A DNA stretch of 64,000 nt, taken from contig OZ176053.1 in the NCBI GenBank assembly GCA_964247055.1, forward strand, positions 4,898,001 through 4,962,000. The letters are read 5' to 3'. This DNA is from Paragordius varius (Eukaryota > Animalia > Nematomorpha). Every line of letters begins with the position of its first letter. Position 1 is the first letter of the stretch. A model generated the notes under the pieces. It made no database searches. It was not told the DNA's origin and was given only the letters and a program-made list of their open reading frames with translations. The position numbers and the translations under genes are program-made. This document shows, one piece after another, positions 1 to 64,000 of this stretch.

Positions 1-390
1 AAAAATTTGCAAAAATACCACAATATCACTAATTAATGAAGCCGTAAATGTTTTTAAAAAAATATTCCAGGGCGATTGCAATATATGAGCCAGAACTATC
101 TTTCAAAGCGGATTCTGGGGAAAATAGTCGTTAGCAACCTTAGATGGATAACGTTAAAAAATGGGACTAGTAAATTAAATTTCATCTTTGTTTTGCAAAC
201 TTTTCCAAAGCTTATGACTCTGTGGGAAACAATACATTATACTTTTTAGCTGATGCAGTTTTTTGTCAGGTTTCCTTCAACCCATATACTTGGCCTTATT
301 AGTAGCCAAGCCCCACGAGCCATACCCTAGTCCGAATGAAGAGCGGTCTGTGGCACTGCATATTATATCCGTTGCTATTTAGTGTTTGTG
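1..390 (+). mobile_element. Decayed RTE-type LINE reverse transcriptase fragment (duplicate of about 17826-18215)
   Basis: Broken frames retain RT motifs LCFANFSKAYDSV (about 185-223) and GLWHCILYPLLF (about 345-380, like GLRQGCILSPLLF). Confidence 0.7.
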
Positions 391-947
391 TATATAGAAA
401 GCATTTTCCTCACTGTTGATTCAAATGGAGTCCAAACGAATTTTTTTAATAACTAACTTAATCCGCACCAATACAATTGTTTATCTTTAAATAAACAAAA
501 CTGTTGTAAATACTGGGACCCCTTACGATACACTTTTTAAAACAAAGCACATTATGAGAGAGATCATGCTGATTAACATGTATTTTCCTAATTTTTAATC
601 GTAGTAGTTTGTATGTTTATAATCATTTTAAGTTGAGTGGACCTCTCCACAAACTATTCGTGAATGTGTGGGGACCTCATTTAAATTAAATCATTTTTAT
701 GTTCCAAATAAATCTAAAGAATAATATTTAATTTTATATATTTTTTCTCAAAAAGGATGATGCGCATATCATATATTTTCCCATAAATGGAATCATGGGA
801 AGTGGGAGAGTAGGAGTCTACTGAACTACAAAAAGCAAACAAGGGTTTTGCTTTAATCCAAAGGTCATCAATTTAATTAAAACATTTGATAAAAAGTAGA
901 TGTTAATTTTTGTGTTTAGACCAAGGACACTGAATATTAAAACTAAC

Positions 948-1087
948 CTTCTATAAAGTCATCGTATTTATCACAAACTTTATGGCATATTCCTTGAGTT
1001 ACACATCTTTGTTGTGTGTTATCAAAAAAGGTATTCTGTGGACAATCAATTATTGAGTTTTGACCCTTTGCTTTGCAAATTATATAC
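948..1087 (-). CDS. Internal exon encoding a chitin-binding type-2 (CBM14/peritrophin-A) domain, copy 1
   Basis: AAG acceptor at 1089-1088 and GTTAGT donor at 947. Reads YIICKAKGQNSIIDCPQNTFFDNTQQRCVTQGICHKVCDKYDDFIE, with the Y-x2-C, CP-x3-FD and C-x5-C spacing of CBM14. Its terminal exon would lie left of the window. Confidence 0.8.
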
Positions 1088-1236
1088 CTTTATTTATGTA
1101 ATGATATAATAAAATTTGTATTTGATTGGGCTAAGTTTGAATATTGAATATATATGATTATATAAACTGTTAATTAATCATGCATTAATTACTTGGAGTC
1201 GGGCATGAAAGAAATAATTAACTATCCTGAATATTA

Positions 1237-1704
1237 TTAAAAAGACCCAATATCAATTATTTCAGCTGAGGAAGATATACGTTCATGGTATAATGTAATG
1301 TTTTTCCCAACTGTTTCATTGAGATGTGGGAGAGACACCATTTGATCCATATAATGTTGGTCAGGGACAATATTTCCGCTTGCTCTAGCTAGAGCATCCT
1401 TTATTGCAGGTTGTAAAGGGAGGGATCGATCACTATACAACAAATTGTGCGATTCAATTAGAGAGTCTCCAGACTGAGTATTTCCTTGATAATCGATTAA
1501 ACAAGCGCTCCTTTTAGCATTATTCATAAGACTGGCTTGTTGCGCGAAACCCGACAATGTGAGCACATAATTATCGCGCTTGTTGACATTATTCTCATTC
1601 GCCATTCTATTACTTGTTTGTAAATCGGGAACCAAGTGTGATGTGGATATTGGGCACACAAAATATCCCAATATTGCATAAACGCAAAGCATCGGAAGAA
1701 TCAT
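1237..1704 (-). CDS. Secreted protein of an unrecognised family (LVPDL family, paralog 1); possibly exon 1 of the CBM14 gene
   Basis: 155-codon ATG ORF with a hydrophobic N-terminal signal-peptide-like segment and N-glycosylation sequons NET and NIT. 25/45 ungapped identities to the 12489-12893 ORF. Confidence 0.85.
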   Translation of the reverse strand: MILPMLCVYAILGYFVCPISTSHLVPDLQTSNRMANENNVNKRDNYVLTLSGFAQQASLMNNAKRSACLIDYQGNTQSGDSLIESHNLLYSDRSLPLQPAIKDALARASGNIVPDQHYMDQMVSLPHLNETVGKNITLYHERISSSAEIIDIGSF

Positions 1705-2559
1705 GTTAAAAATTTAGTGAATCTGTCTATAATTCGTTTAAACAAAAATGTTAAATTTTATATACAATCGATTTTGGTAAAAAACGTGTAATGCTAGGTA
1801 AGCAATATTATCATCTTACATCAAATATTTTTTACACCTAAACGTCTAAATAAACAATGATGTAATAATTCTAGTAATACATATTTAGGCGTATTACGTC
1901 TATAAACTTATTTTTCTTCGTTCGGCTAAGAATAATATTTGTTTAATACCGTGTATAACCTTGAAAATATTTTTCCGATACCGTTTCTGATTTATAAAAG
2001 CTACGTGCTTTTCAAACACTTTATAATAAATATATATTATACGAGCGTACACTGTTGCTGTGAATTCAGTCAAATAACTATTATATGGGTTATGCTTTCA
2101 CATAGTTATTTATTATCATGCCGGGTACAAACGGATTTTTCTCATTTTTGGTATTAATTTAAATTTACTATGAACATTGGGATGTGTTATATGTTAAAAT
2201 AGATCCTTTTGCTATGATATAGTTATAATAATGGATATGTTTCCTTTAATATGGATGAATATCCAAGATTAAAATTGAACGTCTGACTATAATCTATATT
2301 GGGCCTAATTTTATTCAAGGGGACCTTAAGGTTTTCAAAAAAATTAATGCAATTTTGAGTAGTTATTTCAAAGATGGTAGCGAACAAAGCATCAAAATAG
2401 GCTAAATATAGTCAGTAAATGTTTTAAAAGTATATAAACGCACACATAATTGTAATAATTTGTATCAATTTGTTCTGCCAATTACATATTTTAAATTTAT
2501 ATATTGTAAAAGTCCTTTTGATATTTACCTATATTTATTGGGATTTAAATAATTTAGCG

Positions 2560-2934
2560 GTTTTTATATTCAGGTTTCGGATGCAGCCTAACCACAAAGA
2601 AAATTAAAAATAGTCCCTATATTTTAACGGGTATGCAGATTTATAGGTTTTCTAAGTAGCTCTAATACCAAATTTTTGGGTATTCTCAATTTTTAAAAAG
2701 TTCTTTTTAGCCTATTATAAGGCTTGACCATATTGTGCCCATCTTTTAATGTTCAGGCACAAACTAATTTATTTATATAAAGATGGATGACCATCAATTT
2801 TACTATAATTTATAACTAATGTGACCAGATATTTTGAACTTGGACGCAGTGCAAACTTAAAACATTTGCCTGTTTTTACACCATCGGTGTGGTATATTAC
2901 CAAGTTTTCACAAAAAATATCCTGATGAATTATA

Positions 2935-2979
<45 letters not shown>

Positions 2980-4929
2980 GTATATATTCTGATAGGAAAA
3001 TATCAGGATTATCATGGTGCTTTTAGTTATAACCTTTACGATTATTAGAGAAAGTTATTTACAGTTTAGTGGTAAGTGCTCCGTATAAAATTGCAAAAGG
3101 TGCGTCATTTTTATTAAAAATTTTTTTTGGTAAAGGCTAAATGCTTTTTTTCAAAAAATATCCAGAAAATATAACATAAACCACATATAAAAAGCAAAAC
3201 AATATTTTTAAAAATTTTAAATTTTTAGATGTGAGCTCTAAAAATCCCAAATTTTTTGACTCTTTTAAAATGGACTATTCTAAAATAAACGCGAAATTCC
3301 AATAATTTTAAATATGCGCTAAATTTTGATATAATTTTTCAATCAGAATTTTGATTAAAATATTCGTTCGTAAAATTTATGTTAAATAAAAATTGTGTTT
3401 TTTTACAAAAATACACCGAAATTCGCAAGGAAACAAACCTTTAAATTAAAATTCTGAATGTTCAACATCATCGAATTATTTAGAAAAAGGTTTTTATTAT
3501 ATCTTAAAGCCTTATGCCGTTTCATCATACTTCAAAATCGTTAGAAGTACGCTTCAACATCAAATTTGTTAATGCAAAAAAATAAGAAAACTAATAAAAA
3601 TTAAAGTTTAGGCAAAAATTAAGTAATATCATACCTTCTACCAATGGAGTATGGTAAACGTAAAACTCTTAATTTTTACGAACAAAAAGGTTATTTCGAA
3701 TTCGTATGCCATAATAATAAATTATATATAATAGGTACGGAATAACAATTTTTTTATAATATAATTATAACAAAAAATGAACTTTCTAAACTTGATCAAA
3801 CATTTATTAAAATATCACAAATTAATTTTAAATTTTGAGGCTCCGCTTTTTGCGGAAGCCCTAAGTGAAAGACAAATTGTCTGAATCTTACGGTGGAGTC
3901 CAATAATAGTTTCGTCACTGCGCGAAAGGCTGCAATCACCGAACCAAAATCCAATTTTATGTATAATCCGAGCAGAAAATTAAATATTAATCAATTAAAA
4001 ATAGACAATTTTAGTTTTTTACCGCAAAAAACATTACAAATTATGGGGTTATTTTTACAGTGGGTGCTATATCAAATTCTAAAATATTTTCTTGAATAAA
4101 TAAAAGGTAATTAATATATTATCATAAATAATTAAATTTTTTTTAATTTCAAAAAGCAGTACAAAAGTGGGCGCAGTACAGTTGCAGTTTTTTTCTGAAA
4201 ATCCAGTACTGTACTGCGAAAAACAGCCTATCTGGTCACATTATTTATAACCGCATGCATCGAAACTTGTAGTCACGAAATTAATAAGTATGATGTCGAT
4301 ATTTAAGACTTCGAAAAAATCATAAACAATTTGTAATTCATTAAAATATTATATTAATTTATCCGTTATTAGCCAGATTCTTAAACTGTGGTTTAACAAT
4401 TTTATGCGGCCATATTATTTATCCAAAAATGTAGGGATAAATATTTTTTACATTATGTAATACAGCTTACACTGTCATTTAGGCAGAATCGACTACCTGT
4501 TGCATATTGTGAAATCAGCAGGCATAGAGAAAGATGCAATTGTTTGTTTTGTAATAACATCTTAGTCATAAGAGATGGAGGGTTCGAAAAAATTTTTAAA
4601 TGTAAAATATTGGCTGTTAAAGAGCATACATCACTTATATTAACATAAGGTAGAGGATTAGCGCAGTGTCCACAAATGCTATCGCCTTTTTTACGCTAAA
4701 AAACGGCCAGCCGCATTTAAAATATATATGCGCAATAAAATAATTTAAATAGCACTGTAAAATTTAAATAAAATATAACATTTTTTCTACATGGTTACTA
4801 ATTGGACAAATTTAGAAATTTGTTAATAATATCAATTTAGCTAAAATTTTGTAGGTATATGTGGGCAGATTCCAAATTTTTCTAAAGCTGCACATAATAT
4901 TTTGGATGGCCGCATTTTTGAAACCCATG
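2560..4929 (-). mobile_element. Decayed hAT (Charlie/Spin-like) transposase remnant, split by the 2817-4243 insertion
   Basis: Minus-strand frames with stops at about 4260-4620 read MQQVVDSA..V..LHNVKIF..FLDK.YG..LLNHSLRIWL..KL..YFNELQIVYDF (like the VRWLS region) and resume left of 2809. A Charlie-like end CATGGGTTTCAAAAATGCGGCC starts at 4929. The left boundary is uncertain. Confidence 0.5.
2817..4243 (+). mobile_element. Non-autonomous hAT element, copy A
   Basis: TIRs TAATGTGACCAGAT...ATCTGGTCACATTA and a perfect 8-bp TSD TTTATAAC (2809-2816, 4244-4251). Contains an internal (TA)n tract at 2941-2975. Confidence 0.93.
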
Positions 4930-5407
4930 GTATCAAGATATATCAAGAACAGATTATAGCAGCACGTCGACACTGTCTCAAAAGACGTCTGCTGCCCTTC
5001 TATACACTAATAAATGATGTTTCAGTGATAGAGGTATCTTGTTTGCTTATTAAAATGTATCATGCACTTTTATTATCAATGCGAAGCATCTTCATAACTA
5101 AAGATATTCAAAATTATAACACATATTTCAAGTGAGATTATAATATTATTCGCATACTCACTATTTTTTAAAATTCGATTGCAGGTTTATAAATTTACTA
5201 ATGATTTTAAAGTTTTTTCAACGAAATGTTAGAAAAAACATTCCGATGATTAATTAGAGTCTTTCACATTTATGTATTATCCAATTAATTGGATCGAAAT
5301 TAAATTTATTTTTTACGGCTACCTGGATGCACATAATTCTAAACCCGTAAATTAAAATTATTTGGGATGAAGAGCTTTATAAAATAATAATTTTATACGC
5401 ATCTTCA

Positions 5408-5526
5408 TAATACGACCATATCACGTTGAAAACACCGGTTCCCTTCCGAACACCGAAGTTAAGCAACGTTGAGCCCGGTTAGTACTTGGATGGGTGACCG
5501 CCTGGGAATCCCGGGTGTCGTAATTT
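5408..5526 (+). rRNA. 5S rRNA gene (solitary copy; may be a pseudogene)
   Basis: TACGACCATATCACGTTGAAAACACCGG...AGTTAAGC (A box)...AGTACTTGGATGGGTGACCGCCTGGGAA (C box)...GGGTGTCGTA, followed directly by a T-run Pol III terminator. Helix pairings TACGAC/GTCGTA, GTTC/GAAC and CCCGG/CCGGG are intact. Confidence 0.93.
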
Positions 5527-5984
5527 TTTTTATATTTTTTTGGTATTAATCAGTTTTTACAAGGTCATAATTATTTTATAATGTTTTGAAAGCGACCTAT
5601 TCCTGCGAATTTGTAATTCCAAAATAATGAATCGGTTGCAGTATGGACAATACTTAAACACTTTGATTCAAATTGACGTATCTAAATACCCAAACAATAT
5701 TTACTTGATATTTTAAAAAACTACTGAAAGAAACGGTACCAATTTAAATTTATGCTTCTATCCTTATGAAAATTATATAAAGAAACCAGTTTTGAAAAAA
5801 TAGTTCCCTATCAAACTATTTCGACGCCATTTTTATTTTTCAACATTTTTGCGAAATATCGTGTTTATTTGATTCTAGGCTCAAGTTGTTTACTTTTTTA
5901 TTAAAATCACATGTAACATTCCTATATACTTTAATTCTATTTTTAGCTTAAGCACACTTGTGAAGTTGGCTTAATTTAGTCTTA

Positions 5985-7288
5985 GGCCCATGTGAATGAG
6001 CCAGTTGAGCAGGCTCATTCACCACTTTTAATGATCCAGGTGAATGAGCCTTCCTCATTCTGTTGAGATGGAGGAATTTTTAATCCTGGTTTTTTCAGGA
6101 TTAAGCTTGTTACAAAAGCCGATATCTCGAGAACTAGGAAGAATTTTTGGAATCTGCAAACTGTATTAGCCTTAATAAAGTATATTTAATATATGTATAT
6201 GGTAGGTTTTGGAAATTTTGGACATGTATTAAAAAATATTTTTCGGGCAAATGCTTACTAAAGGTTAGATGCTTTATTTTTATATATTTAGGCAAGAAAT
6301 GGTAGTTAGTTCGAGTTTATAAGCAAGTTTACTGAATATTTAGAAAATCATGGTATAACTACTGATATGTTATTTCAAGAATTTAGAAGAAATCATTCTA
6401 AATGGTAAAATAATCAGGAATATTATCGAGTATTTTAAATTTGGTTTATTTTAGACATGAAACTCTGCTACTTACTAATGATAATCGGAGTATTCGGTAA
6501 TACATATTTCTATAAGGCGATAGGTAACATTGACGAAAATGAGTTAGCAAACTTTTATCAGAAGAGCAGACAACACCTATATTGAATAGCCATCAGACAG
6601 GAGTAGATCGGAAAAAAGAATTAATTTGACATAATTTTATTTATAATTTATTTTTACACAATAAATGAATATATTTTATAAATGTATTATTGGTTTGGCC
6701 CAGTTATTGGGATTCCATGGATTTATTTACGATATATGTCTCTATCATTTGTTGCGTTTCGAGGTATGTTCAGGAATTTAAAGTCTTGTTCTATAGTCAG
6801 TTGTTTTAGACCTCCCTTTTCGGTTAAGGGCAGGGATCTGTAAATAAAGAATTTCTTTTGCAGGTGAGTCTATACTGGATCTGTCTATGTGTCCAAAATA
6901 CCGAAGTCTATTCTGATAAAAGCTGTTATTGGTTCTAGTTCAATGGTAGAATTTATCATTATAGGGCATTTTGTCTTCCGTTCTCAATCTCGATTCTAAT
7001 GTTTTTGTGATTGCCCAATTTAAATATTGATCATTTTTTCGGCTAAAGCCTCCCAGACCTTAAGCTTTTTGTCATTGCTGAATTTATTTACGGATTCATA
7101 AAGATGAATGGATATCTATAAATTATTTGAACATAACCTAAATCGCGTGTAGAACTGTTATCCATCATACTGATAAAAATTTTAAAAACTCCCACCTCAA
7201 AAACTCAATCATCTCCCTCAAACATATGCTTCCTCATAATCCATAATCCAGGTGAATGAGCTTGAAAATTGGCTCATTCACATGGCCC
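5985..7288. mobile_element. PIF/Harbinger element, internally deleted
   Basis: 18-bp TIRs GGCCCATGTGAATGAGCC / GGCTCATTCACATGGCCC (1 mismatch) and 3-bp TTA TSD. Minus-strand Myb/SANT-like remnant LYESVNKFSNDKKLKVWEALAEKM (about 7030-7110) faces a possible transposase C-terminal remnant on +. Confidence 0.88.
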
Positions 7289-7493
7289 TTAGTTTTACCT
7301 CTAAATAATTAATATCAAGTATTTTTAAATAAATTTTTATACGGTTTTAATGTTTTACAAGTGCAAACTTTTGCCATAGTTTCAATTTATTCCATATTTT
7401 TTGAAATAGTAATTTTAAACAAGCCTGGTAGCCAACGATCCCAATTTGAATCGAAGGACTGAAATTAAGTTGCATCCAAGTGGTAATATACAG

Positions 7494-7750
7494 CAGGGGT
7501 GTTCAACACATGGCCCTCCAAAATATTCCTGAAACCCGCTAGAAATTTCAAATACAAAATTTTACGTTTAAACCTTTCTGATAAATCTTTTTAAATTCAA
7601 TGAATTAGCAAAAAATATTATAGTTGTTTTTGCAGGGTCTAAAATCCAATAAAATATTTGTTAATGCCCGTATATTTTTTAAATAGGGCCCGCCAGATTT
7701 TTTGTTCAAAAAAATGCGGCCAGAGAAGCCATTTGTGTTGAATACCCCTG
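7494..7750. mobile_element. hAT-Charlie-like MITE
   Basis: TIRs CAGGGGTGTTCAACAC / GTGTTGAATACCCCTG with subterminal GGCCC/GCGGCC motifs. TSD not recognisable. Confidence 0.75.
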
Positions 7751-7891
7751 AACATCTGTATTTTTATTGGCAAAAACTGTAGAAAATTTCTTAGCTTATA
7801 TGAGATTTTTCATATTTATGATGTCATATTTAATTGAATTATTTGGAAAAAATTTACAGTGGCACTTGAATTTGTTTGCATAGGAATATGA

Positions 7892-9947
7892 TAATGTGAC
7901 CAGATAAGCTGTTTTTCGCAGTACAGTACTGGTCATAAAAAAACTGCGCCTGTACTGCGCCCCTTTTTGTACTGCTTTTTGAAATTAAAAAAATCTTATA
8001 TTTATTAAAAAAATTATTTTAGAACTTAATATAGTACCCTATGTAAAAATAACCCCATGATTTGTAAAGAAATGGTTCAATCGGTAAAAAAACTATAATT
8101 AGCCTATTTTTAATTGGTGAATATTTTATTTACTGCTCGAATTATACATAAAACTTAAGATTGCAGCTTTTCGCGCAGTGGCGTCTAAATTATATAAAAA
8201 ATTGTTATTCTCGTAACATATTATATACAATTCATTATATATGGCCTATGATTTCGAAATAACCTTTTTTTCATATAAAAAATTAAGAGTTTTTACGTTT
8301 TCTATACACATTAGGTGTGAGTTATGATATCACTTAATTTTTTTCCCAAACTTTAATTTAGTTTACTTATTTTTGGCATAAACAAATATGAGATATTTTG
8401 TTTAATCTAACTTCCTACGATTTTGAAACATGATGGAAACGGTATAACGCTTTATGACAATGACAATAGCACGGGGTACACCCCTTCGTACAATTGGTGA
8501 ACCAATTGTCAGAGTACCGTGAGCTATATAAGTATTTGGAAAAAAACCTTTTAAAACTTTTCTAATAAAATTTTTATGATTGCAAATGTTTGTATATATA
8601 TATGTATGTATATAAAATATTATTGTGATTTAATTTTTTACTGTAAGTTAGTGTTATTAAATTTGATTATTAGAAAAAAAAAGAAATACAAAAAAATACC
8701 GTACATAACCTGCGTTTTGGAAAGGACATTATTGTTTGATTTTTGGAACAGTTGATAATAATTGAGTTGTTGATATGCGACAATAGTTTTAATTAAATGA
8801 AACGTTAACGACAAAAAACAATTATGATTTAACCGAGCAGACGATAACCCAAATAAAATTTAAAGAATATATGATTAAAAGATTATTAAAAATATAATTT
8901 AGTAGAAAAGGGTACTTATCTTTGATTTTCCTGAGGCATAGGTACTGTTCCCCTAAACAACTGAAGTTTTACCAGTGACTCAACTTTTATTATAAAAGAA
9001 TTCATTTCCGAGTATCGAAAAACTTCATCAGGGTAATAAGCCTCTTTGGATTGCATTCTTTAATGGAATCATCCATATCCCTAAAGTATAAATATATAAT
9101 ATGTATTTGATGGTTTTGGTGTGTTTTTCTAATATCCAAAAGGCAGACGATTTCGACCGAATCGCCTTCTTGGTATAACGCTTTAAGATTTAATAATTCC
9201 ATTTTCCTACACATGATGATGTTGAACATCACTATAGGTTCAAATTTTTAATTTAAAGATTTTGGTGCAAATTTAGGTGAATTGTATAAAACACAATTTT
9301 TATTTAACCTAAATTTGACAACGAACAAATATTTTAATCAAAATTTTGATTGAGAATTAGCATTAAAATATCTACATAAAATGTTATAACACCTCAACCG
9401 TTTATGTTTCCATCATGTTAAAAATAATATGAAGTACGCTTGAACAAAATTTTTTTAAAAATTAATTTTTTGAAGTGGGCATTAAAAAAATATATTTAGT
9501 TGATATCAAAATTTAGTATATATTCAAAATTGCACAATGTCGAAATTTTTGCGTTTATTTTAAGAGAAGAGTCCATTTTAAAAGAGCCAAAAAATTTGGG
9601 ACTTTCATAGCCCACATCTAAAAATTTAAAAATATTTTTTGCATTTTATATGCAGTTTATGTTATATTTTATGAAATAAAGCATTTAGCTTTCACCAAAA
9701 AATATATTTGAAAAAATTGCGCACCTTTTGCAATTTCATTGGAGCACCTACCAAAAAGTGTAAATAACTTTCTTTTTTGTAAAGGTTAAAACTAAAAGCA
9801 CCATGATAATCCTGATATTTTCCTATCTATATATTTCATAAGGATAATTTTTTGTGGAAACTGTGTAAAATTTTACACCGATGGTGTAAAAACAGGTAAA
9901 ATATGTTTTAATTTTGTAGTCCAAGTTCAAAATATCTGGTCACATTA
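7892..9947 (-). mobile_element. Non-autonomous hAT element, copy B (inverted relative to copy A)
   Basis: Same TIRs as copy A, perfect 8-bp TSD GAATATGA (7884-7891, 9948-9955), collinear with the reverse complement of 2817-4243 apart from one insertion. Confidence 0.93.
8455..9171 (-). mobile_element. 5'-truncated retro-insertion (non-LTR element or retrocopy) nested in hAT copy B
   Basis: 717 bp absent from copy A, flanked by a 14-bp direct repeat GGTATAACGCTTTA (8441-8454, 9172-9185). The minus-strand 3' end has a CAATTGG-TTCA-CCAATTG hairpin and an ATTGTCATTGTCA tail. Confidence 0.8.
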
Positions 9948-10217
9948 GAATATGATGTTAGCAATATTGAAAATATTATAAAAATATTAAATTTGAATAA
10001 ATATTACAAACAAAAGTAATTTTGGATATTGTTTACGCTAAAGTGTTATTGTATTATTATATATGGAATCAATCAGCAAAAATTATATAATTTATTCATA
10101 TATAATAAAAGTAATTTTCTATTTCAAATTAATTTTTTGCTTTTAATATTCCATGACTTGAATATTAAAACCATTCGTTTTATCAATTTGTAAAATATGG
10201 ATGGATCAAAATTGTAA

Positions 10218-11288
10218 TCTATATATTTATAAAAATGGAAAATGCTGGCTTTGTGATCTGGTACAGGAAAACCGGTAGACCCAATCAAATCCAAATATCG
10301 AAAAAATATAATCATTAATGAATGCCCCGACAATAGCTTCGCCCTTTTTTTGAAATAGGCCCCCAGTTCGGGCCCTTCCTGTATGAAAAACGGTTTTTTT
10401 TTGAAAACAGAAGTCTACAAAAATCGTGTCTTTGAGACAATTTTCCGGATAACGTGTTGGACCATTCAATTTCAAATATGATTATTGTTTACTTATTTTC
10501 GATTGCGCCGAACATAGCCGAGCCACTTTTTTGATTTAGGCCCTCTTTTTACCCGCTACCCCCGTAAAATGCCACCTTTTTCAAAAAACAAAGTCCACAA
10601 AAATAATTTTTTAAATCGATTTTTCGCCCTAGGTATGAGACCGTAAAAATTCTATATGGATTCCACGTATTCCCTGTTAAAAGGCAAAAATTTTAGTCTA
10701 CCGTTTATTTGATGATAGCTGCTGGGTAAGGAGCTACCCGCTAAAAACTGATTTTTCATATAACTTTGTGATCTGTTTCCGGAAAACCGGTGAACCCAAT
10801 CAAATCCAAACATCGAAAAAATTTAATCATTAATGAAAGCCCCGACAATAGCTTAGCCCTTTTTTGGAATTAGGTCCCCAGTTCGGGCCCACCCCGTGTG
10901 AAAAATGGGTTAAGTAAATTTTTTGGAGAACGTGTTGGCCCATTCAATTTCAAATATGATTTTTGTTTACTTATTTTTGATCGCGCTGAACATAGTCGAC
11001 TCACTTTTTTGATTTAGACCTTTTTTTTCCCGCTACCCCCGTAAAATGCCATTTTTATCAAAAAAAAGTCCACAAAAATAATTTTTTAAATCTATTTCTC
11101 CCCCAAGTAAACAATAAATTAGTATGAATGCACCGTTTTAAGATTCCTATGAAATCATAGATATTAAATAATTTTTCGAAATATCCACATATGTAGATCA
11201 TTTTATTGTCCCTTTTTCAAATAACCCCCTCCCCCCAGAAGTCCGAAGGACTTCCTCGGGCTGCGTAGCAGCACGAGATTTATGCTAG
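10218..11288 (+). mobile_element. Non-autonomous Helitron with an internal tandem duplication of about 515 bp
   Basis: A|TCTATATATTTATAAAAATG 5' end; 3' GC-rich hairpin CTCG-G-GCTGC-GTA-GCAGC-A-CGAG followed by CTAG|T; no TSD. Repeat units at about 10249-10630 and 10763-11105. Confidence 0.88.
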
Positions 11289-12488
11289 TATCACATAAAA
11301 ATATCTTTTTTGTTAACAAATTGGATTTGATTAAATATTTCTTTTTTTAATTGATTGAATCTCCTGACAATGAGTTTTGCGGAAATGGAATCAATCATTA
11401 TTTTAACTTCATAAACGACGATATTCACATCATTTGCATACATATTTCGTAAAAATAACTTTAAATTCATCTGCTAAACTTGCTGAAAAAAATATTTCTA
11501 GCATTATAAATCATTGCGAACTAATTCGAGTTCGAATGTATTTTTCAAAATATCAACTAACACTCCATTACCTTTTGGGGTTGTTTTAAAACCCAGAGCG
11601 ATTTCATTTTATCCCTTAAAAAGTATTAATGTAGGCCGGATATACAAATATGATTTCTTTAGCCTTTAACCGTTTAATTTAATATCAGCTGTTCGTTTCA
11701 ATCGTGTTTTGGAGCTGTCCCAATTTTAGACTCTAGAAGTCACAAAACTGTAAAAAGTTAAAAGCTTTTTCATCCAATGCATTACAACAATGTTTGATAA
11801 TTAAATTTTAACTAAAAAAACTTTTAAAACTGTAGTTTATTTACAAAATGGACTCTATATATAAAACTACCCCAAAAGTAGACTAGGACAAAAAAGTGAA
11901 AAGGTAATCAAGTGTCAAATGTGTAATTAAAAATCTACATGCTACCCAATTAAATATTCTTTTACCCAATTAAAATTCCAATATGAACTATAATAATGGT
12001 TCTTGTTACTGTTTTTCAGAAGAAAATAGATTATCAACTCATGGGGTTGAAATGCAAATACAATCTCCAAAAAATACCATTGTTTAAATATATCATCTAC
12101 ATCAGTTTTCATTTCAAAATTCTAGAATATTTTAAAAAATCATTCAAATCGAAAATATTATAGCGTTTTAAAAACCTTTATATTGCTTCGAGGGGTACAA
12201 TTAATTCTATTAATTGTTTATTTTTTAAAAAATTACTTATAATTTCAATGTTTAAATATCTAAATAACTTAAATAACTGGTTCAGTCAAAAATGTTCAAA
12301 AGACTAAATAAGTTGCTATATGGTTGTTTTGGTTAATTGATGCAAATTTCAAAAAGAAGAAACAATTGGAGTGAGCTCAAACAAATATTTGCTTTCGTAC
12401 GATATGTTTATCGTAAACATGCATGGCACTAAAATTGATATATTTAATTTTGTCAAAAAACTTTAATTAAATAGAAAATTATTATATC

Positions 12489-12893
12489 ATGTTAATTAAG
12501 ATATCATTTATTCTGCTCATCATTGTAAATGAGATATATCATTTTAATATTCTGGCAGATTTGGTCCCAGATTTACGAATAAGTAATGATATTGCATTCA
12601 CGAATAACGTCAATAAAACAGGGAATTACGTATTTGTTTTGGATAGTTTTTATCAACAAACCCAGCTAATTAATTATGCCAAAAAACAACACTGCGCTAT
12701 TGCCAATTCCACGCTGAATTTCGCTTATGGCAGTTTACCGAACTTCATTAAATCACAAAATTTGTTTTATAGTAAATTTGAAGATAAAACGCTAAGGCCT
12801 GGTATTCAAGATGCAATAACAGGTAACGAGGTATCCGAATACTGTCACGATAAAAGCGAAAATGAGACAAATCGTGTTGAGTTTCATAGTTGA
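12489..12893 (+). CDS. Secreted protein of an unrecognised family (LVPDL family, paralog 2)
   Basis: 134-codon ATG ORF with a hydrophobic N-terminus, sequons NKT, NST and NET, and clear homology to 1237-1704, including a shared Cys and the I.S.NL.YS...L.P.I.DA block. Confidence 0.85.
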   Translation: MLIKISFILLIIVNEIYHFNILADLVPDLRISNDIAFTNNVNKTGNYVFVLDSFYQQTQLINYAKKQHCAIANSTLNFAYGSLPNFIKSQNLFYSKFEDKTLRPGIQDAITGNEVSEYCHDKSENETNRVEFHS

Positions 12894-13810
12894 TTTATTG
12901 TATGGATGATAAAGTGAAAGATAATAGATTTATGAAAAGGACAAAAATAAATTTTATTTGATTGCTTAGGAGGATGGGGTAAAGCCAAGGTTAAAAGGCT
13001 TAAATTGAAGACGACTAATAAAAAGATGAACACTAATATGGGTAGGGAGAGAGAGAGGGAGAGAGTAAATATTTTTAAATACAAAATGGTTTTAGTCGGC
13101 CGATGATACAATATTTTTACCAACAAACACCGCGAAATTGGGACAAGGGTAAACACAAGCTCGTTACATTTAATAATAGATATAATGTTCGTTTTAGCAA
13201 TTTGATTATTCCAATTACTTTCCCACATATATATTATTTTTGGGGGAGAACTATAGGTAAGGCTAAATTTGATATGGATGTTTGGGGTTAAAATTGTTTT
13301 TTTTTTCAAACATATTTTCCCAAAGTAAATGATGAATAACCGCTTGTAGATACAAGGTCATTTATTCGCACCAGTCATTTAAATATATTATTAAATAGGT
13401 TGGGGTTATATATTTATAAATTTAATGAAATGCGTTGTCATATAAACCAAAAATTGTAATTTATACAATGTACAAACGTGCCAGGCTTACAATATACTAA
13501 ATTATAAAATTAACGAATTTGATATGAGTAACATTATAAATTAACTAAAAAGTATGCTTTATAATGCCGAATCATACCGAACTTCAGAAAATTGTAGTGT
13601 TAAAATGCTGTATATCATTTTTAACCAGAGTTTTGTTATACACCAGGACGAACGATAGATAGAATTTGTTCTTTATACTTTTGCGTCAACCACTAAATAA
13701 ACCCATGAATGCATTCTGACCGTGACTTAATCCCGTTAAAAAATACCATTCAAAAAAATTTGAACTTATGGCTTACGATATTTTAAATATAGAGTAATGG
13801 CATAAATTTA

Positions 13811-14270
13811 ATATACCATTTGCACTTCAAGAGTGTCCTTGAACACTTCAAGTTGGCCCTTCAACATTTTAAGTTGGTCCTTGAATTTAAGTTGGTCCTT
13901 GAACACTTCAAGTTGGTCCTTGATCACTTCGGGTCCTTAAGATTTTTAAATATTGATTTAACCATAATTATTGTATATATTTTTTTTATTTTATTATTTT
14001 TTAACCTAATTTCCTTTATTAAATATATATGTTTCTCATTTAAAATATATTTTTTAATTAGGAAATATCCAAAATAATTTTAAAAAATCAAAAAAAGATA
14101 TACTGTTTTTCAATTATTAATAATTGATATTGATTTGAAATTATGTTAAATAATTGAAAATAGGTCAAAAACGATAAAATAGATGAATGATTTACGATTT
14201 GATTGATAAAAGTTTAAAACAAAACCAACTCGAAGTGTTCAAGGACCAACTTGAAATGCAAATGGTATAT
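13811..14270. mobile_element. MITE with ATATACCATTTGCA TIRs and 21-bp subterminal repeats
   Basis: 21-bp TIRs with 20/21 match. Units GTTGGTCCTTGAACACTTCAA are repeated at the left end and inverted at the right end. Confidence 0.85.
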
Positions 14271-14885
14271 CCCAAATTGACATAAAATATAAGACTGTGT
14301 TTTAATTGGTTGAAATCAAAATTTAATTAGTTAGCATGAATGTTGACATTTATGGTATTAATTGAGTGATTATTAAGTATATCGAGTGTCGGATAAAAAA
14401 ATTACGTATAAGTCGATATGAGATAATGTAAGTTTACATATGTTTATTTATGTGAAAAAATTGTACATATATATAAATTTACAAAGACGGAACGCAAAAA
14501 CTAAAAGACAATTGAAATGACAGTCATACTTTTTTAAACTTACTTTTATGATAACAATTATGTTGTATATGAGGGCGGGCAGCATGTGGCCCTCCGAGAC
14601 TCTTTGTACCGGCCTCTAAAAAGTTGAAAATCCACAATTTGCAAAAATATGTTTATAAAATATTAGTAAAATCAATAATAAGTCTTTTTAATTGGTAACA
14701 AACTAGAAATAATTGTTTGATTGTGTTTACATTTTATATTCGTATGTTTAAAATCTAATAAATTAATTATGAATGCCCATATATATTCTAAATGCGGTTC
14801 TCCATTTTTTTTAGTTCAATATGGCCTGCGAAGCCATTTTGGTGGGACACCCCTGATTTATATAATTGAATTTGTTACCAATTTC

Positions 14886-15145
14886 CAGTGGGGTAACTAG
14901 TGGGGGGAAAGGGGGGCTGATACACCGGGTGCCATAGTTGGAGGGGCGCCGGATTTAAAATTTGTAATTTTGTTTCAAAAAAAAATAGGTGTTTAAAAGT
15001 TATCTTTTAAATAATAAATACAAAATGACCTATTTATGAGTGGTCATGACCATGGTTATAAAAAATACAAGGGGTTGTTTGGAGGGGGAGGGGGCGCTAT
15101 CACGGATTCCCGCACTGGGCGCCAGAAATGTAAGCTACGCATCTG
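14886..15145. mobile_element. hAT MITE
   Basis: Ends CAGTGGGGTAACT...AGCTACGCATCTG; 8-bp TSD CCAATTTC/CCAATTTG (7/8). A Charlie-like MITE abuts it at about 14570-14855. Confidence 0.75.
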
Positions 15146-15761
15146 CCAATTTGCATCTTTATATTTTGCCACCCCAAACGATAAAATACATTTAAGATTA
15201 ACGTTTAAAAAAGTATGGTTGTATGTTTTAAAATAAATTTCCAATAGTTTTAATGTTTTGCCTTTATAATTTTATTTTTTACCATATTTTTATAAAGATA
15301 AGCTAAATAGGATATAAATATAAAAATATCAAGGTGTAAAAATTTGTATACATAAGAGCCTTGTTTTTAAAAAAACCGGCTTCAAAGCGATCATAGAAAT
15401 TAGGGATCGGTCTTTTCTTCAGGTATCATATTTTATGGGTGTTTCAATTTAAAAAATAACTGTGTTAAAGCGGTTTTCGTAAAAATGAATTATGTGGTTA
15501 AGCCTTGAGCAGTGGTAACCTTGGTGGTAAAACCAAGAAACGGCACCTGGCTCTATAAAAATATATATCTTTCACATTCCTGAATCGAAAATTAAACAAT
15601 TTTATTTTTAGCCTATTTATATCCATATTATTATCATTTTTAATACATAATATAGCTCTTCATTTCATCTATTTATACCTACAGTTTTGCTAAAATGTAT
15701 TATACAAAATTAAGTTAAATCCTTTACTCTTAGTTAAATTGTAAATTTATCATATTTGCAA

Positions 15762-16255
15762 ATATACCATTTGAACTTTAAAAGTATCCTAGAACACTCT
15801 GAACACTTTAGGTTGGTCCTTAAACTATTATTTTTTTGAATTTTATCAATTAAACTGTGTATGATTAATCTATTTTATCATATTTAACCTATTCTCTTGA
15901 TTTGACCAAACCTTTATATCAAAATCAACTTTTGAACATTGAGAAACCAGATATCTTTTTTATGTTCTTAAAAAATATATTGATAAAAAGATTTTAACGT
16001 GTAATTAAAAAAAAACAAGTTTTTTGTGTTATTAATTACAATTTTTGTTGAAAACATTTAAAAGTATCTTATTGTTGGATTGAATTTTGAGTAGTCATAT
16101 AATAAATCAAGAAGATTAGGTTACAATAAAACAAATAAACACATGCAAAATTTATCGTTAAATTCAAATTTAAAATTTTAAGGACCAACTTAAAGTGTTC
16201 CAACTTAAATGTTCAAGGATCAACTTGAAGTGTTTAAGGAACTTGAAAATTGTAT
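15762..16255. mobile_element. Second, more decayed copy of the ATATACCATTTG MITE family
   Basis: Left end ATATACCATTTGAAC, with GTTGGTCCTT / AAGGACCAAC subterminal repeats in inverted arrangement. Right TIR eroded. Confidence 0.7.
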
Positions 16256-16968
16256 AATAAAAAAGGTAAAAGCACAAAATCTATTCATTTTTTACATATT
16301 AAAGATTTACTTAAGTTTATTTTTGCATTTTTTACAGTTATTTTCTAATCATCAATGATAATATCGATAAAAGGGCAAAGGCCAAGATTACGAGATAATA
16401 AATTTGAAATAAATTTATAAGTTGTAAAAACATTATAAATGTCACTAGAATATTTATAAAATTAAATCTGAAGATTTTTAACATGATGTAAACGTTTTAA
16501 ATTAAATAGTATAAAAACACTTTTTTACATAACACGGTACGGCCAAAATAAAATAACTCATAGCATTTTTATTTTGATATTCAGTCCCCTTTTTAATTAT
16601 TAAAATAAATTGAATGCAAACTGATAATACTTTTTAAATCTAGCAAAAATTATTTATACCGTTATCAGAAGCAATATGGTATAAACTATATAATAATGCA
16701 AACATATACATTTACGTAAGCAATGGCACAACTTGTATAATAGTTTTTCTTTTTTGTTATATTATTCAAGCATTTCTAAAAATAAATTTTTAAACGCAAA
16801 GAACAAAATTAATATATTTAATTGAGTTTAAAAAGAGTTCAGGCTGCCTTAGAATCCAAGGATTAAATCCCATTTATATTTAACCAAAAAAGTTACATTT
16901 TTATTAAAACAAATATTTATTTGATTTATTTTTATTGCATGGAATAAGTAAAACGCAAAGTCTAACTA

Positions 16969-18912
16969 TCAAAGTTCGGTAGATTTTTTTGGTTGATTAA
17001 CAATTTGGCTTGTACAGGTGGTGGAATCGACTGCGCTAGATGCCACACAACCAAATATATCATTGGCAAATAACATGTTGTTCACGCAATAGCCTTCAAC
17101 AAACACCCCACCAAAACATCTTCGAAACTGTTTACAACCGGTTCCAATTTTAGCTAAATTATGTATAATAGAAAAAAATGAGTTTGTTTTGATTAACCAA
17201 TGATCGTGATAGTAACAATTGTTAAAGTATGCGCTATAGTCTAAATTTTTTGGCTAATCGACATAGTATTACCTATAACTATAAATAATTGCCCGCCCGC
17301 CTTTTTTTAGTAATAACCGCTTTGCAGCAACATGAAAATCCTGATATTATGGATTGTTTGTGATAACTAATTTATTGGCTTACGAAACATTGTAATATGC
17401 CGACAAATTTTAGGCCGAAACTTTCATCTTTAATTATAGTGATGGGACTAAAAAATTACTAAAAAACGGCTAATAATATCATCTTCCTAAAAAATTCAAA
17501 TATAGCCCCATGGAAACCCACATGGCGAACTTCTGACGGACAAAAACAAAGTCGCTTAAGTATGTGAAAAATATCATAGTATGGATCTAATGCAAATAAT
17601 ATACTGACAAACACCAAAATCCCGGCTACCTCCAATTCTTAACGAAGAAATAGAATGGACAAGAATTTCTTATTAACAAAGCGGAATACATAACATACCC
17701 AGGAAACTATTCAGCATATACCTTTCAAAATCAATCTCTATTTAAAAAAATTTCAACCATGAAAGTTTCCAATAAATGACTGGTTAAAATTAATGGTGAT
17801 ACCTATCTATAAAAAAGGTTATCCTAAAAATTTGCAAAAATACCACAATATCACTAATTAATGAAGCCGTAAATGTTTTTAAAAAAATATTCCAGGGCGA
17901 TTGCAATATATGAGCCAGAACTATCTTTCAAAGCGGATTCTGGGGAAAATAGTCGTTAGCAACCTTAGATGGATAACGTTAAAAAATGGGACTAGTAAAT
18001 TAAATTTCATCTTTGTTTTGCAAACTTTTCCAAAGCTTATGACTCTGTGGGAAACAATACATTATACTTTTTAGCTGATGCAGTTTTTTGTCAGGTTTCC
18101 TTCAACCCATATACTTGGCCTTATTAGTAGCCAAGCCCCACGAGCCATACCCTAGTCCGAATGAAGAGCGGTCTGTGGCACTGCATATTATATCCGTTGC
18201 TATTTAGTGTTTGTGTATATAGAAAGCATTTTCCTCACTGTTGATTCAAATGGAGTCCAAACGAATTTTTTTAATAACTAACTTAATCCGCACCAATACA
18301 ATTGTTTATCTTTAAATAAACAAAACTGTTGTAAATACTGGGACCCCTTACGATACACTTTTTAAAACAAAGCACATTATGAGAGAGATCATGCTGATTA
18401 ACATGTATTTTCCTAATTTTTAATCGTAGTAGTTTGTATGTTTATAATCATTTTAAGTTGAGTGGACCTCTCCACAAACTATTCGTGAATGTGTGGGGAC
18501 CTCATTTAAATTAAATCATTTTTATGTTCCAAATAAATCTAAAGAATAATATTTAATTTTATATATTTTTTCTCAAAAAGGATGATGCGCATATCATATA
18601 TTTTCCCATAAATGGAATCATGGGAAGTGGGAGAGTAGGAGTCTACTGAACTACAAAAAGCAAACAAGGGTTTTGCTTTAATCCAAAGGTCATCAATTTA
18701 ATTAAAACATTTGATAAAAAGTAGATGTTAATTTTTGTGTTTAGACCAAGGACACTGAATATTAAAACTAACCTTCTATAAAGTCATCGTATTTATCACA
18801 AACTTTATGGCATATTCCTTGAGTTACACATCTTTGTTGTGTGTTATCAAAAAAGGTATTCTGTGGACAATCAATTATTGAGTTTTGACCCTTTGCTTTG
18901 CAAATTATATAC
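16969..18912 (-). CDS. Tandem chitin-binding type-2 (CBM14) domain gene, 3' exons 18912-18773 and 17153-16969; 5' exon missing or not found
   Basis: The phase-1 donor (GAA G|GTTAGT) joins the phase-1 acceptor (TTTAG|CT) across a 1619-nt intron. This gives a complete 6-Cys second domain CDKYDDFIEAKIGTGCKQFRRCFGGVFVEGYCVNNMLFANDIFGCVASSAVDSTTC, then TGA and AATAAA about 35 nt downstream. Confidence 0.85.
17560..18215 (+). mobile_element. Decayed RTE-type LINE RT fragment inside the CBM14 intron, antisense to the gene
   Basis: Motifs PPILNEEIEW, WLKLMVIPIYKKGYPK, QSGF, LCFANFSKAYDSV and GLWHCILYPLLF, with frameshifts. Confidence 0.75.
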
Positions 18913-19117
18913 CTTTATTTATGTAATGATATAATAAAATTTGTATTTGATTGGGCTAAGTTTGAATATTGAATATATATGATTATATAAACTGTTAATT
19001 AATCATGCATTAATTACTTGGAGTCGGGCATGAAAGAAATAATTAACTATCCTGAATATTATTAAAAAGACCCAATATCAATTATTTCAGCTGAGGAAGA
19101 TATACGTTCATGGTATA
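17826..19117. repeat. Segmental duplication, copy 2 (matches 1-1292)
   Basis: See copy 1. The left boundary cannot be fixed because copy 1 runs off the window. Confidence 0.97.
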
Positions 19118-20769
19118 TTAAAAAGACAAGATTCAAATTGATTTATATCAAAATATTTTAGTATAGTTAAAAAAAATTTTTAAACATATATAATATAATA
19201 ACCCTTTAATCTATGCATTCATATTGAACCAAAATTTGCGAAATATTAATAAATATAACTTAGATCATATCTAAGTTTTATAATTTTTGATCACGTATGC
19301 GAATAAATTGATTTTTTCCGATCCTAACCATATATGGAAAAAGTGGAAAAAAAATTTTTATATTTAAGATGTAGATGTCGCAACGGTTATATTAAGCTAG
19401 GTGTGATATCCTTAGGAAAAGTTCACCCTCAATTTACACACTGTGATACAGGAGAACAATAGTGAAAATCCCTTCAAAACAGTAGTTATTTATAACAAGA
19501 TCTAGCTAGCTCTGGGATATAAAACTAGGGACCCCTTAAGTTTTTACTAATATATTATATATATATTTTATGTTTTAATTTTAGTAAATGATGGCCAAAG
19601 TATTAAATCGAATTCTGAGATTATATAATCGAATTATGTAAAAAAGTGTTTTATTTATGATGCTTTATTCAATTTCCTGCATCCTTCAAACTAACAAGTA
19701 CGCTTCAATTTATGATTTTATTAACACTTCATGACCTTTTCATTTTGCTCGCGATGACATATTTGGGTTTCCAGAGCAATCCTGTAATACTGTTTTTAAA
19801 GTTATTTTGTAAAATTCTGAACATTGTTCTTCTAATTTATAATGAAGCTTATATTTTTTACAGTTTTGTAACTTGTAGAGTCTTAACTCGGAAAACACGA
19901 ATGAGGTAAATAGCGATTTTATCCATAAATATCAAGCTTTTGTTGGTAAAATGCAACCTGAAAGCTTACCAAAGTTATATATATATTTACATTTTCTAAC
20001 ACTAATATATTTATTTGCCTATTATAGCGATTTGAAAACTTCAGGAATAAAAATGGCGGCGAAACAGGTTAAGATGGGTATTTATTAAAATTTTGCATTT
20101 TTTAAAAAATTTTCTTTTATTATACTACAAGGCTTGCATATTTATAAATTTGGGCAATACACTAAATACTTTTCTAGGTTAAATTTCAAATCGCTCTGGA
20201 ATAAAAAATCACAAGTAAATGTCATGAAGAGTTAAAGCAAATAACGTAATATTTTATGTGATCATATATTTAAAAATTGCCATTCTTGCTTTGCTATTTC
20301 AAGGTCATCTCATCTCAACCAGAGTTAAAAATGGGTATTTTTTGAGAAAAAATAATACAAACTTAAATTGAAGCTTACTTCTATCCAGAATTTATAGTTT
20401 TTCATGTATGCATTTTACCATATCTAAATTAGAGTATATCTAAATCTCATTTGCAGATTCTGCTAAAAAACTTATTTTCTAAGTTTCTTTTTTATATTTT
20501 TTTGCTTTTTCTAAATATATATATGGGGCCAGAAAATTTAAAAGCTGCCAATGTTGTTGATAATATCACTTCAATAAAAAAGATGTGCAGTTCATTTATT
20601 TTTAAATAATTATTTTAATTTATGACCTGTCGCTAAACAATAAATATGTTAGATTAATTATAGGGACCAGATTTATTGTAAATTTTTGCCATGGTTGATT
20701 ATTAACACTATTATGTCAATAAAACATCAATTTTCAATATATTATGTAGATTATTTAATTTGATAAAAG

Positions 20770-21560
20770 AATGTATCGAAATTCGCATGGTGCTTTTACT
20801 TTTGGGGCTTACAAGTGCTTTAGAAAAATCATTAAAACTTTTATGGTAACTCATATCAGAAACAAAATCGCGCACTTTTTCGGCATATTTTTTGTGAAAG
20901 CTTAATGCTTTCCAAATAATCTCCTTGTAAAATATACTATATTCAAAGAGTCAACATAATTTTAATTTTTAGATGTGGAATGAAAAAGGGTTAAATTTTT
21001 AGACCCTTGCACAGTGTCTTAAAAAATATCCTCCTGAAATAAATATATTTTGATGGAAAATATATCAAGATTATCATGGTGCTTCGTTGGCCCAATAGAG
21101 TGATTTAAAAAAAGCTATCTACACTTTTGTAGTAAGTGCTTTATATCCGAAAATGGCAAAATTTCCGTGTATATTTTCAAGATTTTGAGATAACCTAATG
21201 TTTTAATTAAACAATATCGCTATTATAATTTACATATTAAAAGCAAAAAATTTTCAAAAAATCTAATTTTTAGATCTAGGCTCTTAAAGCAAATTTTTTG
21301 TTTCGTCAAAAATGGACTATTTCTTAACCCGAAAATGACAAGATCTATAGAAATTATAAATATATGCAAAATTTTGATATCAAGAAAAAATATTAAAATG
21401 CATATTTTTTTCAAAAAAAATAATTTTAAGATGGAAACGATATAAAAACGCTTGGTACGTCTCTAATGTTAGGTATTAAATCAAGTTTTATACAAATACA
21501 AAATTTTAAACGATAATATATAATTCTCAGGTAAAAATGTTAGTATCATTGAATTATATT
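20770..21560 (+). mobile_element. Decayed fragments related to the hAT copy A/B family
   Basis: Shared internal motifs TATCAAGATTATCATGGTGCTT, AAAATGGACTATT and CATGGTGCTTTT. No intact ends. Confidence 0.55.
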
Positions 21561-24500
21561 TTACACTTGACGTTCAAAAAAGTTTTGTTTAAATACGCAT
21601 ACCTTGCTCAAATAAGGAGCAGTTACAACAAAAGGTATTATAACTTTCTTATATCATTCGCTAGGGCCAAAAACAAAAGACCATATTATATAATTTCCTA
21701 TCAGAATATATATCTCATATGGTTATTTTTTTGTGGACATTATTTTATCAAATTTTTTTGTACATGTGTTTTTGGATGGAATGTTATAAACGGGCTAGTT
21801 TACTTGAACAAAATGACAAGATCCCAATAATGCGCGATAATTTTAAATATTTGCTAGACATCAAAAAAAGTGTTTCCCAATAAATCAATTTACCTAAAAT
21901 TTTATCAAAACTTTGGTTAGTTTTATCGTACGGTGTAAAATTTTTTTAGATATTGTAAAAACATATGCTGAATATTTACCTCAGAATTTCATTTTAAATT
22001 TAATTTAAACATAAATTATGTTATTTTATAAAACTTTACCGCCAAAATAAAATAATTTTTGACCAAAATTTTAAGGTGATAAATGTTAAATATTATCAAA
22101 TTATATTTATACCGTTTTTACCATGCTATAAAATCGATGAAATTTGCTTTACCAAAATTTTGCATAAATATAATTTTTGAGAAAAATATGTATTTTTTGG
22201 GTAAAACTTTTTGTCGATCACTATGATTTTTATCGCTCAATACCAGCATTTCTGTGTTTAGTTTACTAATATTCTTTTTCGCTATGATAATTTGGATAAT
22301 TTTTTTCCAGAGCTTTAAGTACTAAACAAATATTGTTTTATATATTTTATCCGATTTCTGCATACACTGTGTTATAAAAATTGTCGCGCAGCCCATTCCG
22401 TGTATTTAAGATATTGCATAATATCTTATCAATGATATTGGATTTTTTTTTATTTAAATCTTATACTAATTTCCTACGTTACGGGTTCCTAATACATATT
22501 TTTATTTTTATATCATTTGTTTACCCTTATATTCGGTTCTTTCAATTTGAGAGGTAATTTTAAATGATTTAATTATTTTTATTATATGCTTATAATTTTT
22601 ATATGACTAGAATCAATCTTATCATAAATAATTACAAAACTTTTTTCTCACTGACCAATTTTTGAAATATACATAAGTGAATAAATATAAACATAAACTT
22701 TTACGTTTTTACTTTAACATATTTTAAATACAGAATCGTTTTGCGTCTGCCTTTGTTTTCAAATACTTCAAAGTGGCATTTAAATAAATATGAACTATGC
22801 CGCCGTTTTACACTCGATTTAAACGATTTAATATTTTTTCCTTTGGATACTTGCGCGTATTTAAGAATCGATAGACTTTACCAAAAATTTTATAGTTACA
22901 GCATTTTTTGCAATCTAACTCTTACTTATAATTGAAATTATATTTTGCCAATCGAATAATTAAAATATAATAATTTTAACCGGTAAATCCATTTATGTTC
23001 CATTATTTAAGAGTTTTTAAATTTTACCTTTTTTATTTTGTTTTACAACTATGTATATGTTTAATAATCTGAGCGGCATAGTGCATAAGGAATATTTGCC
23101 TTCCAGTTTTATCAACCATTAAAAACACGAGGCCCATAAAAATGATAATCATTGGGTCTGAATGATTAAGAGAATCATTTTCAGTCTCTTGGTACAAATT
23201 GGGGTAGTTGACCACCCCAGGCCGGTTTAATATCAAAATTTTAAAAAATATGGAAGAAAGTTGCATTTATAATATTTATATACCAAAAAAATATTCATCA
23301 AAATGACTTGATATTACTCGTTTTATGCATAAGTTTTTAACATAAAATTATAAACGTTAATGTAATTAGCTAAATTTCAGAATAATCCGAATTAAACCAT
23401 TTATTTCTGTCGATGATTTTAAAAAATTAACTTAAGTTTAGCGTTAGAATCCAAAAAACACGATATTTTGCTAAAATGTTGTAAAATAAAAATGGTATCA
23501 AAATAGTTTTATATGAATCCTTTTTCAAAACCAATTTTATTTAGACATTTTGGCTTTTTATATTTTTTAAGATATAAGCATAAATTTGAATTGAAATCGC
23601 CCTTACTTTTTATTAATATCAATTAGCCCCGATCCAATTACCCCAATTATCCCAGTGTTAAAAATGCATTTATATGACCAATGTCAAAAATAATGAGTCA
23701 ATTTTTTAAACAAATAATATGAAACACATAAGAAATTTTACATATATAAAAATTATTTGAAATTTTCGTTAACTAATCTTTTACGTAATGTATTAAAATT
23801 AATTATGACCGTAATGATTGCGTTCATGGGTGTTTACACGGGCTATAATGAGTTTAAAGCCCAACTCTATAAAATTTGACTTAAACAACATACATCAAAA
23901 AATGAGGATTTAATAATTTTTTTCCATGTTTATTACTGAATCAAAATGTATATTTTCTCTAATATCGAAATTAAAGGCTCTTTTTGACATCTATTAGTTT
24001 GTATATATTTTTCAAACTCGAGACTTCAATCAAACTCAACATTAAACTTGATAATTTTATCAACAATAATATAAAGCAGATCAATCACTAATCTTGGAAT
24101 TTTTTTATAGATGTATAATTTTTTAAAATGCATAAATTTTATGTTCGATTCCAAAAAAAGGTACAAACCAAAACTTACATCCCAAGATTTGGAAAACTAA
24201 AAAAAATAATTTTGAACAAAGAATAAGATTTAAAATGCTTAAAATGATAAAAACAGTTATTTATTAAGGCTTGGTTGTAAAAGCGTTGCGTTTTTACAGG
24301 AAATATTGAATTTGGTTGTAAAAGTGTAGAATTTGTATTTAAAAGAAATATTACATATAATATATAGTTTTAATGCCCGTACAATTGAAAAAACGCATTA
24401 TTTGGTAACTGCGGTATTATGCTCATAACGTGTCAAATATGGCTCAAAATTTTTATATCGGTATTAGAATCCAATAAAATTAGTTGTATGGATTTTATTA

Positions 24501-25564
24501 CTCTAGTTTAAGGTCAACGAGGAAAAAGCTCTTTTCCTCTGCAAAAAACCTAAAACCTTAGTATTTCGACAAACTATAGTTATTTAACAAGATACCCTTA
24601 CATTAACAGAATCATATCCAAAAGCTAAATTTTTATGTTAGTTTTAAGTTGATTTCCCATTATAAATCGTATAAGTCTTATTCGGGTTTTTAAGTATTTT
24701 TGCACAATTTATAATTTTTTACATTTTATTAAAATATATGAACATCACACTGTGTATATAACCATCATACACTATAGAGTCATATTATTAGTTTATGGGC
24801 AAATACTCTGATTTTCTAGATCTAAAGCTAAACTATGATTCAATATTGTAAAGGATAAATGACGGATGATAATGTTTTGTAATAACAGTTGTCGTCTACG
24901 ATTACGATCAAGGGTCAGATATATTATTTATAATTACAATTTGTTTATAAATATAATTATCAGTTTATTTCTAATTATTTTTCATTTCATTCAAATTCTT
25001 ACGAGTTTAACAACTATTATATGATTTATTAATATTGTGAGCAAGTACGATTTTTTAATGCAAATAAACTTTAAAATACAGTGAAAACCTTATTATTTAC
25101 TCGGGTCTTTGAAATTGTTTTTACAAACCAATAAAAAAAATTGCATTTAAAAATAAATCAGCGTGACGGGTTTCAGAGAAAAGTATGTCTTCATCAATTC
25201 ATAAACTTTTATGTAGAATCAGTTTTTTTATAAAACGGAAAAGTAATAATTTGAAAAAGTTAATTTTATTTTTTACTTAATTTTTTATAATCAATTTTGA
25301 TGTTTTGTGAAAACAAAATGGAATGAATTGTTACAATGTTTATTGTGTTAAAACTTTTCGAATTTCCATTAGTATTTTGTAAATAGTATAACCATCAAAT
25401 GCACAACTCATTTTTGTATATAACCAACCAACCATATTTACTGTTTTTTAGATTCATTCGCATAACAAAAAAAATTAGGAAAGTCAAACATTTGTTGCAC
25501 GTTTCCTTGATGATCATTACAAATAATTAATTTCCCAAGGATAATTTTGTTCTTTCATATCGTA

Positions 25565-26668
25565 ATGTCATCATCGGGATTTAATAATGACAAATCATTA
25601 GCTACTAAATTTGACGATATAAAGAAAAAATATAGTTCACAATCTACCAAAGATTCAAACACTAGTAAAACTGGAAAACATTCGACACAATCAAATACAA
25701 ACGGAGATATTAACCAAGGAGGCAACAATGTTCCTAAAAAGCTTAACAATCTGTTTAATTCTATATTCAAGGATCCTTCCCCTTCAGACACTGTAAGTTA
25801 TTAGTATTTTTATTATTTTGAAGCATGTATAATTGCATGAGAACTTTTAAACTTATATCATGGACTATATTTAAGTTTGTCCGATAAAAATTGAATTAAT
25901 TTTTTATAGGGTTGTTTCTTAAAAAATTAGGTGATATTTATCTGTATATTTAAAAAGATTATGGGGGTAAGGGCTACATAAATGACATTAAAACATTGTA
26001 CAGCACACAAAATTTTATTTCTATATTTTCACGCCAAAGTGAAATTTTTTCAATGTAATGATTGTGAAACTTTAAGGGCTACCAAAAAAACATTTTTTGC
26101 ATCTGAATCTTTTTATACAAGTCATAAAATGGTTAAGGACCAATAAATTATTTATTGTCATAAGCATTCAACCACCCTTAGAAATCTAGGATATGACTAA
26201 ATAAATGCTTTCGAAAGTTGCTAATGCTTATTAATGACAAACAATTGAAAATATATTAAAATTAAGCTCCATTGCTTATTAGCTCTGCTTGGTCACGCAC
26301 GCGACTTATAATGCGTTGGCTTTTGAATTGGATTTTAAAATAGTGACTATGATCGGCGTCCTCATTAAGGAAATGTAAATGACTTTAAATTTTATTTTCA
26401 CCATATAGCTATCAAAATCAATTATGCGCAAAGCGTATCACAGGGTGCGGCCCTGTCAGGAGTTTATATAAAAATGCGTTAAATCATAATCTACACTTTA
26501 TAATATAAGAGAAATACCTAGAATTATAAATAACCTTATGTAGCGTCATACGTTTTTCTAAAAATCGTTTTAAAGAAATATTTTTGGATAGTTGTTTATT
26601 TGGAAGGAGGGGGGGGAACTAAAGAAAGTCGGGTACAGCGAACTAATTCAAAAACATTCATCGACTAA
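25565..26668 (+). CDS. Putative FP-domain (PI31/PSMF1- or FBXO7-like) protein; tentative exons 25565-25792, 26283-26374, 26409-26461, 26544-26668
   Basis: ATG exon ends in CT|GTAAGT. Phase-consistent GT-AG joins give KLNNLFNSIFKDPSPSDTLCLVTHATYNALAF...YVFLKIVLKKYFWIVVYLE...TNSKTFID, resembling from memory the FP-domain pattern (LF.S...D.L..lH....GF). The later exons are uncertain. Confidence 0.42.
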
Positions 26669-26737
26669 GATCGGCGCATTATATCCTTTATTGAATATAG
26701 ATTAGTCGTTTTCCGAAATTTAAGGCCATCCATGTAC

Positions 26738-26778
<41 letters not shown>

Positions 26779-27690
26779 TAGATAGATTTGTTTCAAATCA
26801 TATGATATTTTTCGAAAAAATTAAATTATATAAGTAGCCACATACACGATATTGAATATTTATAAAAAGTCATAATCCTGATCTGTTTTGAAGTTTATAG
26901 GAATATATAAGGTACAAATATGAATCAAACTTTTTAGATTATTTTTAATTCAGTCTTTTTATTTAGAATGGCAAAAATTAAATTAAGCCCAAAATGTTGC
27001 TATTTGAAATTTTAGACCTAACATGATTATTTGTTTAACCTTTTAATATATTGCAATCCTTGGTACATGCTCGAAACAATGATTTAGTATTAGCACCAGT
27101 AACTTTATTGAAAAATCTGAAGTCTTTGCATACATTTTAAAAGTCAAAGTTTTAAAAATATAAAATTTTATCAAATTTGAGAAATACATAATTTAAATTA
27201 TATAGGAACTTTGTGTTTTCAAAATTTTATGGTACCATAAATTTATCAATAGTGAAAGAGCTTCATGCAGGATATATCATCAATTTATGGTAAGACAAAT
27301 TTTTTTGGGTCGTTACTGTTTTCAACAATATTTCTATTTTTGCTTATAAGTGATTAATTATTTTTTTTAATAAAATTTTCAATTTCGCGGTCCTCTTCAA
27401 AATCAAAATGTTTTCTCTTCTCATAGTACAGGTCACAACGTATATTATTACCGAATACTTTCTCTGTTAAACATAAATAAATATGTTAAATTAAGTATCA
27501 CATATAAAATGGCAAGATCCTTATTTTTATCATATTGGCATATTGGCATTGATTTTGCCACAACTTGTAAGCTTGCATGATACAAAAAATCTGTGGCCGG
27601 AAAAGTTATTTTGAGGGCTTTATGCGGCCCGTGGGCCAGCAATTTGAGTATAACTGGTATAAACACGTTTATTTCTTAAAGAATTAAAAT

Positions 27691-27993
27691 ATATGCCATT
27701 TTTAATCATATTCACCTCTAACAATTCAATATCTCCTTTGAACAATTTAAATTCACCCTCGAACAATTCAAATTTACCCTAAAAATTAATTAATCAGGAT
27801 AATGTGACTCATCATTAATATAAAATATATTTTTACGACATAGTTTATTATTTTTTCAGCATTATATTAATATTAAACAGAATTTCGTATATTAAAAATA
27901 TTATAAAATCAAGGTCATTTATAATCTTTAAAAACACCTAATTTATTTTAGGTGAATTTGAATTGAGGGTGATTTGAACTGTAAATGGTATAT
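27691..27993. mobile_element. MITE of a related TATACCATTT subfamily
   Basis: Right end GTAAATGGTATAT, eroded left end ATATGCCATTTT, and CACCCTCGAACAATTCAAATT-type subterminal repeats. Confidence 0.65.
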
Positions 27994-28503
27994 ATAATAT
28001 TGATGCGAATACGGCATATTTTAAATCACCCATCCCTGAGATTTTGCAAAACTTTTAATAATAACAACCAAAAACGATTAAATTGTATCAAAACACAATT
28101 ATAAAAACACAAATTCTAGGGATAGGATTCTATTATCTGGTTCCGACTGCAAGTAATTTTTCTAAAAACAAAAAGGTTTAGACGGGTTCGGTTCTATTAT
28201 TTTTCAGTCAAACGGTGCGAACTGAGGTTCCACTACTCAAATTTAATGAAGGCCTATTAATTTAACACTGTAGAGAAAACGCCAAACAATATAAGCTTAT
28301 CTAAAAAATTTGATGCTGCTTTAAACATTTGTTATACATTATTCAAATAAAATAGAAAATAAAAAGTATTTTCTAGATTTAGAACCGCGGTTCCGTTTCT
28401 AAAAATGGTGTTTGAACCGATTCTAGAAAGATTATTTGGTTCCAAAATAGGCTGCTGGTTTTACTTACGCAGAAACGGTTACGGATTAATCCTTAAAACG
28501 ATA

Positions 28504-28772
28504 ATATACCATTTACAATTCAAATTAACCCTTGAACAATTTAAATACACTCTAAAATAAATTATGTGTTTTTTAAAATTTAAAATTACTTATATTTTTT
28601 TTTAATTTTTAAAAAAGAATGTTTAAAATTAAAATAATACTGAAAAAATAATAAAATATGCCATAAAGATAATTTCATATTAATGATGATTATATTGTTC
28701 CGAAAACATATAATTTATTTTTAGGGTGATTTTGAATTGCACAAGGGTGAATTAAAATTGTAAATGGTATAT
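28504..28772. mobile_element. MITE of the TATACCATTTACAATT subfamily
   Basis: TIRs ATATACCATTTACAATT / AATTGTAAATGGTATAT match perfectly over 17 bp. Confidence 0.85.
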
Positions 28773-28989
28773 TTTGTACAATAATACCTGAATCGGATTT
28801 TTTTCTAGAAAGTTACTAGTGTTATGCATACTACAATTTTTAATTTATGACGTGATTGCTAATTTGGTAAATGTTCAGAAAACCTAAAATTTGGGCATAC
28901 TAATATATTATTCATAAAGGCAATCAGCTGCTAATCTCGGTTTATTTTTTTCCTGTTTTATACGGCGTTTTACGCCAAATTTTGTACTT

Positions 28990-30015
28990 AATAGGAATGC
29001 CCGTCTTGATAGATAAAACATACAAACTTTCATAAACTGTAAAACCAGATTTGATGAAATATATATATATATATTCTGGTAGAACATATCAGGATTATCA
29101 TGGTGCTTTTGGTTTTACGAGTAAGAAAGATATTAAGACTTTTGTAGCAAGTGGTTTAAATAATAAACATATTTTGTTAAATAATTTTGCGGAAAGCTAA
29201 ATGCTTCATTTAAAATTATTACTAAAATAAACTACGCATAAAGGAAAATATTTTTTATAAAATTTTAATTTTCAGTTGTAAGCTCCAAAAGTCCCAAAAT
29301 TTATTGCCCTTCTTAAAATGGGCTTGTTCTCTTACAAATAAACGCGAAAATGCCGAGATTGGACAATAAAATTTTAACATTATGCTAATTGACATTAAAA
29401 CAAAATTTTTTGAAAAAAATATATTTTACTTAAAAAAACTAATTAATAGCAAAATTTTGTCTAAAAACGCTTTAAGATATTTAGATATGACTCGATGATG
29501 CTGAACATTTCTATTACCTCAGAACTTTATATAAAGGTTTTTTTGGTTTTAAATTTGGGTGAATTTTGGTATAAAATAAATCAATTATATTTAACATAAA
29601 TTTTAAAACGAATGAATATTTTAATTCTGAGGTGATAAGTTCAGCATTATCGAATATTTATAATAACTTAAAGTGTTTTTATACCGTTTTTAAAATAGTA
29701 GTAAAATACTCTTCAACCAATTTAAAAATTAATTTTTTGAACAAAGAATGCATTTTTTATGTTTTTTGATGGCATGATTTAGCATATTTTTGGGAAAATT
29801 CGAGAAATCTCGGATAGGGGGGTGAAAATTTTGGGACTTCCAAAGCCCTAACACTAAAAATAAATTTTGAAATATTTCAAATATAGTTTATCATATATTT
29901 TAATGATAATTTTTATCAAACATAATGTGCGCTAACTTGGCGATTTTCTGATATCGAGCAATTACCATAAAGGCATACACTGGTAAGCTATGATCCTGAT
30001 ATATTTCCATATCAG

Positions 30016-30053
<38 letters not shown>

Positions 30054-30100
30054 CAAAATATTTTTTTGTGGACATTGTGTAACGCCCAAAATAAGAATGG
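28990..30100. mobile_element. Two decayed hAT A/B-family fragments in inverted orientation
   Basis: TATCAGGATTATCATGGTGCTTTT on + at about 29087 and its complement at about 29985-30010, each next to a (TA)n tract. GCTCCAAAAGTCCCAAAATTT motif occurs in both orientations. Confidence 0.6.
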
Positions 30101-30299
30101 GAAACTTTAGTAATAAAAAATGTTTGCTTGAAAATTTACCAGAAAATGTGTAATCCTATTGAATTTATTTATATCAAATATTTTTTTATTTATTGCGCCA
30201 ATCACAATAAGTTTTTAAAAAATACAAATTTTTAGTAATCATTGAAGCATTATTCGGTTCGGTAAACGGGTATATTTAAATTAATTTTGTTTTCATCAA

Positions 30300-30545
30300 T
30301 GAATGTGCAAGCTTAGTCAATCCACACCCAATATGTTCAGCCCTACAATATGTAAAACTAGAATTTTTCACAAATTAAGTTTCTCAAAAATTTCTGAAGC
30401 AATTAGTTCTAAGGTATGTCCTTTTAAACGCGAATATCATTTACAAGCGCATAGAGTCTTACCCATGTTAAATAACCAATCAATATTATCTTGCACTCCA
30501 AATCAAAGCTTTTTTAAGCAATGCATATCAATTTCGTTATAGTAG
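30300..30545 (-). mobile_element. Possible hAT transposase pseudogene fragment
   Basis: Frame with stops: KL*FGVQDNIDW...KTLCACK*YSRLKGHTLELIASEIFEKL, resembling the hAT-Ac segment LAC...GSHT...IA..L. Confidence 0.45.
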
Positions 30546-32186
30546 GTAATTATTATGAAATACAGTTTTTTATTATTATAAGCGATTATTAGTAAAACTT
30601 GAAACTTTTTTCATTTTCCTCGCTTCATTCAAGAATTTTTTATCAAACCAACTAATTGAAATATATTTAATTTCTGAGTACCATTTGTTCTTTTCAAAAA
30701 AAGAGTTGATAGCCATTGGGTATGACCGTTTTTTTAGTTTGGCATATTTTTAATGTGAACTTGTTTGTGCAAAAACTTAATGGTATTGAACTTTGACGCA
30801 ATTAATTAAATTTAATTAGAAATATCAATTAATTTTTGTGCTACGTCTTATCCATTATTTATATTATTATTGTAATAAAGGAAAGTTTGGCCTGTGAATT
30901 TATAATGTTCTCATCGCACTCAAATATATATAATTAATTAAGTGTTTTTATAACCTTAAATTTAAATGTATTTTGTTATTATGCTACATGTTATGTCTAC
31001 AGCTTATTTATTTTTCAAATATTAAATAAAAAAAAACTTTGCGTGGTTTTCGCTTAAATTACTTTAATGAACAATAAACGTTTAATTCTAGGTGATATTC
31101 GAATTTTAAAAAATGAAAATCATAAGTATAAGTGAAAAAATAAATTTGGCTTAATTATTTGCCATTTATATTAAGAAATATCAATATTTTTGGTTATACA
31201 ATAAAAGTTGAAAAAGAACGTGATTTATGTATTTTTAAAAAATCATTTATCACAAACACAATCGTGATTCGATAGGACTCAACATTGGTTAAACTTGTCT
31301 TTTTGTGAGTTGTTAGAACTGTCATTTATATTTTAAAGAGCAGGGTTAATTAAACATATTTTTTAATTTAATTAATCCTCCGCCATTTGAATTTTTTAAA
31401 CCAATATCCATATTCAGTATAGAAAATAAATTTATATTGCTAACTATCTTATCTTCTTCCATTTATTTTTTTTTCAAAAATAGAAAAAAACCATACAATT
31501 CTCAAGGTTATCTTCTCTCTCGCAATGGTTGAATAAATAATTTTATAATTATAGATAATATATATTTAGATAATTTTTTTCTGAGTTTTTTATAATTATC
31601 AGTTACTTGAAATATCAGGAACTAATCTGTACCACATTGAAAGATTTTATATATTTAAAATAACGGTACATATATAAGAGTTGGTGCGTCGCATATCATA
31701 TCTCATCATATCCTATATATATTTTACCCAGATATACTTTATAAATCACACCGTTTCAGGAAATGATTGATAATATGCGACTATTTATGTAGAGTTTAGT
31801 GGTTTTTTTATTATAATATTCTAAACTGTTTAGGAAAGTAAGAACATAGAATAGATATTAGTTTGATTTTATAATAGAATTACATTTCAAAATTTAATAC
31901 TTTTGCAAATAACAACATATAATGTTTAATCGTTCGTACTTTATATGTGTGGAATTTAATTTAAGAAACCGCTAATATAATAAACATCTATCTAAGGTTT
32001 TTATGATTACCTGAAGTAAATTAATTAAAGATTTTATATTCCAAGAATTAATTCTAGAAAGAGTGTGTGTATGTGTGTGTTTAGAATGTGAAAATATAAT
32101 AAAAAAAATCACATTATCATAATTTTTTTTAACCTAAATAAAAAAATATTTATTATTTATCCTCCGTTGAATTGCATAAAAATTCT

Positions 32187-32190
<4 letters not shown>

Positions 32191-32231
<41 letters not shown>
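32191..32231. repeat. (AT)20 microsatellite; similar tracts at 2941-2975, 26741-26774, 30019-30050 and 62084-62112
   Basis: Directly visible. Confidence 0.98.
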
Positions 32232-32232
<1 letters not shown>

Positions 32233-35200
32233 CAAACTATTGCTACAACACATCTTTAATTTAATATTGCTGTTTTAGTCATATCAGAAGAGATGCGGAA
32301 AAGAAAATAAGCAGCGCGCATATCTCTTCTTACCTGTAAATATTTTTTGTTTGAACATACCTGCATAGGAAAAGCGATTTATAATTTCCCATTTGCGGAA
32401 TTTTAACAACTTACTTTTATAATTACTTTTATATTTAAGTTTGATTTGCCTGGCATAGAATTGACCAACTTTTAGATTAGACTACGGTTTTAGAAAGTAA
32501 TAAAGCACCTAACCAATAGCTCTATTAATTTTTCAGTATGTATAAATAAATTTTAATTATTTTTCATCTTAAATCCCTTTTCTTTCATAAATAAACGGCT
32601 ATGCAAAATTGTGTAATACTTTTTTTCTTAAAGATTTTTTAATCGATTATTTCTGCAATATAAGTAAGTATATCTTTTCTCAAGAGATAAAACACCTAAC
32701 AGTGCGTAAGTGTACCTAACAAATCCTTTACATAATATAATACCTTATTTCCAGCATAAAGAAGATTTATATATATTTATGCAATTTAATTTTCTTTTAT
32801 ATTATTAAATGTGTTCACCTAAAGAAGTGAGATTACTTATTTTCCTTACAAACCACAAAAAATAATACTTTTTCCTTTTTTGCGCTGCGATAAAAAAATT
32901 AATTTTTTTACACATAAATTTTTTTCTAACTGTTTTTACATCCTTTATATCTATCTATGCTTTTAACTAACGTAAATGTATATATATGTTTTAAATTAAG
33001 AAATATTAATAACACAATAATTCTAAATGCTTATATTTAATTAATGATTTTTTTCTACAATGAGTTAGTTAAAAGAAAAAAAATATGAATATTGAATTAA
33101 TTTTTTTCGCCTAATTATATATATTTTTCTTCGAGAATTATTTTTTGTGCGAATGTAATACTACCAATAAAATTCCGTAAACCATTCTCTGAATTCTGTT
33201 GCTACTGGATTTAATAGGTATGCAAAATAATCAACTAATTTAACATGGTCATTAACTCTTTAAAAAATTAAAAAATCCTCTAAAAATTGAGTCAGTCTAT
33301 TCTTTTTAAAAATTGATATTAACATGTCGAATATACTTGACAAAATATTTTTTAACATGCATGTAAATGAACCCCTCGAATTGCCTTTAATTTTTAGATA
33401 GTCGTATGAAAAAAACTATCATTAATGTTTGATGGTATAACTTTAATAAAAACTTAGACAATGGTAATTTTGTCTTAGGTTTTAACTACGAACGAACCGT
33501 TAAAAAATATATATTATATTTAAATAAACTTTTCAGGTATTAATTGCATTTGGTCTTATCTACAACTAACAATTTATTATAAATTATTTGGAAATGTTAT
33601 GAAATTTAAAATATTTTACTTATAATTATTTTTATATGCACAGAAATATAATTTTGAAATATTTAATTTGACAAAAGTTTTACATTTTTTTGTAAATTCT
33701 GCAGTCAATTTCATAACATTCAATAATAAAACTGATTTTTAAAACAAATACATTTGCTATATATATATATATATGAAGCATTATAATATCCCTAAATCAT
33801 AATAAAATTATCCTAATTATGTAAGATTAAATGGGCCGCAAAAAGTTTAAGATAGTATGTTTAAAAAAACTATTGAAAGTCTATTATTGGCACAATTTAC
33901 AGTATTAGTTGCCAAATATACAACAAAGGGCAGTATTATTGGCTTATAGTTATTTTTTCACTTTTTACTATTATTTGCCAATAATGATTTTCTTTGCTGC
34001 ATATGCTATTTGGCAATAATTAATAACTTTCTAGCAATATACACAATTACTCATACTGTATATTTTTTAAGATTTTTTAATCGATATCACCCCAAATAGT
34101 AAAGTGTTAATTATCCAAAAATCAACTTAATACCAACCGTCTTAATATACTACACCTTTTAATTAATGAATTTTGGTCCAATAACATCAACCTATAATCT
34201 GCGTGTAATATTTTGTATATCCTTATATTTAAATTTTTAATTTTGATATAACGTTTATAGTTTTTATTGTGAATCTCAATCAATGGCCGTTTTTATATTT
34301 TAAAAATGTTGTGAGTATGTTTATTCGTCAAATTAACATTTTTATACATGTGAAAAAATTCATTCAAAAATTACACCTACATTTTGCACCTTAACCCCAT
34401 TTTGATGCTTAATTAAATAACAATCGGAAAAATCAACACTCTATTGTTAATATCGAACAGAATATAAAATGGGAAAATACATAATTATGTCAAATTATAT
34501 ATATACCAACTTTTTAGTAAGGTAGTTTTCCTTTTTCAATTATAATTTATTTTTACAATTATATTTATGAAGCTTAATTCAAAATAACTATTAATATTTA
34601 AAAATTACACGATATTAGGTAACAGACAGAGAGTATTCGATAATTTTTGTCTTGTTAATGCTTGGCGGCAAAGTGTTTAGTTTCCGCTCTTTGTCAAAAC
34701 CGCAGTTTTTAATAACCATTTTTATAAAGTGTTTTTAAATAATTTATTCATGTCCTCCCGAATTTTTTATTGGGGTTTGATTTTTAACATACATCAGCTG
34801 AAAGCATGCATGCACCGTTCTACTAAGGTAGTTTGCGGACTTTTTTAAGCCATCACGCTTTTTAAACACAACAAAACCATTTTTTTTATTTATTATACCA
34901 TAGAATACTATTATATAACGTTGATATTTGAATAGTTTTAACTAAGAGGACATTTTTTCCTATTATTGTTATGAAACAAACTGTCATGATGCGAATAACC
35001 AGCCGTGTATTTTCCCACAACTAGGGGTTAAATATAAGCGGTACTTTTTATTCTTTCATCTATAGCAACACAATAATATTCAAATTAAAAATATATATTT
35101 ACCACCTATACATGATTTTTGGGAATTTAAATCAAAAATATTTTATGTTTAATTAACATTTATTATTTCCTGTCCATAGTTTTAAACGCTTACAAGTCAG

Positions 35201-35318
35201 TTATTAAACATGCAACCGAATTCAGCGTAAATACATGGCTTGTTTATATTTAAAGTCATATAGTAAATATTATTATCAAATTTGAAAACTAATGGTTTCG
35301 GTTCTAATGCCTCTATCA

Positions 35319-35596
35319 CAGGGGGTATACAACACACAAATGGCTTCGCGGGCCGCGTTTGAAATATATATATGGTAAATGATTTTTTTGATTCCAAACA
35401 TAGGACTGTGAAATCCCAACGCAATATTACAATTTTTTTCTAGCTTTTGTCAATCCGATGACTTATTTAAAAAAATTGTTTAAGAGAGTAACATTTTTGC
35501 TAAGATTTTGTGACCATATTTTTTAAATTATGAATTTCTAAAATTTTTCGCGGGCCGCATATAAAGTCTGGGAAGACCGCGTGAGTAACACCCCTG
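35319..35596. mobile_element. hAT-Charlie-like MITE
   Basis: CAGGGGGTATACAAC...GAGTAACACCCCTG ends, internal GCGGGCCGC motifs, TSD CTCTATCA/CTCTATAT (6/8). Confidence 0.75.
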
Positions 35597-36905
35597 CTCT
35601 ATATTATCTATTAATGTTTTTTGGATATTGTGTAAATGTTGCTTATTTTTAACAACTTAATATTGTAATTAGCACACTTAAGTAATTGAAGCAAGATTGA
35701 ACATGAAATGCTATCATAATACCGTTTTAAAAAAAATCCAAAAACGGTAACCGTTTCTTATAAATAAATTTTTTATATTAAAAAAAGTAGACAAATATTT
35801 TTATGTTGTTTTTTACAAAAGATTGATTAAAAAACAATGGAACCAGAACGAAATTTTTTAGACAAAACATAACGAAACCTTCCGGTTCCAATTCGTGTTT
35901 TAAATAATTCCTCTTTACCATAGCTATGTTTTATAAGACATAAAATCATTGTTCGTAAATGAGCGATAAATATTATAAAATTTGGTTTTGTTAAACTTTG
36001 TATAACGGCAAATATTTTTAGTTCGCATTATTTCAAATTTGAAATAGATATAATATATATATATATATATGGATTCTTGTTTTTTTATAAAAAAAATATT
36101 TCGTATAAATTTAGCATTTCTTTGTGCGTTATTTTTCATATGATCTTCTCAATGCAACCATAAAAAATGTAAATACATATAATATTCGTAAATGATCAAT
36201 TTTTTAAAGGTAACAAGGGATATATATGTATCTATCATGTAATTTTAATTTTTTTTTAACATATAAAACAAAACATATTTGTATTGATTGGAAATCAAGC
36301 AATATTATTTACAATAAAAATAGTTTTGAATATATAAAACAAAACCTGACAAAATTGAATTTATACCTATGCATGCAACTTTACAAATATTGTTCAGTGT
36401 TCATGATTGAGAAGGAAACAGACAATTGAATTTCATTAACGTAAAAATAGATACATGTATTTTTTTATAGTAAAAAACATGGATATTACATAGATTTTTT
36501 TGCTTATCACTTGATTCTAATTATTTAGCTATAACGATATAAAATCCTTAGTATATTTGGTCAGTTGTTTGGCACCTTGGATTGAATTCCATATTATTTT
36601 ATTTATATTTGTTACTATGAAAAATGATACTGGAACTGTAAATTTTACTGATTTCGATTTCACATAATAACAATATAAAATGGCTTGAAAAATTTTCTAG
36701 TATTCAATTAAACGATGCGTTACTTTATTGATTCCGGTATATTGTCATTAATTCGTGTGCTTCCAGATTTGTAAATATTCAGTTATATTGATTGATCGAT
36801 ATTGTCAAAAATGGAAAGGAGTGTAATAATTAAAAAAATATTTTTTTCTAACTAAAATAATCATGATGAATTTGTTCTGCTAAAATCACATTATTCTATA
36901 CAAAT

Positions 36906-39900
36906 ATGTCTTCTTTCGTATTTATTGGAGATGATTCCAAAGTCTCCATTTATGATGGGTCAGAATGCGACCAATATATTTTTCATCATCCCGTGCCACC
37001 TCCGAAAAAAGTTAATTTCGTTTTACTTTTTTTTCAATTATTATAACGTATTTTTGAATTAGTTTCTCAGCGTTTAAATTATTTAAAAGTATTTGGTGAT
37101 TTGCCTTACAAATTGATAATATTTATGAATTGTATATAATTGGATCACATAATCGAATCATGATTAAACAATTTTAAAATATCTTTAATAGAAAAATACT
37201 TACTTTTATGTTACAAATGGTTTATCGATTTCAGTTTATACTCTGAATATGGTTTTCTGGTTAGTTTTCTTATGGATTAAAAATTATAATTTTGTTTTTG
37301 AAAAAGGGTATCTAAATAGAAAAGTCAAGTCTGATTTTTTTATAGGTGTTAATGAATTTTTATATTTCCAGTTGATATCGATATATATTTCCAGTTGAAT
37401 CAATATATAATCATAGTTCTATCATTTTATGTTATACAATGAACCATTTATCTATACATAATTTATGATACCAATACTGCACATATATACATTTACGGGT
37501 TCTTTGTTGTTTTAGAAGGTGTAACTTGTTACAGATTACTAATTATATTTGTTTTTTATCATAAAAATAATAATTACACAAATGTATTCTTTTTGTAGGC
37601 CTCTACATATAAACATTTGGACATGTGCATTTGGTAGACTTCCCATTGTTATTCACAATAAAAATATTTTATCGATTTTATCCTTGTTTTATTTATGTTT
37701 GGTTGTTTTAGGCAGCCTGTAAATTCATAATCTATTTTTGTGTAAAAAAATGTTTTAGTAATATTACTTTTATGGCTTTTTTAAATTTTTTTTATATTGT
37801 GTTAAACTTTCTCTCATTCCCCAGGTTTTTTTATTTGAATCTTTGCGCAATGAATCTAAACTCTAAAACTTAAATATAAACCAAACTTACTTAATTATTT
37901 CCGTAGCAAAACAAAAACTATTTCATTTCTTCCAATCTTTATATCTATCTATCATATAATAATGATGCAAACCCATTTATTAGATTGCAACTAGACGCGA
38001 AAACTTTTTCAAACATTCAAATTCCATTACTGGCCACAAAGATACAAATTATAACTACGATATCAAAGGGAAACAACCGCTTGAATTAAATAACACTTCT
38101 GTGCATCATAATCACCAACACACTGGGCGATTACATAGCGTTGAAAGTGGAATTCTCAATACGTTAAATTATATTGCACCAATAACTGCGCCCTTAAAAA
38201 ACGAAAAATCTGAAAATATGCCTATCGTAGCCTCTTCTTACCTTGCTGCTACCACAGGAGCTGGAAAAGATAATAATACCATCACCAACAATAACAATAA
38301 TAATAATAATTGGAAAGGAGGTGTGGGAGTCGGAAGTGTTAAACATAGTAGTGGTCTTTTGTTAAACAATAACCATCATTCAACATCCATCACAAGTAAT
38401 GGTATAAATCCACGAAACATTAATAGCACTAGTAATAATAATAGTGGTAGTTTAACCGGCTCTAACAATATAAGGGATCGATATTCACGAAACAATATTG
38501 TAGCGTCGCATAACAGTGCAAATGCGGAAAATGATCGTGAAAATGAAGACGATTCCACAACCACGGAAATGTTGGGAGGAAGCAACGGCGCTGAAAATGT
38601 CAGATACATTCCGTCCTCCAATAACAATTCAAACACGGGAGTCTCATCTTTTGCTACGGAACTTGCTAACAAAAAACGTCAACTTGGCTTACTAGGCATG
38701 TCAAATGTCATAAGCAACAGCAGTATTAATAATCGCGAAGAATATAATTCGGCTTCTGTATCTCCCACCCCGACACCAAGTGTCCTTTCAGCTTCCATTC
38801 ATTCAGGGAACGGAGGCCACCAATCTTTTACTCAACAACTGGGTCATCACGCCTCTTACAATACCAATAGCAATTCCCATCAACAACAAAATGGATTTCA
38901 CAATGGCCATCATTCTGTCCATATGAATAATAATAATAACAATGATTCGTTACATCACAATGGGAACCCGCCTATAACTGTTGTCGATAAATGCATAGGT
39001 TTTGCCAATCTCCCCAATCAGTTTTATCGCCGAGCCGTAAAGAAGGGTTTCGAATTTTCACTGATGGTTGTAGGTATTAGATTACGATTGTATTTTTCGT
39101 TAAATATTTATATTGTTTAACACTCCAATACCTTTTGGGGTAGTTTTATATCTTGGAGCGATTCGAGATTTCTTAAAAAGGTAAGGTATTTAGCCAAATT
39201 TAAAAATATGCTTTCTTAAGCCTTTTAGGCGCATTATACAAAAATATTTTTTTTAAAAAATGTAAAATTGTAAAAAAATCCTCATCTCGAACTTTTGTCG
39301 CCATTTTTTTCTATGAATTTGTTTAAACCGTTAATGCAACAGACAGTAAATAATTAATTTAAAAAGTTTTCAGGCCACATTTTACCGGCAAAAACTTGAT
39401 ATATTTTTTTATAGTGTGGAAATTACAAAGTTGTAAAAATATAAGCTATTTTTATTTAATACATGAGAAAGATAATTAAATTTTAACTAAAATAATTTAC
39501 GAAACTATGGTTTATTTAAAAAATTGAGCTCTGGGATATAAAATTTTACTCAAAAAGGTGAAAAGGTGATGAAGTGTTAATAATGCCTTGTTTTATCTGT
39601 CTCAAAAGTAAAAATTTAAGTTTTATTAGATTTTAATTAATCATTTGTAATAAATTTTCAAATGGTATTATTACGTTGAAGTTGTTTAAAATACTGTAAG
39701 AATAAATAAGTATTAAATTCATTTATTCAGAGTTTATTTTAATTTTAATTTGTGTAAAGATATATCAAAATGTATTATAATAATAACAGGGTGATTATTA
39801 TGTCTCAAAAACGGGTCTAATATATATAAATTATCAATTTTCATAATATTCACAAACCATTTATAGTACCTAATTATACTTATAATTAAGGTTTTCATTC

Positions 39901-42900
39901 GTTAGTTTGATTTATATTCCTATTTTATGCTGTTTTTACCCATATTTTTTGCAATCAATTGATTTTAGGTGAGGCAGGTTTGGGTAAAAGCACTCTCATA
40001 AATTCTCTCTTTTTAACCGGCATTTATTCTGATGACAATCCGGGCCCATCTCATCGCATTAAAAAGACTGTTGAAGTATTAAACTATTTTATAAAGTTTA
40101 ATTATACTATGTTTACAAAAATTAATTAAAATAAAAAGTATTTAAATATCAAAAAATTTCTGTTTCCTATGTATATATGTTTATTTAAGGTGGAAGCCTC
40201 CAAGCAGGTACTTGTGGAAAACGGAGTTCAACTAACATTAACCATTGTCGATACACCGGGTTTTGGAGACTCAGTCAATAATTCTGAATGGTTAATTTTC
40301 TTTATCCTGTTTTCGATCTTTAACTTAATTGTGTCGTTTGTAAAATCCGTTTTATTCAAAAACTTTAATTATATATATTATTTTCTCTTATTGTTGCAGT
40401 TGGCAAAAAATTCTTAATTACATCGAGAATCAATACGAACAATATTTACGTGAGGAAAGCCGAATTAATCGGAAATCGTTTGAGGATGGTCGAATACATT
40501 GCTGTCTTTATTTCATTGCGCCTTCAGGACATGGGTAGAAGCGAAATAATAGATATATTACAATTATATAATTATGCAAAATGATTTAGGAACGAATGTT
40601 TTTTTATTTTTTTTCCCAGTATAAAGAATTTAACTTAATATAAAGTTAAATTTATGCTAATTTTTGGAATAATTGGATTTCGAAAGATTATTATCATAAA
40701 TTAATTAGTTTTGTTAATATGTTTTTATACAATTTATACAGTATCGGCTAAGATGTTAAAAAAGCGTTTTATTATCGCCTTAAAAAAATTGTTTTTAATT
40801 ATCCGTTAATTTTACATAAAATTCATGGATGTATTTTGTCAATATTGAATTGTAATGTTTTGGATTCCAAAAAAAAGAAAATAGATTTTATAATAACATT
40901 ATATTTTAGCATGTGAATATAATATACAGGCAAATCCAAAAGAAACAGAAATTTTGCTAACATTTTAAATTTGTAATATCTTTCATTAATATTTAGATTG
41001 AAGGAATTGGATATAGAATTTATGAAAAAATTGCATGACAAAGTCAATATATTACCTTTGATTGCGAAAGCAGATACTATGACCACAGAAGAAATTAATC
41101 GATTTAAGCGAAGGGTAAGAAAATTATTTTATGCGCAGCCTTATATTTAAATTGAGTTATAGCTAACTATTAAGATTTTCTAGATTATACCATTTATTTA
41201 ACCGTGATATCTAGGTTCATTTTTAAAAGTAATCAGTAATTAAAACCAATAATATTTTTTTTAATAAAAGATTAAAGGCAAAAGTTTAATATTTATTTAA
41301 AACAAACAAGATTAATATTGATGCCGACTAGTCTCTATATATTTTTAGGATTCGTTCGAATTTTTTTTAATGTATTAAACTTTTTATGTCTAAAATTGTT
41401 CAGAGGTTTGTTACGGCTATATTTATATTACAGGAAAAATTAATGCCTTATTAATGCAGCGCAAAATTATTGATTTTATAGTTGTGATGCAATTATTAGT
41501 ACCAACAAATTGGAAACATCATTGATGATTAATGTTCTCATAATTCTTTATTTTATTTTTGTACTATACCTTATAAATTGGAATTAAATATATTTTTTGT
41601 AGATTCTATCCGAGATCAAACAACACAATATTAACATATACGAATTCCCTGATTTGGATGATGTTGATGAAAATAGAAGGAATAAGGAATTAAAGGTATA
41701 GCATCTTATAACCAGCCAATTAATTATATTATACAATGGTATTAAAAAATATTTTGATAAAAACTTACTAAATAATTATATATTATATTTGTTTTTTAAG
41801 GATAAAGTTCCATTTGCCATTATGGGCAGTAACACAGTATTTGATATAAATGGACGTAAAGTTCGGGGTCGCAAGTATCCGTGGGGACTAGTTGAAGGTT
41901 TAAAACACATTACCTTGTTGCTAATTATTTAATACATAAAATAATATATTATGGGCATGATTTTTAAAGCGAACCATAAACATTTTTGTTAATATCAATG
42001 AAATTATTTATGTTGCTGTTTTTATAGTTGAAAATACCGATCATTGCGATTTTTCAGCCCTGAGAGAAATGTTAATACGACGACACATGCAACATATGAA
42101 AGATGTGACATCCAATGTTCTATATGAGAATTTTAGATGTTACAAATTATCGGGCGGGCATCCGGAAGACGTCTGTGAAATGGAAAAGTATTTAAACCTT
42201 TTTTTGTTTTATCATTTTGTCACATTTTGAAAATATTTGAAATATGATAAAAACAACCATATAATATGAAATACTATATTTTTTTAACAAATAACTAGAA
42301 GAATTTATTATTTTAAAAACCATCGCAAATATAAATTATATTAAAGGTTGTAAACGTTTATTTTTTTAGTGGCAGCTCTTTAACGCAATTATTAGAAGAA
42401 CGAAAAGAGATGGAGGAAAATTTGTTACGAACTGAGCGTGAAATGGAACAAGTATTCAGTGCAAAAGTCAAAGAAAAGGAGGCAAAAATAAAGGATTCTC
42501 AAGCTGAAGTAATTTCCTATTTGTTTTCCGTAAATTCAATGAGTTGATTGTTTGTTAAAGATATTGTAACTATAACTTTCAACTGTTTTAAAAAATAGGT
42601 GCAAAATAATATGGTGTTTTTTGGCTCACATTTTTTAAATAATGAATGGTATAAGAAAATATGTAAATATATATATATATATATACTAGATAAGTAAGCT
42701 TTTTCATTTTTTCTATCGAACCTTGAATTAAAATAATAATTTAATAACATATAACACTATAAATTGCAATAATACATATAGTTGGAAAAACGGTATGAAC
42801 AAATGAAACGAAGTTTAGAGGAACAAGCCCGAGAATTGGACGAACGGAGACGCAATTTCGAAGCTGAAAGACATGCCTGGGAAAATGGATATTCTCTCCC

Positions 42901-43784
42901 TCCCGCAAACGGAGGAACCACAAACACAGATGGTGTTAATCGTAGTGTAAGTTTTGTAACTTTTAATGAACAAGTTGCATCATTTTTTATAGATATAAAT
43001 ATTTGACTGTTAGTTTGCCTAATAATCCTTATGTACGTTTAAAATTTGTAAATGGGTAAAAAACCAGATAATAGGGTTAATTTTTTGGGTTTGGGAAATT
43101 AAATTTGTTAGCTATTTTAGGAAACCTATATAGTAAATCCATATTTCTATGATATTTACTTGCTTATTTTTATTTTTCATATAAGGAATTTGTAAATTCC
43201 AATGGACATAACCCGTCTCACCCACACATGAATGGTGGAGGCAGCACTCATAATCTACATTCAACCAACAATAACGTTAATGGTATGATGAGTTCTAACA
43301 GCACCCTTAACAGTCTTCCTGCAGGACCCGGCTCAGGCGGTAAAAAGAATGGAAACGTTCCGAATCCTGATAATAGAGAGTAATTATTATTGTTATTATT
43401 ATTACGATTGGAAAAATAAAGGTTTTCGGTAAAATAACATATAGTTTTTACAATATCATTCAAATTTTGTTGTTTTAATAAGTGGAGAATTTCCCAAATG
43501 TTTGTAAGTGTGTATATAACCTTTAATTTATTATAGATTAGTATTGACAAATTTATTTTATTTGGATTTTCTTTTTGGTTAACTCCTGATGCCAGGGTCA
43601 ATTTTAATTTAATGAATTTATTTTTTACTGCTTATTCACGAGGTATTTATGAATCTCAATAAACAACCTTAGTCATCGTATATATATTTATGAAAAACCA
43701 AAATTTTTATCTCATTTATTTAACATGCAAAATAGATTTATCGAGGAAAAAGATCGGAAAAAGGAAAAGAAACGATTTTTTTAA
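36906..43784 (+). CDS. SEPT7: Septin-7/Peanut-like septin. Exons: 36906-37010 (tentative), 37984-39073, 39969-40075, 40190-40290, 40400-40534, 40997-41114, 41603-41695, 41801-41897, 42028-42187, 42370-42508, 42782-42946, 43186-43379, 43736-43784
   Basis: All joins are GT-AG and phase-consistent. Motifs: GFANLPNQ, G1 [19 protein letters not shown] (SEPT7 signature), G3 DTPGFGD, G4 [12 protein letters not shown], a coiled coil, and a basic C-terminus KKEKKRFF*. Confidence 0.95.
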
Positions 43785-44205
43785 TCTCGACATATAAAAA
43801 CTTACCCAATCATACAACCTTACTCTTTAAAAAATCTTAACAACAATCCATACTTCCAGATATCAATAATATTATTTATAAACATTTATTCAATTATAAA
43901 CTAATTTATATATATTATAAACTAAATATTTTGACCTTTGTTAATCCTTCATTATAACAGCGCATATAAACATTTAATTTTAACTGTAAAAATCATTAAT
44001 GAAGCATTAGCTTATATATTTATGCATTTATAAATATACTTTAAATAAAATTATATATTTATTGAATTTTTTAAACCATATATCATCGTTCATTTTACTA
44101 ATCTGGCGTCTCTAAATATTTTTGCAGTACACCCACAAGTTGGTTTATATTTTCTCACATTAGAAGTAATAAAGGCCCCCTATCGAATTCGATATTACAG
44201 TCATG

Positions 44206-46529
44206 TAGACTTTATATTGTTAAAGATTTACTTTTTTTCGTTAATTGGGTATTTATATTTGGTAAAGAATATAAAAACAAGAGCTATATGGTATTACCAT
44301 ATCATATTCTTTAAAAAAGTAAAAAAAGTGTGGGGAAGGGCGTTGGAAATCTTTGGTAAAAAATGAAAATCTTAAAACATTGTTATAGGGGAATGGTAAT
44401 ATTTTTATTAATCTTTTAGCAAAATTTATATGTTGATTTTTTTAAAAATTTATTTCGCAGTACACATATGAAAGAGGATTGACGTGAGAATTAACATAAT
44501 TAATTTGATGAATATTTGTATGTTAAATTTTGAGAATATTATAGCAATTTATGTTAACATTTAAAATATTGTTGTTACGTATTTAGATGCGGAATTTTGT
44601 GGGTATTTATTCTTAATAATTTAATATATAGTAAAATGGGTATTTTAATATTATTTATGATTCATAATTAAATTCAATAAGTACTATTTTTCAACATGAT
44701 AAATACCTGTATTAATCAAAATTGGTATTATTATTAGTTGTTATTAGTAATTAAAATACAGGTTATATATTTGTGAAAATTTAATTAGATTATAGATTGG
44801 TTTTGTTTTTATGTTTTTCATGATTAATTTTTATGTGTTTACATTTTAAACAGGTAAAAATTGCGGTTTTTAAATTTAGTCAAATTTAATTTTTTTTGTT
44901 TTTTAGGATTTGCATTGTTGTAATTAATTACTACATATTGGAAAATTTAAAATACAGGTAAAAATGGCGGTTAATTTCAAATTTATTTTTTTTTCATTGG
45001 TAATTGTAATTAATTACATATTGTGGACATTTTAATAACTACAGGTAAAAATTGCAGTTTTTAAAAAATTTGTAAAAGTTTATTTTTTTTGTTTTTTTTA
45101 ACATTGTTAATTGTAATTAAATACTACATATTTGGAAATTTAAAAAAACACAGGTAAAAATGGCGGTTTACAAATTTCAAATTTAATTTTTTTTGTATCA
45201 TTGTTATTTGTTATTAATTAATAAATATTTAGGACATTTAAAAAACATGCGAAAATTGCGGTTTTTATTAAAATTTAAATTTTTAATGTTTTGTTCAACC
45301 TTGCTAATTTATTCAAATGATAGTAATTTTTACCTGTATATATCAATGTATCAAAATAGTAATTAATAAATTTTACTAATTTATTAAAAACGGCAATTTT
45401 CACCTGTTTATTAAATGTCCAAAATATTTATTAATTAAAAACAAATATCAATGATACAAAAGATGTTAAATTTTAAAAACTGGCATTTTCACCTGTATTT
45501 ATTAAAATGTTCAAATTAATTACAATTAACAATGATACAAAATAAAAAAAAATTTGAAATTTGTTATAAACCGCAATTTTACCTGTATTTATTAAAATGA
45601 CTAAATAAATTAATTACAAATAACAATGCAAATCCTAAAAAACAAAAACTCAATTTTTATTAAATTTATTAAAAACTGCAATTTTTACCTGTAGTTATTA
45701 AAATGTCCACAATATGTAATTAATTACAATTACCAATGAAAAAAAATAAATTTGAAATTAACCGCCATTTTTACCTGTATTTTAAAATTTCCAATATGTA
45801 GTAATTAATTACAACAATGCAAATCCTAAAAAACAAAAAAAATTAAATTTGACTAAATTTAAAAACCGCAATTTTTACCTGATTAAAATGTAAACACATA
45901 AAAATTAACCATGAAAAACATAAAAACAAAACCAATCTATAATCTAATTAAATTTTCACAAATATATAACCTGTATTTTAATTACTAATAACAACTATTT
46001 AAAATAATAATACCAATTTTGATTAATACAGGTATTTATCATGTTGAAAAATAGTAATTATTGAATTTAATTCATAAATAATATTAAAATACCCATTTTA
46101 CTATTTATTAAATTATTAAGAATAAAAACCCACAAAATTCCTCATCTAAATACGTAACAACAATATTTTAAATGTTAACATAAATTGCTGTAATATTCTC
46201 AAAATTTAACATACAAAATATTCATCAAATTAATTATGTTAATTCTCACGTCAATCCTCTTTCATATGTGCATTGCGAAATAAATTTTTTAAAAAAATCA
46301 ACATATAAATTTTGCTAAAAGATTAACAAAAATATTACCATTCCCCTATAACAATATTTTAAGATTTTCATTTTTTACTAAAGATTTCCAACGCCCTTCC
46401 CCCACACTTCTTTTACTTTTTTAAGGAATATGATATGGTAATACCATATAACTCTTGTTTTTATATTCTTTACCAAATATTAATACCCAATTAACGAAAA
46501 AAAGTAAATCTTTAACAATATAAAGTCTA
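44206..46529. mobile_element. Foldback-type element (long inverted arms with internal tandem arrays, no ORF)
   Basis: 44206 to about 45065 is the reverse complement of about 45670-46529, with scattered substitutions. Internal 95-110-bp units carry CAGGTAAAAA(T/-)TG(C/G)CGGTT. Ends are TAGAC...GTCTA. Confidence 0.92.
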
Positions 46530-47160
46530 TTGGTTGTTCCCAGGGTTGATAAGTCGTAAACGACTTTTTGGTTATAGTGTGCACTGTTAATTTCCACTAT
46601 TTCTATCTTTTATCGCTATATTCAAATCTTTCAATGTCATCGTTGTTGGCTCTTTTATGATGTCTAAACACATATTCGGTGATCAGCCTCGTTTTCTTTG
46701 CCCTTCTACCTTTTCAAATATTAGGCCTTTCTCTAAAGAATTAGACCACATAGCATCACCAAAATATCTTACCATTCTGTTATAAATTATCCTAAATATT
46801 TGTTTTATGATTTCTGGGGTATTTAGCTTTTTATTATTTGTTTTCCATGTATATACCAGAATCCCAAGTCAACAACTCCTTTCAAAAAACATTTATTTGT
46901 GTTTTTTTAAAGATTCCAGCTCCCCTTATATATGGTGACCGGAAGGACAAGACAATCGTAGCCTTGTTTTGATTTGAACTCCTACACCTATGTTTTCCAT
47001 ATCTTTATTAGATTGGTTATCGCCTCCGTAGCCAATCTTATACTTTGCTAGATGTTGAAAATCCATTCTTAGAGCACCCAAAACTGTTGGTTGATTGACA
47101 TCTTCTATTTTCTCATTCCGGGTTATATCATTTTAGAAGAATTATTTTAACATGATTTCT
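46530..47160 (-). mobile_element. RTE-clade (BovB-like) LINE 3' fragment, decayed
   Basis: Minus-strand frames: CLVLPVTIY, then EKVEGQRKRG..N.CLDIIKE..TMTLKDLNIAIKDRNSW....TI.KSRLRL, matching the RTE C-terminus (GRRRRGRQ..RWLD.I...DR..WR..VH.V.KSRTRL). Ends in an AACAACCAA tail. Confidence 0.8.
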
Positions 47161-50100
47161 TAATGCAACAAAAATAGGTGTATCACGATGGAGGATTAAG
47201 GGCCATATAAAATTTTCAATTATGTATCCCACAAAATTAGTTATTTTATCGATAGATTTGGTAAAAAAATAAATAAAATGAAAAATATTATTCAATATTG
47301 TTATATGTTAAAAATTTATTTTTATGGTTTTTTAATAATGATCTAAAGCCTCACATTTCTCGTGGTGCTTTTAGTTTTGGGACGTACGAGTCATTCATGG
47401 AAGATGGTAATTGGTCATGAACAAATGCAAATTCAATACACATTCGGGTGTTTTAAACAAAAGACCATCAGAAAATATATTTATTCCCTTTCGTGATCTT
47501 TTTTAAGAGCGATTTATTTTACAATATCTTCATTTATGATATTGGGCGAGTATTAATAGATTATATGGCTTAGGTGTTCAATTAATGAAAATATAAATAT
47601 AAAATGTGAACCTCTTCTCAAACTTTTTGTCACCATTTTTTTATTTTACTTTAATCTAAAATGGCAGATAACACATAATAATTTAATATAAATGTTTTTA
47701 CGGAAAATATTCGGTAATCAATGGTTATAAGAAATTGCTTTTAAATGGTTTTAGGAGATATCAAATTTTAGAATGGGGTAAAAAACGGTTTAAAATAAGT
47801 TCAAATATAAATATAATGTTGGATAATTAGATTGCCAAGTTTTTTAATTTCAATATATTGTGAACTCAAGTTTTTGGGAAATCTTACTTTTTATTATTTT
47901 TATAAATTAAAAGGTAAGGAAATATTAAGAGAGCCATTTTGTATATTTTAATATTTTTATTAAGAGTTACCAGCTGATATTTAACACCCATTGAAAGTTA
48001 ATGTTCTTAAAATACAAAAACGGGATTAAGCAAAAATAAAATATTTTAGATTGAGAAGACTTTTATAGGTAATAAAAACAGTTCTACTTCGATCCTCAGA
48101 ACTTCAACGCTTTATTACTTGTTTATTTATTCCTAGACGATTACCATTTGGGATAGTTTTGCACTCCATAAATAAAATTTCTACCTACTGTTTTATCACT
48201 TGGATATAACACATTTATTTCAGTCCTCCATGAATTGGGATCGTACCCCAGTATCGAAAATAAATAATTCGAAAAATATGGAATAAATTGATATGATTAA
48301 AGTTTGTACTTATATAACATTTATGAACCAAAATATAAAAAACATGGTTCAAAAATTCTTGATATCACTTATTTCAAGTAAAACCAAACGGAAAAATTTA
48401 GTCAACATGACGTGTAAATTAGCTAAATTTTAAAATTATACAAAAAGACCACTTTTTTGTTTATATCAATATTAGATGAGATTTAAATAAAAATTTTGAT
48501 TTAAGTTTTAAAATTAAATAAACACGATATTTTGCAAAAATGGCGTTATAGAATTTTTATTTTCAAAACTAAATTTTATATCTGCTTATATATAGTCTGT
48601 GCTATTTAGACGCCCTAATTTGAATTGAAATGTTAATTATTATCTTGAATAAAATTTTATTAAACATTATTGACCTGTCAAAAATATTTTTTACTCACTA
48701 ACTTTTATTGGGATAGCTCCAACATTAACACTTGGATACAACATATTCAATATTATCCTCCGATATAAATTGGGTCTTTCGGAATAGGTCTGGTTAAAAT
48801 TAAATATCTTATATTACGGAAAAAATTGAAACAATGAAAAAGTTTTCACTTATATTACATCGATGCACTGAAATATAAAAAAGATTTATTTAAAACTAGT
48901 ACGTATGAATAAACTTCATAAAATTTTAGTCATATGACATGTCTGCATTAGCTAAATGTTGATAAATCAATTTTAGCGTTATATAAATACGATATTTTGC
49001 AAAATATTTTAAATTAATGGCATCAAAATAGTTTGATATAAAACTTTTTTTAAACCTAAATTTTATTTAGATATTTTGGCTTATTTATATAATTTTAATT
49101 AGGATAGAAGTATTATATTGAAACCATTTCTTTCAGTATTAAGTTTAGTAAGGTCACTCAATGTCATAATTTGGTGTTGAAACAAACACTTATAAAATCA
49201 ATGCTTTTTTAGTTAAACAATTTAATAAAATCCAAAGAAGAAAATGGAGTAAAAAATTTTTAATATACCTTTAAAATATACGAATTTTTAATCGCTTTGC
49301 TCAAAAACTAATAAAATGATATTAAACCTTTTTCTTATATGCACATTGTATTTTAAAAATTATTATAATTAAAAGACTAAACAAATCCTCCTCAATATGT
49401 GGATAGAGATCTTTAGCGAAATCTAACTATCTTTTTTAATCTAAATTTTATATATGTCCAAATACCCTTTATACATTACATTTTTGTTATTTATACAAAA
49501 TGACAGTTTGGGCTCGTTTTCTAATCTTGATCCTTAAGTCGTAAGCAAACTACTCTTTTGAAAGTTGTTTTAATTATTTAAATAAATCCTCTTCTCCTGC
49601 ATTAAATAATAAAAACATATCATTACATTTAAATTTTATAGTCCCGAACTCGGATAATTTTAAATACGATTGAAACAAACAAAATATCAAATATTTCCTG
49701 CTCGCGAAATCTTTATAAATTTACTTGATCATATGATTTTTTATCACCTCTTTATCAAGTTTTCGTGCTTGATTTAAGTCGTGTAATAAATTTTCACATG
49801 AAAGCAAGACATGACTTGAAAAACTTGCAAGTCAAGTCAAAAAAATTTTTTTATCACCCGACCCATTATTTAAAAGCCTTCCACAGTTAGTTATTTATAT
49901 TTTTACATTAAATTTTTGCATGTCGTATTAGTGATTTAAAAATTAAAAGAATCCGGCAAAAAGCGGTGAAGATTTTTTTACGGTTTTGCAATTTGAAAAA
50001 ATTTTTTGAATCATGTCAATAAAGAAAGCATACTATTTTGACCCAATACTAAAAATATATTTTAACTAAAATTAATGTCTATGGGGTATAAAGCTATCCC

Positions 50101-50343
50101 AAATTCCCCCATTTTGATTTTTAATTTAAATACACATTATATCCAAAATTTAATTTTAATCAATCACCTTTAAAGAAAAAAACTATTATTGAATACAAAG
50201 TATCTGGGAAATCCGTTTAAAAATTTAAGAATTAGAGTTTTCTACCTGTTTACATTTATTCAATGATTCCTATTTACTCATATTTATCATCAGTCATTTG
50301 GATATTTTTATGTCATTGTAACATATGAACCGGCAATTTAAAT

Positions 50344-53300
50344 ATGATGAATATTTACATCTTTTATTTTACCTTTTCTGCTCTATTTTTTAGTATATCT
50401 GAATCTCATAAATGTGATATAGAACAAGTAAAATTATTTTTTACTTAGAAATGTAATTTCGGATATAATGATATGATTAATGTCCACTTAATAACCCACA
50501 CACATGACGATGCAGGATGGCTTAAAAACATTGATGAATATTACTTTGGAAGTATTGATTAATTCATTTGCACATAAATAAATTAGTTTACATTAATGCG
50601 CGAACAATGAAATTTTGATTGTTTTTGAACTCAAATTTTTAATTCAGAATACCTTAGTTCAAATTGTGCATAAAACAGTACGTTATATTTCTTTGTTGAA
50701 GAATTCATATAACTGAATAAAATAATTGATTATAAAATCATCGCATCATTTTTTTAATTATCAATAATTTATATTAGCCCGTAAAAACATTAGCAACGCA
50801 AATGTTAAGGAAATACTTAATTCAGTCTTGGAAAGTTTATCTCGAAACCCTGGCAGAAAATTTAGTTATGTCGAAGCGAGTTACATCCATCAATACTTAC
50901 ACGAGGCAAATGATACTTATTACAGGCAACGTTGGGATGCCATAAACCGTTTTATTCAAAATGGTGGTAGTTTTGAATTGCAAAAATATATCATTTAATT
51001 AATTGTATTAATATATACTTATTTGAAGGGATCGGAACTGAAACCGTTTTTTTATGTAGGGCGGGATTTTTGTTTTCTCAGATGTTAATTCTAAATATTT
51101 ATTAACAAATGTCTTCAGTTTTGGCTGTTTAAATTTTATCCGTTACACAAAGGTAGTCTAATTATGGTAAAAATATATAGTTTAATTTTTGTATGCTACT
51201 TCTAAATAAACTCAAAAATACTTTATCATCCAAATAAATTGGTAATGTCATCATCAAAGACTCCGAATCCGGAGTTTTTATACCACGAAGTGTTGGCTGG
51301 GGCATGAAAATGCGCTAACGGCAAAGGCCAGTTTCTAATGATCTGTAAAAACATTGGTTGTACACAAAATTGGTAATATAAATAATAAAAATCTTTTAAT
51401 GAAAAATAAAATTTCCTTTTGAACCTTGGGAATGCGATTTTGAGTCCAAAACGATATTAAGCATTTTTTAGTTGCAAAACGATTTTGGCGATCGTTCGAG
51501 TCTTAATGCTTGGTTTTAACAAATTATTTTCATTTTTACTAAAATCATAACTGTTTCTTAATCTAGGACAATTAGAAATAGTTTCTGGTGGTTGGGTTAT
51601 GCACGATGAAGCTGTAACCCATTATTCAGATATCATTCATCAAATGACTCTGGGCATTAATATGTTTCGCGACGAATTTGGAGGTAATTTAACGATTTTT
51701 TAACACTGGCACGCTTAGTTATTATCTAAAATACTAATAACTTTTTATTTTTAATGTAAGTTTCACATATTAGAGCATATACTATTTAACGTAACATTTA
51801 TTAACAAAATAAATTCTGTCTTCATAAAGGGCCATTTTTTGTGCTGATCATTTTGCCATTCTTATATCAAATATGGGGTTTTGTGACTTTTTTTATTGTA
51901 TTATATATTAAAAAATCGTGGATTTTTTAGTATTCTTTCCTCAAAATAATAACTATATATATAAATATTTAGAGTTTTTTTAAAATACAAATTTGTAGAT
52001 TGGTTTTATATACATGATAAAAAGTCAAAAATATGAATGTGAAATTTTTGTGCGATCTTATATAAAAAATTTATTTCCTTAGTGATAAAACTATTATCTA
52101 AATTAAAAATATGAGTTTATAAAATATTTTGTATAGTTCTATATCTTACAAAGAGTTGATGACTTTAATTTTATTTACTATGCAAAAAATGACTTTTTAT
52201 ACCTATCGTTATTTTTTTATTCAAAAATATGACTTATTGTTTAATTTCTATATCCTGTCATTAAATTTAAAAAGATTTTAATACCAGGGTGTTAAATTGA
52301 CCCAAATTTATATTTTATACGGCGCGCCTACTATGGTAAAACTTATAATTATAAAGCAAAACGCAAAAACCAAAAAAAATATACTTTTTTTCAAAGAAAC
52401 CTCATATATATATATATATATAATTGAGTGTGTTTCCAATTTACATCTATATTCCCCAATTAACGACTCACACGGTAAGTTATATTTAAAAAAATCAAAG
52501 TTTTAGCATATATATATATGGTTGTCTTTTTTAAAAAATTATATGGTTATCTTTTGGTTTTCACGCGCTTTGTCGGTATAACTTCAATTGTTTTAATATA
52601 GTATTATATTATTATGTTTTGTAGATTGTGCATCCCGATCTCTCCGAACCGGTTGGCAAATTGATCCATTTGGCCATTCGGCAGCCACTGCATACTTGTT
52701 TGGGCTTTTAGGGTTTAAGGGCAGTTTTTGGGGTCGTATTTCTGATACAGTTAAACAGGCACGAATTGATGATCACACGCTGGAGTATTGGTGGAAGCCT
52801 TTACCAAATTGTAAACAATTTTGTATTATTATGTAGCTTTTTGTGTTAAAGTAAATCAAAAGTACGATTTCGGTGTTATTTGAGTATAAAACTAATTTAC
52901 TGTGGGTAAAATATGGTTAAAGTCAATTACATTTTAGTGGGGTACGTTAGAGTACCGTTTATGAAGGCATTTATAATCGCGATATGTTTTTTAAATGTTT
53001 TAATATAAGTTTATCATTTGAAAGTTTTGAATTATTCACATAACTGTGAACTACATTACTAGGCGAGCAATTTGTTAACTAAGTGTGAATATTCAAAATT
53101 GTAAGAATATATACATTGTTCAATTTATAAATCTTTCATAATAGTTCGACATATGTATGCGCCAAACGTCCCTTTCAAGAAATCCGATATGAGGGATCAA
53201 ATTCATCAACAAGAAACATTTATCAATGAATTGCAATCTGGACCTAAACATTTTATATCCATTTTACCTCAATTATATCAACCACCTCCAGGGTTTTGCT

Positions 53301-56300
53301 TTGATATATTCTGCAATGATGACCCAATCCAGGTTGTCGATTAAAATAATTTGAAAACAAATAATTTACTTTTTCCGGATTATAAGCAGTAGGAAAAGGA
53401 AATTAATATGTTAAAACTTAGGTGGGACATATTTTACAATTTTAAAAGATATGCTAAAAAGTAGTTGTTTTAATTTATTTTTTTGTCGCTTTCTTGTTTT
53501 CTAAAGATAAAACTTTTGTGTTACGAGTTACATGAGAATTTTAATAATTGAAAGGTAAAAGTCAAAATTACTCATTTTAACGTCTCAGATAAACTCTTAT
53601 ATATATTTTAATAAAAAAGGGCAATTGTTTTAACGATATATTTCCTTTGTTTGTATATGAATAAAGGGTTTATTATGGTGGAGTAGTTTATTTTAAAAAA
53701 TTTCTCATTTAAATCCGTAAATAATGTATATATTAATACAAATGTTTACCCTTTTTATATCCTTTTATTAAAACCTATTAAACTGCTTAGTAATCAATAA
53801 ATATTAACAATAAATTAGGATGATATAAATGACCCATTAACCTATAATGTGGATGAAAGAATTGAAACATTTCTTCAAATGATGCTTATTCAAGCGCTCG
53901 GTTACGATTCCCACCACATTGCTGTCACGATGGGCAATGATTTTCATTACCAAGTAGCGGAAAGTTGGTTCAGAAATTTGGATAAACTTATAAAATATGC
54001 CAATATCAAGGTAATTTTCTTGATAATTGCATCGTAAAAATGTATACCACATAATAATGAGTTATACCTAGTTTTGACCTTTTTTGACCAGTCAAAAATA
54101 ATCGAAACCGGTTTGACTGCTTATAAATGCAATCATTTTTATGAGAAATATAAATCTATATTGTAAATAAAAAGAATAGATGAAGTTAGCCGTTTATTGT
54201 TTAAAACTGTCAAAATATATTTGTAACAATTGATGTAAATTATAATTAATATCTAGCGGGTGATAAAGATTTGTTTAAAAATTTTGACTGGTTGTTTTAT
54301 AAGCGGTTACAGTAGCGGTCAATAAAGCTTTTGTAACCGGTCCATCCTTCCTTATATAATTTATATTTATTTAAAGCGTTCAATCAATGGTTCACAAATC
54401 CGTTTTAACCTGATGTACAGTACACCACAATGTTACATGCATGCATTGTCAAAAGCTAAATCACCAAAATTTATTGATTTAACTCCAACCGATATTTTGC
54501 AAATGCAGGAAAATAATGACAAGTTATTAAAAAACCACTTACCTCTCAATCATATCCATCGGCGATTTAAAACGGAGCCAATTTTGAGGCAACGTAAAAC
54601 GGAATCTAACGTCTATTACAAAATTTTTATAAATAATGGCGAAATAATGTATGGTCACAGTGTCAATGAAACAACCAATTTACAAGATATTCGTATTATG
54701 GGGCTTCATGAACGTCAGTATAAAAGTGCTTGGCCTATATCCTCTGGAGGTGATGGATTCCCCCTAGTTAATTATGGAATCAACATTTGGACTGGTATAT
54801 TTTAGTGGCATTTTAATACAATATATGGTCCTGCTTTGGTTTTTATTTAATTTTGACAATTCTTTTATTGTAAATTTAGGGTATTATAGTAGCCGACCGA
54901 CCTTTAAAGCCTATGTGAGAGAAGCAAGTGCTATGCTTCAGGTAAAAATAAATTTTTCATCCTTATATTTCATTTAATAAATTAAATTATATGATTTTTT
55001 AGATTTGTCAAAGAATCGCGGCCCTTGCACATATTCAACAGGCCAACGATGGACATATAAAAGGTTTTACATACTTTATATTGTGCTATATTTTCAACAT
55101 ATTGTCTCCAAATGATAAAATATCGATATAAAATTCTCGAAAATAAGGAATGTATATTCTTTCTAACTAATTATTTAGGTAATACAAACCGATATAATTA
55201 CGACCAATCAATGTTAAGTATGAGTGTGGCTTTGGTTCAACATCACGATGCTGTAACGGGAACTGCTAAACAACAAGTCACTAATGATTATGCTAGACGA
55301 TTGTCCCAAGGCATAAAATTGTGTCAAGTATGTGTGTTTACCAATATGATATTTAAAACATCTAATTTCTCAGTATATTTTGTATTTTATCGATGTATGA
55401 AAGGATGAAATACACAGTATAGTTGATTATACAACTTTAAAGTGGTTTTTCATACACCATTTTTATCTAGGAAGGCCTGTCTAAGGATATGCTCAATCAG
55501 TGATTGCAAGATATAAATTTTAAGCTGAGCAAATAATGGATAAAAAACGACAAATGAAATTCTTATTCAAATTTAAACCTGAATTTACGTGACTTTAAAC
55601 ATTATAAAAAAACATTACTTTGCTCACTTCATTGATAAAAATTTAATTATGTAGGATATTTTAGAAGAAAAGGCCTGTAACAATTTATTGACGATATCAA
55701 ATATCATCTCGTCCTCCAAATTGATCAGTACATAAAAGGAAATGGCATATTTTATGCCGAATTTTTTTATTAATTTTTACATATTAATACCACTTAAAGC
55801 AAAGGAACTTATATAATTTTTTGTTTATTATTCATTGCAAAATATTTAAGAATTGCAAAATTATCTAACTGGTTAGGACTGTAATGATTATGGATTTCTA
55901 AACCCTTTTCATGTGCCATTAAATATTATTTTTAATAATCCTTATAATATTTTTTGCTTTAAAACCGTTGCGCTTAACCCTCCATTCATTTTTTATATTT
56001 TATCATTTACTACTTTTAAATAGGAGAATATAGAGACTCAGCTCCACGCCATAAACATTTTGGACAAAAATGCAAAATTAATAAATTGTCCTTTACTCAA
56101 TATCAGTGTATGTCCTTTCACTCGGAAGCCTTCCTCACAAGTAAATCATTTTTTGTTAATTAAAAATATATATCATATTACAATAGCATATATTTCGAAC
56201 AATATTTTCCAATATACTTAGTATTTTTGGTTTGATATAATTGTAAAAATTTATGTGTGATTAGATTGAATTTATGGTTTATAATCCATTACCATGGGTA

Positions 56301-59300
56301 ACTGAGCACCATATTAATATTCCCATCCATTTTGTTAATGGTTCAAATCTGCAAGTCTTGGAATTAGCAGAAGATGGAAAACATGTGCAACATGATTACC
56401 AAGTATTATAAGTTTAGTGTCTTTAATTTTTCTGGAATAACCTTTTATTCACTTTTATTTGTTTAGATTTTTTATATAAGTTATTTAACAGGATCATGTA
56501 GTGTGATACGTGCTAAGCTATGTAAAGCTTACTAGTTTTTTTTTCAAATACCCTTAATTAAACTGCATTTATCGTTGACCGTTGATGAAATAGGATGGTT
56601 AAGAAATTTGTTTAGTTTTGTTTTAAATTTTCATATAAATTAGTTTATTTTTTTGTTAAAATATTTTTTCTAAATATATGAAAAAATGGTAACTTTTTTA
56701 CTTGTTTTAGTTAGCTTCCATACCATTGTCATTAATTCGATTACCTGAATGGATTTCTCATTTGTCAACTAATAAACATTTTAACGGAAAAAGTTCCAAA
56801 TTATTGACTATCAAATGTCAATTAAAACCAATGTCTTTTTCACGGTAAACATATATTGTTGAAGGCGAACATTTTTAAAATATATTTTTTATGTAAAGTA
56901 AAATTATCATTATTTTTTCACTGTATAAAAAATCATATTTGTTAATTATCACGAATATTTTTGCTTAAGACCGTTTAAATGGGTATTAGTTACAATTTTG
57001 TTTATTTATATCTTATTCATAACACATTAATAATATTGTTTAATCTACTTTTATAAATTATATAAAAAAGCAATAAAAAACCAATACACTTAATATCTAT
57101 CCATCTATTCTTTAAATTAATTTAATTAAATAAAATACCGTTGGCTTAAATTTTTTTGTCTATTTTTAAATTAAATTGAACCACAAAAAATAAATGAATT
57201 CAAATACACATCACTATGCTCGGTATTATCTATAGTAAATCATTTTTTTATTTCGATAAAAAGAGTAAGTTAGAGGAATTTTTTGCATTATAATTTTGTG
57301 TTTTATTTTATCTATATTTTGCAATGTTTTAATATAATTTTAGTGTACTTATTAATTCGAAGACGGCATATATCAAAATTACAATGTTATATAAACTATC
57401 TTATACAATTGTTGACTAAAATTTTGTTTATTCATAGATACCAAATAAGGTTTACAAAAGATAATAATGGGCAAGGAACAAATTTGATTTCGCGTGATAA
57501 CTATATGGATACGGATACCGAAAATGAAAATTATGTCATAGAAAATGAAGTTTATTATTTAATTTTTTATATTTGTCAGCCCGACCGTCCATAAAAATAA
57601 TTTAAACTTGGAATTATTTGAACTTAATTTTTATGGTATTTAATTACCTAATGCTTTAGGCGTCTAATTATTTCTTATATATTGAAATAAGATCAATATT
57701 AAAGATTCTCTAAAAAAAATATTATTAAACATGAAAATATGGTTGTTTTTTTAATAGCATTTACAATTTTTTCGAAAGAGAAAACATGTGTATGTGTATA
57801 TTACATTTTATTAATTTTTTAACACGAAATCCACATTTTTATGATTATCAAAAGTAGTTCTTTGCAAAATCCAGTCAATATACAAAATTATGATGTCCTT
57901 TATATTTTTTTTCGTTAATCAATTTTAATTCAATCGTATATATATTAAATATATATATTTGACTATTCCGTTTTTTTAGAATATGCGCTATGAATTTTCC
58001 ATGGTACCTGCATCAAACCTAATCAGTGGAAAATTGTACAATAAAATTACAAACATTGCAACTAAATTGGACATTGGGTTTGCATGGTATGGGGCCCCTC
58101 ATCACCCAAAATTCCCAGGATCTGATGCTTATTTGTTTCGATCTAATACCTATGAAGCAAGAAATTTATCTTATTTCGAAACGATACGTCCTAATAGAGA
58201 AGCGAATGGTTATAAATTTGAGGGTGAACCATTTTACAACAGCAATAAGAATGAAAAGAATAAATATCATAACAGGATGAAAATAAGCAAGGTATCAATT
58301 TTAGGGATTTAACCATATAATAATATTTATATAATCATATAAAATTTAAACTAATTAAAATATCATATTATTTATATCCACTATTTATGTTATAAATTTT
58401 TATTCATTTCGATAAAATTATTATAAACGAGGATATAAAATTTTATTTTACTTTATATACATATTTATTAATGCGAAAATTTCTTTATTTCGAAAGTTAA
58501 TAGTAATTTAGGTGTCAATTATATATTTTTAAACAAATTTTTATTATTTTTCAGGGTTCCCTGTATGAACAAGCGACCATATTTGTCAACGAATGGTTAA
58601 ATCTTGAGTTTCGACTTTATAAAACAGGACAAGTTGATAGCTTTCAAGTGGATTGGACCGTGGGCCCTATACCAATGTGGGATGCCCTACCAAAAGATAT
58701 AGTTTTGCAGTATCAAACAGATATCACATCGTTCAAACATCAACCGCAACAAAGTTCGGAAGAAAGATATGGCGAAAAGTAATTTATTTTAACATTCAAT
58801 TTCTTATGATTCGGTAATAACTTTTAAAAATTAAAAAAAACGCAAATACTATTCAATAACTATTATTATGTTAAACAAAAGTATTAATGCACAAACTCTA
58901 AAAAACTTTAATATATTATTATTATTATGATTATATGACAAATAAACGTTTAAAAGTGTATTTAAAACTCAAATTTTAATTTTGGAATTGTTTTTCTCGA
59001 AATGGAAGACCATGAGCTTTTTTGGGGCCTTTTGAAATTCGGACAAAGAAGATTTTTTTAAACTATGTTAACTCTATTTCTCTCCGTCCGTATTAAAAAA
59101 ATTTATATATCAAAAAGTAGCAGACAATAAAATTTGTGCTGTTCATATAAATTTATTTGGCTATTTATAAAATTTATCAAAGTAATTGAGTTATTTAATC
59201 ATATGGTTTCCAGTTGCAAAAACTGATATATTTAATATCCATATAGATATAAATTGATTTTGCTATTTTAGAGAATCCCAATTGTTGCAATTTTTCACCG

Positions 59301-61066
59301 ATTCAAATGGAAAATTTATGGTACCTAGGATAGTATACCCAAACCATAAGAATTTACCAAAAACATCCAATATTAAATACAATAGTACGCATGATAAAAA
59401 ATTAAATTTTGGCAGGAAATTAAGTCCATCCGTTTTATTGGCAAAACTTGAGCAAAATGACCCACGAATTCGACTTAATTATGTGGCTAAGCAATATTAC
59501 CCTATGACATCTAGAGTCTTTATCCGTGATGAAACAGTAACTTAGTTTTATTTTATGTAAGTATGATACAGTAAAAGCACAAAAATATGTGTTAAATAGT
59601 CGCCTTTCAATCGGTGTTTTGGAAATGATTAACCGAAAAAATATTTAATATATATTAGTTGCAGCTAATATATTATTTATATGAATTTTTTTGGCAACAA
59701 TCGTGCTTTTTCCTCTTATGCAATTATAAAAAAATACATATTTTTAATGATAGAAAACTACAGAGCATCACAATATTCGTCGACAGTTTGGCATTATATC
59801 AGATAGATCTCAAGGAGTTACATCTCATAAACCTGGTGGGATTGAAATAATGGTACATAGGCGACTTATTGAGGATGCTGGATTGGGTGTTGATGAAGCC
59901 CTGAATGAATTAGGTCCAGATAGAAAAGGTTTGTATATTTGATTAATTTTCTGTAAAGAAACTCCAATTAATCTTAATATAATTTTTCTGCTAGTAGGTC
60001 CCTTTTTTATAAAACCAATTGGGAAAATTGACTGACTATTTAAAAGGACAAAATGTGGTTTTCGGACATTTCAGCTTTACTTTGTGACAATAATTTTAAT
60101 TTATTTATTTGTCAAAAACATAATTTAAGATCCTACATAATTAAAACATTGTTTGATCATCCGTTTGCTTTTATAGGATTAATCGCTCGGGGAAGGCATA
60201 TCTTAGTATTTGACACTCCATCAAAAACAAATGCTCTTATGACTAAACTGGCACAAGAAAATTATTTGAAACCACATCTTATGTTTGTACATAATAATGG
60301 AAAGATAACGAAAAATTCCTTTAGAATGGTGAGTGTGAAAAATGATAATATAAGTTTAATTATATATTCATTGTTAAATTTTAACCCCTTTAACGAAACC
60401 GTATTAACTTATATAATATATTTTACTACAATATTCGTATGAGGTTGAGGTGAGTTCTGGCTTAATGTATTAAATGAGAAATTTGTTATAAAACTATTTT
60501 GCTTTATTTTATTTAAAAATGTTTTTAGTATGAAATGATACTTTACGAAGCCCTACCACCCAATATTAATATATTGACCTTCACTGTGTGGAATGATAGA
60601 CAAGTATTATTACGACTTGAACACATTTATGCTCCATATGAACACGTTACACTTTCTCTCCCGGTCTATTTGGATTTAAATGTAAGATTTTTGCAATAAA
60701 TTTCATATAGGCTAGATTTATAGCCTTCCAAATTTTATTTTTAACTGATACCCAAAATTTTTTCATGTTTAATGATGTTGAGATATGAGAAAGTTTACAA
60801 TATTTATTTATTCACAGATCAATCGATAGGGTTTTGTTGTGAAATATTTTATTTTATAGAATATATTTCGGATAAAATTCGCGCTTATTAAATCTGTTAC
60901 CTTGGATGGGGGTCCCTTAGAATCACAACAACAATATGATTGGTTCTCTCAGAATAATGAGTACCTAAAATCTCCACCTTTAAATATGGAATCCTTCAAT
61001 TCATCCACGGAATATATAATTATGTTAAAACCTTTGGAAATTAAATCCTACATATTGTATTTGTAA
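50344..61066 (+). CDS. MAN2B1: Lysosomal alpha-mannosidase (GH38), 22 exons: 50344-50427, 50449-50551, 50778-50963, 51567-51683, 52625-52810, 53145-53332, 53819-54010, 54377-54794, 54880-54941, 55003-55063, 55179-55327, 56024-56140, 56265-56402, 56711-56844, 57438-57549, 57980-58291, 58555-58778, 59272-59536, 59754-59928, 60177-60328, 60529-60681, 60860-61066
   Basis: Signal peptide, [26 protein letters not shown], nucleophile motif WQIDPFGHS, acid/base motif [46 protein letters not shown] and LLRLEH. All joins are GT-AG and phase-consistent. Confidence 0.96.
51240..51375 (+). mobile_element. Possible Tc1-like transposase remnant in mannosidase intron 3
   Basis: GC-richer island reading IPRSVGWG, then after a frameshift [11 protein letters not shown] (like SVMVWG..S.NG.G.L). 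Confidence 0.3.
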
Positions 61067-61236
61067 TAATTACTTTTTTGATCTCATTTACCATATACTA
61101 TATATTAATAATTTATATATATATATATATATATACCAGTATTATACATTTATTTCCCGGTGATCTCACACACACAACACATTCAAATGCATTTAAAAAA
61201 TAAATTATTTAGTTAAAATTTGGTTGATTATGCCAA

Positions 61237-62010
61237 TCAGTTTATTTGTCGTAGTGTTGATTTTTTTCTTATTATACGTTTAACATTTTCTAATAGGTCT
61301 GGTCGATTTCTGTGGAAAGAGGGGTGCAAGTACTCATGAAGTTCTTCAAAAACTATCCATTTATCATTGTAAAAATTGGTTACACTATTACTATTTATTG
61401 GATGATTTGTAATTTCTTGGGTATTAGTTTGATTGGATGATTTTAATTGCATTTTTCCAGTATCCCCATATCTACATTTGTAGTATATTTTGTTGCCTAA
61501 ATACAACTTATTTATTTCGACATTTTCATTGCTATATACTTGCATATTTGGATATTTGTTAACTCCTCTGTTATCCAAATCGTAATAAACGGGTGTCATT
61601 GGAGACGCCGATCCATTTTCCAATATCTCTTGAAAGTTTTGTACAAAGTTTTGGCCATTTGCCACTAATTTATTTTGATGTTTTGAGGATGGGTTTCTTT
61701 CAGACCATCTTGCTACCTTTTTGAACCCGTACAAATTTAGTTGACGTATAAAACTAGCAATATTTTTGGTATTAAATTCGACACATTTCGTCGTTTCCAT
61801 GTATTTGGGATATGCATTAACTAACATTGGTGAGACCTCAAAATCATCCAAATATCTGCGTTTGAAACGCTCAAAATTAATAAAAATTGTGGTGCCATTG
61901 GTGGACCAAAATATTTCTCCGGTCATACAAGTGCTTGCTAAACGATACAACTTGATTGGAAATGATTCTGGTCCCATCAATAGAATGGGAGGATTGTTAA
62001 AATTATTCAT
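61237..62010 (-). CDS. Heat-shock-factor-type DNA-binding protein (HSF5/HSFY-like), DBD only, intronless, 257 aa from the first ATG
   Basis: FPIKLYRL, IFWSTNGTTIFIN, FNTKNIASFIRQLNLYGFKKV and EYLHPSFHRNRPDLLENVKR. The stop follows about 12 codons after the domain. The ORF-track start at 62046 is a TTG. Confidence 0.92.
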   Translation of the reverse strand: MNNFNNPPILLMGPESFPIKLYRLASTCMTGEIFWSTNGTTIFINFERFKRRYLDDFEVSPMLVNAYPKYMETTKCVEFNTKNIASFIRQLNLYGFKKVARWSERNPSSKHQNKLVANGQNFVQNFQEILENGSASPMTPVYYDLDNRGVNKYPNMQVYSNENVEINKLYLGNKIYYKCRYGDTGKMQLKSSNQTNTQEITNHPINSNSVTNFYNDKWIVFEELHEYLHPSFHRNRPDLLENVKRIIRKKSTLRQIN

Positions 62011-62081
62011 TGTGTTTATAAAAAAAATAAAAATAGTTGCCCTCAAATTAACTTTCAGCTTTTTATGTCATGATTTTAACC

Positions 62082-62117
<36 letters not shown>

Positions 62118-62981
62118 GTAATCATGTTTATTAATATTAAACTCAACTCCATAAACCACAGTTTGGAGAAAGTACATTTTTGAGAACTTGAACTTTTTTC
62201 ATACCATGATAAATTATTTGAGTTGATGTAAACTGTCAAAATTGAAATAACAGACCATTTTTCTACATGGTTAATTAATAAATTATGGTAATATTGTTTT
62301 GATAACATTTATACATTACTAATTTTTGGGCCTCATAATTAACCTTAATGAAAAAATGTTTAAAATAACATAAGAATATTATTTATACAAACTTTTGATT
62401 AAACTTTGGGATCAATAGTCATAAATTATTTCAAAGTTTTTGATATGAGGAAATTCTTTGACTCCGAGTTAAAATATAAATGATCCTTAATGTGTGTACT
62501 AATATTTTTAATTTGAGGCTTTTATTGAGAAGTTTATCTGTAAAAAATGAAGTATATAATAAGTGTTTTTTAAAATGCAAATTAAAAATTGTGAATTAGA
62601 GAAACATAGACGCCCGTTATTCGAAAATGGAGTTTTTATATTTTTACGAATGCGAACATAGTATTTTATATTAGCCCTTGTATTTAGTCACTCCCTCTGT
62701 TAAATGTTTCAGAACCAAGTCCCTAAATAAATATTTGAAATATTTTTTTCCCGTAAACTTTATGAAATCAATAGTTTTAATTTTGAATAAAGGCAAAAAT
62801 TTAAGCTCAAGGTGAGGGCTTGTTTTATTAGTCGCTGGATAAGGCTACTTACTTCTGTAAAATACATTATATAATAATAATGTGGCTTAAAGTAAATTCT
62901 CGGAAAATCCATTAGATTAAATCAATAATGGTTTTACACATTCATTGTAAAATAAAAAATGTCCGACCGCTTTTTTAATGA

Positions 62982-64000
62982 CCGGGTGTATTCATTTTTA
63001 TCGGATTTTTGGTAAAACATATGTATTGCCTGGATTTTTTAAGCGCTCATGGAAGGAAACCTATTATTTATTTTATTCTACATCGGATTTTATCATTTAG
63101 CTCATCTCTCAAATAAAATATGAAGGTTCGGCCAGAAATAATTGACCTTGGGGGGAAATCATTCGTCAAGCCATTTTTCAGAATTTTTAAAATTATTGAA
63201 GTGCAGCTTTGGGGGGGTGTGCCCTATTGATGCAAGTTGTATTAGAAATAAGTCCCATAGAAGCGATTTTAAGGTGTTATCCATTAGCTTCGTTTATGAG
63301 ACAAAGCATTGTCATGTGGTGAAATCGTTTTTCCTTGTTTTGTGGTTCATTCCGATTGCTTTTAATATATAGTTTTAATTAGTTATTTGAGAACGAATTC
63401 CAGTGACTTCAAAAGTTTATAATGCGCAATACGCTCTGGTCCTTTAGCCTTATTTTGAATAGAACGGCTTGGGATAAAATTCCCGATTTTTCCGCTTTGG
63501 GTTTCCAAAGTAAGCCATTACTCATCACCCATCCCAATTAGGCCAAAATGTTTTCTTTGCGTGACGTTAAAACATTTGACAAGATATTTGGCCATTTTCG
63601 ATTTGACGTTCATTCATATTCTGTGGGACCCATTTACCGAGGTTGATCTTTCCCATTGTTTTATACATATTGATTCTTTTCATGATACACTGTTGATAGG
63701 TCTGGGTTGGGTGTTCAACGAATTACTCTTGCATTTTAGCGTCTTCGTTGTGTGGCCTACAAGAGCCCCCACACTCTAACATTTGATCCCAATTTTTTTT
63801 CGAAACCATGTCTCCCTTAGGTATATAGCTAGAGCATTGACCATATTCATCACATGAACGATAACTTTCAACAGCCTTTCTCTTATTTTGTCAATGCATA
63901 CCGAAAATGTTCCTTAGGCAGAAATGATTACAGAAAGATAAAATAAGGCTAGTTTTTGGTAAACACAACTTGTGTGTTTGTCGTTCATATGAACAAAATG
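62982..64000 (-). mobile_element. Mariner (Mos1-like) transposon, pseudogenised; other TIR probably just outside the window
   Basis: Minus-strand motifs GKWVPQNMNERQIE, NPKRK, HDNALSH, LLWD and KWLDE*F...FER, with stops and frameshifts. TIR-like CCGGGTGTATTC at 62982. Confidence 0.9.

Follow-up and report, generated by a model that had tools for sequence, protein, structure and literature searches.

Organization of ORFs A and B

The window, i.e., the whole stretch of 64,000 nucleotides that was analysed, harbors two open reading frames, ORF A (1237..1704, minus strand, 155 aa) and ORF B (12489..12893, plus strand, 134 aa). Their coordinates and strands were borne out in the sequence, and the head-to-head arrangement was confirmed with a spacing of 10,784 bases. 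BLASTP alignment of A with B showed 42/96 identical residues (44%, E 2e-18), a 45-residue block contained 25 identities by count, and a second block could be aligned as well; the view that the two are old paralogs is thus supported. No Pfam domain was found in either ORF, in agreement with the original prediction, which had recognised none. Both start with a signal-peptide-like segment, read from the sequence as an uncharged hydrophobic run (residues 5-17 in A and 5-13 in B) followed by small residues. Along with the N-glycosylation sequons in A and B, these leaders fit the features predicted for a secreted glycoprotein.

Partial duplication of a complete gene pair

The contig carrying the window (C4) also carries, 390 kb away, a complete gene pair at C4:5290502-5302691, consisting of B' on the minus strand and A' on the plus strand with three exons each. 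Comparison with this source locus revealed that positions 1249..12834 of the window are an inverted partial segmental duplicate, a copy of C4:5301356 down to 5292498, which contains the shared intergenic region and the 5' part of each first exon. The blastn blocks, in inverted order, showed 97.7%, 94.2%, 77%, 89.7%, and 93.4% identity to the source, the A segment corresponding to C4:5299784-5301356 at 97.7% nucleotide identity, and the colinear inverted match was confined to window positions 1249-12834. Within ORF A, positions 1249-1704 represent codons 1-152 of the 167 codons of A' exon 1, and the final three codons and the stop fall past the breakpoint. Within ORF B, positions 12489-12818 represent codons 1-110 of the 172 codons of B' exon 1; the homology to B' has faded out by 12834, and the remainder is read-through into the repeat R2 described below. 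The window copies of exon 1 consequently lack the final 15 codons (A) and about 60 codons (B), and the tails of both ORFs bear no relation to the parents A' and B'. Exons 2 and 3, which in a serpin code for the sheet A core, the loop, and the C-terminal strands, are absent from the window copies, as whole-genome searches matched the source locus only, at C4:5290502-5292228 and 5301898-5302691.

A and B are therefore truncated first-exon pieces and not complete genes, a point overlooked in the original prediction. As 3'-truncated duplicates simply run to the first stop past their breakpoints, the observation that both frames had been kept open is uninformative for the window copies. Likewise, the NET sequon considered to be shared is not homologous. 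The NET of B sits within the 19-25 codons of unrelated read-through following the breakpoint, and the B' counterpart of the homologous sequon is NES.

Repeats in and around the window copy

The DNA between A and B had been described as consisting almost only of transposons. This holds for about 3.8 kb of high-copy dispersed repeats that are absent at the source, but much of the remaining DNA is a copy of the source intergenic sequence, and the ORF list contained no transposon protein ORF between A and B. The repeat at 2817..4239, which left a gap when aligned with the source, was matched at least 129 times on various contigs, with identities of about 73-82%. A young repeat at 5985..7290 (alignment gap from 5977 to 7289) has copies at 97% identity on two other contigs, C5 and C7. 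The third, a high-copy unit of about 1.06 kb at 10211..11285, exists in dozens of copies with 90-98% identity, often as tandem arrays at other sites.

A longer direct repeat is associated with the breakpoints. R2 (12834..19117, plus strand) is a 6284-base copy of R1, which spans window positions -4990..1292 (C4:4893010-4899292) and whose right-hand part occupies 1..1292 on the plus strand. R1 and R2 are 99.97% identical, with 2 mismatches and 1 indel over the 6284 bases, and are the sole two full copies genome-wide, 11.5 kb apart. The left end of R2 is the site where B is cut off, and at the right end of R2 the final 44 homologous bases of A occur again; the R1 part within the window takes in both the breakpoint of A and these 44 bases. 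Since B is cut at the edge of a 6.3-kb repeat of such high identity, at least the truncation of B is very recent.

Homology of A' and B' to serpins

The introns of A' and B' are of the GT-AG type, both phase 2, and occupy matching places in the two genes. Intron 1 of A', B', and the serpin loci L008, L009, and L021 is in phase 2 directly after K-P-F-D/Q, and in other canonical serpins of the genome it lies within one codon of the A'/B' position. The serpins of this genome follow a three-exon plan, with the exons corresponding to profile positions 2-174, 175-290, and 290-370. At 44% amino-acid identity, synonymous sites between A' and B' are saturated.

The genes passing the Pfam Serpin model served as comparison serpins, and homology was evaluated exon by exon with the exons unjoined. 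Against these Pfam-verified serpins, hhalign gave 94% probability (1.2e-7) for exon 2 and 92% probability (7.7e-7) for exon 3. HMMs built from six canonical exons ranked A' and B' at the top against 1583 background ORFs, with E values of 3e-9 and 1e-4 for exon 2 and 7e-6 and 2e-4 for exon 3. The weak in-genome matches of A' exon 2 were genes assigned to Serpin by Pfam, and B' exon 3 matched exon 3 of a Pfam-verified serpin (E 1.3e-3). The sole matches of the exon-3 profile among PDB sequences were serpin C-terminal peptides, and the C-terminal serpin motif P-F/Y-hydrophobic ... G-R-Y ... P is present in both A' and B'. For exon 2, PDB sequences gave chance-level matches and the protein atlas gave unrelated matches below 0.9. 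One other domain, DUF7073 (PF23264), reached 18 bits (cut-off 27) with exon 2 of A' alone and not of B', and was taken as a chance match.

The Pfam Serpin model itself (PF00079, gathering score 27 bits) gave no match to A, B, or any exon of A' and B' even with E values up to 10, the scoring of A' and B' being per exon. The A' and B' loci were similarly absent from a genome-wide PF00079 scan, in which 87 exon matches showed the serpin family to be large in this genome. On the profile comparisons, homology to serpins is shown for exons 2 and 3, and A' and B' could be grouped as very divergent members of the superfamily.

The link of exon 1 to serpins is weaker. Against the closest serpin subfamily, hhalign aligned 81 columns colinearly as far as the end of the exon with a weak value of 0.0019, after an E value of 0.089 in the initial profile comparison. 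The top four non-self matches of an exon-1 HMM were all serpin first exons, each weak (E 0.1-0.2), and the plain reverse HMM search of exon 1 of A'/B' against 1583 background ORFs was not significant. Matches of the exon-1 profile among PDB sequences were at chance level, the protein atlas gave no usable match, and an AlphaFold2 model of exon 1 alone (4-row alignment) was unusable with a mean pLDDT of 33.6. ORF A found no match in a word-index search of proteins, the length filter of which leaves out full-length relatives (about 380 aa). When the exon-1 profile was run exhaustively with HMMER, 0 matches were obtained among 1.84 billion representative proteins; the lineage-specific character originally proposed for A and B is thus retained at the sequence level for the part present in the window. 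In comparison with canonical serpins, the helix C-D region of exon 1 in A'/B' is reduced by about 30-40 residues, and the S-P that usually follows the N-Y-V strand is replaced. Exon 1 may contribute to a serpin fold.

Reactive-centre loop of A' and B'

The loop, measured from the s5A H/Q position to the P-F/Y motif, comprises 26-27 residues in A' and B' as against 34-37 in six canonical paralogs, i.e., it is 8-10 residues shorter. The inhibitory hinge consensus at P17-P9, E[EKR]G[TS] followed by four small residues (PMC2770083), found no match in A' and B', where the aligned stretches hold bulky and charged residues. The hinge is recognisable in five of the six canonical paralogs, L008 retaining the T-E-G-A-A part alone. 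The short loop and the missing hinge consensus suggest that A' and B' are probably non-inhibitory. With the exon plan of serpins and their C-terminal core motif retained, A' and B' are likely to have lost the Ala-rich hinge, 8-10 loop residues, and the helix C-D region, and with these their inhibitory activity. They would then act as secreted serpin-fold proteins that bind a partner and do not trap a protease.

Substitution pattern and origin of A and B

Comparison of A with A' showed 13 coding differences, of which 10 were synonymous and 3 changed an amino acid (dN 0.008, dS 0.11, dN/dS 0.08); if A had evolved neutrally as a fragment since the split, three or fewer non-synonymous differences among 13 would be expected with P about 0.003. 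Between B and B', 9 coding differences were found in 330 nt; 5 of these altered an amino acid, 4 within the leader. The mature-coding part of B diverged at 3/258 positions as compared with about 8% in the flanks (Fisher 8e-6). As most changes separating A from A' are synonymous, selection may have acted on the fragments until a recent date, or may still do so.

Taken together, A and B are 5' first-exon pieces of a divergently transcribed gene pair, copied by partial duplication. The full reading, in which this pair encodes secreted, very divergent, and probably non-inhibitory serpin-fold proteins and the copies are relics, has a probability of about 0.7. An inverted segmental duplication placed a copy of the shared upstream region of A'/B' and of both gene starts about 390 kb upstream. 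As exons 2 and 3 are absent, the window copies are unable to encode the serpin body, and A and B are now most likely gene relics that presumably have no present function. That a truncated copy should have diverged mainly at synonymous sites is a minor but genuine puzzle concerning the evolution of gene fragments after partial duplication.

The same bias is an argument for an unlikely reading, that A and B are working genes encoding short secreted proteins that combine a signal peptide with a serpin N-terminal part, or that A is spliced to chitin-binding (CBM_14) exons. It is joined by the conservation of the mature-coding part of B relative to its flanks and by the fact that both copies still have a start codon and a leader, together with the entire upstream region they share. 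A partial CBM_14 exon-like ORF lies at 946..1089 (minus strand) downstream of A in the same frame, with a second at -853..-572 (copy at 16972-17253), the two matching Pfam PF01607 with E values of 1.6e-5 and 6e-4; these exon-like ORFs thus have strand and frame in common with A, and a GT is present at the breakpoint with an AG 159 nt beyond. The candidate donor GTCTTT, however, is unlike the donors found here (GTATGT, GTAAGT, GTTAGT, GTATAT), and the CBM_14 ORF begins mid-domain at profile position 17, so that fusion with A would yield an incomplete domain. The missing 5' exons of the CBM_14 gene were not found upstream of R2 (19118-24000, minus strand). Moreover, the synonymous/non-synonymous ratio of B is powerless, with most of its amino-acid changes in the leader, and the selection signal can be older than a late truncation. 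It is accordingly doubtful that selection preserved A, at the least, as a novel gene, be it for a short secreted protein or as the first exon of a putative chitin-binding chimera; if it did, the birth of a gene from a duplicated fragment would have been caught in the act.

Far less probable is an assembly artefact in part of the arrangement, for example the 6.3-kb repeats being two haplotypes placed in series and the truncation of B unreal. The few differences between R1 and R2, and their being the only two copies genome-wide at a distance of 11.5 kb, would fit such an error. The inverted duplicate, in contrast, differs from its source by 2-10% and bears repeat insertions of its own, and hence is not an artefact; the homology of B decays across 16 bases ahead of the junction, as at a real breakpoint. 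Least credible of all is the unrecognised secreted family of the original prediction, unrelated to any known domain. The lack of Pfam matches for A and B, the blank word search with ORF A (from whose length range the full-length kin fall out), the empty exon-1 profile search, and the want of a usable exon-1 match in the protein atlas are all compatible with it. Against it stand the serpin homology of A'/B' exons 2 and 3, the common intron position and phase, and the weak match of exon 1, colinear as far as the exon end. A confident match to a known family, named at the outset as evidence against novelty, was obtained indirectly through in-genome serpin paralogs and not through Pfam. The false call of a new family is thereby removed; ORFs A and B most probably belong to the serpin superfamily. 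Serpins of this genome are in places too divergent for Pfam, and domain scans alone miss such genes, the annotation of which requires in-genome paralogs and intron positions. If the organism is a parasitic hairworm, secreted serpin relatives are plausible host-interaction proteins.

Comparison with known systems

A and B resemble gene fragments arising from partial segmental duplication, as the copy comprises an upstream region and 5' coding ends, the frames end at the first stop past the breakpoints, and repeat insertions and local rearrangement followed in the window copy. They differ from a long-dead fragment of this kind in that the coding changes relative to the parent are mostly synonymous, and from a complete serpin in holding less than half of the protein. 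The parents A' and B' share with the serpin superfamily (PF00079, MEROPS I4) of this genome the three-exon plan, intron 1 in phase 2 after K-P-F, exons 2 and 3 homologous at the profile level, and the C-terminal motif. They also appear to share an N-terminal secretion leader with the canonical paralogs, L008 and L009 having typical leaders. Unlike the canonical serpins, no exon of A'/B' is detected by the Pfam model.

Cowpox CrmA is a minimal viral serpin without helix D, which retains the full inhibitory loop and hinge. A'/B' are similar to CrmA in that the predicted serpin body would tolerate loss of the helix C-D region, the kinship being only superfamily-wide, but differ in the shortened loop and the missing hinge consensus. 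In Drosophila melanogaster, 12 of 29 serpins lack the hinge motif and are non-inhibitory serpin-fold proteins (PMC2770083). Similar to these, A' and B' lack a stretch of small residues at the hinge, are predicted to be secreted, and derive from duplication within serpin clusters. They deviate in a loop that is also 8-10 residues shorter than in canonical paralogs and in a divergence large enough to escape Pfam, the loss of inhibition being judged in A' and B' from the loop and hinge.

The Window ORF Pair and Its Source Locus

The window is AT-rich (22–32% GC) with few long ORFs, and lies on contig C4 of the 110 Mb assembly. ORF A (1237–1704, minus strand, 155 aa) and ORF B (12489–12893, plus strand, 134 aa) were present in head-to-head orientation as predicted. 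Their relatedness was borne out far above chance by BLASTP (42/96 identical residues, E 2e-18), and Pfam gave no match in either, in agreement with the original prediction that neither carries a recognised domain. When ORF A was searched in six frames against the whole assembly, four places were identified, all on C4: the two window ORFs and two more, designated A′ (C4:5300901, plus strand) and B′ (C4:5292843, minus strand), which are located head-to-head ∼390 kb downstream and have reading frames extending beyond those of the window ORFs. Both are three-exon genes with GT-AG introns, all of phase 2 and at the same positions in the two genes, with exons of ∼167/122/87 codons (A′) and 172/126/89 codons (B′). 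Genome-wide searches with exons 2 and 3 placed these two exons at this locus alone; neither is present in the window.

Analysis by blastn showed window 1249–12834 to be a duplicate, in inverted orientation, of C4:5301356 down to 5292498 (blocks of 97.7, 94.2, 77, 89.7, and 93.4% identity). All that it carries is the upstream region common to the two genes and the start of each first exon. ORF A matches A′ without gaps over codons 1–152, followed by three unrelated codons and a stop. ORF B matches B′ over codons 1–110, homology fades across the next 16 bases, and the tail comprises 19 codons of frame in unrelated DNA. The NET sequon thought to be shared by the pair is therefore not real, as that of B falls in this read-through tail; B′ has N-E-S at the homologous position. 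The spacer, described earlier as almost only transposons, does contain three dispersed repeats that the source locus lacks (2817–4239, 5985–7290, and 10211–11285), which make it longer than the source intergenic region, but no transposon protein ORF was present between ORF A and ORF B. The third repeat is a single ∼1.06 kb unit, which elsewhere forms long tandem arrays of 90–98% identity, e.g., at C1:8322123–8328299, C4:10507347–10514601, and C6:6144903–6152135.

Serpin Affinity of A′ and B′

Exon 2 of A′ weakly matched three other loci in the genome (E 1e-3 to 5e-2). Their ORFs bear the hallmarks of serpins, and two, L008 and L009, pass Pfam Serpin. A genome-wide scan with PF00079 (Pfam Serpin) gave 87 exon matches, revealing a large serpin family with a usual plan of three exons corresponding to profile positions 2–174, 175–290, and 290–370. 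The family is partly tandemly amplified on contigs C7 (2.73–3.03 Mb), C10, C3, C5, and C4 (9.52 Mb), and in-frame stops in several matches suggest many pseudogenes. A′ and B′ were missing from this list, and none of their exons matched Pfam Serpin when scored singly; all searches and alignments of the two genes were made exon by exon.

Profile–profile comparison with the verified serpins of this genome gave 94% probability (1.2e-7) for exon 2 and 92% (7.7e-7) for exon 3. With HMMs from six canonical exons, i.e., those of the ordinary serpins of this genome, the A′ and B′ exons were top-ranked among 1583 background ORFs drawn from the window and source region (E 3e-9 and 1e-4 for exon 2; 7e-6 and 2e-4 for exon 3). 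B′ exon 3 on its own matched a Pfam-verified serpin exon 3 (E 1.3e-3), and the exon 3 profile touched only serpin C-terminal peptides among PDB sequences. As in the canonical serpins, intron 1 is of phase 2 and lies directly 3′ of a conserved K-P-F. Protein atlas searches with exon 1 and exon 2 returned nothing.

Exon 1, the part visible to the original prediction, is the most divergent of the three. Its first hhalign comparison with serpins gave an E of 0.089, and that with the closest serpin subfamily a P of 0.0019 over 81 colinear columns ending at the exon end. The four best non-self matches of the exon 1 HMM were all serpin first exons, colinear, each with an E of only 0.1–0.2. In the multiple alignment, the N-Y-V of the proposed family motif is the start of the strand ahead of the usual serpin S-P, its second block is the serpin I..N..Y.D...L.P stretch, and the F/W...K-P-F strand closes the exon. 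Folding exon 1 by itself with AlphaFold gave no usable model (pLDDT 33.6). The exon 1 profile found no match in an exhaustive search of 1.84 billion representative proteins; hence the suggested lineage specificity holds for this exon at the sequence level, whereas exons 2 and 3 link the genes to serpins. Judged from these sequence comparisons, A′ and B′ are probably very divergent serpin-fold genes. The window pair is genuine yet no new family: it duplicates, in inverted and truncated form, the 5′ ends of these two genes, and its members cannot act as serpins since they lack over half of a serpin body.

Breakpoints and Neighboring Features

Window 12834–19117 is a direct repeat of −4990..1292 (C4:4893010–4899292; negative positions lie upstream of the window start), spanning 6284 bases at 99.97% identity, with two full copies in the genome and no others. 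The repeat reflects a very recent local duplication or, alternatively, an assembly issue. The cut in B falls exactly at the start of the downstream copy (12834), and this coincidence with a repeat edge makes the truncation of B look very recent. The breakpoint of A sits 44 bases inside the repeat and therefore predates the duplication of the repeat; the other repeat edge carries a second copy of the final 44 bases of homology in ORF A. The 10-mer TTAAAAAGAC occurs immediately outside the breakpoint of A (1237–1246) and again immediately outside the right end of the downstream copy (19118–19127), and could be a target-site duplication, rearrangement microhomology, or a chance match within AT-rich sequence (p ∼0.02, post hoc).

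Downstream of ORF A and on the same (minus) strand, partial exon-like ORFs for CBM_14, the chitin-binding Peritrophin-A domain, were found at 946–1089 and at −853..−572, the latter also present as a copy at 16972–17253 (Pfam E 1.6e-5 and 6e-4 for the two ORFs). The ORF at 946–1089 shares the frame of A and lies 159 nt past a weak GT at its breakpoint, so that a chimeric A-CBM_14 transcript would be possible on paper only; a search of 19118–24000 (minus strand) found no 5′ exons for the two partial ORFs. Short tandem repeats translating as S-W-S-L-N-N/S-S units on both strands occur upstream of B′ (C4:5293286–5294062) and in the 6284-base repeat (13820–14077) and are missing from the B-upstream copy in the window. 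By eye, a putative septin-like exon whose N-terminus is a long low-complexity stretch rich in Asn was noted at 38101–39120 (plus strand), and a putative DNA-binding motif of the heat-shock-factor type in an ORF at 61237–62046 (minus strand).

Divergence of the Window Copies

ORF A and A′ show 13 coding differences, 10 of them synonymous (dN 0.008, dS 0.11, ratio 0.08), and the flanking non-coding DNA is only 1.1–2.2% different. Under free drift of A since the split, ∼65% of the differences would be expected to change amino acids, and the probability of three or fewer such changes among 13 is ∼0.003 by our own calculation. Between B and B′, 3 of 258 sites differ in the mature-coding part, compared with 6.6–9% in the flanks of B (Fisher 8e-6), and 6 of the 72 leader bases differ. 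The pattern is most economically read as late truncation of a duplicate that had earlier been fuller and functional; alternatively, the window fragments may be translated to this day. Simple gene conversion does not give rise to a synonymous bias.

Divergence between duplicate and source is very uneven, with 1–3% on the A side (1249–2816), 6.6–9% on the B side (11286–12488), 23% in a middle block (7289–7892), and 5 mismatches within the last 16 bases beside the B junction. The two seem to have gone through more than one history, by conversion or error-prone repair. The coding-like pattern of divergence in the fragments is the unusual feature of the locus.

Likely Function of A′ and B′

From their sequences, A′ and B′ probably encode secreted, glycosylated, non-inhibitory serpin-fold proteins. 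For loop insertion, inhibitory serpins require a hinge of consensus E[EKR]G[TS] and then small residues (PMC2770083), and the corresponding stretch of exon 3 in A′ and B′ bears no resemblance to it. The non-inhibitory serpin-fold class, mostly of unknown function, constitutes 42% of Drosophila melanogaster serpins (PMC2770083). In comparison with canonical serpins, the helix C–D region of A′ and B′ is ∼30–40 residues shorter, and the distance in exon 3 from the s5A H/Q position to the P-F/Y motif is 26–27 residues, as against 34–37 in the canonical paralogs of this genome (n = 6).

Follow-up and report, generated by a model that had tools for sequence, protein, structure and literature searches.

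The introns of Paramecium and other ciliates are tiny, at about 25 nt, those of Stentor are only 15-16 nt long, and in Paramecium stopless introns with a length divisible by three are depleted. Introns shorter than about 30 bp had been thought absent from animals, according to a study of 51 animal genomes (Mol Biol Evol, September 2026; PMC13644364), which found introns of <30 nt only in myxobolid myxozoans and in Dicyema japonicum. As described there, the median intron in those genomes is 22-27 nt long, the 5' signal is reduced to approximately GTA, and weakly conserved A residues are found at a distance from the 3' AG that grows with intron length. No hairworm is named in the main text of that study. 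The literature searched contained no relevant hairworm or Nematomorpha genome paper mentioning introns and no record of introns of <30 nt in hairworms; the Gordionus genome preprint, which gives a BUSCO completeness of 71.6%, does not mention them. A first-pass annotation of the DNA analysed here had listed ciliates, chlorarachniophyte nucleomorphs, microsporidia and dicyemids as the main lineages with introns this short; to this list the myxobolid myxozoans have to be added (PMC13644364).

The present locus lies in the genome of the hairworm Paragordius varius. The assembly comprises 110.5 Mb in 44 contigs, which is less than the 200-300 Mb cited for studied hairworms, and the nuclear GC content, taken from the window (the whole stretch of 64,000 nt that was analysed, C4:4898001-4962000), is about 0.27, as compared with 26.93% in Gordionus montsenyensis. 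The mitochondrial contig C44 (15,693 bp) carries a COX1 gene in which TGA is read as sense and contains perfect zero-loop hairpins throughout, with arms of up to 208 nt (e.g. L016:5104-5519 and L016:6752-7451). These hairpins correspond to a trait reported for hairworm mitochondrial genomes, which PMC10380579 describes as rich in long perfect inverted repeats. An array of palindromes spaced at 72 nt was also seen on C44. In the window itself, a complete 5S rRNA gene (5408-5526, + strand; Rfam RF00001, 113 bits) was located among protein-coding genes. Two inverted repeat copies, at 44102-44311 (+) and 46424-46609 (-), lie between a septin gene and an alpha-mannosidase gene; in both of them the frame ...VKDLLFFVNWV.IFGKEYKNKSYMVLPYHI.. 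can be read, and they are likely remnants of transposons.

The mannosidase gene spans approximately 50344-61000, and its 5' part has the following features, given in window coordinates.

50344..50427, + strand: coding part of exon 1, with the start codon(s) and a 28-residue signal-peptide-like ORF, ending in phase 0
50428..50448, + strand: micro-intron of 21 nt, GTAA...TTAG, phase 0, length a multiple of three, with TAG in frame at 50446-50448
50443, + strand: candidate branch-point A, by inference, the sixteenth base of the intron (in TTTAC), which ends 5 nt further on
50449..50551, + strand: exon 2, 103 nt, with a conserved Cys and the start of the GH38 N-terminal domain; phase-1 end, donor GTATTG
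50552..50777, + strand: intron 2, 226 nt, after which exon 3 continues at Pfam positions 22-67
50778..50966, + strand: exon 3, with an approximate 3' border (+/-3 nt)

The frame of exon 1 is opened by ATGATG at 50344-50349, is closed upstream by a stop codon TGA (50326-50328) five codons before the ATG, and runs for 28 codons to 50427. It is followed at 50428-50448 by the sequence GTAAAATTATTTTTTACTTAG, which starts with GTAAAA, ends with CTTAG and has a GC content of 10%, and the reading frame resumes at 50449 with the first codon of exon 2. The first-pass description of this segment, as a 21-nt GT-AG sequence with an in-frame TAG between a signal-peptide exon and a conserved exon, was thus reproduced base for base, as were the 103 nt given for exon 2 and the statement that the other GT dinucleotides of exon 1 are in the wrong phase: those at 50393 and 50414 are in phase 1 and cannot be joined to the phase-0 acceptor. 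Excision of the 21 nt leaves phase 0 on both sides, removes the in-frame TAG and produces one continuous frame with the junction ...CDIEQ/KCNF..., in which the mature N-terminus directly follows the signal peptide (here and below, a slash marks the position of the removed segment). With a length that is a multiple of three, the single in-frame TAG alone would forbid a coding reading of the 21 nt. If the segment were retained, this TAG would stop translation after 34 residues. We consider, with a probability of about 0.87, that 50428-50448 is a genuine U2-type GT-AG spliceosomal intron and the first intron of a lysosomal-type GH38 mannosidase gene.

The GH38 N-terminal, middle and C-terminal domains (PF01074, PF09261 and PF07748) were followed exon by exon, and since all three are present, the lysosomal-type alpha-mannosidase gene is taken to be intact. 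Positions 1-21 of PF01074 begin inside exon 2, exons 3-5 cover positions 22-67, 73-115 and 114-163 of the GH38 N-terminal domain, and the HxHDD metal/catalytic motif is present as HTHDD in exon 2. The best PDB match is bovine lysosomal alpha-mannosidase, with exon 2 aligning to residues 11-38 of the mature chain 1o7d_A. The mature bovine enzyme starts about 4 residues before the point matching the first codon of exon 2, so that what is needed upstream of exon 2 is essentially a signal peptide only. Removal of a 21-nt GT-AG intron appears to be the only reading that would give this enzyme one. The conserved Cys is in exon 2 in human MAN2B1 as well: variants c.164 (Cys55) and c.231 are assigned to exon 2 and c.283 (Ala95) to exon 3, consistent with a human exon 2 of the same extent as the one here (PMC4465300). 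The first-pass annotation had given for MAN2B1 a phase-0 intron at the same place and a 103-nt exon 2; the limits of exon 2 fit these assignments, but the exon 1/2 border is not fixed by them, and its exact position was not found in the literature searched, which gave only exon assignments of variants. Word searches with exon 3 and with the exon containing WQIDPFGHS gave no candidates in the allowed length range, and a representative protein search with exon 3, a poorly conserved query, gave three weak and irrelevant matches; no protein of this species appeared in any of these searches. Rfam showed no match at the intron locus. Besides the 21-nt intron, the gene has one of 85 nt (54795-54879) and one of about 0.9 kb (~51700-52627), so the earlier remark that introns of about 20 nt and about 1 kb in one gene would be unusual applies to this gene.

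The evidence for exon 1 comes from a paralogue, from composition and from position, not from homology, as signal peptides are not conserved. The hydrophobic core of the exon-1 ORF has a mean Kyte-Doolittle value of 1.81 over 12 amino acids, compared with an average of 1.06 over 335 ATG-open frames taken at random from the window. AT-rich DNA readily yields hydrophobic ORFs, and chance examples occur in the window, including one inside the mannosidase gene at 54889. With some 7 kb of repeat-rich intergenic DNA upstream, the ORF at 50344-50427 could therefore be fortuitous, and a true first exon further upstream, or a non-coding leader, could be joined to the 50448 acceptor through a long intron. 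This we regard as very unlikely. A scan of 43400-50428, i.e. of the ~7 kb between the approximate end of the upstream septin gene and exon 2, showed that, among signal-like ORFs with an ATG start, only that of exon 1 runs in phase into a GTA[AT] donor; a different upstream first exon, which the first-pass annotation had named as an observation that would count against its model, did not appear there in signal-like form. The chance of such an arrangement can also be counted. A signal-like ATG ORF ending at a GT located 18-33 nt before an AG is found at about 0.5% of the AG sites in the window, and at about 0.16% when the phase is required to fit.

When the genome was searched with exon 2, only the gene itself and one other copy were found, with no processed retrocopy. 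The other copy, on a different contig (G000:C1:15004737), has an exon 2 that is 68% identical. Upstream of it is a signal-like ORF, ATG...MLTMQIYLLFLISIISPSIYLAKDCSYTK, followed by a 30-nt intron and then by KCNPTNPNMINIHLIPHTHDD. The 30-nt segment, GTAATTAAAGGCTTTTTATGTGTATCTTAG, has the form GTAA...TTAG, contains a TAG in frame, and is inserted at the same codon and in the same phase as the 21-nt intron. The signal-like peptide of the paralogue is unrelated to that of the window copy and reaches a Kyte-Doolittle value of 2.38. Both genes have a Cys five residues before the donor, and both read C-x4-K-C-N when spliced, whereas the unspliced spacing would differ by 3 residues. The best branch-point candidate in the paralogue intron is A18. 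Since two independent cases are found at homologous sites, at about 0.16% per AG site, chance is not the explanation; the joint probability of the two arrangements is of the order of 1e-6, which also argues against a fortuitous ORF in the window copy. The two genes are about 55% identical in aligned coding blocks and most exon borders are common to both, indicating that the duplication is old and that the micro-intron has been retained.

The paralogue also bears on the possibility that the 21 nt are kept in the mRNA, the gene being a pseudogene, or the TAG being read through, or translation starting without a signal peptide at the internal Met of NDMINVHL. The segment is indeed a multiple of three and open except for its terminal TAG, and exon 2 does hold an in-frame ATG. 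Nevertheless, retention seems very unlikely to us. The rest of the gene is intact, with its three GH38 domains; both paralogues would have to be defective in the same way at the corresponding site; the inserts, of 7 and 10 codons, have only their GTAA and TTAG ends in common; and the bovine enzyme also has the internal Met, as a conserved structural residue. Moreover, the in-frame stops of conserved genes in this genome fall within GT-AG micro-segments, against a use of TAG as a sense codon.

Other differences between the mannosidase genes were noted in the course of the comparison. The 85-nt intron of the window copy splits WTG/YYSSRP, while the paralogue is uninterrupted there (G000:C1:15011943-15012089), meaning that this intron was gained or lost between the paralogues. 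A length difference of 21 nt between the paralogues at 58687-58689 was considered as a further intron and rejected, as it is a coding indel. At 59336-59479, within one open exon, the window copy is 108 nt (36 codons) longer than the paralogue, owing either to an insertion of coding sequence or to a stopless intron that was not recognised. A third GH38 gene, G000:C7:6496427-6502518 (-), was found from matches to exons of the GH38 N-terminal domain only, and its N-terminus is not of the lysosomal type.

Splicing of the 21 nt as an intron is further favoured by other genes of the same genome. Another 23 introns of 21-31 nt were found in PDCD6 and in nine small-GTPase genes, each of them restoring a strongly conserved motif. 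In PDCD6 (within G000:C4:6797001-6807000, minus strand), introns of 26, 22 and 22 nt are required. The frame changes twice, at ...LSNG/TWEPF... and at ...QTQG/FRLSD..., each change coinciding with a 22-nt GT-AG segment, and in PDB alignments to ALG-2 neither of these segments causes a gap or an overlap (3aak_A residues 14-36, 36-104 and 103-140). The GT-AG segment of 26 nt is located 5' of both. The small GTPases were collected by a whole-genome search with the Pfam Ras model, in which many exon matches were only 1-26 nt apart, and the nine genes examined contained 20 introns of 21-31 nt. Their removal restores motifs such as the following.

NYVADIEVDGKT/VELALWDTAGQE
ERYRAITS/AYYRGAVGALLVYD (ERYRAITS/AYYRG)
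GVGKS/SLLLRF
STIG/VDFK
MYEE/FVEDYEPTKADSYRK (MYEE/FVEDYEPT)
AAIR/DNYFRSGEGF
MYLEDRT/VRLQLWDTAGQERF

A RhoA-like gene (G000:C5:8097580-8098142, -; locus L007) has an intron of 23 nt and a second one of 24 nt that is in frame and stopless. This second GT...AG segment, between KWTPE and VKHFCP, would insert VFLHIMMK if retained and is absent from 119 of 119 homologues carrying the motif; a word search with the exon gave 7900 matches, none of which came from this species. A Ral-like gene has a 21-nt phase-0 intron whose last codon is an in-frame TAG; its architecture is exactly that of the mannosidase intron. The densest cluster of micro-introns in the sample is that of a Rab18-like gene (G000:C5:5361143-5361730, +; locus L010), with five introns of 21, 21, 22, 22 and 22 nt within about 590 nt. 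A survey of the CCT family gave no clear micro-introns, the introns there being at least 62 nt long; the class is therefore common but not universal across genes.

The recurrence of such segments also bears on the suspicion that the 21 nt are an artefact of assembly or polishing. Low-complexity AT-rich runs are prone to indel errors, although nothing specific to this site points that way. An artefact would not be expected to have GTAA and TTAG as its ends and to fall on a codon border, nor to turn up again at this codon in the paralogue, which is on a different contig, and, in similar form, as 23 segments of other genes. We judge an origin of this kind to be extremely improbable. Regarding the 21 nt as a spliced intron, the first-pass annotation had held that such an intron was required in the mannosidase gene, and the 30-nt intron of the paralogue, together with the three other 21-nt introns that restore conserved GTPase motifs, lends support to this claim as far as it can be judged from genomic sequence.

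The lengths of the micro-introns were distributed as follows (n = 24, mannosidase introns included).

21 nt: 4; 22 nt: 5; 23 nt: 2; 24 nt: 2
25 nt: 3; 26 nt: 2; 27 nt: 1; 28 nt: 1
29 nt: 1; 30 nt: 1; 31 nt: 2

The shortest length, 21 nt, is thus represented by 4 of the 24, and none lies below it. The other introns of the sampled small-GTPase genes are about 46-86 nt long, or from >250 nt to thousands of nucleotides, with none at 32-45 nt (these values are approximate, being taken from HMM coordinates), and by this gap the class looks discrete rather than the tail of an ordinary distribution. The mannosidase intron, inside the length range of the class and matching its consensus GTA(T/A)...TAG, belongs to this discrete class of 21-31 nt, which is used alongside introns ranging from ~46 nt to several kb; both kinds are often found in a single gene. 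It is accordingly one more member of the class and not a singular oddity, standing at the size minimum and backed by its paralogue. Lengths that are a multiple of three were found for 8 of the 24, and 4 of these 8 have no in-frame stop. In this small sample, unlike in Paramecium, there is consequently no apparent avoidance of stopless introns of such lengths.

Sequence signals were taken from 21 micro-introns, which together have a GC content of 0.196 (~20%). Position 3 is A in 17 of the 21 and position 4 is T in 15, and at the other end position -3 is T in 17. Counting from the 5' end, a T-rich stretch at positions 11-14 precedes positions 15-17, at which A reaches 62%, 67% and 57% and G is absent, with T next, at 18-19. 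Counting from the 3' end of these introns gave no signal of comparable sharpness. The enrichment of A at 15-17 suggests that the 5' splice site and the branch point are separated by a roughly constant 15-17 nt. The corresponding candidate in the mannosidase intron, A16 in TTTAC, matches yUnAy and is followed by only 5 nt before the intron ends. Judged by model organisms, this puts the branch point very near the 3' splice site, which counts against the intron reading.

The anatomy of the mannosidase segment, its position conserved in the paralogue, and a genomic class of micro-introns with its own consensus were all observed in this analysis. As for the mechanism, splicing may proceed by ordinary U2-type chemistry under intron definition, with recognition through a short GTA(T/A) 5' site. 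The distance from the 5' end to the branch A would be about 15-17 nt (A16 for the mannosidase), with only about 5 nt more to a TAG 3' site, and the floor of 21 nt could then represent the minimal distance from 5' site to branch point plus the minimal distance from branch point to AG.

Compared with the systems described at the outset, the hairworm micro-introns are like those of ciliates in their size range, their GTA...TAG ends, their AT-richness and, presumably, their recognition by intron definition, but ciliates have essentially only tiny introns. With the introns of myxobolids and Dicyema, as given in PMC13644364, they have in common that they are animal GT-AG introns of <30 nt with a 5' signal of approximately GTA, and that the position of the A is roughly fixed from the 5' end, here with its enrichment at 15-17. 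In those animals, however, the same source describes tiny introns as the norm, as seen in the median, and the genomes as compact, whereas in the hairworm, with its repeat-rich genome of 110 Mb, a discrete tiny class exists beside introns of hundreds to thousands of nucleotides in one and the same gene.

On balance, we slightly favor the view that hairworms are a third independent animal lineage with introns of <30 nt, characterized by a discrete class of 21-31 nt with a hard floor at 21 nt (a fixed ~15-16 nt between 5' site and branch point and another ~5 nt up to the AG), present beside kilobase introns in a repeat-rich genome. If this is true, one animal spliceosome processes introns of 21 nt and of kilobases in the same transcript, and 21 nt would be an empirical lower limit against which the spacing of 5' site, branch point and 3' site could be tested directly. 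Such genes would be broken by gene finders and aligners whose minimum intron length is set above about 30 nt; where annotation software forbids introns this short, genes like the mannosidase are split or are left without their signal peptide. Low BUSCO completeness and the 'rampant gene loss' reported for Nematomorpha could then in part be artefacts of annotation.
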